DNA of 61,591 nucleotides, counting the filler. It is 4 parts of 4 records of this genome, joined end to end, with 100 filler letters (N's around TTAATTAATTAA, not from the genome) between each part and the next. Parts side by side here need not be neighbours in the genome. Positions count along the whole stretch, not along the records: positions 27,413 to 43,349 come from SRR31147125_6880; 3 more parts are not named here. One strand, 5' to 3'. The notes under the pieces are model-generated. The model was given only the letters and a program-made list of their open reading frames with translations. It was not told where the DNA came from and did not search any database. Shown piece after piece: positions 1-61,591 of the stretch (the first letter of the stretch is position 1; every line of letters begins with the position of its first letter). The translations under genes and the position numbers were made by a program.

Positions 1-1
1 A

Positions 2-406
2 AAAGAGATCACTTTTTATGCCCGCGATGCCAGAATCAGAGGTGAGGAAGCTCGTTACGATTGGGAATCGCAGAGCGTTTCCGGATTTGTGAAATCAGGT
101 TCGCCTAAAAATGAATTATTTTGGTACCATTTCCCCTATGAAGATGGAGTGTACCACGTTGACATAGAATATGCCTGTGACGACAGTATTGCTGGCAGTG
201 AATTCTATTTTTACAATCAAATGGATTTGCAGAATCGTTACAAGGGAACCATTCAAGGCACTGGCGGTCAATTTAAAATATTTAGATTAAATAACGTGAC
301 TTTTACCAAAAATAACAAGAGAGATAATCGTCTTATCTTCGGATTGACCGAAAACGATAAATCAGCTAATGTGCGAGTGAAGCGGATCATTCTCGGTAAG
401 GAATAG
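2..406 (+). CDS. 5'-truncated CDS; probable C-terminal carbohydrate-binding-like beta-sandwich of a glycoside hydrolase
   Basis: Frame is open from base 2 (KEITFYARDARIRGEEARYDW...) to TAG at 406. The G-x-Y-x-V-x-I-E-Y-A-C...AGS pattern resembles accessory domains of GH29-type enzymes. Confidence 0.4.
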   Translation, partial: KEITFYARDARIRGEEARYDWESQSVSGFVKSGSPKNELFWYHFPYEDGVYHVDIEYACDDSIAGSEFYFYNQMDLQNRYKGTIQGTGGQFKIFRLNNVTFTKNNKRDNRLIFGLTENDKSANVRVKRIILGKE

Positions 407-558
407 TATGAAGAAAAGTAAATTTAAAATTTTAAAATGTTTGATTTACTTTCAACGAATGGATGAATCAAAGTGTTTTTATTATTTTTTATATCAAGTA
501 GTTATTCGGTTTGAAAATTTAAAATCATGAATATTCATTGACTTGAAGGAGAAAATCT

Positions 559-1980
559 ATGTCGCAGAGTAGAAATCGATTAAAAAGACAATGTTCCATG
601 TTGCTACTTTTCACTTTTCTATTTTACATTTCTGCCACAGCAATGGAATCTGTTAAAAAAACAATACCTCTTGATTCAGTAAAAAAAATAATCACAGCTG
701 AAATTTATCAACCGGATTTTCTCTGGGGAGACAGCGGATATACAGCATTACTAGCCACCTCTGATGGGAAAATATATTTTTCCATTGGCACACACAAGAA
801 TGATTATGCAGCTCGGTTTTTTTGTTTTGATCCTGCCACAAAAAAAGTAACAACAATTGCCAAATTGGATGAAATTGTGGGCGAAGATGCAAAAAAGCAG
901 TTTTCTAATGGAAAAATTCATACCCGAATGTTCGAACATAAAGGAAAAATCTGGTTTGCCACTCATACAAGTTTTTATAGCAGAGCTGGCTTGCCAGGCG
1001 TTGAATATAATGGTAAAAAACCATACCTGGGTGGCCATTTTATGAATTATGATCTTTCCACTGGTAAATTTACGGATCTGGCGCAGATATTCTGCCATGA
1101 GGGTATAATTACCATGACAATGGATAAGAAAAATGAAATCCTCTATGGTCTCACATGGCCTTCCGGACTATTGGTGTCCTATGATATCAATAAGGATGAT
1201 TTACGCTATTGGGGTGCTGTTGAGAATCGAGGTGAATGGGGACACCACCCACACGAGTGGGATATGATCTGTCGGACACTGGCTCTGGATCCGAATGGTT
1301 GCCTGTATGGTTCCAATATGGTTGGCCAAATCTGGAAATACGATCCCAAGCAGGACAGACCTGTCAGTTATATTGAAGGACTTGATCTGAAACACGTTCC
1401 TTTTGCACAGTCAACTGAGGCAACCTTAAGAGGGGATTTTAAGCACAACTGGCGAACAATAGAATGGAACCCGAAAACAAACAGTTTCTGGGGCTTGCAT
1501 TTTGAAACGACGGCATTGTTTGAATTTGATCCTTTTACGAATTACATTCGGGCCATTGCGGACATGAGACCTGAAGCTTATCAGGGAATGCCCAGAAATC
1601 CGGAAATTAGTCAGTTGGGATTTACTCTCGGCCCCCAAAATACTTTATTTTATCTCGCCCACGGACCTGAGGTGGTCGTCAAAGGACGCACGGATACACA
1701 ATCGTCTCTTTATTTGTTAACCTACAACATTGATGATAAAAAGTTGATTAATCACGGTCCTATATTCTCGCCGGACAAGAGAAGAGTCTTCTTTGCTGAA
1801 AGCATTGCCATAGGTAAAGATGATCACATTTATACTGTCGCATGGGTTGAGGTGGTTGATCCGGAACGTAAAAAGGCTTTGACGTCTGCCAGGACAGAGG
1901 GATCGCCGGCTGAAACAAAGGGTATGGTCTATGAAATGTTGCTGGTTCAATTACCCACATGGCAGACATTTTTAAACTAG
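559..1980 (+). CDS. Secreted beta-propeller protein, uncharacterised; paralog of 18953-20433
   Basis: 473 aa with signal peptide and GGAG SD upstream. Shares SDGKIY, GKxH, GKxxFATH, GGHFxxYD, HEGIxTM, YGxTWP, RTLC/CRTL and NWR motifs with the paralog. Confidence 0.65.
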   Translation: MSQSRNRLKRQCSMLLLFTFLFYISATAMESVKKTIPLDSVKKIITAEIYQPDFLWGDSGYTALLATSDGKIYFSIGTHKNDYAARFFCFDPATKKVTTIAKLDEIVGEDAKKQFSNGKIHTRMFEHKGKIWFATHTSFYSRAGLPGVEYNGKKPYLGGHFMNYDLSTGKFTDLAQIFCHEGIITMTMDKKNEILYGLTWPSGLLVSYDINKDDLRYWGAVENRGEWGHHPHEWDMICRTLALDPNGCLYGSNMVGQIWKYDPKQDRPVSYIEGLDLKHVPFAQSTEATLRGDFKHNWRTIEWNPKTNSFWGLHFETTALFEFDPFTNYIRAIADMRPEAYQGMPRNPEISQLGFTLGPQNTLFYLAHGPEVVVKGRTDTQSSLYLLTYNIDDKKLINHGPIFSPDKRRVFFAESIAIGKDDHIYTVAWVEVVDPERKKALTSARTEGSPAETKGMVYEMLLVQLPTWQTFLN

Positions 1981-2126
1981 ACCATTTGTTTGATGCTAAT
2001 GAATCTCTGATTCAATTATTGATTTTTATTCTGCATGTATCAGGATTTTTAGTGTGCTGAAAAATTCATGACTGTTTAGTAGAAATAAATTGAGAGACAA
2101 TAAATAGAGATCCGGAAAAAGAGTGT

Positions 2127-3908
2127 ATGATTGAAGATGTTGCGCTAAACTATATTGATTATATTGTTATGGCTGTTTATATGGCAGGGTTGATTGGGAT
2201 GGGTTTGTATTACCGCAAATTTGCCCAGACAGACCTTGAACATTATTTTCTGGGTGGTAGAAAACTGGCGGGGTGGATGAGCGGGACCAGTTACGCGGCA
2301 ACCTCCATGAATGCTGACGTGGCTCCTGCCTATTGCGGTATGACAGTGATAACCGGGGTGTGGATATACTGGTGGTATATCAGCCGTTTCGGTCTGGCTT
2401 TGATGATCGGGGGAATCCTCTTTGCTGTTTTTTGGCGAAAATTGAAAATATTTACATCGCCTGAATTTTATGAAATTCGTTTTTCCGGTACTCCCGGCCT
2501 TGCTATGCGTTCCTGGGTATCTTTACGCAGTGCGTTTATTGCTGTTGTGGCATGGACAGGCGCTGGTTTGTTAGGCCTGGCAAAGGTATCGGAAGGACTT
2601 TTAGGTTGGTCGCGATGGGAAACCTTTGCGCTTGTTATTCCGATAATCCTGGTCTATGTTGTTTTATCCGGATATATCGGTGTGGTCGTCAGTGACGTAG
2701 CCCAAACAGTTATTATCATTTTCTCATCCCTATTACTTATGGGATTGGTCTGGGCTGATTTTGGTGGACCAGGCGGATTGTATTCGGTGTTGGTTGATCA
2801 ATTTGGTAATAGTGTTGTGGACTGGAAACCACCGGCAAGTCACGAGATGCTGGGTATTATTGGTATTATAGCCTGGACAATCGGCACAGCCGTTGGTTAT
2901 GGTGGAGACGTAGCGCCAATGGCGGGCGCCATGGAAGGCCAGCGTCTTTTATCTTGCAAAAACAGCAGGGAAGCATCTAAAATGTATGTCTGGACACAGA
3001 TTATTTTATTTTTTATGCTCGCTGTTTTAACATTACCCGCACTTGGAGCTATGGCAAAATGGCCGGGATTGCACACGGGCGCTATAAATAAAGAACTGGC
3101 TTATGGCATGTTGCTCGGTCACTATATGCCTGCCGGATTATTGGGATTAGCTTTGGTTGGCATGTCTGCCTCAATCATGTCCACTGTGGATTCGAATATG
3201 AATTTTGGCGCTCAGGTATTTATTAATGATATTTACCGACGTTCACTAGTCCGAAACGCTTCGGTGAAACATTATATGACTGTGGGTAAGGTGGTTATGC
3301 TTGTCATAATGGCAATGGCTGTTGTTGTCGCTACAACGGCACAAAACGTGATCGATATTTCGGTTTTTATGCTGGGATTATCATCGGCTGAATTAACCGC
3401 AAACTGGGGACAATGGTGGTGGTGGCGATTCAATGGGCCTGCCAGACTGACCGCATCCTTTGGCGGGCCGATTATCTTTTTAATCAATAAATTTATCATT
3501 TTTGAGCATTTTATTCATGCCGGACAAGATGCGGCCTATTTAGTGGTCCTGAGTTCCATCGGGATAACATTTATTGCCTGGGTTTTGGTTGCATTTTTCA
3601 CAAAACCGGAACCGGAAGAAACATTGATTGCATTTTATAAACGTGCTAAACCAATGGGGTTTTGGGGGCCTATTGCTCAAAAAACACAAGATACTTCCTT
3701 TGGTTCACAACTCATTTTTAAAGGATTGGGAATTGCGCTGTTAGGTGCTGTGACTGTTTCAAGTGCTATAATTGCATTTTCAGCGCTTTATATCTCGCAA
3801 TTTTTAATTGCTCTGTACGCGTCTATTGTTGTTATATCAGCAGGATTGTTATTCAAGAAAACATTTGGCAGATATGTGTCCAATATTATTCAGAAACAAG
3901 AGAACTAG
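2127..3908 (+). CDS. Sodium:solute symporter (SSS) family transporter
   Basis: 593 aa polytopic membrane protein. Motifs DYIVMAVY, YFLGGRKL, EFYEIRF, Y..LSG..GVV.SD..Q and ASIMSTVDS. Confidence 0.9.
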   Translation: MIEDVALNYIDYIVMAVYMAGLIGMGLYYRKFAQTDLEHYFLGGRKLAGWMSGTSYAATSMNADVAPAYCGMTVITGVWIYWWYISRFGLALMIGGILFAVFWRKLKIFTSPEFYEIRFSGTPGLAMRSWVSLRSAFIAVVAWTGAGLLGLAKVSEGLLGWSRWETFALVIPIILVYVVLSGYIGVVVSDVAQTVIIIFSSLLLMGLVWADFGGPGGLYSVLVDQFGNSVVDWKPPASHEMLGIIGIIAWTIGTAVGYGGDVAPMAGAMEGQRLLSCKNSREASKMYVWTQIILFFMLAVLTLPALGAMAKWPGLHTGAINKELAYGMLLGHYMPAGLLGLALVGMSASIMSTVDSNMNFGAQVFINDIYRRSLVRNASVKHYMTVGKVVMLVIMAMAVVVATTAQNVIDISVFMLGLSSAELTANWGQWWWWRFNGPARLTASFGGPIIFLINKFIIFEHFIHAGQDAAYLVVLSSIGITFIAWVLVAFFTKPEPEETLIAFYKRAKPMGFWGPIAQKTQDTSFGSQLIFKGLGIALLGAVTVSSAIIAFSALYISQFLIALYASIVVISAGLLFKKTFGRYVSNIIQKQEN

Positions 3909-3929
3909 AACCATAAAAGGTTATTTATT

Positions 3930-6074
3930 ATGAAAAAAATGATTTTAGGTAGCATACTCGTTATTCTTATTATAGTGGTTGTTTTTAATTTTTTGAATAC
4001 AAAAGACAACACTTTTATATTTGTATGCAACGAAGAGAATGATCTATACAACGCTCTTATGGAATCAGGGCGGAAATATCAAAGGGTTGAATCTGCCGAT
4101 GAGGCCATAAGAGAAGCCCTCCCTGGTTCAGGAGTTCTCATTTTAGCCGATAATTATCCGGATCAGAACGTTCAATTGCCTGAGGCTTTTTATGACCAGG
4201 CGAAAAATAAAAATCTAAGAGTGTATGTCGAATATCCTGAAAGTTTGCCCGGGCTCAAAACAGGTCCGGTACAGAAAATTGAAAAGGAGAGAGGTGTAAT
4301 TACAACCGATCTGTTTGGAGAGGCTTTACAGAAAATGCGCATTGTGATGATACATGATTGTCATTATGTGAATGTAATCGCTGAAAATCCATTTATCGTA
4401 ATGGCGAAAATGGCTGGATTCGATACAGCTTTGTATGGACTTGATAGTACAAAAACTTTTCCTATACTTTTTGAATATCCGGGCTCCAATATCCTCGTTT
4501 CCACGACAAAACTCAGTCATTTTATCACCGGGCGGTATTCTCCCAAAGATGCCTGGAAACCCATCTGGATATTTATTTTTAACTGGTTACAGCCAGATAA
4601 GAAAGTGCCCGGGTTTGATTGGACCGAAGCGGTTCGTCCCACCTTTGACAAAGATGAAAAAATAACAAAAAAGAGACGTTTACAGGCAGTTTATCGGGGC
4701 ATTGATTGGTATTATAAAAGCGGGATGTTGACAAATGATAGTGATATAGATGAAAAGAAGAATGAAAACACAAAATCAAAGAGCACTCGGAATCAAATCG
4801 ATTATGGGAAAAAAGGTATTAAAGAGTGTTTTCTTTCTAAAATTAAGTATAACGGATCGCAAACTGTCAGCGAAAGCCGGCGTGCCGATTGCGCCAGTGA
4901 AGCTTCTATGGCGATTGCCATGAACAGTTTTCTGACACCGAATCAACGTGATAAAAAAACAGCAGCTAATTTGCAGGATTTTATTTATTTAAACTCTTCA
5001 GTGCAACAGGGACCTCGGGGTCGCGCCAACAGTCCTTCTTTTGGATTTGTTGACTGGTTTGTCCGTGCTGATGATGATAAAGGTGTTTACTATAGTGATG
5101 ATAACGCCAGGGTGATATTGGGAACGCTTGTGGCTTCTGCGGCGCTGAAAACGGAGCGCTGGAATGAGGGTATGCTCAAAGCCATTCTGGCTAATTTTCG
5201 AACAACCGGCCCATCAGGTTTTAAGCCGAGGAGACTCGAAGAGCCGGACCTGCAAAAATTAGGATGGGAACATTACTGGCATGATGAGTACGTTCATTAT
5301 GCGCCGCATTATCAATCATGGATCTGGGCGACATTTCTTTGGCTATATGATAAAACAAAATATGCTCCCTTGCTGCAACGTTCTAAAATTGGCATAAAAA
5401 ACATGATGGAAGCTTATCCTGATAAATGGCATTGGACAAACGGATTGCAACAAGAACGGGCCCGGATGGTTTTACCATTGGCCTGGTTGCTTCGTTTAGA
5501 GGATACCGATGAACATAGAACCTGGCTTTATAAAATCGTTGATGATTTACTGTCTTTTCAGGATGAAAGCGGAGCCATTCGTGAAGATCTTGGCAGCGTC
5601 GGTTTTGGTAAATATGCACCGCCAGCATCAAATGCGGCTTATGGTACGAATGAAGCGCCCCTTATTCAGGAAAATGGTGATCCTTTAGCGGATATGTTGT
5701 ATACCTCCAATTTTGCGATTTTCAGTCTGACAGAAGCGGCCGCGGCCACTGGTGATGATAAAATTAAAAAAGCAGCGGAAAAACTGGCTGATTTTTTGGT
5801 AAGAATACAGGTACGTTCCGAAAGTCATCCGGAATTGGATGGTGCCTGGTACCGCGCTTTTGATTTTAAGCGCTGGGAATACTGGGGATCCAATGCCGAT
5901 GCAGGTTGGGGCGTCTGGAGTACTGAGACGGGCTGGACGCAAGCATGGATCGCAACCATGCAGATGATGAACGAGCTTAATACTACTGTTTGGGATTTCA
6001 CTGCGAACAGCAATATTTCTGTTTCTTTTGAAAAATATCGGCAAATGATGCTACCTGAATCGGTTGTAAAGTAA
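3930..6074 (+). CDS. Uncharacterised exported protein with probable helical (alpha/alpha-barrel-like) C-terminal catalytic domain
   Basis: 714 aa with N-terminal hydrophobic anchor. Trp/acidic-rich motifs YSDDNAR, QQERARM, ADMLYTSNFA and LDGAWYRAFD..RWEYWGSNADAGWGVWSTETGW. Confidence 0.5.
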   Translation: MKKMILGSILVILIIVVVFNFLNTKDNTFIFVCNEENDLYNALMESGRKYQRVESADEAIREALPGSGVLILADNYPDQNVQLPEAFYDQAKNKNLRVYVEYPESLPGLKTGPVQKIEKERGVITTDLFGEALQKMRIVMIHDCHYVNVIAENPFIVMAKMAGFDTALYGLDSTKTFPILFEYPGSNILVSTTKLSHFITGRYSPKDAWKPIWIFIFNWLQPDKKVPGFDWTEAVRPTFDKDEKITKKRRLQAVYRGIDWYYKSGMLTNDSDIDEKKNENTKSKSTRNQIDYGKKGIKECFLSKIKYNGSQTVSESRRADCASEASMAIAMNSFLTPNQRDKKTAANLQDFIYLNSSVQQGPRGRANSPSFGFVDWFVRADDDKGVYYSDDNARVILGTLVASAALKTERWNEGMLKAILANFRTTGPSGFKPRRLEEPDLQKLGWEHYWHDEYVHYAPHYQSWIWATFLWLYDKTKYAPLLQRSKIGIKNMMEAYPDKWHWTNGLQQERARMVLPLAWLLRLEDTDEHRTWLYKIVDDLLSFQDESGAIREDLGSVGFGKYAPPASNAAYGTNEAPLIQENGDPLADMLYTSNFAIFSLTEAAAATGDDKIKKAAEKLADFLVRIQVRSESHPELDGAWYRAFDFKRWEYWGSNADAGWGVWSTETGWTQAWIATMQMMNELNTTVWDFTANSNISVSFEKYRQMMLPESVVK

Positions 6075-6101
6075 CATAATTAATTAACTATTATAGAATG
6101 G

Positions 6102-8897
6102 GTGTTATCCATGAGATCTGTACTTTTAATTTGTTTAACAAGCCTGTATTTTGTTGTTGCAGGTTGTTTTAATCAAACCACCAAATTCATTGCCATAAAT
6201 AAAGTTTTATGCGAATATGCTGAAAATCCAATAGGCTTGGATTCTACCCATCCACGATTCAGTTGGACTTTAGAATCCAGTTCGCGTGGACAAAAACAGA
6301 CCGCGTTTCAGGTTCTGGTCGCGACGAGTGAAGATAAACTAACAAAAAAGATCGGAGATGCGTGGGACAGCGGTAAGGTGGAGTCGGATCAATCAGCAAA
6401 CGTACTGTACGACGGCATACAGTTGTTAAGTAACCGTACCTATTATTGGAAAGTACGTGTTTGGGATCGAGACAGCGTAGTATCGAAATACAGTAAACTC
6501 GCACAGTTTAGTGTTGCGCTCCTTGACGAAAAGGAGTGGCAAGCGCACTGGATCGGCAATAACATGCCTAAAGAGCCACGGAACGCCCGTGGGTATTTCG
6601 ACAGTCCGAAGGATCCGCTGGCCACGGATGTACAGGTGGATGAACGCTCAATGTTGCTGCGGAAAAAATTTGTAGTGGACAAATCGATTAAAAATGCCAG
6701 GATTTATGTGTGCGGTTTGGGGTATTACGAATTGAGTTTAAATGGGATTAAAGTTGGAAATAAAGTTCTTAATCCGGCTAAAACCAACTATCGCAGAGAA
6801 ATTCTGTACGATACCTATGATGTGACCAATCTCCTGTCTAGCGGGACGAATGCTGTTGGTATTCATGTGGGCAACGGTTGGTTTAATCCATATAAAAGGA
6901 GATGGCTTTGGAATATGCAGTGGTTTGGTGCCAAACGCGCTATTTTTCAACTTGCCATTGAATTTAATGATGGTTCAACGAAAACCGTTCTGTCCGATGA
7001 TTCCTGGAAAACCGCACCCGGGCCTGTCGTTTCAAGCTGTATTTATGACGGTGAAATTTATGATGCAAATCTTGAAGAAGAAGATTGGGATCAACCTAAT
7101 TATGATGATGCTGCCTGGGAAAAAGTAAATATTGTTGAGGCTCCAGGTGGAAAAATGATTTCACAAATGATGGAACCGATTAAAGTGATTCAAACCATCA
7201 AACCTGTTGTTTTAAACAATCCTCAACCCGGGGTCTATGTCTATGATATGGGACAGAATTTTTCTGGTTGGGCGCGATTAAAGGTGCAAGGTGAAAAGGG
7301 AACCAGAATCAACCTTAGGTTCGCTGAGAATTTATTTGAAAACGGTATGATCGACACAACCAGCATGAATAAGGCTAAATCCACTGATACCTATATCCTG
7401 AAGGGCAAAGGTGCTGAAATATATGAACCTACCTTTACCTTCCACGGATTTCGTTATGTTCAGGTGACCGGTTTCCCCGGTGAACCATGTTCTGACAATC
7501 TTGAAGGCTGTGTTGTGCACTCTGCCGTTGAGCCTACCGGTCATTTTACCTGCAGCAGTGATGAGATTAATCACCTGCATCAATGTATTCTCTGGTCGCA
7601 AAAAAGTAATCTGATGGGAATCCCAAGTGATTGCCCTCAACGAGATGAACGTCTGGGGTGGCTGGGTGATGCCCACGTAACAGCTGAAGAAGCCATGTTT
7701 AATTTTTATATGCCGCTTTTTTATAAAAACTGGCTTGAAGGTATTCAATCGAATCAGAATAAAAAGACAGGAGATGTTCCTTTTATTTCACCCTGGGTGT
7801 ACAGGGAGCATGGAACCCCGGCATGGAGCAGTGGCTACCTGTTAATCCTTTGGTATTATTATTTGTATTATAATGATGCTAATATTATCGCTGAGCATTT
7901 TGACAGTATGAAGTACTATGTCGATTTTCTTCACTCTCAAGCAAAAGATTATATTTTGCCGCATGATAGATATGGTGACTGGGTTAGCGTGACAAAGGAT
8001 TGGAAGAGAGGTAAGCCGGAATCTGTGGCCACAGGGTATTTTTATTATGATGCGCTCATTGTTGCGAAAGCAGCACGGGTGTTGGGCTTGTCAGATGATG
8101 CACATTATTATGCAAATCTTGCTGAGAAAATCAGGGCGTCTTACAATAAGCGATTTTTTAATCCTGAAACAAATCAATATGAAAACGGAAGCCAAATGTC
8201 AAATGCCTTTCCTTTGTTTTTAGGCATCGTTCAGAAAAATCACAAAGAGGCTGTTTTAAAAAACCTTGTTGAGGATATCACTGTCAATCACAAGGGTCAT
8301 TTAACAACCGGCATTTTGGGTACAAAATACATGATTGAGGCTCTAATGAAAGAACGGCGGACAGACATCGCCTATCAGTTAGTAACACAGACCGGTTATC
8401 CCGGTTGGTTTGATATGATTAAAAACAGAACCACACTTTCCGAGCGTTGGAATTTACGCGGATCCAATAATCATGTCATGTTTGGCAGTATAGATACCTG
8501 GTTTTACAGAACCCTTGCTGGAATCAATATTGATGAAGCGCATCCGGGATTTGAGCATATAATTATCAAGCCGGTTATTACACAAGATTTATCTTTTGTC
8601 GATGCGGGCCTCAAGACGACCCGGGGAAAAGTCTCAAGCAGATGGGACTATACGGACGGGGATCTCAGGTTGCGCGTTGTCATTCCGGTGAATAGCTCTG
8701 CAACGGTATACATCCCGGCTCAGGACAAAGTGAGCATCACTGAAAGCGGACAATTGGCCGGATCTTCCCCAGGTGTGAGGTTTATTCAATCAGAGAAGCA
8801 TTGTGCGGTATTCCGCGTTGGATCTGGCGAATATGATTTTATCTCAAAAAATGTTCAGGACATACTTCCAAAGCTCAATACAGCTCTGCCGAAATAG
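6102..8897 (+). CDS. Alpha-L-rhamnosidase, GH78
   Basis: CEYAENPIGLD..PRFSW N-terminus, CGLGYYEL, YDMGQNFSG, FTFHGFRY, catalytic-region SDCPQRDERLGWLGD, TTLSERW and SNNHVMFG. Start is GTG 6102 or ATG 6111. Confidence 0.95.
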   Translation: MLSMRSVLLICLTSLYFVVAGCFNQTTKFIAINKVLCEYAENPIGLDSTHPRFSWTLESSSRGQKQTAFQVLVATSEDKLTKKIGDAWDSGKVESDQSANVLYDGIQLLSNRTYYWKVRVWDRDSVVSKYSKLAQFSVALLDEKEWQAHWIGNNMPKEPRNARGYFDSPKDPLATDVQVDERSMLLRKKFVVDKSIKNARIYVCGLGYYELSLNGIKVGNKVLNPAKTNYRREILYDTYDVTNLLSSGTNAVGIHVGNGWFNPYKRRWLWNMQWFGAKRAIFQLAIEFNDGSTKTVLSDDSWKTAPGPVVSSCIYDGEIYDANLEEEDWDQPNYDDAAWEKVNIVEAPGGKMISQMMEPIKVIQTIKPVVLNNPQPGVYVYDMGQNFSGWARLKVQGEKGTRINLRFAENLFENGMIDTTSMNKAKSTDTYILKGKGAEIYEPTFTFHGFRYVQVTGFPGEPCSDNLEGCVVHSAVEPTGHFTCSSDEINHLHQCILWSQKSNLMGIPSDCPQRDERLGWLGDAHVTAEEAMFNFYMPLFYKNWLEGIQSNQNKKTGDVPFISPWVYREHGTPAWSSGYLLILWYYYLYYNDANIIAEHFDSMKYYVDFLHSQAKDYILPHDRYGDWVSVTKDWKRGKPESVATGYFYYDALIVAKAARVLGLSDDAHYYANLAEKIRASYNKRFFNPETNQYENGSQMSNAFPLFLGIVQKNHKEAVLKNLVEDITVNHKGHLTTGILGTKYMIEALMKERRTDIAYQLVTQTGYPGWFDMIKNRTTLSERWNLRGSNNHVMFGSIDTWFYRTLAGINIDEAHPGFEHIIIKPVITQDLSFVDAGLKTTRGKVSSRWDYTDGDLRLRVVIPVNSSATVYIPAQDKVSITESGQLAGSSPGVRFIQSEKHCAVFRVGSGEYDFISKNVQDILPKLNTALPK

Positions 8898-9265
8898 ATG
8901 CTGAGGAGATGATCTTTTTTAGCGAAAGCCCATAGTTGTAAATCTAATGTGTGGTGAAAAAATGTGATGATCTCCGGATATCGAGCCAACCAAAAATTGC
9001 TGTAAAATAAAAAAATAGGTTCGTCTGTACATACTTTATGCTGGAAATGTAGGCAAAATAATTTCGTACCAATTAAATATCAAAAAGGGGTTGGAAAAGG
9101 TGATATATAATGTGCAATGGTGGATGTATGGGAAAAATTACTAGTGCCTTATATGGGAAGGAAACAAATCGGCGTCGAGCCTTGCGTAAATTAATAACAG
9201 TTCAATTAAATTAACTAATAACGAGGAATAGTATAATGGTAAAACAAGCTAATGAGGAGGTTCTA

Positions 9266-10582
9266 ATGATGAAACTTTCTGCACAAATTATTTCAAAAAT
9301 ACGATTCTTGAAATGCCCCAGGTATCTGTTTTGGGAAATCGTGATTTTATTTATTGCGGTACCCGGTTTATTGTTCGCGTCAAGTTTACAAAATCTTGGC
9401 AGGGCATCAATTCATCCGTCAATCGTAAATTTAAAACCAGGAGAACAACAAAAATTCAAAGTGGTGAAAATGGCCACACCCTCCAAACCTGCCAGGTTGG
9501 CTGAACAAGTAAAATGGTCTGTAAATGACATTCCTGGCGGTAATCAAAAGGTCGGAATTATCAGCTCTGGTGGTGTGTACACAGCGCCCGCAAAAGTCCC
9601 GTCACCGCATGAAATCCATATTGTTGGTCAGGTGGAAGGTGTAAAAAATAGAAAGTTATTTGCCACAGTTATTATGGCGCCTGAAAAGCCTTTATATGAA
9701 ATGATCTTTGAATATACCGAACCGATAGATGGTTCGGAACATTTTACAAATCCACACTGTATTGCTATGGATAAAGATGGAAATTTATTGATCGCTGACT
9801 ATGATGGCAGTCGTGTGCTGCGGTTTACACCGGATGGTAAATTCATTGGTGATATAGGCACCGGGATCGGCGAAGAACCAGGTCAAATATATTTACCAAG
9901 GGTTGTTATCGCTGACAAATATGGTGATATTTATGTCAGTGATCAAAAAAAGTTTGGAACCCGTGTTCAAGTATTCAGTCATGAAGGCGAATTGCTACGA
10001 TCGTTCGGTGAAAAGGGTACTGCGCCAGGCGAAATTCTTCGTTCGCATGGTATTGGGTTTGACAGCCAGGATCGTGTGTTTGTCGTTGATATAGATAATA
10101 TGATAGTGAATATCTATACTCATGAAGGTGAATTTGTTAAAACATGGGGTCGGGATGGTCCCTACCTTGAGGATTTTAATGCGCCGCATGGTTTGTTTGT
10201 AGATGCGAATGATGACGTTTTTACCTCCAGCTACTATGGTGCTCTAAAGAAATTTGATGTAGATGGCCATTTCCTTTTTAATTGCTTTGAGTCTGAGCCA
10301 CCAGAGGGTTCCGTTTATATCCACTCCATTGCCGGAGACCATTGGGGTAATGTATATGCTATGGTACGTGGCTCAAGAGGATACGGCGGGGAAGTTGAAG
10401 TCACGGAAGGCAAGGTCGTGAGTATGGAAAAATTTAATAATAATGGTGACTATGTTGGTGCATTGTCTCTGAAGGTAAAGGCACATGCTGAAAACTGGGT
10501 CTATGTGGATGAGAAGGACTACGTATATTTTATTTATCGAGGTAAAGATAAAATGGGATTTGAGATTTTTGCCCCACAATAA
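9266..10582 (+). CDS. Secreted Ig-like + NHL-repeat beta-propeller protein (type A, copy 1)
   Basis: GAGGAGG SD before ATG 9266. Ig-like WSVNDIPGGN..G.YTAP segment, NHL blades (FGEKGTAPGEI, FNAPHGL) and terminal KFNNNGD motif. Confidence 0.8.
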   Translation: MMKLSAQIISKIRFLKCPRYLFWEIVILFIAVPGLLFASSLQNLGRASIHPSIVNLKPGEQQKFKVVKMATPSKPARLAEQVKWSVNDIPGGNQKVGIISSGGVYTAPAKVPSPHEIHIVGQVEGVKNRKLFATVIMAPEKPLYEMIFEYTEPIDGSEHFTNPHCIAMDKDGNLLIADYDGSRVLRFTPDGKFIGDIGTGIGEEPGQIYLPRVVIADKYGDIYVSDQKKFGTRVQVFSHEGELLRSFGEKGTAPGEILRSHGIGFDSQDRVFVVDIDNMIVNIYTHEGEFVKTWGRDGPYLEDFNAPHGLFVDANDDVFTSSYYGALKKFDVDGHFLFNCFESEPPEGSVYIHSIAGDHWGNVYAMVRGSRGYGGEVEVTEGKVVSMEKFNNNGDYVGALSLKVKAHAENWVYVDEKDYVYFIYRGKDKMGFEIFAPQ

Positions 10583-10709
10583 AAATATTTGTTATTCCTG
10601 ATCAATTAGTGCTAAGATTTTTAGTGTTACAAGATGGAAACTGCAAAATCAGGTTATTTTTAAACAGATTATCGTTTCTTTTAAATATTATAAAAGGAGT
10701 AACTAAATA

Positions 10710-12001
10710 ATGGTAATGAATTTTAAATCAAAATGCAATATTCAGTTTATCCTGGGGGCTGTGTTAATATTTTTTTTGGTTCAAACCGGATTTAGCTCAG
10801 AACCTGATGCTATGAACAGAGCGAGAATAAAACCTACAATAGCAAAGTTAAATTCAGGTAGCGAACAGCAATTCTATGTTGTCCTGCAGCCGGGACGGTT
10901 GACGGCAGCGTATGCGACAAACAAGGTCACCTGGTTCGTTAATGGTCTTAGAGGCGGAAATAGTACAGTTGGAACGATCACGCAGGAAGGCCTTTACAAG
11001 GCGCCTCAAAAATTACCAAAGTCGCCTGAAGTAAATATCTGTGCCGAAATCAGTCATGCATCGAACCAGTATCTATGGGCGACTGTATTGATCAATGGTG
11101 AACGGCCTCGTTACAAAACGATTAAAGAGTGGGGAGAAAAAGCTGAGAATGTAAAATATTTAAAAGAGCCCAAAGCGTTAGCAGTCGAAAGAACTGGAAA
11201 TGTGCTCATTGCCGCTGGCTCGCTTTTTCGGTTCTCGCCGGATGGCGTATTCATTAACAAGCTTGGGTATTCCGTTGGACAGGTGGATGCCGCTATGAGG
11301 GGATTACTTAATGTAGCCGTGGATGATAATAGCCACATTTTTATCAGCGATACCAATACTGGCACGCCCCGTATTCAGGTTTACTCTCCGAACGGAGTCT
11401 TTCTTTATGGCTTCGGTCAAAAGGGCACCGCTCCAGGTCGCGTTATGGATACACGGGGTATGGCGTTTGATTCAAAGAACCGTTTGTATATTGGAGATGT
11501 CGATAATCCGCGAGTTAGCGTGTTCGAAAATTCCGGTGAGTTTGTTCAGATTATTGGAAAAAAAGGTGCATTCCCCGGTGAATTTAATTTCCCCTATGGC
11601 CTCACATTGGATGCCAATGACGATCTGTTTGTGGTCAGCCATTTTGGCCCATGTCAGAAAATGACATCAGATGGACATTTTATTCTTGACTTCGCTTATG
11701 CTGACCCTCCTGATGGTCCCATCTTTTTTAAAGACATTGCCAGCGATCGCTGGGGTAATGTTTATATAATTGTAAAAGGTGAGAGATTGCTTGGCGGAAA
11801 ATATAAAACCGTAAAAGATGAGAATGGTGATCGTGTAGATATTAAAAAATATAACAATAACGGTGATTTTATAGCGAATTTGAGATTGTCATCCAAAGAA
11901 TACGAGGCTGACAGAATCGTCGTGGATGATTCAGGAAAGATTTATGTCCTCTATGCAGGCGAAAAAAGAGTGGTGTTGAGGTTTTGGAAGAGAAACGATA
12001 A
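10710..12001 (+). CDS. Secreted Ig-like + NHL-repeat protein (type B, copy 1); probable 1-nt error near 3' end
   Basis: AGGAG SD, signal peptide, WFVNG..GG..VGTI..G.Y.AP and NHL blades. One extra A in the A6 run at 11962-11967 gives EKKSGVEVLEEKR* (TAA 12001), matching the paralog end EKKNGVEILEKY. Confidence 0.75.
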
Positions 12002-12199
12002 TATTTAGGATCTCTATTCCATATCTCAAAAGTAAAGAGTAACAGGATGATGGATTAGTGGGGATTACTTTATTCCTCTAATCCATCGTTTTTAATTTAT
12101 GGTACAATATTATGTTCAGCGGGTAAAATTACGCTTAATTTTATTGAAATAAAAAAATCAGGTCAACAACCATTTTTTTAAATTTAGAAGGATAATGAG

Positions 12200-13594
12200 A
12201 TGATTGCTGTAAAGTATGCAGTTGATATCCATACACACGGCGCTGTTGGGGATGGGGTCACGCTGGATACCCGCGCGATCCAGTCGGCGATCGATGCGTG
12301 CGCCACGGTCGGAGGAGGGATTGTTTTTATTCCGCCGGGGCGCTGGCTTACAGGGCGGATATTACTGCGGAATAACATCACTCTCCATCTTTCGGCAGGA
12401 GCGACGTTGATAGGGAGCACTGACATTGCCGACTATGGTAGCGAAGAGGCCCTCATCCACGCAAAATATGTGAAAAACGTTGCGATCGAAGGTATGGGCA
12501 CCATTGACGGCCAGGGAGCGTCATTCGACATTTCCGAGGAGCACCTCCCTTACGGTGCGTGGGGTGGACGTCCTCGCGTCCTGTTCTTCCAGGACTGCAC
12601 ACGCGTGCGTGTTAGCGGCGTCAGGCTCGTCAATTCTGCATTCTGGACGTGTCATGTGCTGGGTTGCACGGACGTTGTGCTGACTGGCATGTCCATTGAC
12701 TCCCGCGTTCGTCTCAATAACGACGGCATCGATATCGACAGCTGTGAGCGTGTGGCAGTTTCGAACTGCATCATCAAATGCGGCGACGACGGGATCGCGT
12801 TCAAGACGAACATCGAGCGCCCGTGCCGCGATGTTACGGTGACCAACTGCTTTATACAGACACGGTGGGCGGGTATCAGAATAGGTCCGGAGTCGATTGG
12901 AGGATACAGTAATATCGCGGTGTCGAACTGCGTTTTGCGGGACGTCTGGGGCTGTGCTATCAAGCTGCAGATGTGGGAATACGCGATGATGGAGAATATC
13001 TCGTTCTCCAATATCACCATGGAGGATGTGACCGGACCGATTCACATGCGTATCGCCGGTTTTGAAAAGTCCTCGCACGAGAATTGGGGTAACTTGCCTG
13101 GCTGGATGACAAAGCGCAAGGTGAAGCCGTACGGTATTATGCGGAATATACGATTCAGCGGCATAACCGCCCGTGTGCTCGGTGTGCCGCCCGTCCCGGA
13201 TTATGACCCGAAGAAAACCGTTGCCATGCAGGAAGGTGAAGTCCGGTCGTGTTTGTCGATCTGCGGAGCCCCGGGTTACCCTATAGAGAATGTATCGTTC
13301 AATGATATGTTTGTCGAGTATGCCGGTGGGGGCACAACCGAAGAAGCCCATCGGGATATACCGGACTCGGTCCAGGCTAACGGCGAGATCGGCGGCACGC
13401 CACACCCCGAATACTATGCCTTTGGCGTTATGCCGGCGTGGGGAGCTTTTATCCGACATGCGTGTGACATTCGTATGAAGAACGTGAACATGAGCACATC
13501 ATCCCCGGACGCGCGTCCCGAACTGGTCGTGGTACATACCGAGGGTTTCGTGCGGAACGACACTGTCAGTAGTACAACAGTTGCCGGAGAATAA
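12200..13594 (+). CDS. GH28-family (pectin-lyase-fold) glycoside hydrolase without signal peptide
   Basis: GAVGDGVTLDTRAIQSAIDAC, NNDGIDIDSC, GDDGIAFK and PEY..FG..PAWG.F.RH motifs. Clearly higher GC than its neighbours. Confidence 0.9.
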   Translation: MIAVKYAVDIHTHGAVGDGVTLDTRAIQSAIDACATVGGGIVFIPPGRWLTGRILLRNNITLHLSAGATLIGSTDIADYGSEEALIHAKYVKNVAIEGMGTIDGQGASFDISEEHLPYGAWGGRPRVLFFQDCTRVRVSGVRLVNSAFWTCHVLGCTDVVLTGMSIDSRVRLNNDGIDIDSCERVAVSNCIIKCGDDGIAFKTNIERPCRDVTVTNCFIQTRWAGIRIGPESIGGYSNIAVSNCVLRDVWGCAIKLQMWEYAMMENISFSNITMEDVTGPIHMRIAGFEKSSHENWGNLPGWMTKRKVKPYGIMRNIRFSGITARVLGVPPVPDYDPKKTVAMQEGEVRSCLSICGAPGYPIENVSFNDMFVEYAGGGTTEEAHRDIPDSVQANGEIGGTPHPEYYAFGVMPAWGAFIRHACDIRMKNVNMSTSSPDARPELVVVHTEGFVRNDTVSSTTVAGE

Positions 13595-14264
13595 TCCATG
13601 TACTGGATGGAGCTGATGATTTTCGTGTGTGCCACCACGGCCAACTGACCGGTGGCGCACTGAGCCATGAAGGGTAACAGAGCACCGGAGTTTGGTAAAT
13701 TACTTGTTTCACAATACGGTGTGGGTGTTTGACCGTCTGTCTCAGGGCTTTTGCAGAGTTAAATCACCTTTTCCATGATTCTGTGGTGTATCTACGCCTG
13801 GAATGTCACCTTCGGCGGCAGGTGATGAAATGTCGTTATCTTTTATCTGTTTTGGCAGATGTAAATTGAAAAATGTCTGTAATTGGAATACCCGGTGGGA
13901 GCCAGAAGCAATCGAAACCAACGGATTTGGCAGAGCATTCAACAAGGTTTCAGGCCTGGCAGAAACCCGGATTTGCCCGGAGTTAAAAAAACAGCATTCA
14001 GCAACTCTTGAACAACTTTGCTTTTTTAAAGGAAAAAGCTACGTAATAAACCATTGCGTCAAAGGCATTATCAATGGTCTAATATTGAATAAATGTTAAT
14101 TTCAGGTAATATCTAAAATGAACTATTCCATGCATTGACGTTGAACTTTAGGTAGGTGCCTGTTTTACCTCATACAATCGGGTGAACGTGACGTTGCGAC
14201 GCATTTACGATTGTTAAAGTTGAAAGAGACGATTGTTAAACAATCTTTTAAAAAGGAGGATTCA

Positions 14265-15581
14265 ATGATTCGTTTTTTTGTGCATTTTTATTTTAAAAAA
14301 CGATCAATAAAATACAGTTGCCGTTCCTTTTTTATGATCATGTTTTTGCTTATCGCAGGTCCCATGCTATGCTTTGCTCAAAACGCGCAACATCCCGGTC
14401 GAGCTTCCATTCACCCATCGTTGGTGACATTAGAACCCGGAAAACAACAAAAGTTTAAAATAATAAAAATGGCCAGATCGTTAAGACCAGCAACGTTGGC
14501 TGAAAATGTGGAATGGTCTGTAAACGATATCCCCGGTGGAAACAGAGAATTTGGTACGATCGATGCGAATGGTGTCTACCTGGCGCCAGAGAAAGTACCA
14601 TCACCGCACGAAATTCATATTGTCGGAAAAACGGAAGGTGTTGTAAATCGAAAATTATTTGCTACGGTGCTTATGGCGCCTGAAAAACAATTTTATAAAA
14701 TGATTTATGAATATACGGAACCAATAAATAGTGCCGAACATTTTACAAACCCCCATTGCGTTACTCTGGACAAGGATGGAAATTTATTGATAGCTGACTA
14801 TGATGGTAGTCGGGTACTACGGTTTACTCAGAACGGCACATATCTGGGATCTTTGGGTTTTGGGATTGGACAGGAACCGGGACACATTTTTTTACCCAGA
14901 GTGGTTATTACTGACAAGAAGGGTGACATTTTTGTCAGTGATCAAAAAAAATATGGACCGCGTATTCAGGTATTCAATCATGATGGGAAATTTTTACGGG
15001 CATTTGCAGAAAAAGGTAACGGACCGGGAGAAATTCTTCGGGCACATGGAATGGATTTTGATAGTGAGGGGCGATTATTTGTCATTGATGTTGATGCCAT
15101 GCGTGTTAATATCTACACTCATGAAGGAGAATTTATCAAATCATGGGGGCGTGATGGACCTTACCGTGGAGATTTTAATTCATCTCACGGACTCGTCATT
15201 GATCCGAACGATGATGTTTTTGTTGCCGGATATTATGGATTAATACAAAAATTTGATAAAGACGGATCATTACTAAAAATAGTTATGGAATCAGATCCGC
15301 CGGAGGGTTCTGTGTATGTTCATTCAATAGCAGATGACAAATGGGGAAATGTTTATGCAATGGTCCGTGGGTCAAGAGGCTATGGGGGAGAGGTTGAAGT
15401 AACTAAAGGAAAAGTTGTCAGCATGGAAAAATTTAACAACAATGGTGATTTTGTTAGCGCATTGTCTCTAAATGTGAAAGCCCATGCAGAGAACTGGGTT
15501 TATATTGATGAAAATGATATGCTTTATTTTATTTATAGAGGCAAAGATAAAATGGGCTTTGAAATTTTTGAACCGCTCTAA
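14265..15581 (+). CDS. Secreted Ig-like + NHL-repeat protein (type A, copy 2)
   Basis: AGGAGG SD before ATG 14265. Long identical peptide blocks with 9266-10582 (EHFTNPHC, LLIADYDGSRVLRFT, VYAMVRGSRGYGGEVEVT, VKAHAENWVY). Confidence 0.85.
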   Translation: MIRFFVHFYFKKRSIKYSCRSFFMIMFLLIAGPMLCFAQNAQHPGRASIHPSLVTLEPGKQQKFKIIKMARSLRPATLAENVEWSVNDIPGGNREFGTIDANGVYLAPEKVPSPHEIHIVGKTEGVVNRKLFATVLMAPEKQFYKMIYEYTEPINSAEHFTNPHCVTLDKDGNLLIADYDGSRVLRFTQNGTYLGSLGFGIGQEPGHIFLPRVVITDKKGDIFVSDQKKYGPRIQVFNHDGKFLRAFAEKGNGPGEILRAHGMDFDSEGRLFVIDVDAMRVNIYTHEGEFIKSWGRDGPYRGDFNSSHGLVIDPNDDVFVAGYYGLIQKFDKDGSLLKIVMESDPPEGSVYVHSIADDKWGNVYAMVRGSRGYGGEVEVTKGKVVSMEKFNNNGDFVSALSLNVKAHAENWVYIDENDMLYFIYRGKDKMGFEIFEPL

Positions 15582-15699
15582 GTATAATTTTCGGCAGAAT
15601 TGCAGGATTTTAATAATGATAATGAGATGACCCGGATTTGTATTCAAAGTCGTAAAAGTAGAAAGATGGTCAAAGTTCTAGTATAAGGAATTTGGAGAA

Positions 15700-16991
15700 A
15701 TGAAAAAGATATTTATTTCAAGAATTTATATCCACATTACATTAGTAATGTTTGCTCTGATTTCAACCGTTCAATTCTGCTTCGCCTCAGAGCCGGACGA
15801 AATGAATCGAGCGAGAATAAAACCGACAATTTCTTTTGTAAAATCCGGAGGGAAACAACAGTTTTATATTGTTGTGGAGCCGAAACGGATGATTAGCGCA
15901 TATGCAACATCAAAGGTTAGATGGTTTGTTAACGGAATTCTGGGGGGGATAAAAGTGTGGGAACCATTACCCATAAAGGCCTGTACCAGGCACCAGATAA
16001 TAAAACGAATTCATCTGAAATTCATATTACTGCCATCGTGGAAAATGTTAGTAATCGTTATCTGTGGGCAACAATACTTTTAAATGGTGTACCCCCCCGT
16101 TATAAAACCGTTAAGGAATGGGGTGAACCGATTGAGAATCTTAAATATTTAAGAGATCCAAAAGATATTGCTCTTGAACAGGACGGTCATATATTGATTG
16201 TGGATGGAAGAATTAAACGATTTTCAAAAGAAGGGACATTTGTAACTGCAATTGGAGGTACAAATGGAGATGTTGAAGGTAGTCTTGTTGATCCACTTAA
16301 TGTTGCTTTGAATGCTGAAGGACTTTTATTTACGAGTGACAAAAGGTGCGTACCTCCGAGTATTCAGGTTTTTTCGCCGGATGGAACATACATTCGTGGC
16401 TTTGGGGCAAGTGAGGGTATAGGCCCGGGAAAAATTATGGAGACTCACAGTATCGCTTTTGGTAAAGATCAGCAGGTTTATATTGGGGACATTGATAATA
16501 TGCGGGTTAGTGTGTTTGCTCATTCCGGTGAATTTCTTCAAAATATTGGGAAAAAAGGGGTCAAATTTGGTGAATTTAATATTCCCCATGGCCTTGATTT
16601 GGATGCCAATAACGATTTGTTTGTGGTTAGTTATTTTGGTCCATGTCAGAAACTGACATCTGATGGGCATTTTCTTATTGATTTTGCTTATGCTGATCCA
16701 CCTGATGGTCCCATTTTCTTTACAGATGCGGCGTGTGATCGCTGGGGTAATGTTTATTTAATTGTACAAGGTGCCAGTACTCCGGGTGGGGGTTTCAAAA
16801 AAGTTAAAGATGAAAATGGCGCACGAGTGAATATTATCAAGTATAACAATAACGGTGACTTTATCGCAAATCTACGATTGTCAGAGCCAGGCCGTCAACC
16901 TGTCCGATTAGTCGTAGATGAATCAGATAAGGTTTTTGTGCTTTACAAGGGAGAAAAAAAGAATGGTGTTGAGATTTTGGAAAAGTATTGA
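15700..16991 (+). CDS. Secreted Ig-like + NHL-repeat protein (type B, copy 2), split by a 1-nt homopolymer frameshift
   Basis: ORFs 15700-16083 and 15957-16991 join if the G7 run at 15942-15948 is G8 (GILGGDKSVGTI). Collinear with 10710-12001 (DFAYADPPDGPIFF, KYNNNGDFIANLRLS). Ends in a TGA stop. Confidence 0.8.
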
Positions 16992-17241
16992 TTGTAATTA
17001 GGGTTTAGACCATATCTTTTAAGAGCACAAGGTAGGCAGGAAAACGGATGAGTGGAGAATTTATTAGTTTTACCTGATTCTGGAAAATTCATTCAAATGT
17101 TGAAATAAATTTTATGTGTTGAAAAAATGGGGAATCTTTAAAAAGCAATTCTTATATTGAGAAATCTTTTTTAAAAAATGTAATTGTCAATGAGTTGGAA
17201 TACAAAAAATATAATTACAGGAATCTAAGAGAGGATCGAAT

Positions 17242-18537
17242 ATGAACGGATTATACCCAAAAAACTATTATTTGTATGCCAAATGTAGTGTGTTTGCTTT
17301 AATTTTATCATTAACCTTTTCATGTGCACAATCTGGCAAATCTTATGAGCGGGTGATGATAAAACCATCCAAAGTTGAATTGGAATGCGGGAAAAAACAA
17401 CAATTTTCTGTAGGATATAAATCCGTTCAGTGTAATCTGAAAAGTGTGAATAGTAAAGTAAAGTGGTTTGTAAATGGAATACCAGGTGGTAATGATGAGA
17501 TAGGAACAATCGATAATAACGGAACTTACACAGCACCTGACAAGGCTCCAGGTTCGGCAGAAGTGTGGATTTGCGCGGAGGTAAAAAAGGCAGCAAATAA
17601 AAATGTGTGGGCAACAGTCCTTTTTAAAAGTAAAACGCCGCATTATAAAACACTGTGGCAATGGAGTGAAAGGATTGATAATCCCACATATTTTCGTGAA
17701 CCGCATAGCATTACCCTGGATGAGGATGGAAATCTTCTGATAGCGGATATGAACGCTGCACGCGTTATCCGTTTTACACCGAAAGGGGATTTTCTTGCTG
17801 AAATAGGAAAGGGCTATGGTGACGAAAATGGCTGTTTTGATAAACCCCGTGATGTTGCGATTGATTCCAAAGGGTATATTTTCGTGAGTGACCAGAAAAG
17901 TGACAAACCACGTATTCAGGTATTTAATCCAAAAGACGATTTCCTGAGAAGTTTTGCTGAGGAGGGCTCTGATCCGGGGAATATTATCCGGCCACATGGA
18001 TTAGTCATTGCAAGTCAGCAAAGGCTTGTGGCAATAGACGTGGAAAACATACGGGCGAATCTCTACGAGTATTCCGGCAAATTTGTAAAAGCATTGGGAC
18101 AGAATGGTCCTAATGCAGGTAAGCTCAAAATACCCCATGGAATTGCAATCGATCGTAACGATGATGTGTTTATTTCAGACTATTCGGGGACAATACAAAA
18201 ATTTACGATAAACGGAGATTTTGTCTCCTCATTTGTAAATAAGAATCATCCAACTGGCACTGCCTTTGTCCACTCAATTTGCACGGATCAGTGGGGAAAT
18301 GTGTATTTGATGGTTCGTGCCATAAAAGGATTTGAGGGTACTTTTGAGGAGAGTAAAGTTCAAGACAGAAAATTCTATATCGCAAAATACAATAATAACG
18401 GGGATTTTATATGCAATATTAAATTATCAGATAAAGGAAGAGAAATTATCCAGTCCGCTGTGGACCAGCACGGTAACATTTACGCTCTTTTTAAAGGACA
18501 GAAGAATATGGGTGTAGAAGTTTTAGGTGTGAATTGA
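17242..18537 (+). CDS. Ig-like + NHL-repeat probable lipoprotein (fifth paralog)
   Basis: Lipobox-like LTFSC, WFVNGIPGGN..IGTI..G.YTAP, NHL blades and KYNNNGDF. Ends in a TGA stop. Confidence 0.8.
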   Translation: MNGLYPKNYYLYAKCSVFALILSLTFSCAQSGKSYERVMIKPSKVELECGKKQQFSVGYKSVQCNLKSVNSKVKWFVNGIPGGNDEIGTIDNNGTYTAPDKAPGSAEVWICAEVKKAANKNVWATVLFKSKTPHYKTLWQWSERIDNPTYFREPHSITLDEDGNLLIADMNAARVIRFTPKGDFLAEIGKGYGDENGCFDKPRDVAIDSKGYIFVSDQKSDKPRIQVFNPKDDFLRSFAEEGSDPGNIIRPHGLVIASQQRLVAIDVENIRANLYEYSGKFVKALGQNGPNAGKLKIPHGIAIDRNDDVFISDYSGTIQKFTINGDFVSSFVNKNHPTGTAFVHSICTDQWGNVYLMVRAIKGFEGTFEESKVQDRKFYIAKYNNNGDFICNIKLSDKGREIIQSAVDQHGNIYALFKGQKNMGVEVLGVN

Positions 18538-18952
18538 ATTATAAAAAGAAAGACCAGATGGAGGAAATAACTCGTCGAGACATGTTGGAGTTACCTGGTA
18601 TTTTAACAAGTGCCGAATTGTTCTTTGTTTTTAATTTTGTGGTTTTTCTTTTCACAAATTTTTAAAAGATGTGCCTGGGACGTAATGACCAAATAAATAG
18701 AGGCAAGGTCTTGATTGAATAACGAATCACCTTTTCCAGGGCAAGATATTTTAAACATAACGAGATCCAACAGCTTGTTTATATAATCATTGGATTGTGA
18801 AGAATAAGATCGTCCCGATGTCCTCCTTTGGTTATGGTTTTTCCTGTACAAGTTTAGATTAATCCGTTCCAAAATTAATAGTGGATAAAATGAGGCGGGA
18901 TGTTACTCAAAGTTACAAATAATGGTAAATCGAAAAAAGTCGTCAAGTTTTA

Positions 18953-20433
18953 GTGAAAGGAAAAACAATGCTTGCTATAATTTTTAAAAAGACGATGGCT
19001 TTGGTTGTGGTGATTATTTTCCCTGTTTTAATGCTGGCTGCAAAGCCCGCATATACCCAGCTTAAATTATCAGATGGTAATTCTCAACACGGAGGTTCTG
19101 ATGCCCTGTCAGAGTCTTTGACGGAACCAAATACTAGCGGATCTTCAAAAAGACTTATCGCTCGCACATACAATACCGGATTCGAATTGTCGCATGATAC
19201 ATACAACGGGCTTTCTGCCGCCAGCGATGGTAAAATTTACTATGTGCAATCCTCGGAATCCTTTAAAATCGGGGCGCAGATGTATAGCTATGATCCCGTC
19301 ACTGATAAGATCAGGCATCTGGGCGATCTTACCGAAGCATGCGGAGAAAAGGGAAATAAAACGATTGTTCAGGGCAAGTCTCATGTGAATTTTGTTGAAA
19401 AAAACGGCAAGCTTTATTTCGCAACTCATCTCGGATACTATAGCCTTATTGATGGCATGGAGAAGATCGGTGTACCGCCAGAGGATTATAAACCCTATCC
19501 CGGCGGTCACTTTTTGGCTTATGATATGACTAGGGGAAAATTTGAAGACCTGGCTATTGCACCCCATGGCGAAGGCATTTTGACTATGAACATGGATACT
19601 CTTCGTGGTCGTATTTATGGGATTACGTGGCCAACGGGTTATTTTATTCATTATGATCTGGCCACAAAAAAGCTAAAAAACATGGGACCTATTTCCCGGC
19701 AGGGAGAAAATGGGAAGGGTGAAAATTATCGGACCCTCTGCCGCTCAATCGTCATTGATCCGCGAGATGGTTCGGTCTATTTCAGTACAGGTGACGGCGA
19801 TATCCTTCGATACAGCTATGATTCCGATTCCATTGATGTTTTAAAGGATGTGGATCTGAAAAAGGATTATTTTGGACTCTACGACGTCACATCTCCCGGA
19901 CATATGGGATATAACTGGAGACAATCGATTTGGTATGAGCCAGAAAACGTTGTTTATGGAGTGCATGGAAATTCCGGTTATCTTTTCCGTTTCGATCCAG
20001 GCATTCCTAAAGTGGAGGTTGTAGAGCGCATCACATCATTACCTTCAAAGAAAAGTGGAATGTTCGACCAGTTCAGCTATGGATATCTTGGTTTTAGTCT
20101 GGGCCCTGATGGCCATACACTTTACTATCTCACAGGCGGACCGGTTTATGTGGACGGTAAAAGAGTACGCGGAAAAAGCACAACGGCTATGGGAGAATCA
20201 AAAGGCGTTGAGAATCTCCACCTGATTACATACAATATTCCAAAGAGAAAATATACAGACAATGGTGCAATCTTTTTTTTAATGGGGAAAGGCCCTCATA
20301 TGTTAATTCGATCGCTGTTGGGAAAAATGGGGTTGTGTATACACAGGCAAGAATCCCGGAAAATGATCGTACGCGAATCGATCTCATCAGTATTCAGGGT
20401 CCATTGAGCGTTGCTAAAAACGACCAGAATTGA
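18953..20433 (+). CDS. Secreted beta-propeller protein, paralog of 559-1980; probable 1-nt error near 3' end
   Basis: Shares the motif set with 559-1980. One extra T in the T8 run at 20273-20280 gives ..NGERPSYVNSIAVGKNGVVYT.., aligning with FAESIAIGKDDHIYT of the paralog. Stop at 20433. Confidence 0.7.
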
Positions 20434-20493
20434 ATTATATGTAAAGTTTTTGATAGTAATATGTGAATAATTTTAATAATAAGGAGCATTATC

Positions 20494-21864
20494 ATGAAAA
20501 ATAAATCAATGCCCCGCCGTGCATTTATTAATAAAACGTCGCTGAGTATCGCAGGCACGGTCATGGCCAATCGTTTCGCTTTTGCCTCAGATTTTCGTTT
20601 GAATTCATATCCTGACAAACCGGCCATTTTGGGTGGAACACCATTGCGCACCAAAAACTGGCCAAAGTGGCCAATATGGAATTCAGAGACTGATGAGGAA
20701 CAAATTATTAAGGTGCTTCGAAGTGGCGTATGGTCACGTAAGGATATTGTCGCCGAGTTTGAGGAAAAATGGGCCAGGACAGTTGGCGCAAAACGGTGTC
20801 TTGCTACAACCAATGGAACACATGCACTTATTACAGCTCTCAGAATGTTGGGTATTGGGCCTGGAGATGAAGTGCTTACAACTCCTTATACGTTTATTGC
20901 AACCATTGACGCCATATTGTTATGTAACGCTATGCCCGTTTTTGTGGATGTCGACCCGGAAACTTTTCAAATCGATCCGGCAAAAATAGAGGAAAAAATT
21001 ACATCGAAGACCCGAGCTATTTTACCCGTTCATATTCTTGGTTTGCCTGCGGATATGGGTCGAATTATGGACATTGCTCAAAAACATAATTTAATCGTCT
21101 TGGAGGATGCGTGTCAGGCCTGGTTGGCGGAAATTAAGGGTAAAAAATTGGGTACAATTGGGCGCGCCGGCTGCTTTAGTTTTCAAAATTCGAAAAACTT
21201 GTCTATCGGGGAGGGTGGCGCCATTGTAAGTGATGATGACGATTTTATGGATCGGGCATTTTCGTTTCACAATTTTGGCAGGCCTTATGGTAATATGGTT
21301 GGAGATGTCTCAGGAGCTTATGTTATGGTCGGCACAAAGTGCCGGACAACTGAATATCAGGCAGCAATCGGACTCGCTCAACTAAAACGGCTGGAAGGGC
21401 AGACGGAGCAACGGAATCAGAATGCTGCCTATTTAAAGTCGCAAATAAAAGACATCCCCGGTATTCTTCCCTATCGATTGTATAAAGATGTCACCCGGGC
21501 TGCTTATCATCTCTTTCCGTTCCGCTATAAAAAGGAAGATTTTCAGAACCTCTCTCGAGATAAATTCCTTAAGGCACTTCGAGCAGAAGGGATTCCATGT
21601 TCCTCTGGATACACACCGTTAAATAATATGCCCTATTTAAAGGACGCCCTTTCCTCCAGAGTATTTCAGGCAATATATCCAAAAGAAAAGTTAGATTTCG
21701 ATAAATATATCGTTGAAAATCAGTGCCCTGCAAACGATCAACTTTGTCAGGAAGCTGTCTGGCTTCCTCAGAGTGTATTGTTATGTACAAAACGGGATAT
21801 GGATGATATTGCCAATGCGATTGCTAAAGTTCAACACTATGCGGGTGAAATAAAACGTAACTAA
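20494..21864 (+). CDS. DegT/DnrJ/EryC1/StrS-family PLP aminotransferase with twin-arginine signal
   Basis: NGTHAL, GPGDEV, YTFIAT, LEDACQA, PLP-lysine SFQNSKNL and GEGG. N-terminus MPRRAFINKTSL. Confidence 0.9.
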   Translation: MKNKSMPRRAFINKTSLSIAGTVMANRFAFASDFRLNSYPDKPAILGGTPLRTKNWPKWPIWNSETDEEQIIKVLRSGVWSRKDIVAEFEEKWARTVGAKRCLATTNGTHALITALRMLGIGPGDEVLTTPYTFIATIDAILLCNAMPVFVDVDPETFQIDPAKIEEKITSKTRAILPVHILGLPADMGRIMDIAQKHNLIVLEDACQAWLAEIKGKKLGTIGRAGCFSFQNSKNLSIGEGGAIVSDDDDFMDRAFSFHNFGRPYGNMVGDVSGAYVMVGTKCRTTEYQAAIGLAQLKRLEGQTEQRNQNAAYLKSQIKDIPGILPYRLYKDVTRAAYHLFPFRYKKEDFQNLSRDKFLKALRAEGIPCSSGYTPLNNMPYLKDALSSRVFQAIYPKEKLDFDKYIVENQCPANDQLCQEAVWLPQSVLLCTKRDMDDIANAIAKVQHYAGEIKRN

Positions 21865-22097
21865 AAATTAATGAAAACAAAAGTGCCCACAAAAATGAAA
21901 ACCACAGAAAAAATAATGAAAAAAACGAAGGGATTGGTTCTGTGGTGAATGTTTTTTCTAAATATTTTTATTTAAAAAAGAAGATTAAATTGGTAATACA
22001 ATGGATCAAGTCAGGCTTGAGAAAAAGCAGGAGCTATCAGCATGAATAAAATCATTTTCAAATATTACTTTATACTTTTGATGATTTTTCTCTTTTT

Positions 22098-22197
22098 NNN
22101 NNNNNNNNNNNNNNNNNNNNNNNNNNNNNNNNNNNNNNNNNTTAATTAATTAANNNNNNNNNNNNNNNNNNNNNNNNNNNNNNNNNNNNNNNNNNNN
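22098..22197. other. Artificial contig linker
   Basis: N44 + TTAATTAATTAA (stops in all six frames) + N44, repeated identically three times in the window. Confidence 0.98.
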
Positions 22198-22440
22198 TTA
22201 TACAATACCGATGTAATGTTTACACACACCGGAGGAGGTTCACGCCCTAGAAAATTATCTGAAAAACTGGCAGGTTCGCTGGTTAATTTTATGAAAACCG
22301 GAGATCCAAATGGAGCAGGATTACCCGATTGGCCAAAATATAATGCTCAAAATGGATTAAATATGTTGTTGGATGATAATTGTGTAGTTAAGTTTGATCC
22401 CGACAGAGAAGCCAGAAATTTAATACCATCAATTATTTAA
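22198..22440 (+). CDS. C-terminal fragment of a type-B carboxylesterase
   Basis: LSEKL....VNFMKTGDPNG.GLP.WP.Y is the typical carboxylesterase-B C-terminus. 5' end is lost at the contig edge. Confidence 0.8.
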   Translation, partial: LYNTDVMFTHTGGGSRPRKLSEKLAGSLVNFMKTGDPNGAGLPDWPKYNAQNGLNMLLDDNCVVKFDPDREARNLIPSII

Positions 22441-22956
22441 TATGGATTTAAATATCTATGTGTTGCTGGAATGAATATTTAAGGGATTAATTATTGTAAT
22501 TCTTTGAGATACCTCAACATCTCGTCCTTTTATTCGAACAAAATAGCAAAGTTCTGTATGTTTTAGATTATATTTTTCACTTTGTTTTAATGAATTTAAG
22601 TTTGCTGTTTAGGAAGACTTTTGTTCTTTAATTTGAAGGTTAATCAAGCATGAATTCTGCTAGTTAAATATATTTTATGTTAAGCTAAATTATGAATAGT
22701 CAATTTGTATTATATGTTTGTAGTTTAGTGTTTTAGATTTGACATATCTCAATAAATTTTTTAAGATAAAACTAAAAAGAATGGACTCTAGAATACCTAA
22801 AATATGTTTTTTTATACTTAATTCAGTAGAACCAAATAATTAGGAAATGGTATTGGGAATTTTGGTTTAACGATTTTTTTGTTCAGCTCATTTCTATTTT
22901 TTTTGTTCATTTGGTATTATATCTTTGAAATTATATTCACAAATTTCTCAGCCTAA

Positions 22957-23554
22957 TTGAGTCAAAAAGAAATTGATAAAACTTTGGTAAAAGCGCTAAA
23001 AAATGGCGATGTTGCAGCATTTGATGCTTTATTCTCAATTTACGGAAATCGAATATATCATTTTACATTTGGTTATTTAAAATCGAAGCAGGAAGCCGAG
23101 GAGGTTGTTCAGGAGGTTTTTCTGCGAATATGGAGGAATCGTAAAGAACTCAAGCCTGAATTATCATTTAAAGCATATTTGTTTAAAATAGCCTATCATT
23201 TTATTTTAGAGTATTTCGAGCGAGTACGTCGTCAGCAAGCTTATAAAGATAAACTCATTGAAGAGTCTGTAAAATTTACACCTGAACTTGACGAACGATT
23301 GGATTATAAGGAATTATTAAATAAGGTTGAAAAGGTTATTGAAAATCTTCCTAAAAGACAAAAAGAAATACTTATTAAAAGAAGAAAAAGAGGGTCAGCC
23401 TGTAAAAGAAATTGCTGAAGAATTAGGCATTTCACCAAAAACTGTTGAGAATCATTTAACCGAGGCATTAAAAAATATTCGTCGGCAAATGGGCGAAAAT
23501 AATATCTCTGCGATGTTATTCTTCACATTGTTTTACGCCTTCGATTTTAATTAA
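22957..23554 (+). CDS. ECF sigma-70 factor (Bacteroidota type), homopolymer frameshift near 23385-23389
   Basis: AFDALF..Y, EAEEVVQEVFLRIW and region 4 (LP.RQKEI; KEIAEELGISPKTVENHL) are split between two overlapping ORFs. Removing one A restores KRRKEGQPVK. Confidence 0.9.
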
Positions 23555-23644
23555 AAAAATAAAAGTTGAATTTTTTTAATTTTTACTAGGGATTTTATCC
23601 TAAATGCCCTATAAGTATATATAAATTGAATCATCGTACTTTTT

Positions 23645-24688
23645 ATGGATTTAAATCAAAAAGTTTTATATCGGTTTTTTAAAGGAAATTACTCCAGACA
23701 GGACTACCAGAAAATAAAATCTTTATTTGCCGATGATAGTAAAAGATTTGAGTTAAGAAATCACCTGCAAAATCATTGGAACGATTTTGTAAAACAGGGA
23801 ATTGAGGAAGAGAATGTAGATCATCTATTAAAACAGATTCACAACAAGATTAAAGTTGAAGAGAATATTCAGAAAAATAATAGTTTTATTGCAGTTTTTC
23901 AAAAGATTGCAGCAATATTGATTATCCCAATTATTTTAACATTTGTTGCCCTTCAAATTTTTCCATCCAAAAAATTAATAAGCGAAGATATTGCTTATGC
24001 CGAAATTCAGTGCCCGCTGGGTGTTAGAACAAAATTTGAATTACCCGATGGTACAACAGGTTTTATAAACAGTGGATCGAGATTGAAATACGCTGTAGAT
24101 TTTACAAATGGACGACATGTTAATCTTACAGGCGAAGCTTTTTTTGATGTTGCCCATGATGAAAATAATCCATTTAATGTACAAACCTCAAACCTGAATA
24201 TTAAGGTTTTAGGAACCCAATTTAATGTAATTGCATATAAGGATGGTGAAAGTGAGGAAGTTATACTCAGTAAGGGGAAAGTAGAAATTTTTGATTTAGA
24301 GGGAGATGAAAGAGATATTCTGCTTCCCAATCAAAAGTTAATTTTAAATATTGAAGAGGGAACAAAACAAACCAAGTTTGTAGAAGCATCACAATATAGT
24401 GGATGGACAGAAGGAAAACTAATTTTCAGAAATGAAACCATGTTACAGGTTGCCGAGCGGTTGGGGCGTTGGTATAATGTCGATTTCAAAATTTTAGATG
24501 AGGAACTGAATAAATATACATATCGAGCAACTTTTGTAGATGAGTCGTTGGATGAAGTAATAAAACTGATGAGCTTAACAGCTCCGTTTTCAATTGAAGA
24601 ACAACCCCGGGAGATAAATAATAACATTTTTCAGAAAAGACTATTCTTTGTTAAGTTAGATAAGAAAAGGCAGAGTGCCTTTAATTAA
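23645..24688 (+). CDS. FecR-family anti-sigma factor
   Basis: One TM segment, LPDGT...NSGS.L.Y, V.L.GEAFFDV, VLGTQFNV, W..GKLIF and L.RWYNV. Lies between an ECF sigma and SusC. Confidence 0.93.
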   Translation: MDLNQKVLYRFFKGNYSRQDYQKIKSLFADDSKRFELRNHLQNHWNDFVKQGIEEENVDHLLKQIHNKIKVEENIQKNNSFIAVFQKIAAILIIPIILTFVALQIFPSKKLISEDIAYAEIQCPLGVRTKFELPDGTTGFINSGSRLKYAVDFTNGRHVNLTGEAFFDVAHDENNPFNVQTSNLNIKVLGTQFNVIAYKDGESEEVILSKGKVEIFDLEGDERDILLPNQKLILNIEEGTKQTKFVEASQYSGWTEGKLIFRNETMLQVAERLGRWYNVDFKILDEELNKYTYRATFVDESLDEVIKLMSLTAPFSIEEQPREINNNIFQKRLFFVKLDKKRQSAFN

Positions 24689-24691
24689 AAA

Positions 24692-24716
24692 AGGAGGGTG
24701 TTTGCAGCACCCTCCT
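24692..24716 (+). promoter_or_regulatory. GC-rich hairpin in the fecR-susC leader
   Basis: AGGAGGGTG-TTTGCAG-CACCCTCCT, a perfect 9-bp stem just after the fecR stop. Confidence 0.55.
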
Positions 24717-24776
24717 CAAAATCAAGCAGTGTAAATTTTTTATCGTAATTGTTAAACTACTTAATGTGTCAAATTT

Positions 24777-27312
24777 ATGAAAAAAAAACTGATTCGTGAT
24801 GCAATACTAAATTGCATTAAAACTAAAACTTGGAAAATTATGCGGTTATTTGCTTTTTTCTGTTAATGTGCTTCTCTCAGGTCTGGGCATCATCCAGCTA
24901 CTCTCAACAAACAAAATTAACGTTGAATTTAAACAGTTCAAAAGTTATTGATGTTTTAGATGAAATTGAGAACAACAGCGAATTTTATTTTCTGTTCAAT
25001 CAACGGTTTGTTGATGTGGATAGAAAAGTTGATATCAATGTAAAGGAAAAAACCATTGGTGTAATTCTGGATGAATTATTTAAGGAAACAAATGTCAATT
25101 ACCTTATTAAAGATCGTCAAATTGTTTTAACTACATTCAATGATGAATTAACTTCTGTCCAACAACCCAGGGAGATTTCAGGTAAGGTAAGCGATTCCGG
25201 AGGATTGCCATTACCGGGAGTTACCGTAATGGTGAAAGGCACAACCACTGGAACTGTAACCGGAGCCGATGGTAGTTATGTGCTTTCAAATATTACAGAA
25301 AATTCAATCCTCCTGTTTTCATTTGTGGGAATGAAATCTCAGGAAATAGTAATTGGAGATCAAACTGTAATTAATGTAATGTTGGAAGAAGAAACAATTG
25401 GTCTCGAAGAAGTAGTGGCCATTGGATATGGAGTTCAAAAGAAAAGTATTGTAACTGGTGCAATTTCGAGTGTTACAAGCGATGATATTCAAAGTTCTTC
25501 TATAACTCGGGCAGAACAAGCGCTTCAGGGAAGAACTGCAGGAGTGCAGGTTATATCAGCATCTGGCTCACCGGGTGCCGAAATGAATGTAAGAATCAGG
25601 GGTTATAGTTCTAACGGAAAGGCTGATCCTCTGTATATTGTTGACGGCGTAAAAACAAACTCTATAAGTTACTTGTCTCCACAAGATATTAGTAATATGG
25701 AGGTTTTAAAAGATGCTGCTTCGTCGGCCATTTATGGTGCTGAAGGAGGAAATGGAGTAATTATCATTACAACGAAATCGGCAAAATCAGGTTTCTCAAC
25801 TATCGATTACGATTTCCAATATACTCTGCAGAATATTGGTAAACTTCCCGGAGTGCTAAATTCTCAGGAATATGCCAATTATTACGGCGAAGCAGGAGCA
25901 TTTTCAATTGATCCGGGCGATGTTGGAAATAATACGGAATGGATGGATGAAATAACTGAACAGGGAATATCTATGCGACATTATGTATCATTCGCCAGTG
26001 GTACCGATAAATCAAATTTTTTATTGTCGCTTTCTTCCCTGGATCAGGACGGTATAATTGTAAAAGATAAAGATTCTTTTAAAAGGTATACTTTCCGGTT
26101 TAATGCCGACAGCCAGCTTAAAGATTGGTTAAAAATTGGAAATAACGCATCATTTGCTTACTACGAAAGAAAAGCAGTATCGGAAAATAATACTGGAAGT
26201 ACCGTTAACTCTGCATTGTTAATGGATCCTACAACACCTACGATTTATACGAGTGGTGTTTTACCAGGGCATGTTCAACAGATATATACCGATGGCAATG
26301 AACCGTTAAAAGATAAAGATGGCAATGTTTATGGCATCTCAAAATACATAAGTAAAAGTCCTGCAAACCCTTTGGTCGGTTTGGAACTTAATAAAGATCA
26401 GACCACCGGATATACTCTTCAGGGAAATATGTTTGCTGAAATTAAACCTGTTGATAATCTTGTTTTTACAACCCGATTTGGATATGAAGTATCGCATCGT
26501 CTTCTTAAAGGTTGGGATCCAACATATTTTTATAATTCAAACAATAATTATAATCTGCAAACGGTTGTCGCACAAAACATGACAGACGGTACTTTCTGGC
26601 AATGGGAAAATTTTGTTAGTTATACCAATACTTTTTCAGAGGATCATAATTTGAATGTTTTATTAGGTATGTCGGCCGAATCGAGGATGACCAGAATTAC
26701 TAATGCAACAGGTGAATTACAATGATTAAAGAAGATGAAAATTATGCAGAATTGAGTTTTATTTCATCTCAATCATCCGACTTTATAGAAGGGCAGAAAT
26801 TTCTTGATACAAAAGCATCCTATTTTGGACGTATTTCATATGATTATCAAAACAAGTACTTGTTTCAGGGTACAATCCGAAGAGATGGAGCAGGAAGTTC
26901 ATTGCTTCCAAAAGAAAACAGATGGGGTATATTTCCTTCATTTTCTGCAGGATGGAATTTTACAGAAGAAGATTTTTTCCCAGGATCATTTGTGAATTTT
27001 GGTAAATTAAGGGCAAGTTGGGGAGAAAACGGAAGCTTGTCAAACCTTTCGAACTATGGGTATAGTTCTGTAATTACTTCCACAAATCTACTTTATCAAT
27101 TGGGTGATGGCAACCTTTATACTGTGGGTGTACCGAACCAGTTAAATAATCCTCAATTAAGGTGGGAAACCAGTGTTCAAACAGATATTGGTATTGATTT
27201 GAGAATGTTTGACAGCCGGGTTAGTTTTACGGTTGACTATTTCAATAAGAAAACTACCGACCTGATTACTCCAAATACCCCTCCACTGGAATCAGGGAAC
27301 TCTGCTTCTGCA
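24777..27312 (+). CDS. SusC/RagA TonB-dependent transporter with N-terminal signalling extension; 3'-truncated, two frameshifts
   Basis: ATG 24777 (MKKKLIRDAI..TWKIMRL), frameshift at a T6 run near 24855 and another near 26715. Motifs LEEVVAIGYG, PLYIVDG, EVLKDAASSAIYG..G.NGVIIITTK, WGIFPSFSAGW and LRWET. Confidence 0.93.
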
Positions 27313-27412
27313 NNNNNNNNNNNNNNNNNNNNNNNNNNNNNNNNNNNNNNNNNNNNTTAATTAATTAANNNNNNNNNNNNNNNNNNNNNNNNNNNNNNNN
27401 NNNNNNNNNNNN
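27313..27412. other. Artificial contig linker
   Basis: N44-TTAATTAATTAA-N44. Confidence 0.98.
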
Positions 27413-27592
27413 AAAAACACCATCACCAGTATCTATAATACTTGCTGATACTGTCATTGAAACAGGTGCTACAGTAATTGTAGTTGTATCTATACTAAAA
27501 CCTTCACCATATAAATCAATATTGTTTGAACTTTCAATAGTTCTTTCTCCTTCTGCTTGTTGTCTAAACATTGTTATTACCGTTCTATTCAT
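27413..27592 (-). CDS. Phage tail-region protein, 3'-truncated
   Basis: Its ATG overlaps the upstream TAA (TAATG at 27590-27594) and the frame is open to the contig edge. Confidence 0.55.
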
Positions 27593-28704
27593 TAATGAGT
27601 ATAATTTTTACCTACATTTCAAAGTAATTTACTGTCAATATATACAAATGAAATTACATCATAAGCAGCATTATTAGCAGTTGTTTCAAAAGTAACAGGT
27701 GTTGAACCGTCACCGTTTTGTATATATGAGTTTGCAGGTAATGTTATTGTATATGATGTATCTGAACAATCAATTACTACAGTTCCATAATCACCATCTT
27801 CAAAATCTGTTACAACAATTGTTGTATTTGTACTAACTGTAAATGTTCAGTTATAACTAATATCAGCATCTAAAGTAAATGTACCACTACTAGCTGGTGC
27901 TGTCATTGTTGTTTTTTTCAAAGCATTATCTGTAGTTGATAAATAACCTGAATGAGTATGATTACCATAGGCTACAGTTGTTGAAGTTGTTCCAAAGTTT
28001 TTGTTAAAAGCTGAATTTTTAGAAAAACTATCTTCTTTATTATCAAATAATCCAGATAATACTAATGGTGTGTAATAGTCAACACCACTAACAGGAACAT
28101 TTGGTTTATTTTTAATAAAAGCATCTGAACTGGTTACAGTTACATTTCAATCACTTTGAACATTAGCTTCTGCATTACTTGGAGCGTGTGTTAATAGTGT
28201 GTGGTCGTAACCTAAATTTCAATCACTTATTCTATTATCAGTTGATAATATATAACCTGAATGTGTATGATTTCCCTGAGCTACTGAACCTGTTGTAGTT
28301 CCAAAGTTTTTGTTAAATGCAGTATTCTTTGTAAAACTATCTTCTTTGTTTTCTACTAAACCAGAAACTGTTATTGGGTCTAAAAAATCAACTCCCTCAA
28401 CTGGAATACTTGGTTTATTAGCAATATAAGTATCTAAACCACTATCTGTAATATTTCAATCTGATTGTACATTTTTTTCTGCATCACTTGGAGCGTGTGC
28501 AACTAAAGTATGGTCATAGGCTAAATTTCAATCCATTAATAAAGGACTAGCTGTTAACAAATATTCTGAATGAGTATGCTCTAATATAGCTGTATTATCT
28601 GTTGAACTTGAAGAAGTAGAACTTATTGTTGAAGTAGTGGTATTTATTCTATTATTCCTGTTAGTTTTAACTACATTTCTTTTATCAATATTTATTGTAC
28701 TCAT
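27592..28704 (-). CDS. Phage tail fibre-like protein, 370 aa with 6 TGA=Trp
   Basis: Absent from the ORF track. Open when TGA (28528, 28456, 28219, 28147, 27847, 27619) is read through. Two NVQSD[W]N...Y/FI.NKP motifs and three HTH repeats. Ends in TAA. Confidence 0.8.
27950..28580 (-). repeat. Diverged 309-bp (103-aa) tandem duplication inside the tail fibre gene
   Basis: HTHS.Y...D[W]NL.YDHTL..HAPS.AE.NVQSD[W]N...KEDSF.KN.AFNKNFGTT occurs twice. Equivalent TGAs are exactly 309 nt apart. Confidence 0.85.
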
Positions 28705-30850
28705 TATTCAAAACTTTTATTAATTTCTAAATTATCTTGTACTACTTCTTGAATGGTAATTGAACTCGAAGCATCCGTAAAATCTTGTACAACTCCTGAT
28801 ATGATAAAATTCTTATCTGGTAAAAATGTTTGATAAGTAATACAACCTAAAATAGAATTTAATCTATTAATATTTGCTGTTAATTCTATTCTTTTATTAG
28901 TGTAATTACTTACAATTGACCTTAATAATAGATTTTCAATATAATCGGTTTTACCCTCTCTTATTCAATCTTTTAAATAGTAGTATGAACCAGAAGTAGA
29001 ATTTAAACCAATTAAAGCAGCTTTTTCTACAGAATTATCTGTTTTACTTGTGCCTTGTAAAGTCGTTATTTCTTCCCCTTTATTTTTATATTTTGCATCC
29101 ATATAACCTACATATTCTACATCACTGGTATCTAATTCTGATCCATCAGAATTAACTATACTAATTACAATATCTTTTATTCTAACATCAATTACAGATT
29201 CTTTTATTGTAGTATAATTTGGTGTAGTTTCTGCTGTTGGGTCAACCATTATATCAAAATCATATATTTCAAACTCTAACATTCCACCTAAAATACCTAC
29301 TGTAGGACTTTCATATAATGGTACTAAATAATCAAATTCTCTTAATTCTAAACTGTCATTATAACCACCATTAGTACCTCATTTTTTAGATTTATTCAAT
29401 TATTATCTATTGAATTAAAACCACTTACTTTAGTACTATTATAGTTTTTAATTGTTCTTAATTCAAAATCTAAATCGAAGCTGTTAGTTAAATCTGTAAC
29501 ATTTTTTCAACCTGTATTAGTTGCATAAGTAGGATAACTAACTGTACTATGTCTTGTATATTGTCTATCAGATATTTTTAATTTACATCTTACTTTACCT
29601 TGATAAATGTTTGAAGTGCTTTCAAGTCCATTTAAGTCTGTAACAGTTCTAAAATACGCCTTCATTTCGACTTTTAATTTAGCATCAGAAGGTATAATGT
29701 AAGGTAATTCTTTTTGTAATTTAAAACTTAAACTTGAAGTTGAAACACCATTAGTATTATATCTTATTATTTTAAAATAACTATCTTCTTCTGTTGTATT
29801 GTCTGTATCACTACCAGTATAACTAGCAAATTTACCATTATTAGAAGCTACTCAATTATCAGAATTATTATATGTAAATTCATCCCATTTATAAGGACTA
29901 TCACCATAAGTAGTAGTAGTTATAATACCTGTAAAATCATCTGCTGAATAATCCAATAAATCAACATCAATATATGGACTGTATTTTATAATTTGTTTAT
30001 TGAAACCTGATACTACATTCATAGTTTGATTTTCAGAAGTAAATTTAATATCCGATAAATCACCTAAATCTAAATTTATAGTTTCAGTTGACACATAAAC
30101 AAAACTCGATGTATATTTTTTGAAAGAAGTATTAGTAGCACCTGCAATACTATGAATATCGGTTATATAGATATTAGCATTATCTTGTACAATTATTGCA
30201 CCGTATGGAATTAATATACTTTCAAGTACTTTCCTTGCTGTTTCTGCATCACCATCTTCATTATATCAGTTTTGATTATTGCAGTATGTTTTGTGAAATA
30301 TTGTTTCATCTAAACCAATGGTAAAATCTACATTAGTTGTAGAAATACCAACATAAATATTTTTATATGGCAGATTTAACTTATTAATTATATTTTGAAT
30401 TACTTCCCATTGTGTTGAAAGTGAAGTGTATTTATTTCCAGAATCATCTAAATAATTAATTCTTCCCAGTAATGCAAAACCATCTGTTCCAGTAAATGAA
30501 ACCGTATAATTTTTATTCTTACTAAATGGTTCTGAATATAATTCTGAATCTAAATAACCACACCAAATTAAACTACTTGCTTTATAAAATTTAATCTGAT
30601 ATTCTAACATATTAGCAGTATGTAAATCTATAAATTTTCTATCTGTTGTTGACAATAAATTTAAATCACAACCTGAACCTTTTACAGGTTCAAATAAATT
30701 TGTAGAAGGATATTCAACTGAAAAAGGTTTATAACTACCTGTAATTTCTTCTGCTGTAATTACTGTTTCTGTATTTTGTCATATTTCAACTATATAAGAA
30801 TCATTTTTAATATCCTTAAATGTGTAGTAATATTTTTTCTGTAATGCCAT
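28704..30850 (-). CDS. Large phage tail (distal/baseplate-type) protein, about 715 aa, TGA=Trp, one homopolymer frameshift
   Basis: Joins ORFs 30266-30655, 29852-30094 and 28965-29282 via TGAs at 30779, 30266, 29852, 29507, 29396, 29379 and 28965, plus one missing A in the run at 29382-29387. TAATG overlaps at both ends. Confidence 0.75.
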
Positions 30851-32715
30851 TATTTAAAATTTTTCATTCTTTTATTTTGATTATTTAGAACACCTACTAA
30901 ACTAGTACCATCTATTCTAAATTGTACTTCACCATTTCCAGTAGTGCCATTATTCAAAGCTTCAAATAGATTAGATTGTTGAGCTGCATTTAATATCATT
31001 TCACCACTATTTACCCTTGCTAAAATATTATCACCAGTAAATGAAGTTCCTGATACTATACCACCAGTTTCAAATTTAGGTATTGCTGCAAAAGCTGCCA
31101 TTACACCACCTACTGCTGTTGCAATAAATGCAGGTGATACAAATGCTGCTGCAAAACCTGTACTTAATGCTGACATTTGCCCAGCTTCAATAGCTGCACC
31201 AATTGCAGAAGCTAAAGACATTGATAATAACTGTAAAGTAGCTTCACCCATTTTACCTACAAAACCTTCTAAACCATCTTCTGCTAAACCTAAACCATCT
31301 AATACATTACCACCTAATGATTGAAAAGCTTGTGATACTGCACCACTTATAGCATTAGCTTTTTCTTGTAATTCTTGTGCTGCTGCATCATTAATTTTTA
31401 CATTAACTTCTATAGCTTGTTCTGAATCTTCAATTAACTTATTTAGTTTATCAGTTTCAAGTTTTAGTTTAACTGGTATTTCTGGTACTTCACCTTGACC
31501 AATACCTTCTAAAGGTTTGAAGTCTTTATAAGAATCTTCAATTACTTTTCTTTCAGCTTTTAATAATGATAGATTTCTAAGCTGTAAACTATTTACCCTT
31601 CTTTGTGTTGCTGATTGTTGGTCTAACCTTTTAGCTTCTATTTCAGAAACTTTAGCTATTGCTTCTGCTTCTGCATTTAAGTTTTCAGTATTTGACCTTG
31701 CATAAGTATTTTTTTCTACTTGAATATCTCGCCTTGCAGCAGCTATTTCTAAATCAGTTTTGAGTAATTTATCTTCTAATACTTGTGCCTGTTTTAATAA
31801 CTTTATTGCTTCTGCTGGTGAATCTAATTCAGCTTCCCTTGATTGTAATTTTAATCTAGCTATTTCAGCTTCTACTTTTGCTCTATTTTTTAACTGTTCA
31901 CGTTCTTTTAAATCGGTTTGATAAATCTTTTCAGATAATGCTGCTGATTGTTTCATTTCAGCATTATTCTTTTTAAATCATTTGTTAGTACTTTTTAACT
32001 GTTCATCTGTTAAACCTGTACTAGCTTGTAACATAGCTTTACCCATATTACCAGCAGCATCTTTAATTTCATTTTCTGCTTTAGCTATTTCTGCTGATTG
32101 GTCACTTCATATATTTTTAATAGAAGCACCAATTAATTTAAATGAACTTACACCTATATCTTTTAATGATGTAAAAAGATTACCTAAAGCTTCAATTCTG
32201 GTAACTATATTATCTTTTATTAGTTTTCAAAGATTTTGAATTGCTTCTTTTGGATTTTCAAAAGCAGCTATTATACCTTCACCTAAATCTGCTAATAAGT
32301 CTATAGCATTATCAAATAATACTGTAATAGGCATCCAGATTTTTCTAAATTTTGCTGCACCTTCTTCACTACTTGTAAATGCTGCAACTAAAGCACCAAA
32401 AGCAACAACTACAGCACCTATACCAGTACTTAAAAGAACCTTCTTAAATCCTTTTAAACCTGTAGTAGCAGAAGTTATAGCAGCTTGTGAAGCTTTAAAT
32501 AATGCAGGTATTGAAGATATACCACCACTAGTAATAGCAGAACCTACATCAGTAATAGCTGAACTAGTACCTTTAAAAGCACTTTTCATATCTGTATTAT
32601 GCTTTTTCTGCTTGTTCTTAAATTTACCTACTTGTGTATTTGCCCTGTTTAGTTTAGCAGTTAAATCATCTATTTTTGCAGTTAATTGTGTTTCTAAATT
32701 AAATTGTTTTGACAT
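30850..32715 (-). CDS. Tail tape measure protein, 621 aa, 3 TGA=Trp
   Basis: ORFs 32227-32715 and 30850-31956 are in the same frame, separated only by TGAs at 32227, 32107 and 31978. Ala/Lys-rich helical sequence with STGIGAVVVAFG and FETGGIVSG...ARVNSGEMILN. Confidence 0.88.
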
Positions 32716-33329
32716 TATTTTATTTTGTTTATAAGTCTAGTAGCATTTTCTAAACTCATTATATTTTTAGTATCGTTTTCTGTATCATCTACTTTATTAT
32801 CTCAACTAAATTGAATAACATCAGTAGGTTTAATTTTCTTTTTCATATTCACCTGATAAATTGAGTAAACTATCATTCTGGTTTGTTCATATCCAGTTTT
32901 AATATTTTCATCTAATGCTGTTACAACATCATTTAATTCATCTCAATCCATTTCATTTTTAAAGTATTCAGGTGTAATAGAAGTATTGGTAACTACCAAA
33001 CCAAATAATTTAGATAAGTGTACTGTTACTTTTTCTTTTTTTACTGTATCTGGTGTATTATTTGGAAATAATAATTTTGTAATAATTCCTATTATTTGTA
33101 TAAATAGTTCAGGGTTTTCATCTAAAATATCATCTATGAAAGATTTGTAGGAATAAGTAAAGTTTTCATTATTATATTGAAGTGAATAAAATGCTAACTT
33201 CATAATATCATCTTTACTATTAGCTTCTGTAATTGCTTTATTTTCTTCTTTTTCTCATAAAAGCATTACACCAAAACCCATTTTAATTTTATATTCTTTA
33301 CCTTCTATTTTTATTTTTTCTGATTTCAT
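32715..33329 (-). CDS. Tail assembly chaperone (gpG/gpT-like), 204 aa as assembled, 3 TGA=Trp
   Basis: Lies between tail tube and TMP. Starts MKSEKIKIEGKEYKIKMGFG, contains YEQTR and KKIKPTDVIQFS[W]D. TGAs at 33255, 32943 and 32802; ends in TAA overlapping the TMP ATG. Confidence 0.7.
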
Positions 33330-33357
33330 TTTTCTTTCTATTTATATGTAAAAAAAT

Positions 33358-33389
33358 AAACCCTATAATTAAGGTACTATAGGGTTTTT
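33358..33389 (-). terminator. Hairpin after the tail tube gene
   Basis: AAACCCTATA...TATAGGGTTT inverted repeat followed by a T-rich run on the minus strand. Confidence 0.6.
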
Positions 33390-33393
33390 ATCT

Positions 33394-33861
33394 TTATACT
33401 GTAACAACTGTTCTTACTAATTGTCCTGTTCCTTCAAATGAAGCAGAATAAGTAGCTAATTCACCAGCATTACCTGTATTTACTGAAACACTAGTAACAT
33501 TAACTGTTCCTGTATAATATACATTTCCAGCAGTTGTTATATCTAATGTATTAGGTGTAGTATTTGCATTTTTACTAGCTATACCTATAGCTACTTCTAA
33601 AGCAGTACCATTTAATAAAGCTTCATCAATTGTAACATATCCATTAGTTTCTGTAAAATCTATTAAACCACCTGTAGAAATGTTTCATTCTATTCTACCT
33701 GAAATACTTTCTTTATAATCTCCACTTGATTTACTTGTTATATCTAATTGTTCTCTTGAAATACTAAGTTCACAAGATGATGCACGTGCTAATACATCAT
33801 ATGTTGTACCACTATCATCAGTAGTAAATATTATTAAATCTTGTCCTTTTAAAATACTCAT
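33394..33861 (-). CDS. Major tail (tube) protein, 155 aa, 1 TGA=Trp
   Basis: Absent from the ORF track. MSILKGQDL...SCELSISREQLDITSKSSGDYKESISGRIE[W]NISTGGL...ATYSASFEGTGQL. TGA at 33685 sits at the usual Trp of the G-x-x-x-W-S-I-S motif. Confidence 0.88.
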
Positions 33862-33876
33862 TTTTTATATTGTTTT

Positions 33877-34278
33877 TTATTTGTTTAAATACTTACAGCT
33901 AAATTTTAAGCTGTTGTTATATAGTTCAAAATTTGAATCAAATCATTCACTATAATTATCGAAACTAATACCTACTATTTCCATAGTATCAGTTTCTATT
34001 TCTTTGTTTTCTAGTGATATTCTTATGATTTCACTATAATCTGTTATTTCTGTATATTTTTTAGCTAAAATTGCTATTGTAAATGAAGCTTCATTATATA
34101 TAAACATATCTTTAGTATATACAGGTGAAATAGAATCTACATCTACTACTAAATATGGTGGGCTAACTGTTTTATCAGTTGTATATACCACTACATTATA
34201 TATTTTATCTCCTATTTGTTCACTAACATCTGTATCATCTAATAGATGTTGTTTTATTGTTTTTCCTAAATCGAACAT
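33877..34278 (-). CDS. Tail terminator/completion protein, 133 aa, 1 TGA=Trp
   Basis: ORF 33943-34278 extends through TGA to TAA 33877. Position upstream of the tube gene; L.D..V...IG.KIY and PPY.V pattern. Confidence 0.7.
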
Positions 34279-34742
34279 TATTTATTTGCTTTTCTGTATA
34301 AACTATCAACTTCTTTTTCAATAGATTGAATAATGTAATTATGATATTCACTTTCAGATTTTTCAGAACCTTTTTCTATACTTGTACTTCAAAATTTAAT
34401 ACCTTTTACTTTGCCTGTATTCTTTTTAACACCTGCTTTAGTAATGTAACTTCTTTGCTTAGTACCATTTTCTAAAAAGTGTGCGTGTGAACCTTTATAT
34501 TTACCAGTTTTTCTAGCTCCAATAATTAAAACATCATCACCATTTTGTTTAGTTGCTTTTTCACCTAATGACCTATATAATCTGCCTTTTCTTTGATGTA
34601 ATCAAACTTTTTCTTTTGCTGATTTTAAGATAGGTTTTGAAATTAATCTTAATGCTTTTCTAATAATTTTGGTTCTAATTTTATCATCTAATCCTTTTAA
34701 TACTCTTTGAATATTTTCAACATTATTAACTTTTAAATCCAT
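34278..34742 (-). CDS. HK97 gp10-like tail component, 154 aa, 2 TGA=Trp
   Basis: Absent from the ORF track. IIRKALR...KPI...AK, G.LYRS, HAHFLENGT and KF[W]. TGAs at 34602 and 34389. TAATG overlaps at both ends. Confidence 0.8.
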
Positions 34743-35044
34743 TATACTGTAAGTGCTAAATCAATTAATATATCTTCATTAAAACCACCTACAGATTGAA
34801 TATGTATAATTTCATAAAATTCATCTTTGATTTTAACTTTCATAGTAGGCTCTAAATCTTTTCTATTCCTAATTTTAATTGTAATAGATTTTGTATTTAA
34901 TAATTGATAGGATTGTACAACATTAGAACCTGATTTATATAATATCTGAATGTTGATAGGTTTGTAGTATTCATATTCTACATCATTATCTTCACCTGTT
35001 CTTTTATATAAATGTGCTTTGTATTTTACTTTTCCGCTTATCAT
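34742..35044 (-). CDS. Head closure (head-tail adaptor) protein
   Basis: 100 aa with MISGK start and IKIRNRKDLEPTMKVKIKDEFYEIIHI pattern. Expected position after the connector. Confidence 0.75.
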   Translation of the reverse strand: MISGKVKYKAHLYKRTGEDNDVEYEYYKPINIQILYKSGSNVVQSYQLLNTKSITIKIRNRKDLEPTMKVKIKDEFYEIIHIQSVGGFNEDILIDLALTV

Positions 35045-35547
35045 TACATTAAATTTAATAACCGTAAAACGGTTTTATTATCAGTTAAACCTATACTATA
35101 ATTACTTCTATCAGTATCATACATATCAGCAGCAGTAATTATAACTGCTTGCATTATATTTCTAGGTGTATTTGTCCCAGCAGTATAAACTATGTTAACT
35201 GTTGAAGCTGTTAAAATTGGTGTGTTTAGGATTAAGTGTGTAGAATTTTGTTTTCTTATAATTCGGTAATCTGTATAATCAATATCATCTACTGTAAAAG
35301 AAGTAATACTACTAAATCCTGAATGTTCTAATATTATTCTACTTCCTGTAAAATCATAATAATTAAACTCTACAGAAGTTGTAACTACAAAACCGTTTAT
35401 TCTTGAATCTACTCAATCTATAGAAGCACTTATTAATTTTTCTAAGTGTGTTGTATCTACTAAATCATCATCTAAATTTAGATGTGTAATTAGAGTATCT
35501 ACACATATATCTGTATATGTTTTACTTAAAATTACTGTTTCGTTCAT
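35044..35547 (-). CDS. Head-tail connector (HK97 gp6-like), 167 aa, 1 TGA=Trp
   Basis: Absent from the ORF track. THLNLDDD...LEKLISASID[W]VDSRIN...YTAG..PRNIMQAVII.AADMYD.DR. TGA at 35413. Confidence 0.8.
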
Positions 35548-35565
35548 AACTTATTGAGTTTAATT

Positions 35566-35598
35566 AAATACCTGCTGCACTAAGGCAAACAGGTATTT
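35566..35598 (-). terminator. Hairpin after the capsid gene
   Basis: AAATACCTG...CAGGTATTT inverted repeat in the capsid-connector gap. Confidence 0.55.
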
Positions 35599-35624
35599 AT
35601 GTTTATATAAATAGAAAAATATTA

Positions 35625-36710
35625 TTATACTGCTGCAATATTTGCATATCTTGAAGCTGCTGCATTTCTTAATTTTACATCTACATCACGTCTTACAGTA
35701 ATCTGTACTTGACCTTTAGAAGCTAATGTATATGGATCAAAAATTACTTCATATTCAGAACCAAATTCACCTACAGCAATTTGTGACATATCACAAGCTA
35801 CAATATTAGTTGCAGTTGAAGGTGCAAATAATTGAGAATAGAAAATATCTGTTCCATCATATAATTGACCTATACCTTCATTAGAAATTTTGTTAGCTAA
35901 AAATAAACCTGAACCAGTATCTACTTTTACACCTTTTGCTGTTCAAAACTGTGCAAACGGCATCAATAATGATGCAGGTGCATCTACTGCTTTTAACAGG
36001 GTGTTCATATTATCATAGGTATATGATGTTAAACCTGTAACTTCTGTTGCACCAGCTAAGGTTACATCAAAAATTCTTTTAGTAGTTTCTCTATCAACTG
36101 ATTTTACCATTTCATAAATAAATGCTTGTAAAGTTGCTTCATTACCTACTTGCATAATTGATTTATCAATTGTTTCAGTAATTGTACTTTGATTTTCAGG
36201 TGATAAAGTTACAACTGCTACAGCATTTGAATTTGCGTTTGCTGTTCCGTATGCAGTTTTACCTGCTGTCATTGCCGTCATATAAGGCAATTTTAAAGAT
36301 GTTTTCAAATTAGGAAAAACCTGAACACCCATCTTTTTATAAAGTGGTTCATATCCTACTACTGAAATATCACCAGCTACAGCTTCATTATCAATATTTG
36401 TGCTTAATGTTACTGCTCTTACTTTAAAATCTTGAATAGTATCATTACTTCTTTTGATTAAACTTTTAAAATCTTCCATTTTGTTTTCTATTTTTTGAAT
36501 GTTGTTAATTTGTTTTGTGTTTAAAGCATCTTGTGCTTTTCTTTCATTAATTCTTTTTTCTAATTCCTTTTGTTCAGCATCTAAATTTTTCCAGTTTTCT
36601 AATTCTTGTTCATTCATTGAACGTTCTTTAGTTTCTGAATCATTAATAATTGCTTCCATAGCATCTATCTTAGTTGCTCTTTCTGAAATAAGTTCATTTA
36701 ATTTTTTCAT
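35625..36710 (-). CDS. HK97-fold major capsid protein, 361 aa, 1 TGA=Trp
   Basis: Coiled-coil delta-domain-like N-terminus. Read-through of TGA 35943 adds ...DMSQIAVGEFG..EVIFDPYTLASKGQVQITV...DV, a typical HK97 capsid C-terminus. Ends TAA TAA. Confidence 0.88.
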
Positions 36711-37312
36711 TATAAACTTTCTTTTAATTCTTTAATATATTCTGTTTTCTCTTTGTTAGCTTCTTTAATCTGTTGTAGTTTTTCTACTTTTTCATTCTTT
36801 TCAAATTCATCTGCTGCACTTCTGATACTTACATCTGTATTAGTATAAGCACCATCACCAACTATTGAAATATCATACAATCCACTAACTTTATCTACTA
36901 TGTGAAGCAAATCACCGTTTTCATCTCTTTTAAATGTTGAATCACCACGTTTGATTGTATATTTGAAACTAGATTCAAACAAATCACCACGTTCAACCAT
37001 TTCTAAAGTATCTCTATGCAGTTGGGTTTTACCCATCCTAACAGAATACTTTAAACCTTTTTCATCTACTGCTAATTGTAAAGTTCCTGATTGACTTCTA
37101 CCTAATAATTTTTCAGGATTATGTTCTACTACTGCTTTTACATTTAGACTTTCATTTCTTAAAACTTCATCAAATGCACCCTCTTTTATTACTTCATAAA
37201 ATAGTTTACCATCTTCAAAAATTAATTTACTTCTTTGGTTGAAAATACTAGCATAACCATCTAATCAGGTTTCATCTGTATTTTCAATACTTCTTACTAA
37301 AATATTACTCAT
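36710..37312 (-). CDS. HK97-family prohead protease, 200 aa, 1 TGA=Trp
   Basis: [W]LDGYASIFNQRS, FYEVIKEGAF, EHN...LLGRSQSGTLQL.VDEKGL, RGDL..SSF and YDISIV...AY.NT. TGA at 37265. Confidence 0.92.
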
Positions 37313-38507
37313 TACTTTCTATACTTTTAATATTTTTTTTATCTTCTAATGTTACATATTGTGCCTGTAAATAGTGTTTATCTGCATCATCTGTATCAAT
37401 ACTTTTAAATCCTAATCTTACTACTGCTTCATTATGTGTACATAATCCATTTGTTACCAATTTTTGATAAGCATTAGTTTTAGTTGTTAAATCTGCATCT
37501 AGTAAAACGGAATAATCAAAATCTATATAAAAACCCTGTTCAATTTCTGAACTGGTTAATAGTTTCATTTCAATCTCGTTTTTATAACTGGCTAAAATGT
37601 TATTTAAGGTGAAGGTTTTAAATTCTAAGGTTTGGTTTTCTATACTTTGAGTAGTTTCATAACTCATAAGGAATGAAGGAACACCAAAAGCTGAAATAAT
37701 TTCACTATTGGTAAACTTCAAAGTATTAATTATATCTGCATCAATTAACTTATAATTTAGTGCATCAATTTTAAATCCTGGTGGCAACTTAATAACCTTA
37801 CCAGCATTTGAAGCACCAGCATTATCTATTTCAAAATTTTCTGAATATTCTTTTAATGCTTTTACTTGGTCTAAACTACCTATTGTAGAAGATAATACTA
37901 AAGGTGACATAGCATTATTTTCATAAAAATTCTCAATAGTTGAAGCTGCTTTTTGTCTTATTCCAGCTTCAAATGTTAAAGATTTTAATGGTGAAACACC
38001 TAAAAAATTATCTTGAATTGCAGTTTTGAAATGTAATATTTCATCACCGTTTATTGTTTCTTTAGTATTTCAAGAAACAAATGGATTTAATGAATTATCT
38101 ATTGAATAATATACTGAATCACCACTTAATGCTAAACTAACTATAGAATTATATGGATATGGTAAAAGTTTTGAAATATTACCTTTATTATCATAAATTA
38201 TTCTGATAAATCCATTACCATTAGTTACTCTATCTCTTTCTGTTATTTTTCTGCCTGAATCACTACTAATATAATTTGTAAACTTTCGATTGAATAATTT
38301 ACTTATTATATGGTTCTTAATTATTTGCCCTTTGTCGTTTCTGACAATTACAGGTAATCTACTTACATTTTCTACTAATATTCTAGTACAGGTTTGAATA
38401 GTACTAACTGTTTCAGAATCTACTGTATTAGAATTATAAGGTAGATTAATATTTACACCTAATGATATTAGTTTATTTATTATTTTATCTGTGCTTAATC
38501 ATCCCAT
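37305..38507 (-). CDS. HK97-family portal protein, 400 aa, 2 TGA=Trp
   Basis: TCTRILVENVSRLP, GNGFIRI, EILHFK......GVSPL, NAGKV..L..G and EI..AFGVP..L. TGAs at codon 3 (38499) and 38070. Confidence 0.92.
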
Positions 38508-38515
38508 TTTATTTA

Positions 38516-40191
38516 TTATTTATTGTTATTATTTTCAAATTCAAAATTGTATTTATCATTATTTAAATACATACCTACAGCCATACCTAAAGCTACTACA
38601 CCATCAACTGAATCTTTACTTTTATTTTTCATTATTTTGATATTACCATTACCATCTTGATATAAAACTACATTTCTAAACATTCATCTTAATACAGGAT
38701 TTTTACCTAGTATAATTGATTGGTTCATTATAAACTGTTCTAAATATTTTAATGGCATATTAAAGAAAGATGAAAGTTGTGGACATTTCACACATTTTAA
38801 ACCTAAATTTAATTCAAGTTTTGGTATCAATTGTGAATTATTTCAAGCATCATAACCTAATGATACAGCTTCAAAATTTTCTGTATAAAATTTTATTCTT
38901 TCAGCTATATAATCATAATCAATAGTAGGTCTTTCAGTTTGTGTAATAAAACCTTTACTTATTCAATCGGTTAAATCTAAACCATTCATTCTAACTATAC
39001 TATTATCATTTTGTGGTAAAAAGTGTTCTACTTTTACATATAACATACCATCTTTTTCAATTAATACTGCTAGTGCTGCAAAATCTTTAGTAGCAGCTAA
39101 ATCTAAACCTAAATATATATTTGAACCTTTTAAAGATTCAATATCAAAATCTTTGAAGCATAATTTATAATCATCATCTTCTATTCAGGTTGTTAAACTA
39201 TCCTTAAAAAGTTTAGATTTTTTACGATAAATGAATTTAAATCTGCTTTTGTTTTCTTACTTTTTTCATAATCTTCTACTAAAGTTTCAAGTTCAATAAT
39301 TTCACCAATAGTAGGATTTGATTTTATTCAGTTTTCAGGCTGTTCTATTTCATCTTCACTATCTAAAGTATATAGTGCATAAAATGTGTTATCCTGTTCC
39401 AATTCATTATTTAATATCTGTTTTGCTGCTTCTATTTGGCTGTAAAAAGGATAATCTTTATTAAAACCTGCTGTACTTATTTCAAGTAATAAAGGTTCTT
39501 TTCTGGCTTTCATTCCAGAATCCATAATATTAAATAAATCTCTGTTCTTGTGTGCGTGTGATTCATCAATAATTGCAAAACTTGGATTTAAACCATCTAA
39601 ACTATCTGCTTTACCTGCTAAAGGTTTTGCTATATTATTTTTATTAAATCGTAAATGATAAGCTAATACATCTACTCTTTTTTTAAGTGCTGGTGAAAAT
39701 GAAATAATAGCTTTCAAATATTTTAAAGCTTGTGAAGCTTGTTTACCTGTTGTAGCTAAAAAATATACTTCTGCATCATCTGCACCCTTCATTAATTCAT
39801 ACAGGCTAAAAATCGCTGTTAATGTTGTTTTAGCGTTCTTTCTAGCCATTCAGATTAAACCGTATTTCCTTAATCTTTTACCATTTTCACGAACTAAACC
39901 GTAAATACATTTAACTATTCAAGCTTGAAATTGTAGTGGTATAAATCTTTGATTTTTTTCTAGGAACACATAAAAGAAAAATTTATAAACTTCTGCTACT
40001 CGGTTTTCATCATAAGTATATTTATTTCTTAATTCCTGTTCCCTTATTACTGCTTTTTTAATTCATTCAGAAGCTACTATTTTACCAGTAAGTATATCTG
40101 ATTCATATTTATCAGCAGCATCAAAACAATCTTTTATATATTGGGTTTTAGCTTCTTTTATTTTTTCTGTTTGCTGCTTGTTTTTTTTCAT
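38516..40191 (-). CDS. terL: Terminase large subunit, about 558 aa, 8 TGA=Trp, one homopolymer frameshift
   Basis: Walker A ARKNAKT, Walker B IIDESH, ISTAG, nuclease GLDLAATKD and VDGVVAL. One extra base is needed in the run at 39206-39210. TGAs at 40063, 39919, 39850, 39328, 39185, 38963, 38843 and 38684. Confidence 0.95.
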
Positions 40192-40201
40192 TTTCTATAT
40201 A

Positions 40202-40519
40202 TTAAAAATTATCATCTAATTCTTCAATATCATCTATTTTTAAAGTTGCTCTATCAAAAGGTGATAATGCTAGTTTTTTTGAAATTTGTAATAATGTTTT
40301 TGTAGAAGATTCAAGTACTGATAATGATATATTTTTTTGATAATATGGATTATTACCTTCTTTGGCTATATTCATTACAGAACCACGTTTTTTAATATCC
40401 CTTCTTGCATCTGCAATTAGTTTTAAATTAAAAATAAATTCCTCAATTAAATATTCATCGACATCATTATAAATTCCTTTTTCTTCTAAATATTCTGTTA
40501 ACTTTTTCTTACTAATCAT
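40202..40519 (-). CDS. terS: Terminase small subunit (P27-like)
   Basis: 105 aa immediately upstream of terL. L.E.GI...VD..LIE, I...G.V, KN..L and L.LSP..RA pattern. Contains no Trp. Confidence 0.8.
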   Translation of the reverse strand: MISKKKLTEYLEEKGIYNDVDEYLIEEFIFNLKLIADARRDIKKRGSVMNIAKEGNNPYYQKNISLSVLESSTKTLLQISKKLALSPFDRATLKIDDIEELDDNF

Positions 40520-40658
40520 TTAATACTGCTTTTTTGAGATTTGTTTTACAATCTTCTAACTTTATATATGCTTTAATAATTTTATTAGCATATTTTATTC
40601 TATTGATTTTATCATCAATTTTATTAAGTGTTTTTTCTTCTAATTCAAATTTTTCCAT
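40512..40658 (-). CDS. Small hypothetical phage protein, 48 aa
   Basis: ATG GAA AAA TTT...TAG fills the HNH-terS gap and overlaps the terS start. Confidence 0.45.
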   Translation of the reverse strand: MEKFELEEKTLNKIDDKINRIKYANKIIKAYIKLEDCKTNLKKAVLND

Positions 40659-40671
40659 TTCTATTTATATT

Positions 40672-41019
40672 TTATTCGCTTTCCATTTGAAGCTGTAGCT
40701 TTTTACCTTCATCTAATTTTGCATATCTGCTATTATCCCTTCTTGTAATGTATCTATGATGATATGTGCAAAGTGGTTGTAAATTGTTTAAATCAAAGAA
40801 TTTTGATTTGTCTTTTTCTGCTGGTATTTTGTGGTTAACTTCTGTTGCTGGTGTTAATTTGTTTTCCAGTAAACAAAATTCACATAATGGATTTTCAGAT
40901 AATGCTATTTTTCTAATCTCTTTTCATTCTCTAGTATTGTATCATCCTAATCTGCTTAATTCCGTTCATCCACGTTTTTCTTTTTCGGTTTTCATTCACC
41001 AAAAATTATTTTTACTCAT
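40672..41019 (-). CDS. Terminase-associated HNH endonuclease (HK97 gp74-like), 115 aa, 4 TGA=Trp
   Basis: Absent from the ORF track. YNTRE[W]KEIR....ENPLCEFC...PATEVNHKIP...FFDLNNLQPLCTYHH. TGAs at 40996, 40966, 40942 and 40924. Confidence 0.9.
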
Positions 41020-41330
41020 TTCTGTTTTTGTTTAAAGTATTTCCTGAATAGGATTTTTAGTATAAAATTGTTTCAATCAGGGACAAAAAATTTATGTATT
41101 TACTGACATTCTGAACATAAATTCTTTAATTCAATATAAATTTTCAGGGTGTTTAGTCGGGTTTGAATATCGTTTAGACCTACCTATCTAAAAAGTTTAC
41201 ACGTAAAAAAAACGCCTACCCACGATGGTATATATCCTTTAACCTATTTTCTATCATTTACCCCCTTAACATCTGTTTATAATTGTATATTTAACCGTAA
41301 ATCATAATTCAATTAACATTTACCAAAATA

Positions 41331-42200
41331 ATGAAGGAAATAAGTGAATTAACTATTGTAAGCAACTCTAAAAAGGAACAATCAATATATAAAGGTGAAC
41401 CACTTTTAGAATATATTGAACTGCTTGCAAATAAAATTCAACCTGTAAACGAAAATAATTTTAAAGGTTCTTATACATCAAATGCTGTTAAACAATTTCA
41501 AAATCGTTACAACAACATTGATAAAAGAGGACTAAAAAAATACCTTGATAAAGATTCAATTGAAGTTTTACATCCAGTTATTGAAACAATGGGTTATGAT
41601 ATTGAAAAATTCTGGTATCTATCAATTTTTGTAATGGATTATAGTACTGGTTACTGTCTTAATGGTATGAAACTAGAATCAAATCCTAAAACAGAAATTG
41701 AACATCTTTTAAACGGAATAGAAGAAAATACAATATCATTTGATAATGAAACCAAATTAGCAGAATTTAAAAAACCTATTCAATTATCACTCGATATAAA
41801 AGGTAAAAAGAATATTGAGTTAAAAAGTTCTACTGCAATTGTATTCTTATATGCAGCTTTAAAAGAGGTAATGAATAATGAAAATGCTTTTATTAATTCA
41901 TATGATTCACGTTTAATATCTACAGAAACTATATCTACATCAAACTCTTTATTGATTGCTTATTTTGCTAAATTATTTCAAACATTTTTTGAATTAAAAC
42001 CACCAAAAATTAAAAGAAAACCTAAAGATTCTGATTTAAACTACAGTAAATTACTGCTTATTTCAAGAATGATTTACATTTTAAGAATAACAAATAATGA
42101 AACTTATTGGAACTCTCAGGAAATTTTAAAATCAATTCTGAATCAAAACAAAGAACTTAATTTCTCTGATTCTATTAATGGTTATTATTTGAATATTTAA
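41331..42200 (+). CDS. Hypothetical protein, 289 aa, divergent from the late operon
   Basis: Long ORF in AT-rich DNA, intact in code 11. Both Trp codons are TGG; stop is TAA. Confidence 0.7.
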   Translation: MKEISELTIVSNSKKEQSIYKGEPLLEYIELLANKIQPVNENNFKGSYTSNAVKQFQNRYNNIDKRGLKKYLDKDSIEVLHPVIETMGYDIEKFWYLSIFVMDYSTGYCLNGMKLESNPKTEIEHLLNGIEENTISFDNETKLAEFKKPIQLSLDIKGKKNIELKSSTAIVFLYAALKEVMNNENAFINSYDSRLISTETISTSNSLLIAYFAKLFQTFFELKPPKIKRKPKDSDLNYSKLLLISRMIYILRITNNETYWNSQEILKSILNQNKELNFSDSINGYYLNI

Positions 42201-42305
42201 TTAAAGTAAATGCTTTTATAGTACTTTTTCCTTTACCCTTATTTGCTTCAAGTAGCTTCATATTTGTAGTGTCAATAATGACATATAATTTTTAAAATTA
42301 ATAAT

Positions 42306-43157
42306 ATGAAAGTATCTGAAAAAGAACAAAAAAGAATTAAAGAAATTCACACAATTACAGAAGCAAAAGTAAAAACAATTGAAGGTTATAAACCTCAATC
42401 AACTTTCCTAGTTTCTGACTATTCGCAGTTTGAATTTACAGAAGCAAACAGAACAGTAGCACCTAATAAGGACTTATTAGAAAACCTAAAAACAAACGGT
42501 CAATTAATGCCTGTATTAGTAAGAAAAAATGAAACTGGTAAACTGGTTATAATTGACGGTCAACATAGAACATTTCATCTTAAAGAATTAGGTTTACCTA
42601 TAATCTGTCTTGAACTAAGAACTGATTTTAAAAAAGATAATTATGAAGCTGTAAAAGCTACAAATATTATTGATAAGAGTTTTACAAATAAAGATTTGTA
42701 TTTACATTACATCAAAAAAGGTAATACCAATTTTAAAAACTTTATTCAGGCTAAACAAGATTATAAATTTTTGTCTGAAACAATTCTGTATTATTATGCT
42801 ACAGGCAAAAAAGAAGGTCTTAAAGAAATGTATGCTACTGAAACATTAGAATTTGACTTAACAGATAACCAAAAATCAAAATTAAAAACTCTAAATATTT
42901 TAGTTGAAGCTGTTGTAGATTCTCGTGATAACCAACCTTATAATAGTTATTTTTACAGACCTGAAATTTTCAAAACTTTAAGAACCTTCATTAATGAAAC
43001 ACCCGATTATGATTTTAAAACTTTGGAAACTATTTTAAAATCAGAAGGTCATTCTTTTACAAAGAAAACTACTGTAGAAGATGTAACAAATTTATATAAA
43101 AGACAGGCAATTCTTAATGAAGAAAAAGCTAAACAAATTGCTGAAAAAGCAGCTTAA
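42306..43157 (+). CDS. ParB/Srx-like N-terminal domain protein
   Basis: DYSQF....ANR, L...GQL.PVLV and IIDGQHR motif. No Trp; stop is TAA. Confidence 0.75.
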   Translation: MKVSEKEQKRIKEIHTITEAKVKTIEGYKPQSTFLVSDYSQFEFTEANRTVAPNKDLLENLKTNGQLMPVLVRKNETGKLVIIDGQHRTFHLKELGLPIICLELRTDFKKDNYEAVKATNIIDKSFTNKDLYLHYIKKGNTNFKNFIQAKQDYKFLSETILYYYATGKKEGLKEMYATETLEFDLTDNQKSKLKTLNILVEAVVDSRDNQPYNSYFYRPEIFKTLRTFINETPDYDFKTLETILKSEGHSFTKKTTVEDVTNLYKRQAILNEEKAKQIAEKAA

Positions 43158-43182
43158 TTATAATACCACCATAACTAGGAAT

Positions 43183-43214
43183 AGGGTGTAGATTCATTTT
43201 CTACACCCTTTTTT
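43183..43214 (+). terminator. Rho-independent terminator
   Basis: AGGGTGTAGA-loop-TCTACACCCT followed by a T run, just after the ParB-like gene. Confidence 0.85.
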
Positions 43215-43349
43215 ATTGCTTATTATTTAGCTTGTCAGTCCCTATTTATTATTGCTTTACTGGTAATGATTAATAATTTATTACCTGATTTTGTTTCTAC
43301 TTTCTGATAGTTGAAATTTTCATCCTGTCAACTATTCAGGAATACTTTT

Positions 43350-43449
43350 NNNNNNNNNNNNNNNNNNNNNNNNNNNNNNNNNNNNNNNNNNNNTTAATTA
43401 ATTAANNNNNNNNNNNNNNNNNNNNNNNNNNNNNNNNNNNNNNNNNNNN
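43350..43449. other. Artificial contig linker
   Basis: N44-TTAATTAATTAA-N44. Confidence 0.98.
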
Positions 43450-44368
43450 CAGGTAAGTCACCTGAGTGACCATGGAAATCGTTAGATGGATTCATAAAAA
43501 TTATTGGACAATCTATCTCGTTATGATAGGCTGAGCTTGAAATACATGCCAATATTTTATCGCCCCCTTTATATGAATTGCTGCTTACCCCACCACACGA
43601 AGGGGCGGCAGCCTTTATACGAGAATCGGTGGCTGTAAGTACTGTAATATTCCCACCCATTGAGTGTCCGTAAATGCCAATTCTTTCTTTATCAACCACT
43701 TTTTGCTGCTCGAGAAAGGTTATGGCCCGGCGTGCTGCCAGTGTCCACATAAACCACATGGTATTCCTTGGTGAGACAACTTCATCTAAGGTGCAGAATT
43801 TGGGTTCGGTATGCCACGAATCATTCCCTTCGTATCTGGATGGCGCATGATAGGCATCGATAGCCCCCCAATCAGTTGTAACACGATATAATGAGTCTTC
43901 AACCATACCCTCCAAAAAAGCCTTTACATTTTCCCTTTCAGCAGAATATTGCGACGACCTGATTCTACCAGCCCATGCCAGAGAAATAGTAGCATATCCA
44001 TGCTTCGCATTTTGCATAATATGTCGATAGTCGGCACGTTGTCCACCACCATGAGTTTGTATAAGCGCGGGGATATTTCTGGCACCTTTGGGATAGCCAT
44101 ATACCGCTGCCATCATCGCTTTTTCCCCTTTGAATACCCCCACACGATATCGCAAAACCTGCAAAACTACGCCGTCTTCTTCCCATTCTTTTAGAATTTC
44201 CACCTCAAGCGGCTCCTTCCTTGGGTCATAATCTTTCCACAATTCATTATGATTTTTTGGCACTTCTGCTTCCGAGGTATAGGGTGCGAAAGTATTTGTC
44301 AATTTAGAACTTTGAGCAAATACGAACTGCGTAAAAAGAAGTAGCGTAAATAAAGTTATATATTTCAT
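43450..44368 (-). CDS. Secreted alpha/beta hydrolase (dienelactone hydrolase/esterase-like), 3'-truncated
   Basis: Signal peptide, HGGGQ, ARRAITFL and nucleophile motif GHSMGG. Confidence 0.8.
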
Positions 44369-44385
44369 GTGTTTAATTCCCCTTA

Positions 44386-45864
44386 TTATTCACTTTCAAA
44401 ACCTTCCACATCATCCAAAACAATCATTTCGCGTGCATCCGCACTCCGTGTGGTCATTTTCACATTTTTAAACTGCACATTTTTAGCGTGCCTTATGTAG
44501 GCGCCCCAAGCCGGCAACACACCAAAGAAATATTGTTCGGGATAACGAGTTTCGTCCTCTTTTACCACATTTTTTGCTTCCTCTTCGGTTCCTTCACCGG
44601 GGTACGAAATGGTAATATTTTCAAGCTTAACATTTTCGATGTAATGCCCCGGAATTCCGGCAATCATTATCGGTCCGGCTTGTGCTTTTTCGCGTTCCGT
44701 CAGTTCTTCAGTCTTATAATTCACATTCTTATACTTTGCTTTTCTGTCTAAATTTCTGTCAGGAAAACAGACTTCGGCTTGCACATTACGAATGCTGATA
44801 TTTTTAATGGAACCAACAGGCGCACCTTCCGATTTATCGCCCTTAAGTTTATTTGTGCCGGTGTAGGTGTTTTTGGTATAAATTCGTCCACGGTTTGCCA
44901 AACGGATAAACACCGGAGAGCCACCCTTTTTTACGGTTATTCGATTTATATCGATGTTTTCCATGGTACCGCCATCAACTATTTGCAGCTTAATGGCTCC
45001 CATCGGGCAATCGTAGAAATAACAATTTTCTATTTTAATATTGATAAAACCGCCGCTTGACGAAGTACCAAATTTTACAGGCGCCGTGTGGCTGCTTACC
45101 ACACAATTTCGCACCACAAAATTTTTGCAAGGATTTAAGGAACTCTTCAAACAGATGGCATCGTCGCCCGAATTGATGTTACAGTTTTCAATCAATACAT
45201 CTTCGCAACCATCAATGTCTAAGCCATCGTTATTCGCGCCATTGTTTCTGAAGTCGATATTTACCCCATTGATATGTAGGTTTTTGCAATCAATAATATG
45301 CAAGCCCCAAAAAGCTGGCCGTCTGTATTTTAAACCTGAAAACGTTACATTTTTACAATTCTCGAAACGAACCAGTCGCGGACGGTTATCTTTTCCACCT
45401 GGACCTGAGCGTTTTGGAAAAGCTTCCGGTGTTCCTCGTCCGTCAATTGTACCTAATCCTTCAAGTGTAATATTGCTTGCATTGCCTGCATAAATAAGGC
45501 ATTCGCTGTTTCCTTCGCGGGCAGGAATCATGTTATCGGTTTTATAGTCATCACGGTCCTGACTACCAAGCAGGCTTGCACCATAATCAAGGGAAAGTGT
45601 TACATTACTTTTTAAATGAATAGGTGCAATAACAAAATCTCCGGCAGGCACCCACACTTTTCCTCCTCCGGCTTCAGTGCACAAGTCAATTGCTTCCTGT
45701 AAGGCTTTGGTATCTTTTGTAATTCCATCGCCAACAGCACCATAATCTTTGATATTAAATATTTTAATCTCGCCGTTTTTCGAGACAGAATTTGAATAGC
45801 AAAATGGGTTATTTAGTACTATTGCAAATAGTGTTATTAGAAATGTAGACAATAAAGTTTTCAT
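44386..45864 (-). CDS. GH28-family glycoside hydrolase
   Basis: YGAVGDGITKDTKALQEAID, NNDGLDIDGC, GDDAICLKS and YPEQYFFGVLPAWGAYIRH. Confidence 0.9.
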   Translation of the reverse strand: MKTLLSTFLITLFAIVLNNPFCYSNSVSKNGEIKIFNIKDYGAVGDGITKDTKALQEAIDLCTEAGGGKVWVPAGDFVIAPIHLKSNVTLSLDYGASLLGSQDRDDYKTDNMIPAREGNSECLIYAGNASNITLEGLGTIDGRGTPEAFPKRSGPGGKDNRPRLVRFENCKNVTFSGLKYRRPAFWGLHIIDCKNLHINGVNIDFRNNGANNDGLDIDGCEDVLIENCNINSGDDAICLKSSLNPCKNFVVRNCVVSSHTAPVKFGTSSSGGFINIKIENCYFYDCPMGAIKLQIVDGGTMENIDINRITVKKGGSPVFIRLANRGRIYTKNTYTGTNKLKGDKSEGAPVGSIKNISIRNVQAEVCFPDRNLDRKAKYKNVNYKTEELTEREKAQAGPIMIAGIPGHYIENVKLENITISYPGEGTEEEAKNVVKEDETRYPEQYFFGVLPAWGAYIRHAKNVQFKNVKMTTRSADAREMIVLDDVEGFESE

Positions 45865-45893
45865 GTTTTTGTTTAGTTATTTAATTCAGTTTA

Positions 45894-47473
45894 TTATTTC
45901 GTTTTAGTTGCAAATGCGGCCTGCACCCAGGGCTCGGCAACAGAATCGTTTTTCTGAAGTTTACCGGGAGTACTTCTACCATCGTTTATTTTCTTAATCA
46001 GCAAGCGTTTTAATTCTTTTACTTTTTCGGGGAATTGTTCAGCTACATTTTCTTTTTCCCCGATGTCGGTTTTTAAACTGAATAAGATATTCTCGGGCAA
46101 TTTCCTTTTTAATTGTTCCGGTTTTCCGGCAGCTGTAACTCCAGAATTCGGCGACACAATTAATTTCCAATCTCCTTTACGTATGGCAAAAATTCCGGTT
46201 TTACTATGGTGGATTGTTGCTTCTCGCTGGTAACCATTTTTCTGATTAAACAAAGGCAACATACTGTAGCTGTCTTCTGCCTCATCATTTTTAACCTTAT
46301 AATTCACAATATCCGCGCAGGTTGCCATAAAATCTGTGGTGCAAATAGTTTTGTCGCAAACAGAATTAGCTTTAATTTTTTGAGGCCATTTCACTAAAAA
46401 TGGTACACGATGACCACCTTGGAGTAACTACCTTTAGCACCATTGTATATATAACTTGGATTATGACCTTTAGACTTTAACAATTGAAAATTGGCTGTCC
46501 CGGCACACCCGTTGTCGCTGGTAAAAATTACGAGCGTATTTTCTTCAATTCCACTTTCCTTAACGGTTTTAAATATCTCTCCCATTAAATCGTCAATCAT
46601 CAGTACAAAATCGGCATAAGGATTTATCTTGCTTTTGCCTTTCCATGGGTCGAGGGGCAAAATTGGGTTATGGGGTGCCGGCAAAGGCAAGTAAAGAAAG
46701 AAAGGCTTTTCACCACCGGCATTTTCATTGATGTACGTTTTGGCTTTATCAACAAAAACCGGTAAGGCTTCTTCGTGCTTAAAATCATCGGAGATATCTC
46801 CATTAATCCAGTAATTGTACGGATGTTCGGCTCTGTTCCGAACAGATTTGTCCGAGGGTTCCTTAACCACTTTATCGTTTTCGATATAAACGTAAGGTGG
46901 CATATTTAACGAAGCAGCCAGTAAATAAGAGTAATCGAAGCCTAAATCCAGTGCTCCTTTTTTTAATGGTGCCGAATAATCAATTTCATTAAAATCGTAA
47001 CGGTCTTTTATTCCTGAATAATACTCAAACTCGCGACTGTTGTTTTTCATTGTCCAATTGAGACCCAAATGCCACTTGCCAATGTTTGCAGTTGAATAGC
47101 CATGTTGTTGCAACAAATCGGCAACGGTTAATCGGTCGTCTTTAATTAGCATGGGCGAATTTCCCCAGGTAACAAATTGTTTAAGCGGAGTTCGCCAGTT
47201 GTAACGGCCGGTTAAAATTCCGTAGCGGGTTGGCGTACACACCGATGACGAGGTATGCGCATCGGTAAACACCATTCCCTGTTCACCCAATTTATCAAGA
47301 TTTGGCGTGTGTATTTTACTGTTTTCGTTGTAAATACTTAAATCGCCAATACCTAAATCGTCGGCCAAAATGTAAATAATATTTGGTCGGTTGTTTTGGG
47401 GTAATTGAGCCTTGGCACTTAGTGCTACCAGGCAGAATATAAGTATGCCTAAAGTTATTCTCGTTTTATACAT
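45894..47473 (-). CDS. S1 (formylglycine) sulfatase, split by a 1-nt frameshift near 46420
   Basis: PNIIYILADDLG, CTPTRYGILTGRY, GKWHLG and FTSDNG. GGHRVPF.VKWP continues in the adjacent frame. Confidence 0.9.
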
Positions 47474-47497
47474 TTTAATATGTTTATTGTTACTCTC

Positions 47498-47641
47498 TTT
47501 TACCCCTCACTCTGTCGAGAGCTCCCCTTACAAAGGGGAGCCAGCGTTGATGCTACTTTCTGCGTTTCATCAGCATATCCTGCCTTACATCCTGCGCTTT
47601 CCCCTCTGCGAGGGGAAATGTCGAAAGACAAAGGGGTAAAA
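47498..47641. repeat. REP-like palindromic element pair
   Basis: Terminal inverted TTTTACCCCT/AGGGGTAAAA with two internal hairpins, CTCCCCT..AGGGGAG and TTCCCCT..AGGGGAA. Intergenic. Confidence 0.65.
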
Positions 47642-47671
47642 CTTTGGATTCCAATAATATATTTAGTTCTA

Positions 47672-50593
47672 TTATTTCCATTTGATCTCTGCCTTCTCAT
47701 TCTCAATATCCAGCCAAACTGTGGCATATTCAAATTCGCGCGTATACACAGAACCCTCTTTTTTTGCAGGTCCTTTTGGTGGCCCCAGTGGTTTCTTGTA
47801 TTCCGGAAAATGTTTTAGCCAAACTGCACTGTCGTCACCGTTTACACTGTAGCCATCGTGGGCAAGAAAATAGCTGTATTTTTCTGCACATGTCAAGAAA
47901 ATGGCCAACTTATATGTAAGAATATCCTGGTAAGCCGAAAGTTCATCCATCTTCATTCGGGAATCGTCAATGGCCTTTGCATTTCTTGCCTTGCCCAGCC
48001 CCATACTCATACAAATTATTTTACCGTTACGAGCGGCTTCCTGCGTTGTGGCAATCGCCCTTTCAATGTATTCCACTCTTGTGTAGCCATTGGCAGCTCC
48101 GTCGAAACCTTCGAGGTACGAACCATCAAAATATTGCATGTAGTCTAGCCCCGAATTGGGTAGTCGTGCCCGAATTATATTTGCAAGTAGCAACTTGTTG
48201 GACACACTTTCCCGTAAATCGGCCATCATTTTATCGTAGCCTTCTTTTACCTTATTTTTCTTTTCAGAACTAATTATATCTTTCAGATAAATTGGCTCCA
48301 GAGCTTTTATGTTGCCATCGATAAAAATTCCGTCGATAGCTTTATTCTCTGCCATTTCTTCGCAATGCTCCACCCACCAATGGCGCAATTTTTTATTCGA
48401 CAAATCGTAAATATGGTTGTTTCCATTACGACCGTGCAATCCGGTATTTCCTTTGCTGTCTTTCAAGAATGGCTCAGAAATAGCCTCAAGGCTTTCATTA
48501 ACATCGTAGCTTCCATAATTTATCATTGCATTTCGATAGTACAGCACCTTGGCATTGGGATTTATCTTTTTAATGGCAGCAGCTGCTTCAATTGACCCTT
48601 TTTCGCTTGAACCGTAAGTTTGAGAGCCGGTGGTTTTTTCCAAGGTAATAATTGGAAATTCCGCCAGATACTCCAGTTCTTCTTTAGTAAATGCTTTTGA
48701 TTTTCTCATGTGCTGATACAAAGGCACGTGATCCCAACTAAATTTGGGATAGCTAACTTGTTGCTTCACTGGTACCAACTCCAAACCTTTAAAATGATAA
48801 TTTCCCTTGTTCGATTTTGTTGTAGTTACCTTCGGGTAAACCTTAATTTTATGCACACCGGCCTTTGAAATTGTAATCGTTCCGTCGTGTTCTTTTTTTG
48901 TCATCTGCCCGATATTTTCATTGGCATCCAGCTCAAGAACATCATCCGAAGTAATTAATTGATAAACCAAAGTCTCATTTCCGGTATCTTCGCTAATTAC
49001 TTTAAAAGTGCCGGGTTGTTTTACCTTAACGGTCCAAATTAAGCCTTGTTTTACATTCTCTCCCCAACGGATTGTTTGCTGTTTTTCGTAATCATAACTA
49101 ATGCGGCGAATGGCATATTCGCACTTTGCTACGGGTAATTTAATGCTTCCGTCCTTTTCTTGCTGAAAGGTTTCGTCTATTACTTGAGCCTCTTTATCAG
49201 CAATTTCCAGAACAACAACCGTAACTTTAGGCTGATGCAATTTTTCGGGAACAGTAACACTTAGCTTTTCATTTTCTTGATTAAAAACCAGTGCTTGTTT
49301 TGATTCATCGGCCAAACAATACGCCTTTTTTACTTTGGATAAAAGACCGGTCAATTCAACCTGATTTTCTTCCAAATCTTGAATATGCAAATATACTTTG
49401 CCGGGTTTGCTGGTAATGGCATAAGGTGTAAATTTTAATGGGCTTGGGTCGGCACCATAAATGGCCTCACCGTTAATTTCGAGCCACTCGCCTATGGCGC
49501 GCAAACTTTTGGCTTGCTCTTCGGGAATGGTTCCGTCGGGACGAGGACCAACATTTAGTAAATACACGCCACCGTTTCCCACAATTCGGCAAAAACTATA
49601 AATAAAATAGGAGTAATCTTCCGAACGGTCGACTTCGGCACCGTGCTTTGTGTAGCCCCATCCACCTGTGGTAACCGATTCGTGTGTTTGCCATGGCACT
49701 TTTAAATCGGGTAGCCAGGTTGCTTTGCTTACACTTGGTGTTTTTCCGTTGTCGATGGAAACATCAAAATGTCCGTAGCCGTTTCCAAGACGTGAGTTTA
49801 CCAAAGCTCCGGGCTGGTTTTCTTTTACAATGTCCATCATTTGCTGGCACTTTTCATCATCCATTTGAATCGGGGTATCGAACCAAACCATAAATATGTC
49901 TCCATAATTTTTGGTTAATTCTTCTACCTGCATGGCCACTTTATCTTTAAAATAGGCATCAAAATCATCCTGAGGTTTTAGTACACTTTCAAAATCCCAA
50001 TGGTTACCTACCCCACCTTTTTCGTGCCAATCCTGACTTTGCGAATAATAAAATCCCAGATTCATATCGCGTTTGGCACAGGCATCAGATAATTCTTTAT
50101 AAATATCGCGGCCAAAGCCTGCAAAGTCTACCAGGTTGTAAGGATGCTCCGATTTGTACATGGCAAATCCATCGTGGTGTTTGGCTGTTAATACGATAAA
50201 TTTCATGCCTGCATTTTCGGCAATGTCAATCCAATCATTGGCATTAAATTTTTCGGGTTTAAATTTGCCGGCAGCTTCTCTTTCGTAGTCTTTTACCGGA
50301 ATAAAACTTCTTCTCATAATCCACTCGGCGGCTCCTTTTTTGCCATCCCAACTACCTGCAAGCTGAGCATAAGGTCCCCAGTGTACAAACATGCCAATTT
50401 TATCGTGATACAATTGTTTCATGTTTTCGCGAATTTCGGGAGTGTAGGCAGAAGCATCGGTTTTTCCAAAATCAACTTTGCCGGAAGTTTCGGTTACAAA
50501 ATCAATTGCCTTTTTATCTTTAGATTGACTATGGCTGTTTAGTTGAAACAGGCACAATACTGTTATTAACAGGTAAGTAATTTTATTTAACAT
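47672..50593 (-). CDS. GH29 alpha-L-fucosidase fused to a second (GH168/GHL15-like) hydrolase domain
   Basis: GMFVHWG, AKHHDGF, WFD and LLNVGP (GH29). The last ~360 aa begin YPKFSWDHVPLYQH...FPIITLEK, with KVLYYRN, DGIFIDG and YKKPLGPPKGPA...REFEYATVWLD. Confidence 0.8.
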   Translation of the reverse strand: MLNKITYLLITVLCLFQLNSHSQSKDKKAIDFVTETSGKVDFGKTDASAYTPEIRENMKQLYHDKIGMFVHWGPYAQLAGSWDGKKGAAEWIMRRSFIPVKDYEREAAGKFKPEKFNANDWIDIAENAGMKFIVLTAKHHDGFAMYKSEHPYNLVDFAGFGRDIYKELSDACAKRDMNLGFYYSQSQDWHEKGGVGNHWDFESVLKPQDDFDAYFKDKVAMQVEELTKNYGDIFMVWFDTPIQMDDEKCQQMMDIVKENQPGALVNSRLGNGYGHFDVSIDNGKTPSVSKATWLPDLKVPWQTHESVTTGGWGYTKHGAEVDRSEDYSYFIYSFCRIVGNGGVYLLNVGPRPDGTIPEEQAKSLRAIGEWLEINGEAIYGADPSPLKFTPYAITSKPGKVYLHIQDLEENQVELTGLLSKVKKAYCLADESKQALVFNQENEKLSVTVPEKLHQPKVTVVVLEIADKEAQVIDETFQQEKDGSIKLPVAKCEYAIRRISYDYEKQQTIRWGENVKQGLIWTVKVKQPGTFKVISEDTGNETLVYQLITSDDVLELDANENIGQMTKKEHDGTITISKAGVHKIKVYPKVTTTKSNKGNYHFKGLELVPVKQQVSYPKFSWDHVPLYQHMRKSKAFTKEELEYLAEFPIITLEKTTGSQTYGSSEKGSIEAAAAIKKINPNAKVLYYRNAMINYGSYDVNESLEAISEPFLKDSKGNTGLHGRNGNNHIYDLSNKKLRHWWVEHCEEMAENKAIDGIFIDGNIKALEPIYLKDIISSEKKNKVKEGYDKMMADLRESVSNKLLLANIIRARLPNSGLDYMQYFDGSYLEGFDGAANGYTRVEYIERAIATTQEAARNGKIICMSMGLGKARNAKAIDDSRMKMDELSAYQDILTYKLAIFLTCAEKYSYFLAHDGYSVNGDDSAVWLKHFPEYKKPLGPPKGPAKKEGSVYTREFEYATVWLDIENEKAEIKWK

Positions 50594-50907
50594 CTAATTA
50601 ATGATTTATCGTTAGTTTAGTTCTTGTTTCAAATGTAAAATAGCTGAAAAAATATGCATTTTACTTTCTTATATCATTCCATTTCTTGCTCATTTTTAAC
50701 AAATCAATCAATTTCTATTATCTCTATTCCTCTAACAAGGCCTGGAAATCAAAAAACTTGCGCTAATAGCGCAGAATTTATTGTTGATACTTTAAAACCA
50801 TTAACAATGTTTCCGGGAAATTTTTGTAAACGATTATAAAATTCAATGTTGAGAATTCGATTTTCTTGAATCGAATAATTCGTATCTGACTTTTGAAATC
50901 CAACTCC

Positions 50908-52002
50908 CTATTTGTATCTTAGAAAGAAATCGATTGTCTTTTGCACAATTACTTCTTTCGATGGCTCGACTTCGCCACCAGCTTTGCGCCAGTTATGCCC
51001 TGCATTTTTAACGATAAACAGTTCGACCGGCGCGCCAATGCTATCGGCACTATTTTTCATCCGGTATGCATGCGCCACAGGAATGGTTGTATCGTTATCG
51101 GCGGCCATCATATATAGCGGAGGGCTATTTTTGCTAAGATAAAAAACAGGACTTATTTCCTTATACATGGAGTCTTTTAGCGCAGCATCAGCTCCCGGTT
51201 TCATAATTCTGTCATAAAACCTGTCAGTTTTTTTCGATGAATCTCCAGTTGCAAATAACTCCATTTTAGTAAAATCGCTGGGACCATACCACGAAACGCC
51301 TGCAGCTATTTTGTAGTTGTATTTATACAGTTCCTCATCACCCAAAAATTTAGCAGGATTGGCAAGCGTTAGCATTTGCGCCAGGTGGCCACCTGCTGAA
51401 TCTCCCAACACATAAACACTATTTGCATTAAGCTTCAGTTTTTTGTTATGTTTCGACAAATAGCGAACAGCATCCATAACATCGACCAAACAATCTCGCA
51501 TAACTACCTTCTTGTGTCGGGTCAATCGATAATTTACTGAGACTACAGCAAATCCTTGTTCCAATAATTTTAGAAAGGGCTCCTTTTTTAAACCCTTCGT
51601 AATATTTTCTTTACTTCCGGCGGCCCATCCTCCTCCATGTACATAAAGTAAAATGGGATAAATGTTGTTTTCATTTCGTTTTCGTGGGTAATAAATATCC
51701 AGAAACAAATCTTCTTCCATGGTAGTCTTATACATCAAATTCAACTTTCTTTCACCTTGTGTTTCAAGGTAGGGAATTTCTATTTTTGAGTATTCGGCTA
51801 TGGTAACTACCTCATTTCCGTCAGTATCAAAAGCTTTCAGTTGTTCCCAACGATTTTTAACTTCCGTTTTTTCCAGTTGCCCATTTCTGTTTTTATCTGC
51901 CCCCATTATCTTCCGCTTAGCATACGCCTTTGCGTAAGGTTCTTGTGCCACAGCGCAACAAATTAAACATGAAAAAAAGAATAGAATGGCTAATTGTTTC
52001 AT
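50908..52002 (-). CDS. Alpha/beta-hydrolase esterase with N-terminal EF-hand-like pair
   Basis: DKNRNGQLEKTE and DTDGNEVVTIAE, HGGGW, GDSAGGHLA, D.TIP and AGH. Confidence 0.85.
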   Translation of the reverse strand: MKQLAILFFFSCLICCAVAQEPYAKAYAKRKIMGADKNRNGQLEKTEVKNRWEQLKAFDTDGNEVVTIAEYSKIEIPYLETQGERKLNLMYKTTMEEDLFLDIYYPRKRNENNIYPILLYVHGGGWAAGSKENITKGLKKEPFLKLLEQGFAVVSVNYRLTRHKKVVMRDCLVDVMDAVRYLSKHNKKLKLNANSVYVLGDSAGGHLAQMLTLANPAKFLGDEELYKYNYKIAAGVSWYGPSDFTKMELFATGDSSKKTDRFYDRIMKPGADAALKDSMYKEISPVFYLSKNSPPLYMMAADNDTTIPVAHAYRMKNSADSIGAPVELFIVKNAGHNWRKAGGEVEPSKEVIVQKTIDFFLRYK

Positions 52003-52025
52003 TCGACTACATGTATTGTTTTGAA

Positions 52026-53825
52026 CTACTGAATTGGTTTAATTATCACCGATTCTAAACTTGAAGTTTCAGGATTCCCCTCAACCAGCGAAACTGAAAT
52101 GTTATGCTTTCCTGCTGTTTTAAACTCGATTATCCCCATAGGATAGCTCTGATACTTTTCGGTAGCAGCTTGTTGGTTTTGCACCATCACGCCTTCGTCG
52201 GTTGTGGTTTTCCAAACCAAACGGTCTTCGCCTTTGTAGGTAAGGTCGAGATAGTAATAGCCGGGTTCAAACACCTCAACCGTCCAATCTGCACTACTGT
52301 TTTCTTCCCATTTCGAAATCTGGTTAGCATGTTTCCATTCTCCAAATTTTTCCATCCATCTAATATTTTTCCTTTCTGCGGCTGTAACCTGCGCAAACTC
52401 TGCTAAGAATGTATTTTGAATGTTAGGATAAACACCCAAATTTGTATTTACCCGAGCTGCAATTGCTTCGTCTTCCAGTTCAACCTCAATAACTGAAACC
52501 GGCGAATCGACAGGTTCACTTGGAAGGTCAAAAACAGTCCAACCGTTTTTCTTTTTGTGGGAAACTTTTGAGCCATTTAAAATCTTAGCGGAAACAATTT
52601 TGCTTTCTAATCCGGGTAAATAAAGTTTACCATTTTGTGGCCATTCAAAAACCGAAAGCAACAATGAATTCCCCTGAGTGGTAATATCTCCCCAAGGCAA
52701 AGCATGCCCCCATGGAGAAGCACCTGCACCATAAACTACCTGTGGGTACTTACGAATCCACTGACCGGTCTCTTCTAAAAATTTGACACCAATTTCAGGA
52801 ATATTTCCTTTGGAATCGGGGCCCACATTAAACAGGTAAGTTCCTCCCCTTCCAACGGTTGAAATCAGACGATGAAGCGTAGTTTTGGGGCTTTTAAAAT
52901 TATTATCGTACCAGGCATACGACCACGAATCGTTGTTTGTATCGCAGGTTTCCCATAACCCGGGAATATTTCGGGGTGGTACTTCCATGTCGCCTTTGCT
53001 GGCATAGTCGCCCATTCCATGACCAATTCGGCTACACAACATCGCATTGGGCTGCAGTTCACGTACCATATCGGCCAATTCAACCACCAATTTTTTAGGC
53101 ATTTTTCCAGGCGTATCGAACCAAACAAAATCAATTTCGCCGTAATTGGTACATATCTCTTTTACCTGAGGTTTACACTTCTCGTAGAAATATTTTTCAA
53201 AAGTTGCATCCGAACCATCAGCATTTTTTTCAGGGCCACCATGTGCTCCCGGGCTTGTCCAATCCTGGTAATGCGAATAGTAAAAACCAAATCCCAAGCC
53301 CAGTTTTTTACATGCTGCCGAAAGTTCTTTCATTGGGTCGCGAGCAAAAGGAGTAGCATCGACAATATTAAACGGATGCTGCGACTCGAACATAGCAAAT
53401 CCCTCGTGGTGCTTACTGGTAATAATAATGTATTTCATTCCGGCATCTTTAGCCAGTTGGGCAATTTTTGTTGCATCAAATTCATTGGGATTAAACGCCT
53501 TAGCCGTTTCCATGTATTCTGCCGGAGGAACGTTTGCAACTCTTGGATTCATGAGCCATTCGCCAATACCGTAGTAAGTTTTATCTTTCCAAACACCACC
53601 AAGATGAGAAAAAAGTCCCCAATGAATAAACATTCCAAAGTTACTTTCGTCGAACAATTTTCCACGACCTGATTTTAAGGCATTTAGCGCAATTGAAGTC
53701 TCACCCCACATTTCGTCCATACTTTGTTCGCCCGTCTTTTTCTGAGCCATTAGATTTAACGAGCCGAGTAAGACAGTAAAACCAAGTAGCAAACATTTTA
53801 GTTTTAAGCAGGTAATTAGGTGCAT
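52026..53825 (-). CDS. GH29 alpha-L-fucosidase
   Basis: FGMFIHWG, SKHHEGF, FYYSH..DW, WFDTP, WETC and YLFNVGP. Confidence 0.93.
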   Translation of the reverse strand: MHLITCLKLKCLLLGFTVLLGSLNLMAQKKTGEQSMDEMWGETSIALNALKSGRGKLFDESNFGMFIHWGLFSHLGGVWKDKTYYGIGEWLMNPRVANVPPAEYMETAKAFNPNEFDATKIAQLAKDAGMKYIIITSKHHEGFAMFESQHPFNIVDATPFARDPMKELSAACKKLGLGFGFYYSHYQDWTSPGAHGGPEKNADGSDATFEKYFYEKCKPQVKEICTNYGEIDFVWFDTPGKMPKKLVVELADMVRELQPNAMLCSRIGHGMGDYASKGDMEVPPRNIPGLWETCDTNNDSWSYAWYDNNFKSPKTTLHRLISTVGRGGTYLFNVGPDSKGNIPEIGVKFLEETGQWIRKYPQVVYGAGASPWGHALPWGDITTQGNSLLLSVFEWPQNGKLYLPGLESKIVSAKILNGSKVSHKKKNGWTVFDLPSEPVDSPVSVIEVELEDEAIAARVNTNLGVYPNIQNTFLAEFAQVTAAERKNIRWMEKFGEWKHANQISKWEENSSADWTVEVFEPGYYYLDLTYKGEDRLVWKTTTDEGVMVQNQQAATEKYQSYPMGIIEFKTAGKHNISVSLVEGNPETSSLESVIIKPIQ

Positions 53826-53885
53826 TTTATATTGTATAAGTTATTCATTTCTTCTTTATTTATTGAACGAAGGGTATAACCGGAC

Positions 53886-55679
53886 TTATAATTTTTCAAT
53901 ATAAACGTAATAAGCAGGATGCACCCTTCCGTCTTTATCAATAAGTTGAGCTTCCATGTCGTATTTCCCAGCCGGAACCTTTCCTTTAAAAGTAACTTCA
54001 GCCTGACCTTCTTCAATTTTTACCGATTGAGCGATATTTGCCACATACAAATAAGCTGTTTCAAAATCAGATTTCACGCTGGCAGGCATAATCCGGTCCA
54101 GTTCAATTCTTTTTTCCTCGGCCTCGAAAGTTTCGTTAATTGCCAAACCACTTTCGCGCGGAAACCGTCGAAGTGATATGGTATATTCTCCATCTTCCAC
54201 AAATTCAATTTTCCAACGACCGGTGGCCTGCGATGCCGATGCCGCACCATACTGATGCCACACATGCCCGAACTTACCGGTAAGCATATCGTGCGAAGAA
54301 ATACGGCTTGGGTTTTCTTTTGGCGAACCAACTTTTATGTAGGCATAACGTTCGTTTGGCCCTTCGCTCATAATCGAACTCCACCACTTTTCGTAACCTT
54401 CAGCCAGGCGCTCAGCAACTTCAGGATGTTGGTCAATAATATTTGTTGTCTGGCTTTTATCCTTCGTCATATTATACAACTCATTTCCGTTTACCAAACG
54501 CCAATTATCATCCATAACCGTGTACTTCTTGTATTTAATCAGGTTTTGCAAACGTTGGGTATCCATATATAAAATGCGGTTGGCCCAATTTACATCAGCA
54601 TTGTAAAGCAGTGGTTTCAAACTCTTACCATCCAATGGTTTAACTGGATTAAAGTCGAGCCCAAGCAATTCGACAAACGTTGGTAATAAATCGTAATGCG
54701 CAACCAGTTTATCCATGTCTTTTCCGCCTGTTAGCTCTCCGTTAGGCCAGCGAATAAAGAAAGGCACACGATGTCCTCCTTCATACTCACTTCCTTTGCC
54801 ACCTCTTAAACCAGCATCATAAACCTGATGCCCTCCGGCTGTGCCGTTATCGGTAGTAAAAATTAAGATGGTATTTTCGGTTAAGCCAAGCTCATCCAGC
54901 TTTTCCTGTAATATTTTAAAGTTGTCGTCAATATTGGAAATCATCCCATAAAAACGCTTGTGTTTATCCGAAAGTTTATCGTCATCAATATCCTTATACA
55001 TGTTGTAATAGTCTTCAGGAACATTTAAAGGAGCGTGCGGAGCATTAGTTGAGATGTAACAAAAAAACGGATTGTCTTTATTTTGTTCGATAAATTTTAA
55101 AGCCTCTGAGAAAAAAACGTCGGTACAATATCCTTCATATTTTTCTGTTTCACCATTGTGCCAGTAGGTATCGTCAAAATAATCGTTACCCCAATAATCG
55201 GGGCCTTGAGTAATACCGCCACCACCGTGCCGTACAACTTCATGAAAACCTCTGTCTTCAGGTCGGTACGGATAGTTGTCGCCCAGGTGCCATTTGCCAA
55301 ACATTCCGTTGGTATAACCGTTGCCAGCCAATATTTGCGGAAGAATTACTTCGTCTTCGAAAAGCAACGAGCGCCCGGTTATAGTATGAAAAACATTAAC
55401 CCTGTTGGTATGCCTTCCACTCATTAAAGCTCCGCGTGTTGGCGCGCATGTAGTTGAAACATGATAATTGGTAAAGCGCACCGATTCGGTATAAAATTTA
55501 TCGATATTGGGTGTTTTTATGAAGGGATTGCCCATACAAGCCAAATCTCCTTTTCCCTGGTCGTCGGTAATAACAAATACAATATTAGGTTTTTGTTTTC
55601 CTGCTACCGAAGCCATTACAGATACTGGCCCCGCAATTATTAGCAACAGAATGATAAAGGTTAATGTCTTTTTAGCCAT
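53886..55679 (-). CDS. S1 arylsulfatase-family sulfatase
   Basis: PNIVFVITDDQG, CAPTRGALMSGR, GKWHLG, TDNG and YEGGHRVPFF. Confidence 0.93.
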   Translation of the reverse strand: MAKKTLTFIILLLIIAGPVSVMASVAGKQKPNIVFVITDDQGKGDLACMGNPFIKTPNIDKFYTESVRFTNYHVSTTCAPTRGALMSGRHTNRVNVFHTITGRSLLFEDEVILPQILAGNGYTNGMFGKWHLGDNYPYRPEDRGFHEVVRHGGGGITQGPDYWGNDYFDDTYWHNGETEKYEGYCTDVFFSEALKFIEQNKDNPFFCYISTNAPHAPLNVPEDYYNMYKDIDDDKLSDKHKRFYGMISNIDDNFKILQEKLDELGLTENTILIFTTDNGTAGGHQVYDAGLRGGKGSEYEGGHRVPFFIRWPNGELTGGKDMDKLVAHYDLLPTFVELLGLDFNPVKPLDGKSLKPLLYNADVNWANRILYMDTQRLQNLIKYKKYTVMDDNWRLVNGNELYNMTKDKSQTTNIIDQHPEVAERLAEGYEKWWSSIMSEGPNERYAYIKVGSPKENPSRISSHDMLTGKFGHVWHQYGAASASQATGRWKIEFVEDGEYTISLRRFPRESGLAINETFEAEEKRIELDRIMPASVKSDFETAYLYVANIAQSVKIEEGQAEVTFKGKVPAGKYDMEAQLIDKDGRVHPAYYVYIEKL

Positions 55680-55733
55680 GATTGATTATTTAATGTTTTA
55701 TATTTTTTATTGGTGTCCGGTTAATAAAAGAAC

Positions 55734-55761
55734 AGATTCCTCGCTTCGCTTCGGAATTACA
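55734..55761. repeat. Degenerate REP-like half element
   Basis: AGATTCCTCGCTTCGCTTCGGAATTACA resembles the widespread GATTCCTCGCT.CGCTCGGAATGACA palindrome. Confidence 0.5.
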
Positions 55762-55825
55762 AGTTTTTGGAGGCTTTTGCTTTTCATTGTTAAAACTTTT
55801 TCCCGGACAACACTGATTTTTTACT

Positions 55826-56878
55826 CTATTCAGATTTCCATCCATCAATTTTCAAAAAGAATCCGGCGCTAGGAAATTCATCGTGACAAGCCAGGAAAAG
55901 GCATTCGGGTTTTCCGTCTTTCCATAAAATATGAGGACGTTCGGTTCGTGCCAGTTTATCGCCAAAATAAAACTCATTGGTTTGATAGCCAATTTCAGGT
56001 CTTTCCCAGTTTATACCATCTTTCGATTTATAAATCAATCCGGGCCGGTTTCCTCCCGCTTTTATTTCTTTTTGGGGTATAGGATTTTCTTCCAACATAT
56101 TCTTTACCCCCATGCGGTCTTCAACAATCATGTAGTACATGTCGTTGTAATAAAATGCGTAAGGATCTTCAATATCAATCTCCTTTTCGGCATAACTTAT
56201 AAGCGGATTTTCAGGATGATTTACATAGGGCCCTTCAATATTATCGCTTGTTACCAACGAGATTTCACGAATCTTTTTGGGTGAATATTTATCCGAAATA
56301 GATTTATAATAGATTCTGAATTTACCATCGGGTGCGGCAACAAATGTAGGATTGGATGCGTGCAAAGCATGGGCATCCCCATTTTTGTACGATGGCTCAA
56401 TAATTGGATTATGCGAACTTTCCTTCCATGGCCCATTAAGCGATTTTGCTGTGGCTATTCCCACCGATTGGTTAATACCTTCGGTAGATGCTAATTTCCA
56501 CAAATAAACCATTACATATGTATCGCCAACTTTTGAAATTTGCGGATTATGATAAGTTGCTGTATTACTTGTAAACGTTGTATCCACAAATTGGTAGGGA
56601 CCTTCAGGCTTATCGGCTGTATAATGTACAATTTTACTATTATTGTTCCACGAACCCGAATATGGAATGGCAGACATAAATACATGTAGCTTATCTTGTT
56701 CGTCGTATATGGGAGCCATACACCAGTGCCACCAACCTTCCGGAGCATCGAGAATATAATTACCGGCTGACATTGACTTGCAAAAAGAAGATTCCTTTAT
56801 TACGGGTTCTTCTTGTTTGCAGGACATAACAATTAAAACAAGCCCTAACAAAAAGATTGAACCCAATCCTTTCTTCAT
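55826..56878 (-). CDS. Five-bladed propeller glycoside hydrolase lipoprotein (GH43/GH117-like)
   Basis: Lipobox VMSC after MKKG (ATG 56878), PEGPY, HNPQI, SNPT, YYKS, EDPY and ERPH. Confidence 0.7.
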   Translation of the reverse strand: MKKGLGSIFLLGLVLIVMSCKQEEPVIKESSFCKSMSAGNYILDAPEGWWHWCMAPIYDEQDKLHVFMSAIPYSGSWNNNSKIVHYTADKPEGPYQFVDTTFTSNTATYHNPQISKVGDTYVMVYLWKLASTEGINQSVGIATAKSLNGPWKESSHNPIIEPSYKNGDAHALHASNPTFVAAPDGKFRIYYKSISDKYSPKKIREISLVTSDNIEGPYVNHPENPLISYAEKEIDIEDPYAFYYNDMYYMIVEDRMGVKNMLEENPIPQKEIKAGGNRPGLIYKSKDGINWERPEIGYQTNEFYFGDKLARTERPHILWKDGKPECLFLACHDEFPSAGFFLKIDGWKSE

Positions 56879-56933
56879 AAAATTATTCATTGGCTGAGGT
56901 GGTATAAGGTTTAAAATATTTAAAATCATTTTG

Positions 56934-56967
56934 AAAAAAAGCGCATGAAAACTTCACACGCTTTTTT
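56934..56967 (-). terminator. Rho-independent terminator after susD
   Basis: Minus strand GCGTGTGAA-GTT-TTCATGCGC (two G-U pairs) followed by T7. Confidence 0.75.
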
Positions 56968-57014
56968 CTAAAATTAAAACTAAACTATACTAAGCGTTGT
57001 TTTTGAGATTCTTA

Positions 57015-58739
57015 TTAATATCCGTCATTTTGTATAAGAAGTGGATTTTTATTTATCTCAGTTTGCGGAATAGGCATATAATAATACTTCTCATCGTAAG
57101 TTCTGGTTTGTAACACAGAATAAGTATACGTGGCTGTTGCAGGTTCAACAGTTAAGTCGTTTGCCACATCGCATTTATAGGCATCAACAAATGTTTGATC
57201 AAGAATTTGCCAGCGGCGAACATCAAAGAAACGTTGCCCTTCGAAAGCCAGTTCAATTCGGCGTTCGTGCATTATTTCCTCCATGGTAATTACTTCAGGT
57301 AAAGATTCATCGGGTAAACTTGCGCGCTGACGAATAGGTAGGATATAATCACGAGCTTCAGCTCCTCTTCCCAACATTACCAAACACTCTGCATATGCAA
57401 GATAAAATTCAGAAATTCGCATCATTACACACTGAGTAATATCACCAACCTGAAATTTAGTAGTAATATCATCCTTCACATATTTATGACAGAAATATCC
57501 GGTACGGGTGTAGTTTTTGGTTTCCTGCAAAACACCACCTTGAGAATCATAACCGTCTCTAGTCACAACCTCGCCATCATCATTAATGTATTTGTAGGTT
57601 CCTGTTTCAACTTTTGTCCCAACGTCTTCAGTCGAAGGAACACGATCCATGGTGGAGCTATATTCGGCACCGTCATACAATATATTGGCATAAAAACGTG
57701 GTTCGCGGTTTTCGTAAGGAGCATCGCCATGAATGTCACGGTCGTAATCCGTTCCGTCGGCCATTTGAAAATCATCGACTAATGCCTGAATAGGCGTAGC
57801 AAGTCCCCATCCTCCCCAGCTTGGAGGGCCAAACATGGTAGAATTAAAATTGAAGAACATTACTCTTTCATCTCCCTGCATATATTTAGCAAGCATTATT
57901 TCGGTATTTCCAGCGCTTGGGTAATCGTATAAAATATCGATGTATTCATCAGGATTATATAAACTGTATTGAGAAAGATCGATTACTGCTTTTGCAGCAG
58001 CTGCAGCATCTTCCCATTTGGTCTGGTCGTTTGACGAATTGTGTAGAGGGCTTGCTGCGTGTAATAATACCTGCGATTTTAACCCAAGTGCAACTCCATA
58101 GGTTGCACGGCCAGATTCAGCTTCATCGGGTAAACCTAGTAGGGCCTCTTCAATATCGGCTAAAATAAATTCAACACACTCATCGTAGCTTGCTCGCACT
58201 TGTGTAACTTCATCGTTGGGAGTAAATTGCGTATCAGACAAAACAACTCCGCCATATACTTTTATCAACTGATTGTAACAATATGCTCTTAAAAAATGCA
58301 TTTCGGCCAACCACACTGTCAAATCATCTTCGTCCACATCTACTCTTCCAGCTTCATAATTATCAAAAAATCCGTTAATATGCTGTATCGCCTCATAAAA
58401 TGTTACCCAGTTACCTCCTACAATCGAGGTTGAAGAAGGTGTTAAAGCACCAGATGTAAGCGTCTGTCCTCCTCCCCATGGGATATGAGCAAAGGCTTCG
58501 TCGGTACCTTCACCTCTAAAATGGCCCCAGGTCATTAAACGGTCTGTGGCTACTCTTGTTGAATAATAATCGCTTAAATAAGTGTAGGCATAATCAACAT
58601 AACCTTCAATAGTGCTTTCATTCGCCCAGAAATCGGCATCGGAAAGGGAGTCGGTTGGCGTTAATTCAAGGCTATCCTGACATGACACCAATGCTATAAT
58701 TAACATAAAATATATTGATATCTTTTTCATGATTCTCAT
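57015..58739 (-). CDS. SusD/RagB lipoprotein
   Basis: Lipobox LVSC, EMHFLRAY.Y..L...YGGV, NREPRF, R.SE.YL.YAE and ERRIELAFEGQRFFDVRRW...QNDGY. Confidence 0.95.
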   Translation of the reverse strand: MRIMKKISIYFMLIIALVSCQDSLELTPTDSLSDADFWANESTIEGYVDYAYTYLSDYYSTRVATDRLMTWGHFRGEGTDEAFAHIPWGGGQTLTSGALTPSSTSIVGGNWVTFYEAIQHINGFFDNYEAGRVDVDEDDLTVWLAEMHFLRAYCYNQLIKVYGGVVLSDTQFTPNDEVTQVRASYDECVEFILADIEEALLGLPDEAESGRATYGVALGLKSQVLLHAASPLHNSSNDQTKWEDAAAAAKAVIDLSQYSLYNPDEYIDILYDYPSAGNTEIMLAKYMQGDERVMFFNFNSTMFGPPSWGGWGLATPIQALVDDFQMADGTDYDRDIHGDAPYENREPRFYANILYDGAEYSSTMDRVPSTEDVGTKVETGTYKYINDDGEVVTRDGYDSQGGVLQETKNYTRTGYFCHKYVKDDITTKFQVGDITQCVMMRISEFYLAYAECLVMLGRGAEARDYILPIRQRASLPDESLPEVITMEEIMHERRIELAFEGQRFFDVRRWQILDQTFVDAYKCDVANDLTVEPATATYTYSVLQTRTYDEKYYYMPIPQTEINKNPLLIQNDGY

Positions 58740-58770
58740 TTTATTAATATTGTTTATTGATTAAGTTACT

Positions 58771-61591
58771 TTAGAAATTCAAGGTTATACCAGTTGTAAT
58801 TACTCTCGATATCTCGTAACTATTCCAAGCAGCTAATTCGGGGTCTCTTGATATATCCATTTTATCGAATACAAACAAGTTATCACCACTTACATAGAAT
58901 CTTAGACTACTAAGCTTCAGCTTTGTTAAAAGAGATTCGGGCAAAGTGTAGCCAACTTCAACTGTTTTTACCCTCAAGAAACTATTGTCTTTTAACCAGA
59001 AGGTTGAGCGTCGGTCGTTGTTATGATCTCCAATTGTGTTACCACCCAATTTCGAATAGGTTTTTGGATATAAATTATCACCTTCTTCTTGCCACCTGCC
59101 TTCGAACCAGGCTTTATCGTAGCGTAACATTACAGGCTGTTCCATTGTCCAGGCACGTGCTTGTCCCTGTAAACGAACTAAACAATCGAAATTTTTATAA
59201 TTGGCACTGAAATTCATTCCATAAACAATTTCAGGTGTTCTTACTTTATCGAACCTCACGCGGTCATCATCGTCAATAACACCGTCAGCTTCATCGTACA
59301 CGCCGTCACCATCGGTATCAATGGTTAACTGGTCAACATATTTAATATCGCCCGGCTGTGCTCCGGAAAGACTTGGGTAATTATCAATTTCTTCCTGATT
59401 TTGGAATAAACCGTCGGCAACTAAAATTAATCTCGAATTCACACCGTCATCACCATCATCAAGTGCATCAACCGAGTGACCTTCTTTTTTCTGGAAATCT
59501 AAAACACCAGCAGCTTCGTCTAAATAAACCGCCCTGTTTCTTGTGAAGGTAAAAGTACCTCCTACGCGGTAAGAAAAATCGTTGCTTACCCTTTTGTTAA
59601 ACGAGAGGTTACCATCTATACCCCAGCTGTTTACTTTACCTAAGTTTTCATCAGAAAGGGTAACACCATAATATTCAGGCACTGATTCCGATCTTTCAAT
59701 TAGAATTTTTGTGCGTTTATTTCTGAAAAAATCGGCGGTAAGATCAATCATTCCATTGGCAAATTGTGCATCAATTCCAACATCAAACGATTCTTGTTCT
59801 TCCCATGTAATGTCGTAATTCGGATATCCATCAGAAGTATAGGATGTTGTCACAGTTCCTGTTTCTCCTAAAAATGTTTGTCTCTGCAAATTTTGTACTT
59901 GCGAATAGGTTGCAAGGTATTGGAATGGATCGGTATTATCGAGTCCCATTTGTCCCCACGAAGCTCTTAATTTCATGTATCCAACTCCTAAGTTTTTCCT
60001 GAAAGAAAGATTCTTCAGAAATACGCCAAGCTGCAGAAACTGCTGGGAAAATTCCCCATTTTTTTCCATTAGGAAATTTATAACTACCATCGGCACGCAA
60101 AGTAAAGTCAATAAGCAACTTCTCTTTATATCCATAGTTAAAACGTCCAAAGTAATGCAAGGCAGACCACTCACCATCAGAACCTTCGTTTGTATCCGTA
60201 GTTTCATCACCGGCATCAATTTGTTCAATAATATTGGTTAGGTAGTCACTCCTTGAAGCGGCCAGGTATTCACTCCATCCCTGGCGTGCTTCCATTCCCA
60301 CAAATACATCAAAACTATGGTCTCCAAAAGTTCGTGCGTAATTAATTTTGGTATTTACCTGGCTTGAAGCTCCATCGTTATATTGTTTTGATAAAGCCGG
60401 GTTTGTGGTAGTCCATCCACTTGGAATAGCAATGTACTCACCTGTAGCATCATCATACGAATAAGTTTCCCATGTATTTAACCAGTTTGTATTTTTCGAA
60501 TTACTAACAGCGTATTTCATATACCCCGAAAAAGACAAGCCTTCAGTAATATAATCCATTTTATAATCGTAACGGAAAAGACCGGTAAAGTTATTACTTA
60601 AAGTAGCATCATAACCCACAGTTTTTGATCCTAATATTACCGGATTATAGCCATATTGCATATTTCCTACTAATCCATTATCAAACATAAAAATAGTTTC
60701 GGGAGTAGCTTGTTTTGCACGAAGTTTCGTTTGGTTTGTGTTTTGTTCCTGGCTCCTGTCTCTAATAGACCCTGTAATATCAAGCGACAACTTCAAATTT
60801 TCTGTTGCCTGAAAATCGAGATTAGAACGAAGCTGGTATTGTTTGTAGTAAACAGCACTACTTTTTCTATACTGTCCATTTTGATCGAGGTATTGGGCCG
60901 AAACAAAGTATTTTAATTTATTGTTTCCTCCATTTACAGAAAAATTATGTCTATGCTGAGGAGCCCAGTCTTTAAATGTATCATCGTACCAGTCAACATC
61001 AGGTCCGGCATAATTAAGAGGATCAGAACCTGTTCTTAATTTTTCAAGAACTTCATCGGAATAAACAGCAATACCGCCTCCGTATATACTCTCTTCATTT
61101 ACAGCAACTGCTGTTTGGTAAGAGTTTGTCCAGTCGGGTTTAACAGTAGGTTGAGTTAATGAAAAGGAACTGGAGAATGAATAAACAGGTTTACCTGACA
61201 TACCACGTTTAGTAGTTACCAGTATTACACCATTAGATGCATTTACACCGTAAATAGCAGCCGATGCATCTTTCAATACCGATACCGACTCGATATCGTT
61301 TGGATTAAGACGGGCCAAATTGCCAACCGCTTGCGGTACACCATCTATTACCAATAATGGGCTATTACCCGAATCATCTAAGGTTGCCTTTCCTCTTACA
61401 TAAATCTCCAAAGTCTCAGCTCCCGGTCTACCACCGCGTTGGTTAATAACAAGCCCCGGAACCTGACCAGCAAGCCCCGAAGTAACGTTGCTACTCCGGC
61501 TTTTAATCATTTCGTCTCCGGTTACTGATGCCACGGCACCGGTAACTGTTGCTTTTGTACGTGTACCATAACCAATGGCAACTACTTCTTC
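58771..61591 (-). CDS. SusC/RagA TonB-dependent transporter, 5'-truncated, frameshift at homopolymer 59993-59997
   Basis: EEVVAIGYG at the window edge, PLLVIDG, SVLKDASAAIYG..ASNGVILVTTK, WGIFPAVSAAW, KLRASWG and a terminal F. Removing one A joins the two ORFs. Confidence 0.95.

Follow-up and report, generated by a model that had tools for sequence, protein, structure and literature searches.

A fragment of a small temperate HK97-type siphovirus that very probably reads TGA as tryptophan, from a lineage integrating in standard-code Prolixibacteraceae

How a stop codon comes to be translated into an amino acid in a cell with the standard genetic code is unsolved for most recoded phages, in which no suppressor tRNA is found, and nearly all examples of such phages come from uncultured gut metagenomes. 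The question is raised here by a phage operon within a stretch of 61,591 nucleotides, hereafter the window: what do its many in-frame TGA codons encode, in which host, and by which decoder? The explanation that we favour, and hold with considerable confidence, is that the operon belongs to a fragment of a small temperate HK97-type siphovirus with TGA as tryptophan codon in the lytic genes, of a lineage that integrates in standard-code Prolixibacteraceae and employs the code difference as a lock between lysis and lysogeny.

The phage contig stands alone and has a GC content of about 27%, versus about 40% in the adjoining contigs of the window, which are from Bacteroidota. Artificial spacers, all identical (N44-TTAATTAATTAA-N44), occupy positions 22098-22197, 27313-27412 and 43350-43449. 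Since position 27413 is the start of a contig and follows such a spacer, the phage operon has no physical linkage to flanking host genes in the window, and with spacers at both ends the phage contig contains no host junction. In another, independent assembly, made from the likely source run, it sits inside a contig of 28,785 nt, of which 15.9 kb is visible here and 12.8 kb lies outside the window. The window would then hold 15.9 kb of a phage of at least 24-29 kb. The features are as follows, with gene lengths and codon counts after homopolymer correction where this is indicated.

27313-27412, no strand: artificial contig spacer
27413-43349, no strand: stand-alone phage contig, 15,937 bp
27413-27592, minus: gene cut by the contig end, N-terminal 60 codons
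27592-28704, minus: repeat-containing tail-fibre-like protein, 370 aa, 6 TGA, 0 TGG; no match in Pfam and PHROG
28704-30850, minus: tail protein (distal tail or baseplate-type), 715 aa and 7 TGA with T added behind 29381
30850-32715, minus: tape measure protein, 621 aa, 3 TGA, 1 TGG; assigned by position and orthology to relatives' genes
32715-33329, minus: tail assembly chaperones G and T, 101 and 94 aa, two ORFs with TT added behind 33035
33394-33861, minus: tail tube protein, 1 TGA (PF06199, 1.9e-09)
33877-34278, minus: head-tail joining region protein of no known family, 133 aa, 1 TGA
34278-34742, minus: HK97 gp10-like tail component, 2 TGA (PF04883)
34742-35044, minus: head completion protein, 0 Trp codons (PF05521)
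35044-35547, minus: head-tail connector-region protein, 167 aa, 1 TGA
35625-36710, minus: major capsid protein, 1 TGA, 1 TGG; weak PF05065 match (0.0027) and orthology to relatives
36710-37312, minus: prohead serine protease S78, single TGA opposite W of the sister prophage L008 (Pfam 1.9e-33)
37305-38507, minus: portal protein, 2 TGA (PF04860, 3.4e-56)
38516-40191, minus: large terminase (TerL), 558 aa corrected, 8 TGA, 0 TGG; Pfam ATPase and nuclease domains
40202-40519, minus: small terminase, 0 Trp codons (Terminase_4)
40672-41019, minus: HNH endonuclease, 115 aa, 4 TGA, 1 TGG; 4/4 TGA opposite W of L008
41331-42200, plus: opposite-strand gene, 289 aa, 0 TGA, 2 TGG
42306-43157, plus: opposite-strand ParB-like protein, 283 aa, 0 Trp codons (phrog_12305, 7.4e-13)

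The HK97-type module announced in a preliminary description of this DNA was borne out, as Pfam recognised the portal, S78 protease, TerL, Terminase_4, HNH, tail tube, gp10-like and head completion proteins and, weakly, the capsid. For the latter the PF05065 score was 17.6 bits against a Pfam cut-off of 24.2, and its orthologs in the relatives, likewise capsid genes, share 51-58% identity with it. Portal, S78 protease, capsid and a TerS/TerL pair with neighbouring HNH make up the packaging and head set of an HK97-type tailed phage. The 289-aa opposite-strand protein had no match in Pfam or PHROG, and in the ESM Atlas it matched nothing but unnamed clusters of Bacteroidota and phage origin.

In the window sequence the reading frames of three genes are broken. 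TerL is split into 39193-40191 and 38516-39046 by a base missing in the homopolymer behind 39205, the tail gene is split into 29348-30850 and 28704-29399 (ORFs of 500 and 231 aa), and the chaperone genes G and T run together as one ORF over 32715-33329. The independent assembly has one or two additional homopolymer bases behind 29381, 33035, 39205 and 41260. With these restored, TerL and the tail gene are read through at the lengths given above, the latter corresponding to one unbroken 711-aa gene of a related element from a metagenome-assembled genome (MAG), and G and T become separate ORFs. The frame breaks of TerL, the tail gene and the G/T pair are assembly errors only.

Between 27592 and 41019, 17 minus-strand ORFs under code 4, with 4,324 codons, contain 39 TGA, 6 TGG and neither TAA nor TAG in frame. 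With the four homopolymer corrections the total is 40 TGA and 6 TGG, the HNH figures being taken from the uncorrected count, and the earlier estimate of about 40 TGA to 6 TGG was thus accurate. The share of the contig in ORFs of at least 100 aa rose from 45% (13 ORFs) under code 11 to 92% (19 ORFs) under code 4, in line with the fragmentation described before and its relief when TGA is read through. Also the eight TAATG overlaps reported earlier were all found in place (8/8), and the quoted tryptophan motifs PENWIKSNP, GYDAWN, NPVLRWM, TDWISKG, REWKEIR, GRIEWNIS, VQSDWN and FSWD all occur in the translations. Among the uncorrected ORFs the stop is TAA in 16 and TAG in one, and after correction it is TAA in every ORF listed. 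The base 3′ of the in-frame TGA was A in 25/39 cases in the window, with 40% expected, and in 29/59 cases in the A06 prophage described below.

A search of genome contigs with an alignment as query recovered relatives with about 70% identity in portal and TerL, one on a MAG contig of Prolixibacteraceae and one in the isolate Gaoshiqia sediminis A06. A sister prophage, L008 (IMGVR_UViG_2770939452_000001), shares the gene order from HNH and terminase through the tail, with identities of 68-70% in TerL, 62-64% in portal and 51-63% in capsid, and its TerL is identical to P0028 (NCBI: Marinilabilia salmonicolor). Unlike the recoded elements, L008 uses the standard code: at 34% GC it has no in-frame TGA, all its tryptophans are TGG (10 in TerL), and TGA is the stop of 5 of its 21 ORFs. 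In a quick TerL tree the known standard-code rows formed one subclade (support 99), with the recoded rows, as one clade or several, outside it.

Tabulation of the residue opposite each TGA in these standard-code homologs gave mainly W. In TerL, P0028 has W at all eight TGA columns, three of which are W in 8/8 comparison homologs. Across 14 genes aligned with L008, 17 of 34 window TGAs stand opposite W and six opposite F or Y, and the corresponding W counts are 14/29 for Gaoshiqia and 12/25 for the MAG. Inversely, the 30 TGG-Trp codons of the L008 orthologs face a window TGA 17 times and a window TGG only twice. That TGA encodes glycine (code 25) or some other non-Trp residue has nothing specific in its favour, one TGA of the 34 being opposite G and one opposite C, and the W columns of TerL, the 17/34 matches and the L008 TGG codons all speak against it, so that this reading is highly improbable. 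Nor is it credible, save at the very margin, that the TGAs are nonsense mutations of a decaying, defective prophage. The three frame-broken genes might suggest decay, but the breaks are homopolymer errors missing from the independent assembly. Decay would be expected to give equal numbers of premature TAA and TAG, and there are none versus 39-40 TGA. Furthermore the TGAs fall on conserved tryptophan columns in three elements sharing only about 70% identity, and the ORF lengths match those of the standard-code sister. Judged by these comparisons, TGA is a tryptophan codon in the lytic-cycle genes of this phage, as the preliminary description had proposed in preference to glycine and to decay.

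A TerL relative occurred in 10 of 335 Prolixibacteraceae species genomes, with TGA inside TerL in only two of the ten, A06 and the MAG. Both are serine-recombinase prophages in standard-code Prolixibacteraceae. The A06 prophage has exact bounds at 1598-25781 of its contig (24,184 bp), and in a related chromosome its two flanks adjoin each other. No TerL match occurs in a 95%-identical relative, whose contig carries the flank into the attachment-site region. The MAG prophage adjoins a truncated aldo/keto reductase gene, and additional TerL fragments lie in an uncultured Draconibacterium contig of 5.29 Mb. The two host genomes with integrated relatives (G001 and G002) each have prfB and one tRNA-Trp(CCA). 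For the relatives, integration in standard-code hosts was thereby documented directly. The host of the window phage is expected to be similar, as indicated by these relatives and by the accompanying Bacteroidota contigs, in which 5/26 long ORFs end in TGA. A DegT aminotransferase on a neighbouring contig has its best match in Prolixibacteraceae at 66% identity, a value too distant to inform host taxonomy.

Lysogeny-type genes contained 0 TGA and 12 TGG against 130 TGA and 37 TGG in the other genes (Fisher p = 6e-8), for a class chosen post hoc with the data already seen and made up of the two recombinases, a pair of neighbouring genes in the MAG and the opposite-strand gene of the window. The recombinases counted are those of the relatives, the 15.9 kb visible of the window phage showing no recombinase gene, and the window's share of the class is only 2 TGG codons (p = 0.025 for the window alone). 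The ParB-like opposite-strand gene of the MAG contains 1 TGA. The predicted lysogeny genes of this class are free of TGA.

A phage of an organism that itself uses code 4, for example a Mollicute, mis-binned with a Bacteroidota genome, would involve no code conflict. It would fit the GC of 27% beside neighbouring contigs of about 40%, the lack of a host junction in the window, and the best matches among cultured phages, which infect Bacillota and reach 27-36% identity. However, the 70%-identical relatives are integrated in standard-code Prolixibacteraceae, with both flanks checked in one case, in Marinilabilia salmonicolor the sister clade keeps to the standard code, and TGA is avoided in the lysogeny genes, something that no code-4 host would demand. 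Mycoplasma and Spiroplasma phages likewise read TGA as Trp and are very AT-rich, but their host shares the code, whereas the hosts of the present lineage have RF2, TGA stops and only tRNA-Trp(CCA). With recombinases free of TGA and relatives found in Prolixibacteraceae, a Mollicute-type origin is very unlikely.

A phage-borne suppressor tRNA(UCA), which is frequent but optional in recoded phages, was not found in the sequence scanned, 12.8 kb of the window phage lying outside it. Neither ARAGORN nor Rfam, the latter at E≤1 for the complete A06 prophage, detected a tRNA in the window, in that prophage or in the MAG element. Relaxed ARAGORN settings (introns, mitochondrial models) gave only inconsistent, scattered hits inside genes of the window and its relatives, which are noise. 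In the A06 genome 49 Rfam tRNA hits were obtained, one of them a tRNA-Trp(CCA) and none with a UCA anticodon, from a scan that scored 150 of its 256 first-look candidates and left a tRNA-like hit of 100 nt untyped. The Trp anticodon stem-loop was found once in each of the two host genomes and reads CCA. The D-stem of the host tRNA-Trp carries a C11-G24 pair. No conserved intergenic RNA was found among the three elements, which share only a 30-nt palindrome, and no motif of a CDA-type deaminase or of TrpRS turned up in a crude regex scan, whose few GGQ and SPF strings were confined to a recombinase, small terminase, tail fibre and short ORF.

Classical decoding by an opal suppressor tRNA(UCA) of ordinary or odd shape, missed by the finders or encoded outside the window, has to be weighed against these results. 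Only 15.9 kb of the 28.8-kb contig is visible, and because 12.8 kb lies outside, the window phage could carry such a tRNA there. The preprint by Borges et al. (10.1101/2021.08.26.457843) reports a TGA suppressor tRNA in only 35% of code-4 phages and suspects non-canonical tRNAs. Against this, the exactly bounded A06 prophage of 24,184 bp is free of tRNA genes by ARAGORN, default and relaxed, and by Rfam, and the palindrome is the only common intergenic block of the three elements. Suppressor decoding is on balance unlikely, and an undetected, non-canonical suppressor RNA would be the main alternative decoder. As no UCA-anticodon tRNA was detectable in the elements or in the isolate genome, a trans-acting change to host translation is thought likeliest. 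That UGA is read as Trp without a UCA tRNA gene in phage or host, with induction acting on the host's own machinery, is put forward tentatively. Candidate decoders are a wobble-base change on the single tRNA-Trp(CCA) or inactivation of RF2. A wobble-base change of tRNA-Trp has a precedent in kinetoplastid mitochondria.

The proposed explanation of a temperate phage in a standard-code host may then be outlined. Members of the lineage use a large serine recombinase to integrate into the chromosomes of Prolixibacteraceae (Bacteroidota), hosts with the standard code, with RF2 and with TGA as the stop of some of their genes. The genes needed in the lysogen (recombinase, HTH regulator, opposite-strand module) lack TGA and would be expressed under the host code. 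The lytic-cycle genes (HNH, terminase, head, tail and fibre) have TGA as main Trp codon and TAA as stop, and since the hosts use the standard code they would be truncated under host decoding. The code difference would in this way form a putative translational lock between lysogeny and lysis, and induction would open it through a trans-acting change to host translation on tRNA-Trp(CCA) or RF2. A translational lock has been proposed for TAG-recoded prophages by Borges et al. (10.1101/2021.08.26.457843).

The same preprint describes Garnet (Prevotella) and Topaz (Oscillospiraceae), temperate phages of 24,371 and 23,706 bp compared with 24,184 bp for the A06 relative. Like these prophages, the present lineage has standard-code hosts, nearly all genes fragmented under code 11, an integrase without the recoded stop, and a low GC content relative to the host. 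Garnet and Topaz, however, were obtained from metagenomes of gut bacteria and read TAG as Gln, whereas the present lineage reads TGA as Trp; and unlike them it has large serine recombinases, resides in Prolixibacteraceae with one cultured isolate, and yielded no suppressor tRNA. Compared with TGA-to-Trp gut phages without detectable suppressor tRNA, integration into standard-code chromosomes was here established for relatives. The phage is a new member of a kind, TGA-recoded phages, already known from the Borges et al. preprint. That it may represent an undescribed recoded lineage, as first suggested, is plausible. In the 'phages' collection every match was below 60% identity, the best listed being 29.7% (portal) and 35.6% (TerL), the closest cultured phages being those of 27-36% identity, and metagenome contigs contained no relative above 35% identity among the matches listed. 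A literature search gave no paper on prophages with stop codon recoding in Prolixibacteraceae.

The lineage is evidence that TGA recoding reaches beyond guts and into Prolixibacteraceae. It supplies a cultured strain with a complete TGA-recoded prophage of 24.2 kb, a 95%-identical strain for comparison and, at about 70% identity, a sister phage that has kept the standard code, and the new member is useful because a cultured lysogen exists. If UGA is indeed read as Trp with no UCA tRNA gene in phage or host, a 24-kb prophage would be a compact genetic-code switch of non-tRNA type, open to dissection in a cultured lysogen of the Bacteroidota and a phage-less relative. As code 11 breaks these prophages into fragments, they are easily overlooked or mistaken for pseudogenes; public records hold TerL of such prophages as pieces of 173 and 101 aa.

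Between 41019 and 27592 the minus strand, read with TGA as Trp (code 4), forms a compact row of 17 genes, whose 4,324 codons include 39 in-frame TGA, 6 TGG and neither TAA nor TAG. These counts agree with the TGA-rich and TGG-poor operon (about 40 versus about 6) claimed in the preliminary description. The comparison of coding density proposed there gave the same picture, with ORFs of at least 100 aa covering 45% of the phage contig in the standard bacterial code (code 11), a share that rises to 92% in code 4. All eight TAATG overlaps were present, the Trp motifs quoted earlier were found in the code-4 translations, and the HK97-type module was recognised by Pfam matches (HNH, small and large terminase, portal, S78 protease, head completion protein, gp10-like protein and tail tube), the match of the capsid being weak.

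The identity of the inserted amino acid was assessed against P0028, a 555-aa large terminase (TerL) filed under Marinilabilia salmonicolor and annotated by NCBI under the standard code. In the alignment all 8 TGA columns of TerL hold W in P0028, and at three of them all 8 comparison homologs have W. An identical TerL is encoded by the IMG/VR sister phage L008, which is syntenic with the window phage in gene order, has no in-frame TGA, uses 10 TGG in TerL and has TGA as true stop in 5 of 21 ORFs. Two relatives, prophages of the isolate Gaoshiqia sediminis A06 and of a Prolixibacteraceae MAG, were compared with L008 in the same manner.

In-frame TGAs with an L008 ortholog, and residues opposite
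Window phage: 34 TGAs (14 genes), 17 opposite W
Gaoshiqia A06 prophage: 29 TGAs, 14 opposite W
MAG prophage: 25 TGAs, 12 opposite W

Among the other window TGAs, 6 are opposite F or Y and a single one is opposite G. Inversely, the 30 Trp codons of L008 in the same genes stand opposite a window TGA 17 times and opposite a window TGG only twice. The recoding is real, and the earlier reading of TGA as Trp and not Gly is correct.

As assembled in the window, TerL and one tail gene are each broken in two, and the chaperone genes G and T form a fusion. These frame breaks are assembly errors. A public run sharing 99% of the sampled words of 33400-43349 is the probable source, and an independently assembled 28,785-nt contig of that run spans the entire phage contig with no substitutions and with extra homopolymer bases at four sites.

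Behind 29381: T
Behind 33035: TT
Behind 39205: A
Behind 41260: C

With the added bases TerL has 558 aa and 8 TGA, the tail gene has 715 aa and 7 TGA, and the chaperone genes are separate as in the relatives; TAA ends all listed ORFs, and the counts become 40 TGA and 6 TGG. The window shows 15.9 kb of the 28.8-kb contig, about 7.5 kb lying past 43349 and about 5.4 kb past 27413.

The window consists of at least four concatenated contigs and is not a single molecule, the phage contig (15,937 bp) having its first base at 27413 and its last at 43349. Three identical spacers, N44-TTAATTAATTAA-N44 with stops in six frames, join the contigs.

22098-22197, spacer
27313-27412, spacer
43350-43449, spacer

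Any reading across the spacer points is artificial; the ORFs 26722-27360 and 43394-44368, which extend into the N runs, are an example. The GC content is about 27% in the phage contig versus about 40% in the adjoining contigs, which read cleanly under code 11, have TGA as terminal stop in 5 of 26 long ORFs and carry genes typical of Bacteroidota (ECF sigma factor, FecR anti-sigma factor, SusC-type TonB receptor and glycoside hydrolases). Within the window no physical link between them and the phage contig was found. Long same-strand ORF pairs overlap in these contigs (58771-60228/59936-61534 and 15700-16083/15957-16991) and may be single genes split by homopolymer indels, as in the phage contig.

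Cultured phages are distant (27-36% identity) and mainly infect Bacillota, and closer portal and TerL relatives in public assemblies reach 55-78%. Several of these are filed as fragments, of sizes that fit TGA taken as stop. Among 335 Prolixibacteraceae species genomes, 10 have a TerL relative (E<=1e-30) and only the MAG and A06 show internal stops, with 7 TerL TGAs in the 42.4-kb MAG contig and 8 in A06 scaffold_45. An uncultured Draconibacterium contig (5.29 Mb) and contigs 98.7 and 81.5 kb long also contain TerL fragments, broken at the same points. The MAG contig has 22 kb of DNA at about 43% GC, with TGA-free and TGG-rich genes, that pass directly into 20 kb of phage DNA of about 28% GC; the junction lies at a truncated aldo/keto reductase gene, and next comes a large serine recombinase of 581 aa. 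The low-GC block of A06 is bounded on both sides by host DNA homologous to the complete chromosome of a relative, where about 70 bases separate the flanks. The homology stops at 1597, within the 3′ end of a 3-methyladenine glycosylase gene, and restarts at 25782; this gives a prophage of 24,184 bp, one end of which carries a 532-aa serine recombinase. In a 95%-identical relative, where a TerL match is absent, one contig starts in the left flank and continues as far as the region of the site.

The two recombinases, the pair of genes that follows the MAG recombinase (one coding for an HTH protein) and a 289-aa opposite-strand gene of the window together contain no TGA and 12 TGG, versus 130 TGA and 37 TGG in the remaining genes of the three elements (Fisher p = 6e-8, the classes being drawn post hoc after data inspection). 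The MAG ParB-like gene has one TGA. Borges et al. (preprint 10.1101/2021.08.26.457843) report the same pattern in Garnet and Topaz prophages, where it was read as a lysis-lysogeny lock; those recode TAG whereas the window lineage recodes TGA, the avoidance pattern being alike. The A06 block from head to tape measure has 24 TGA and no TGG, and the head genes of MAG and A06 use TGA almost exclusively, unlike the mixed fibre genes.

G001:C109:2267-7837, A06 tail-fibre/host-range module, 13 TGA and 10 TGG
G002:C35:39654-41789, MAG tail-fibre/host-range gene, 3 TGA and 9 TGG
L090:2623-3390 (G001:C109:15623-16390), minus, A06 NUMOD1/I-HmuI-like gene, 4 TGA and no TGG
L090:6761-7444 (G001:C109:19761-20444), A06 D12-class N6-adenine DNA methyltransferase, 5 TGA and 1 TGG

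The mixture of TGA and TGG suggests that the fibre modules were recently imported or exchanged from standard-code phages. Only the A06 prophage has the NUMOD1/I-HmuI-like gene, of homing-endonuclease type and 255 aa, inserted between TerL and portal.

Both lysogen genomes carry prfB, above the curated cut-off, and one tRNA-Trp anticodon stem-loop each, with CCA. ARAGORN and Rfam found no tRNA in the window, the complete A06 prophage, the MAG element or the tree loci L007-L009, and relaxed ARAGORN gave only inconsistent matches within genes. The UCA anticodon was absent from 49 Rfam tRNA matches of the A06 genome (150 of 256 first-look candidates scored). A 100-nt tRNA-like sequence of that genome (L141, G001:C90:47767-47866, minus) scored 31.3 bits with the Rfam tRNA model; its anticodon and variable region is longer by 34 bases, ARAGORN assigns it no type, and a UCA anticodon loop was not seen. 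No TGA-free protein common to the three elements was found at BLAST level, and a crude motif scan gave neither a deaminase nor a TrpRS signature; GGQ and SPF strings were few and sat in unrelated proteins. No intergenic block was common to the three elements except a 30-nt palindrome, 93% identical between A06 (G001:C109:19720-19760) and MAG (G002:C35:27113-27252), the only shared intergenic sequence, which looks like a terminator or operator. TGA recoding without a tRNA is already known as a gap, since Borges et al. detected a TGA suppressor in no more than 35% of their code-4 phages; here it is shown for a prophage with exactly defined ends whose host is in culture.

The window phage belongs to the already known kind of stop-codon-recoded phages. 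Literature on stop-codon recoding with prophages includes the Borges preprint besides studies of crAss-like and CPR-associated phages, and a cold-seep sediment study has predictions of recoded viruses in which TGA events number only 3. The listed publications on Gaoshiqia concern taxonomy or ecology by their titles and the start of their abstracts, and none was found on Prolixibacteraceae prophages with stop-codon recoding; the Borges supplementary tables may list related genomes. New are the host group, the recoding of TGA (not TAG) in elements proven to be integrated, and the existence in culture of a lysogen that has natural controls. A quick TerL tree places window, A06 and MAG within a supported 16-row clade (99), in which all rows known as standard-code (L008/P0028, L007 and L009) form a single supported subclade of 8 and the recoded rows lie outside it, without resolution as one group. 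The GC content of the recoded elements is 27-29% versus 34% in the standard-code sister, which fits the route that Borges et al. proposed, from low GC via loss of TGA stops to recoding. An A directly follows 25 of the 39 in-frame TGAs of the window (27592-41019), where A makes up 40% of all codon first bases, and 29 of 59 versus 39% in the A06 prophage.
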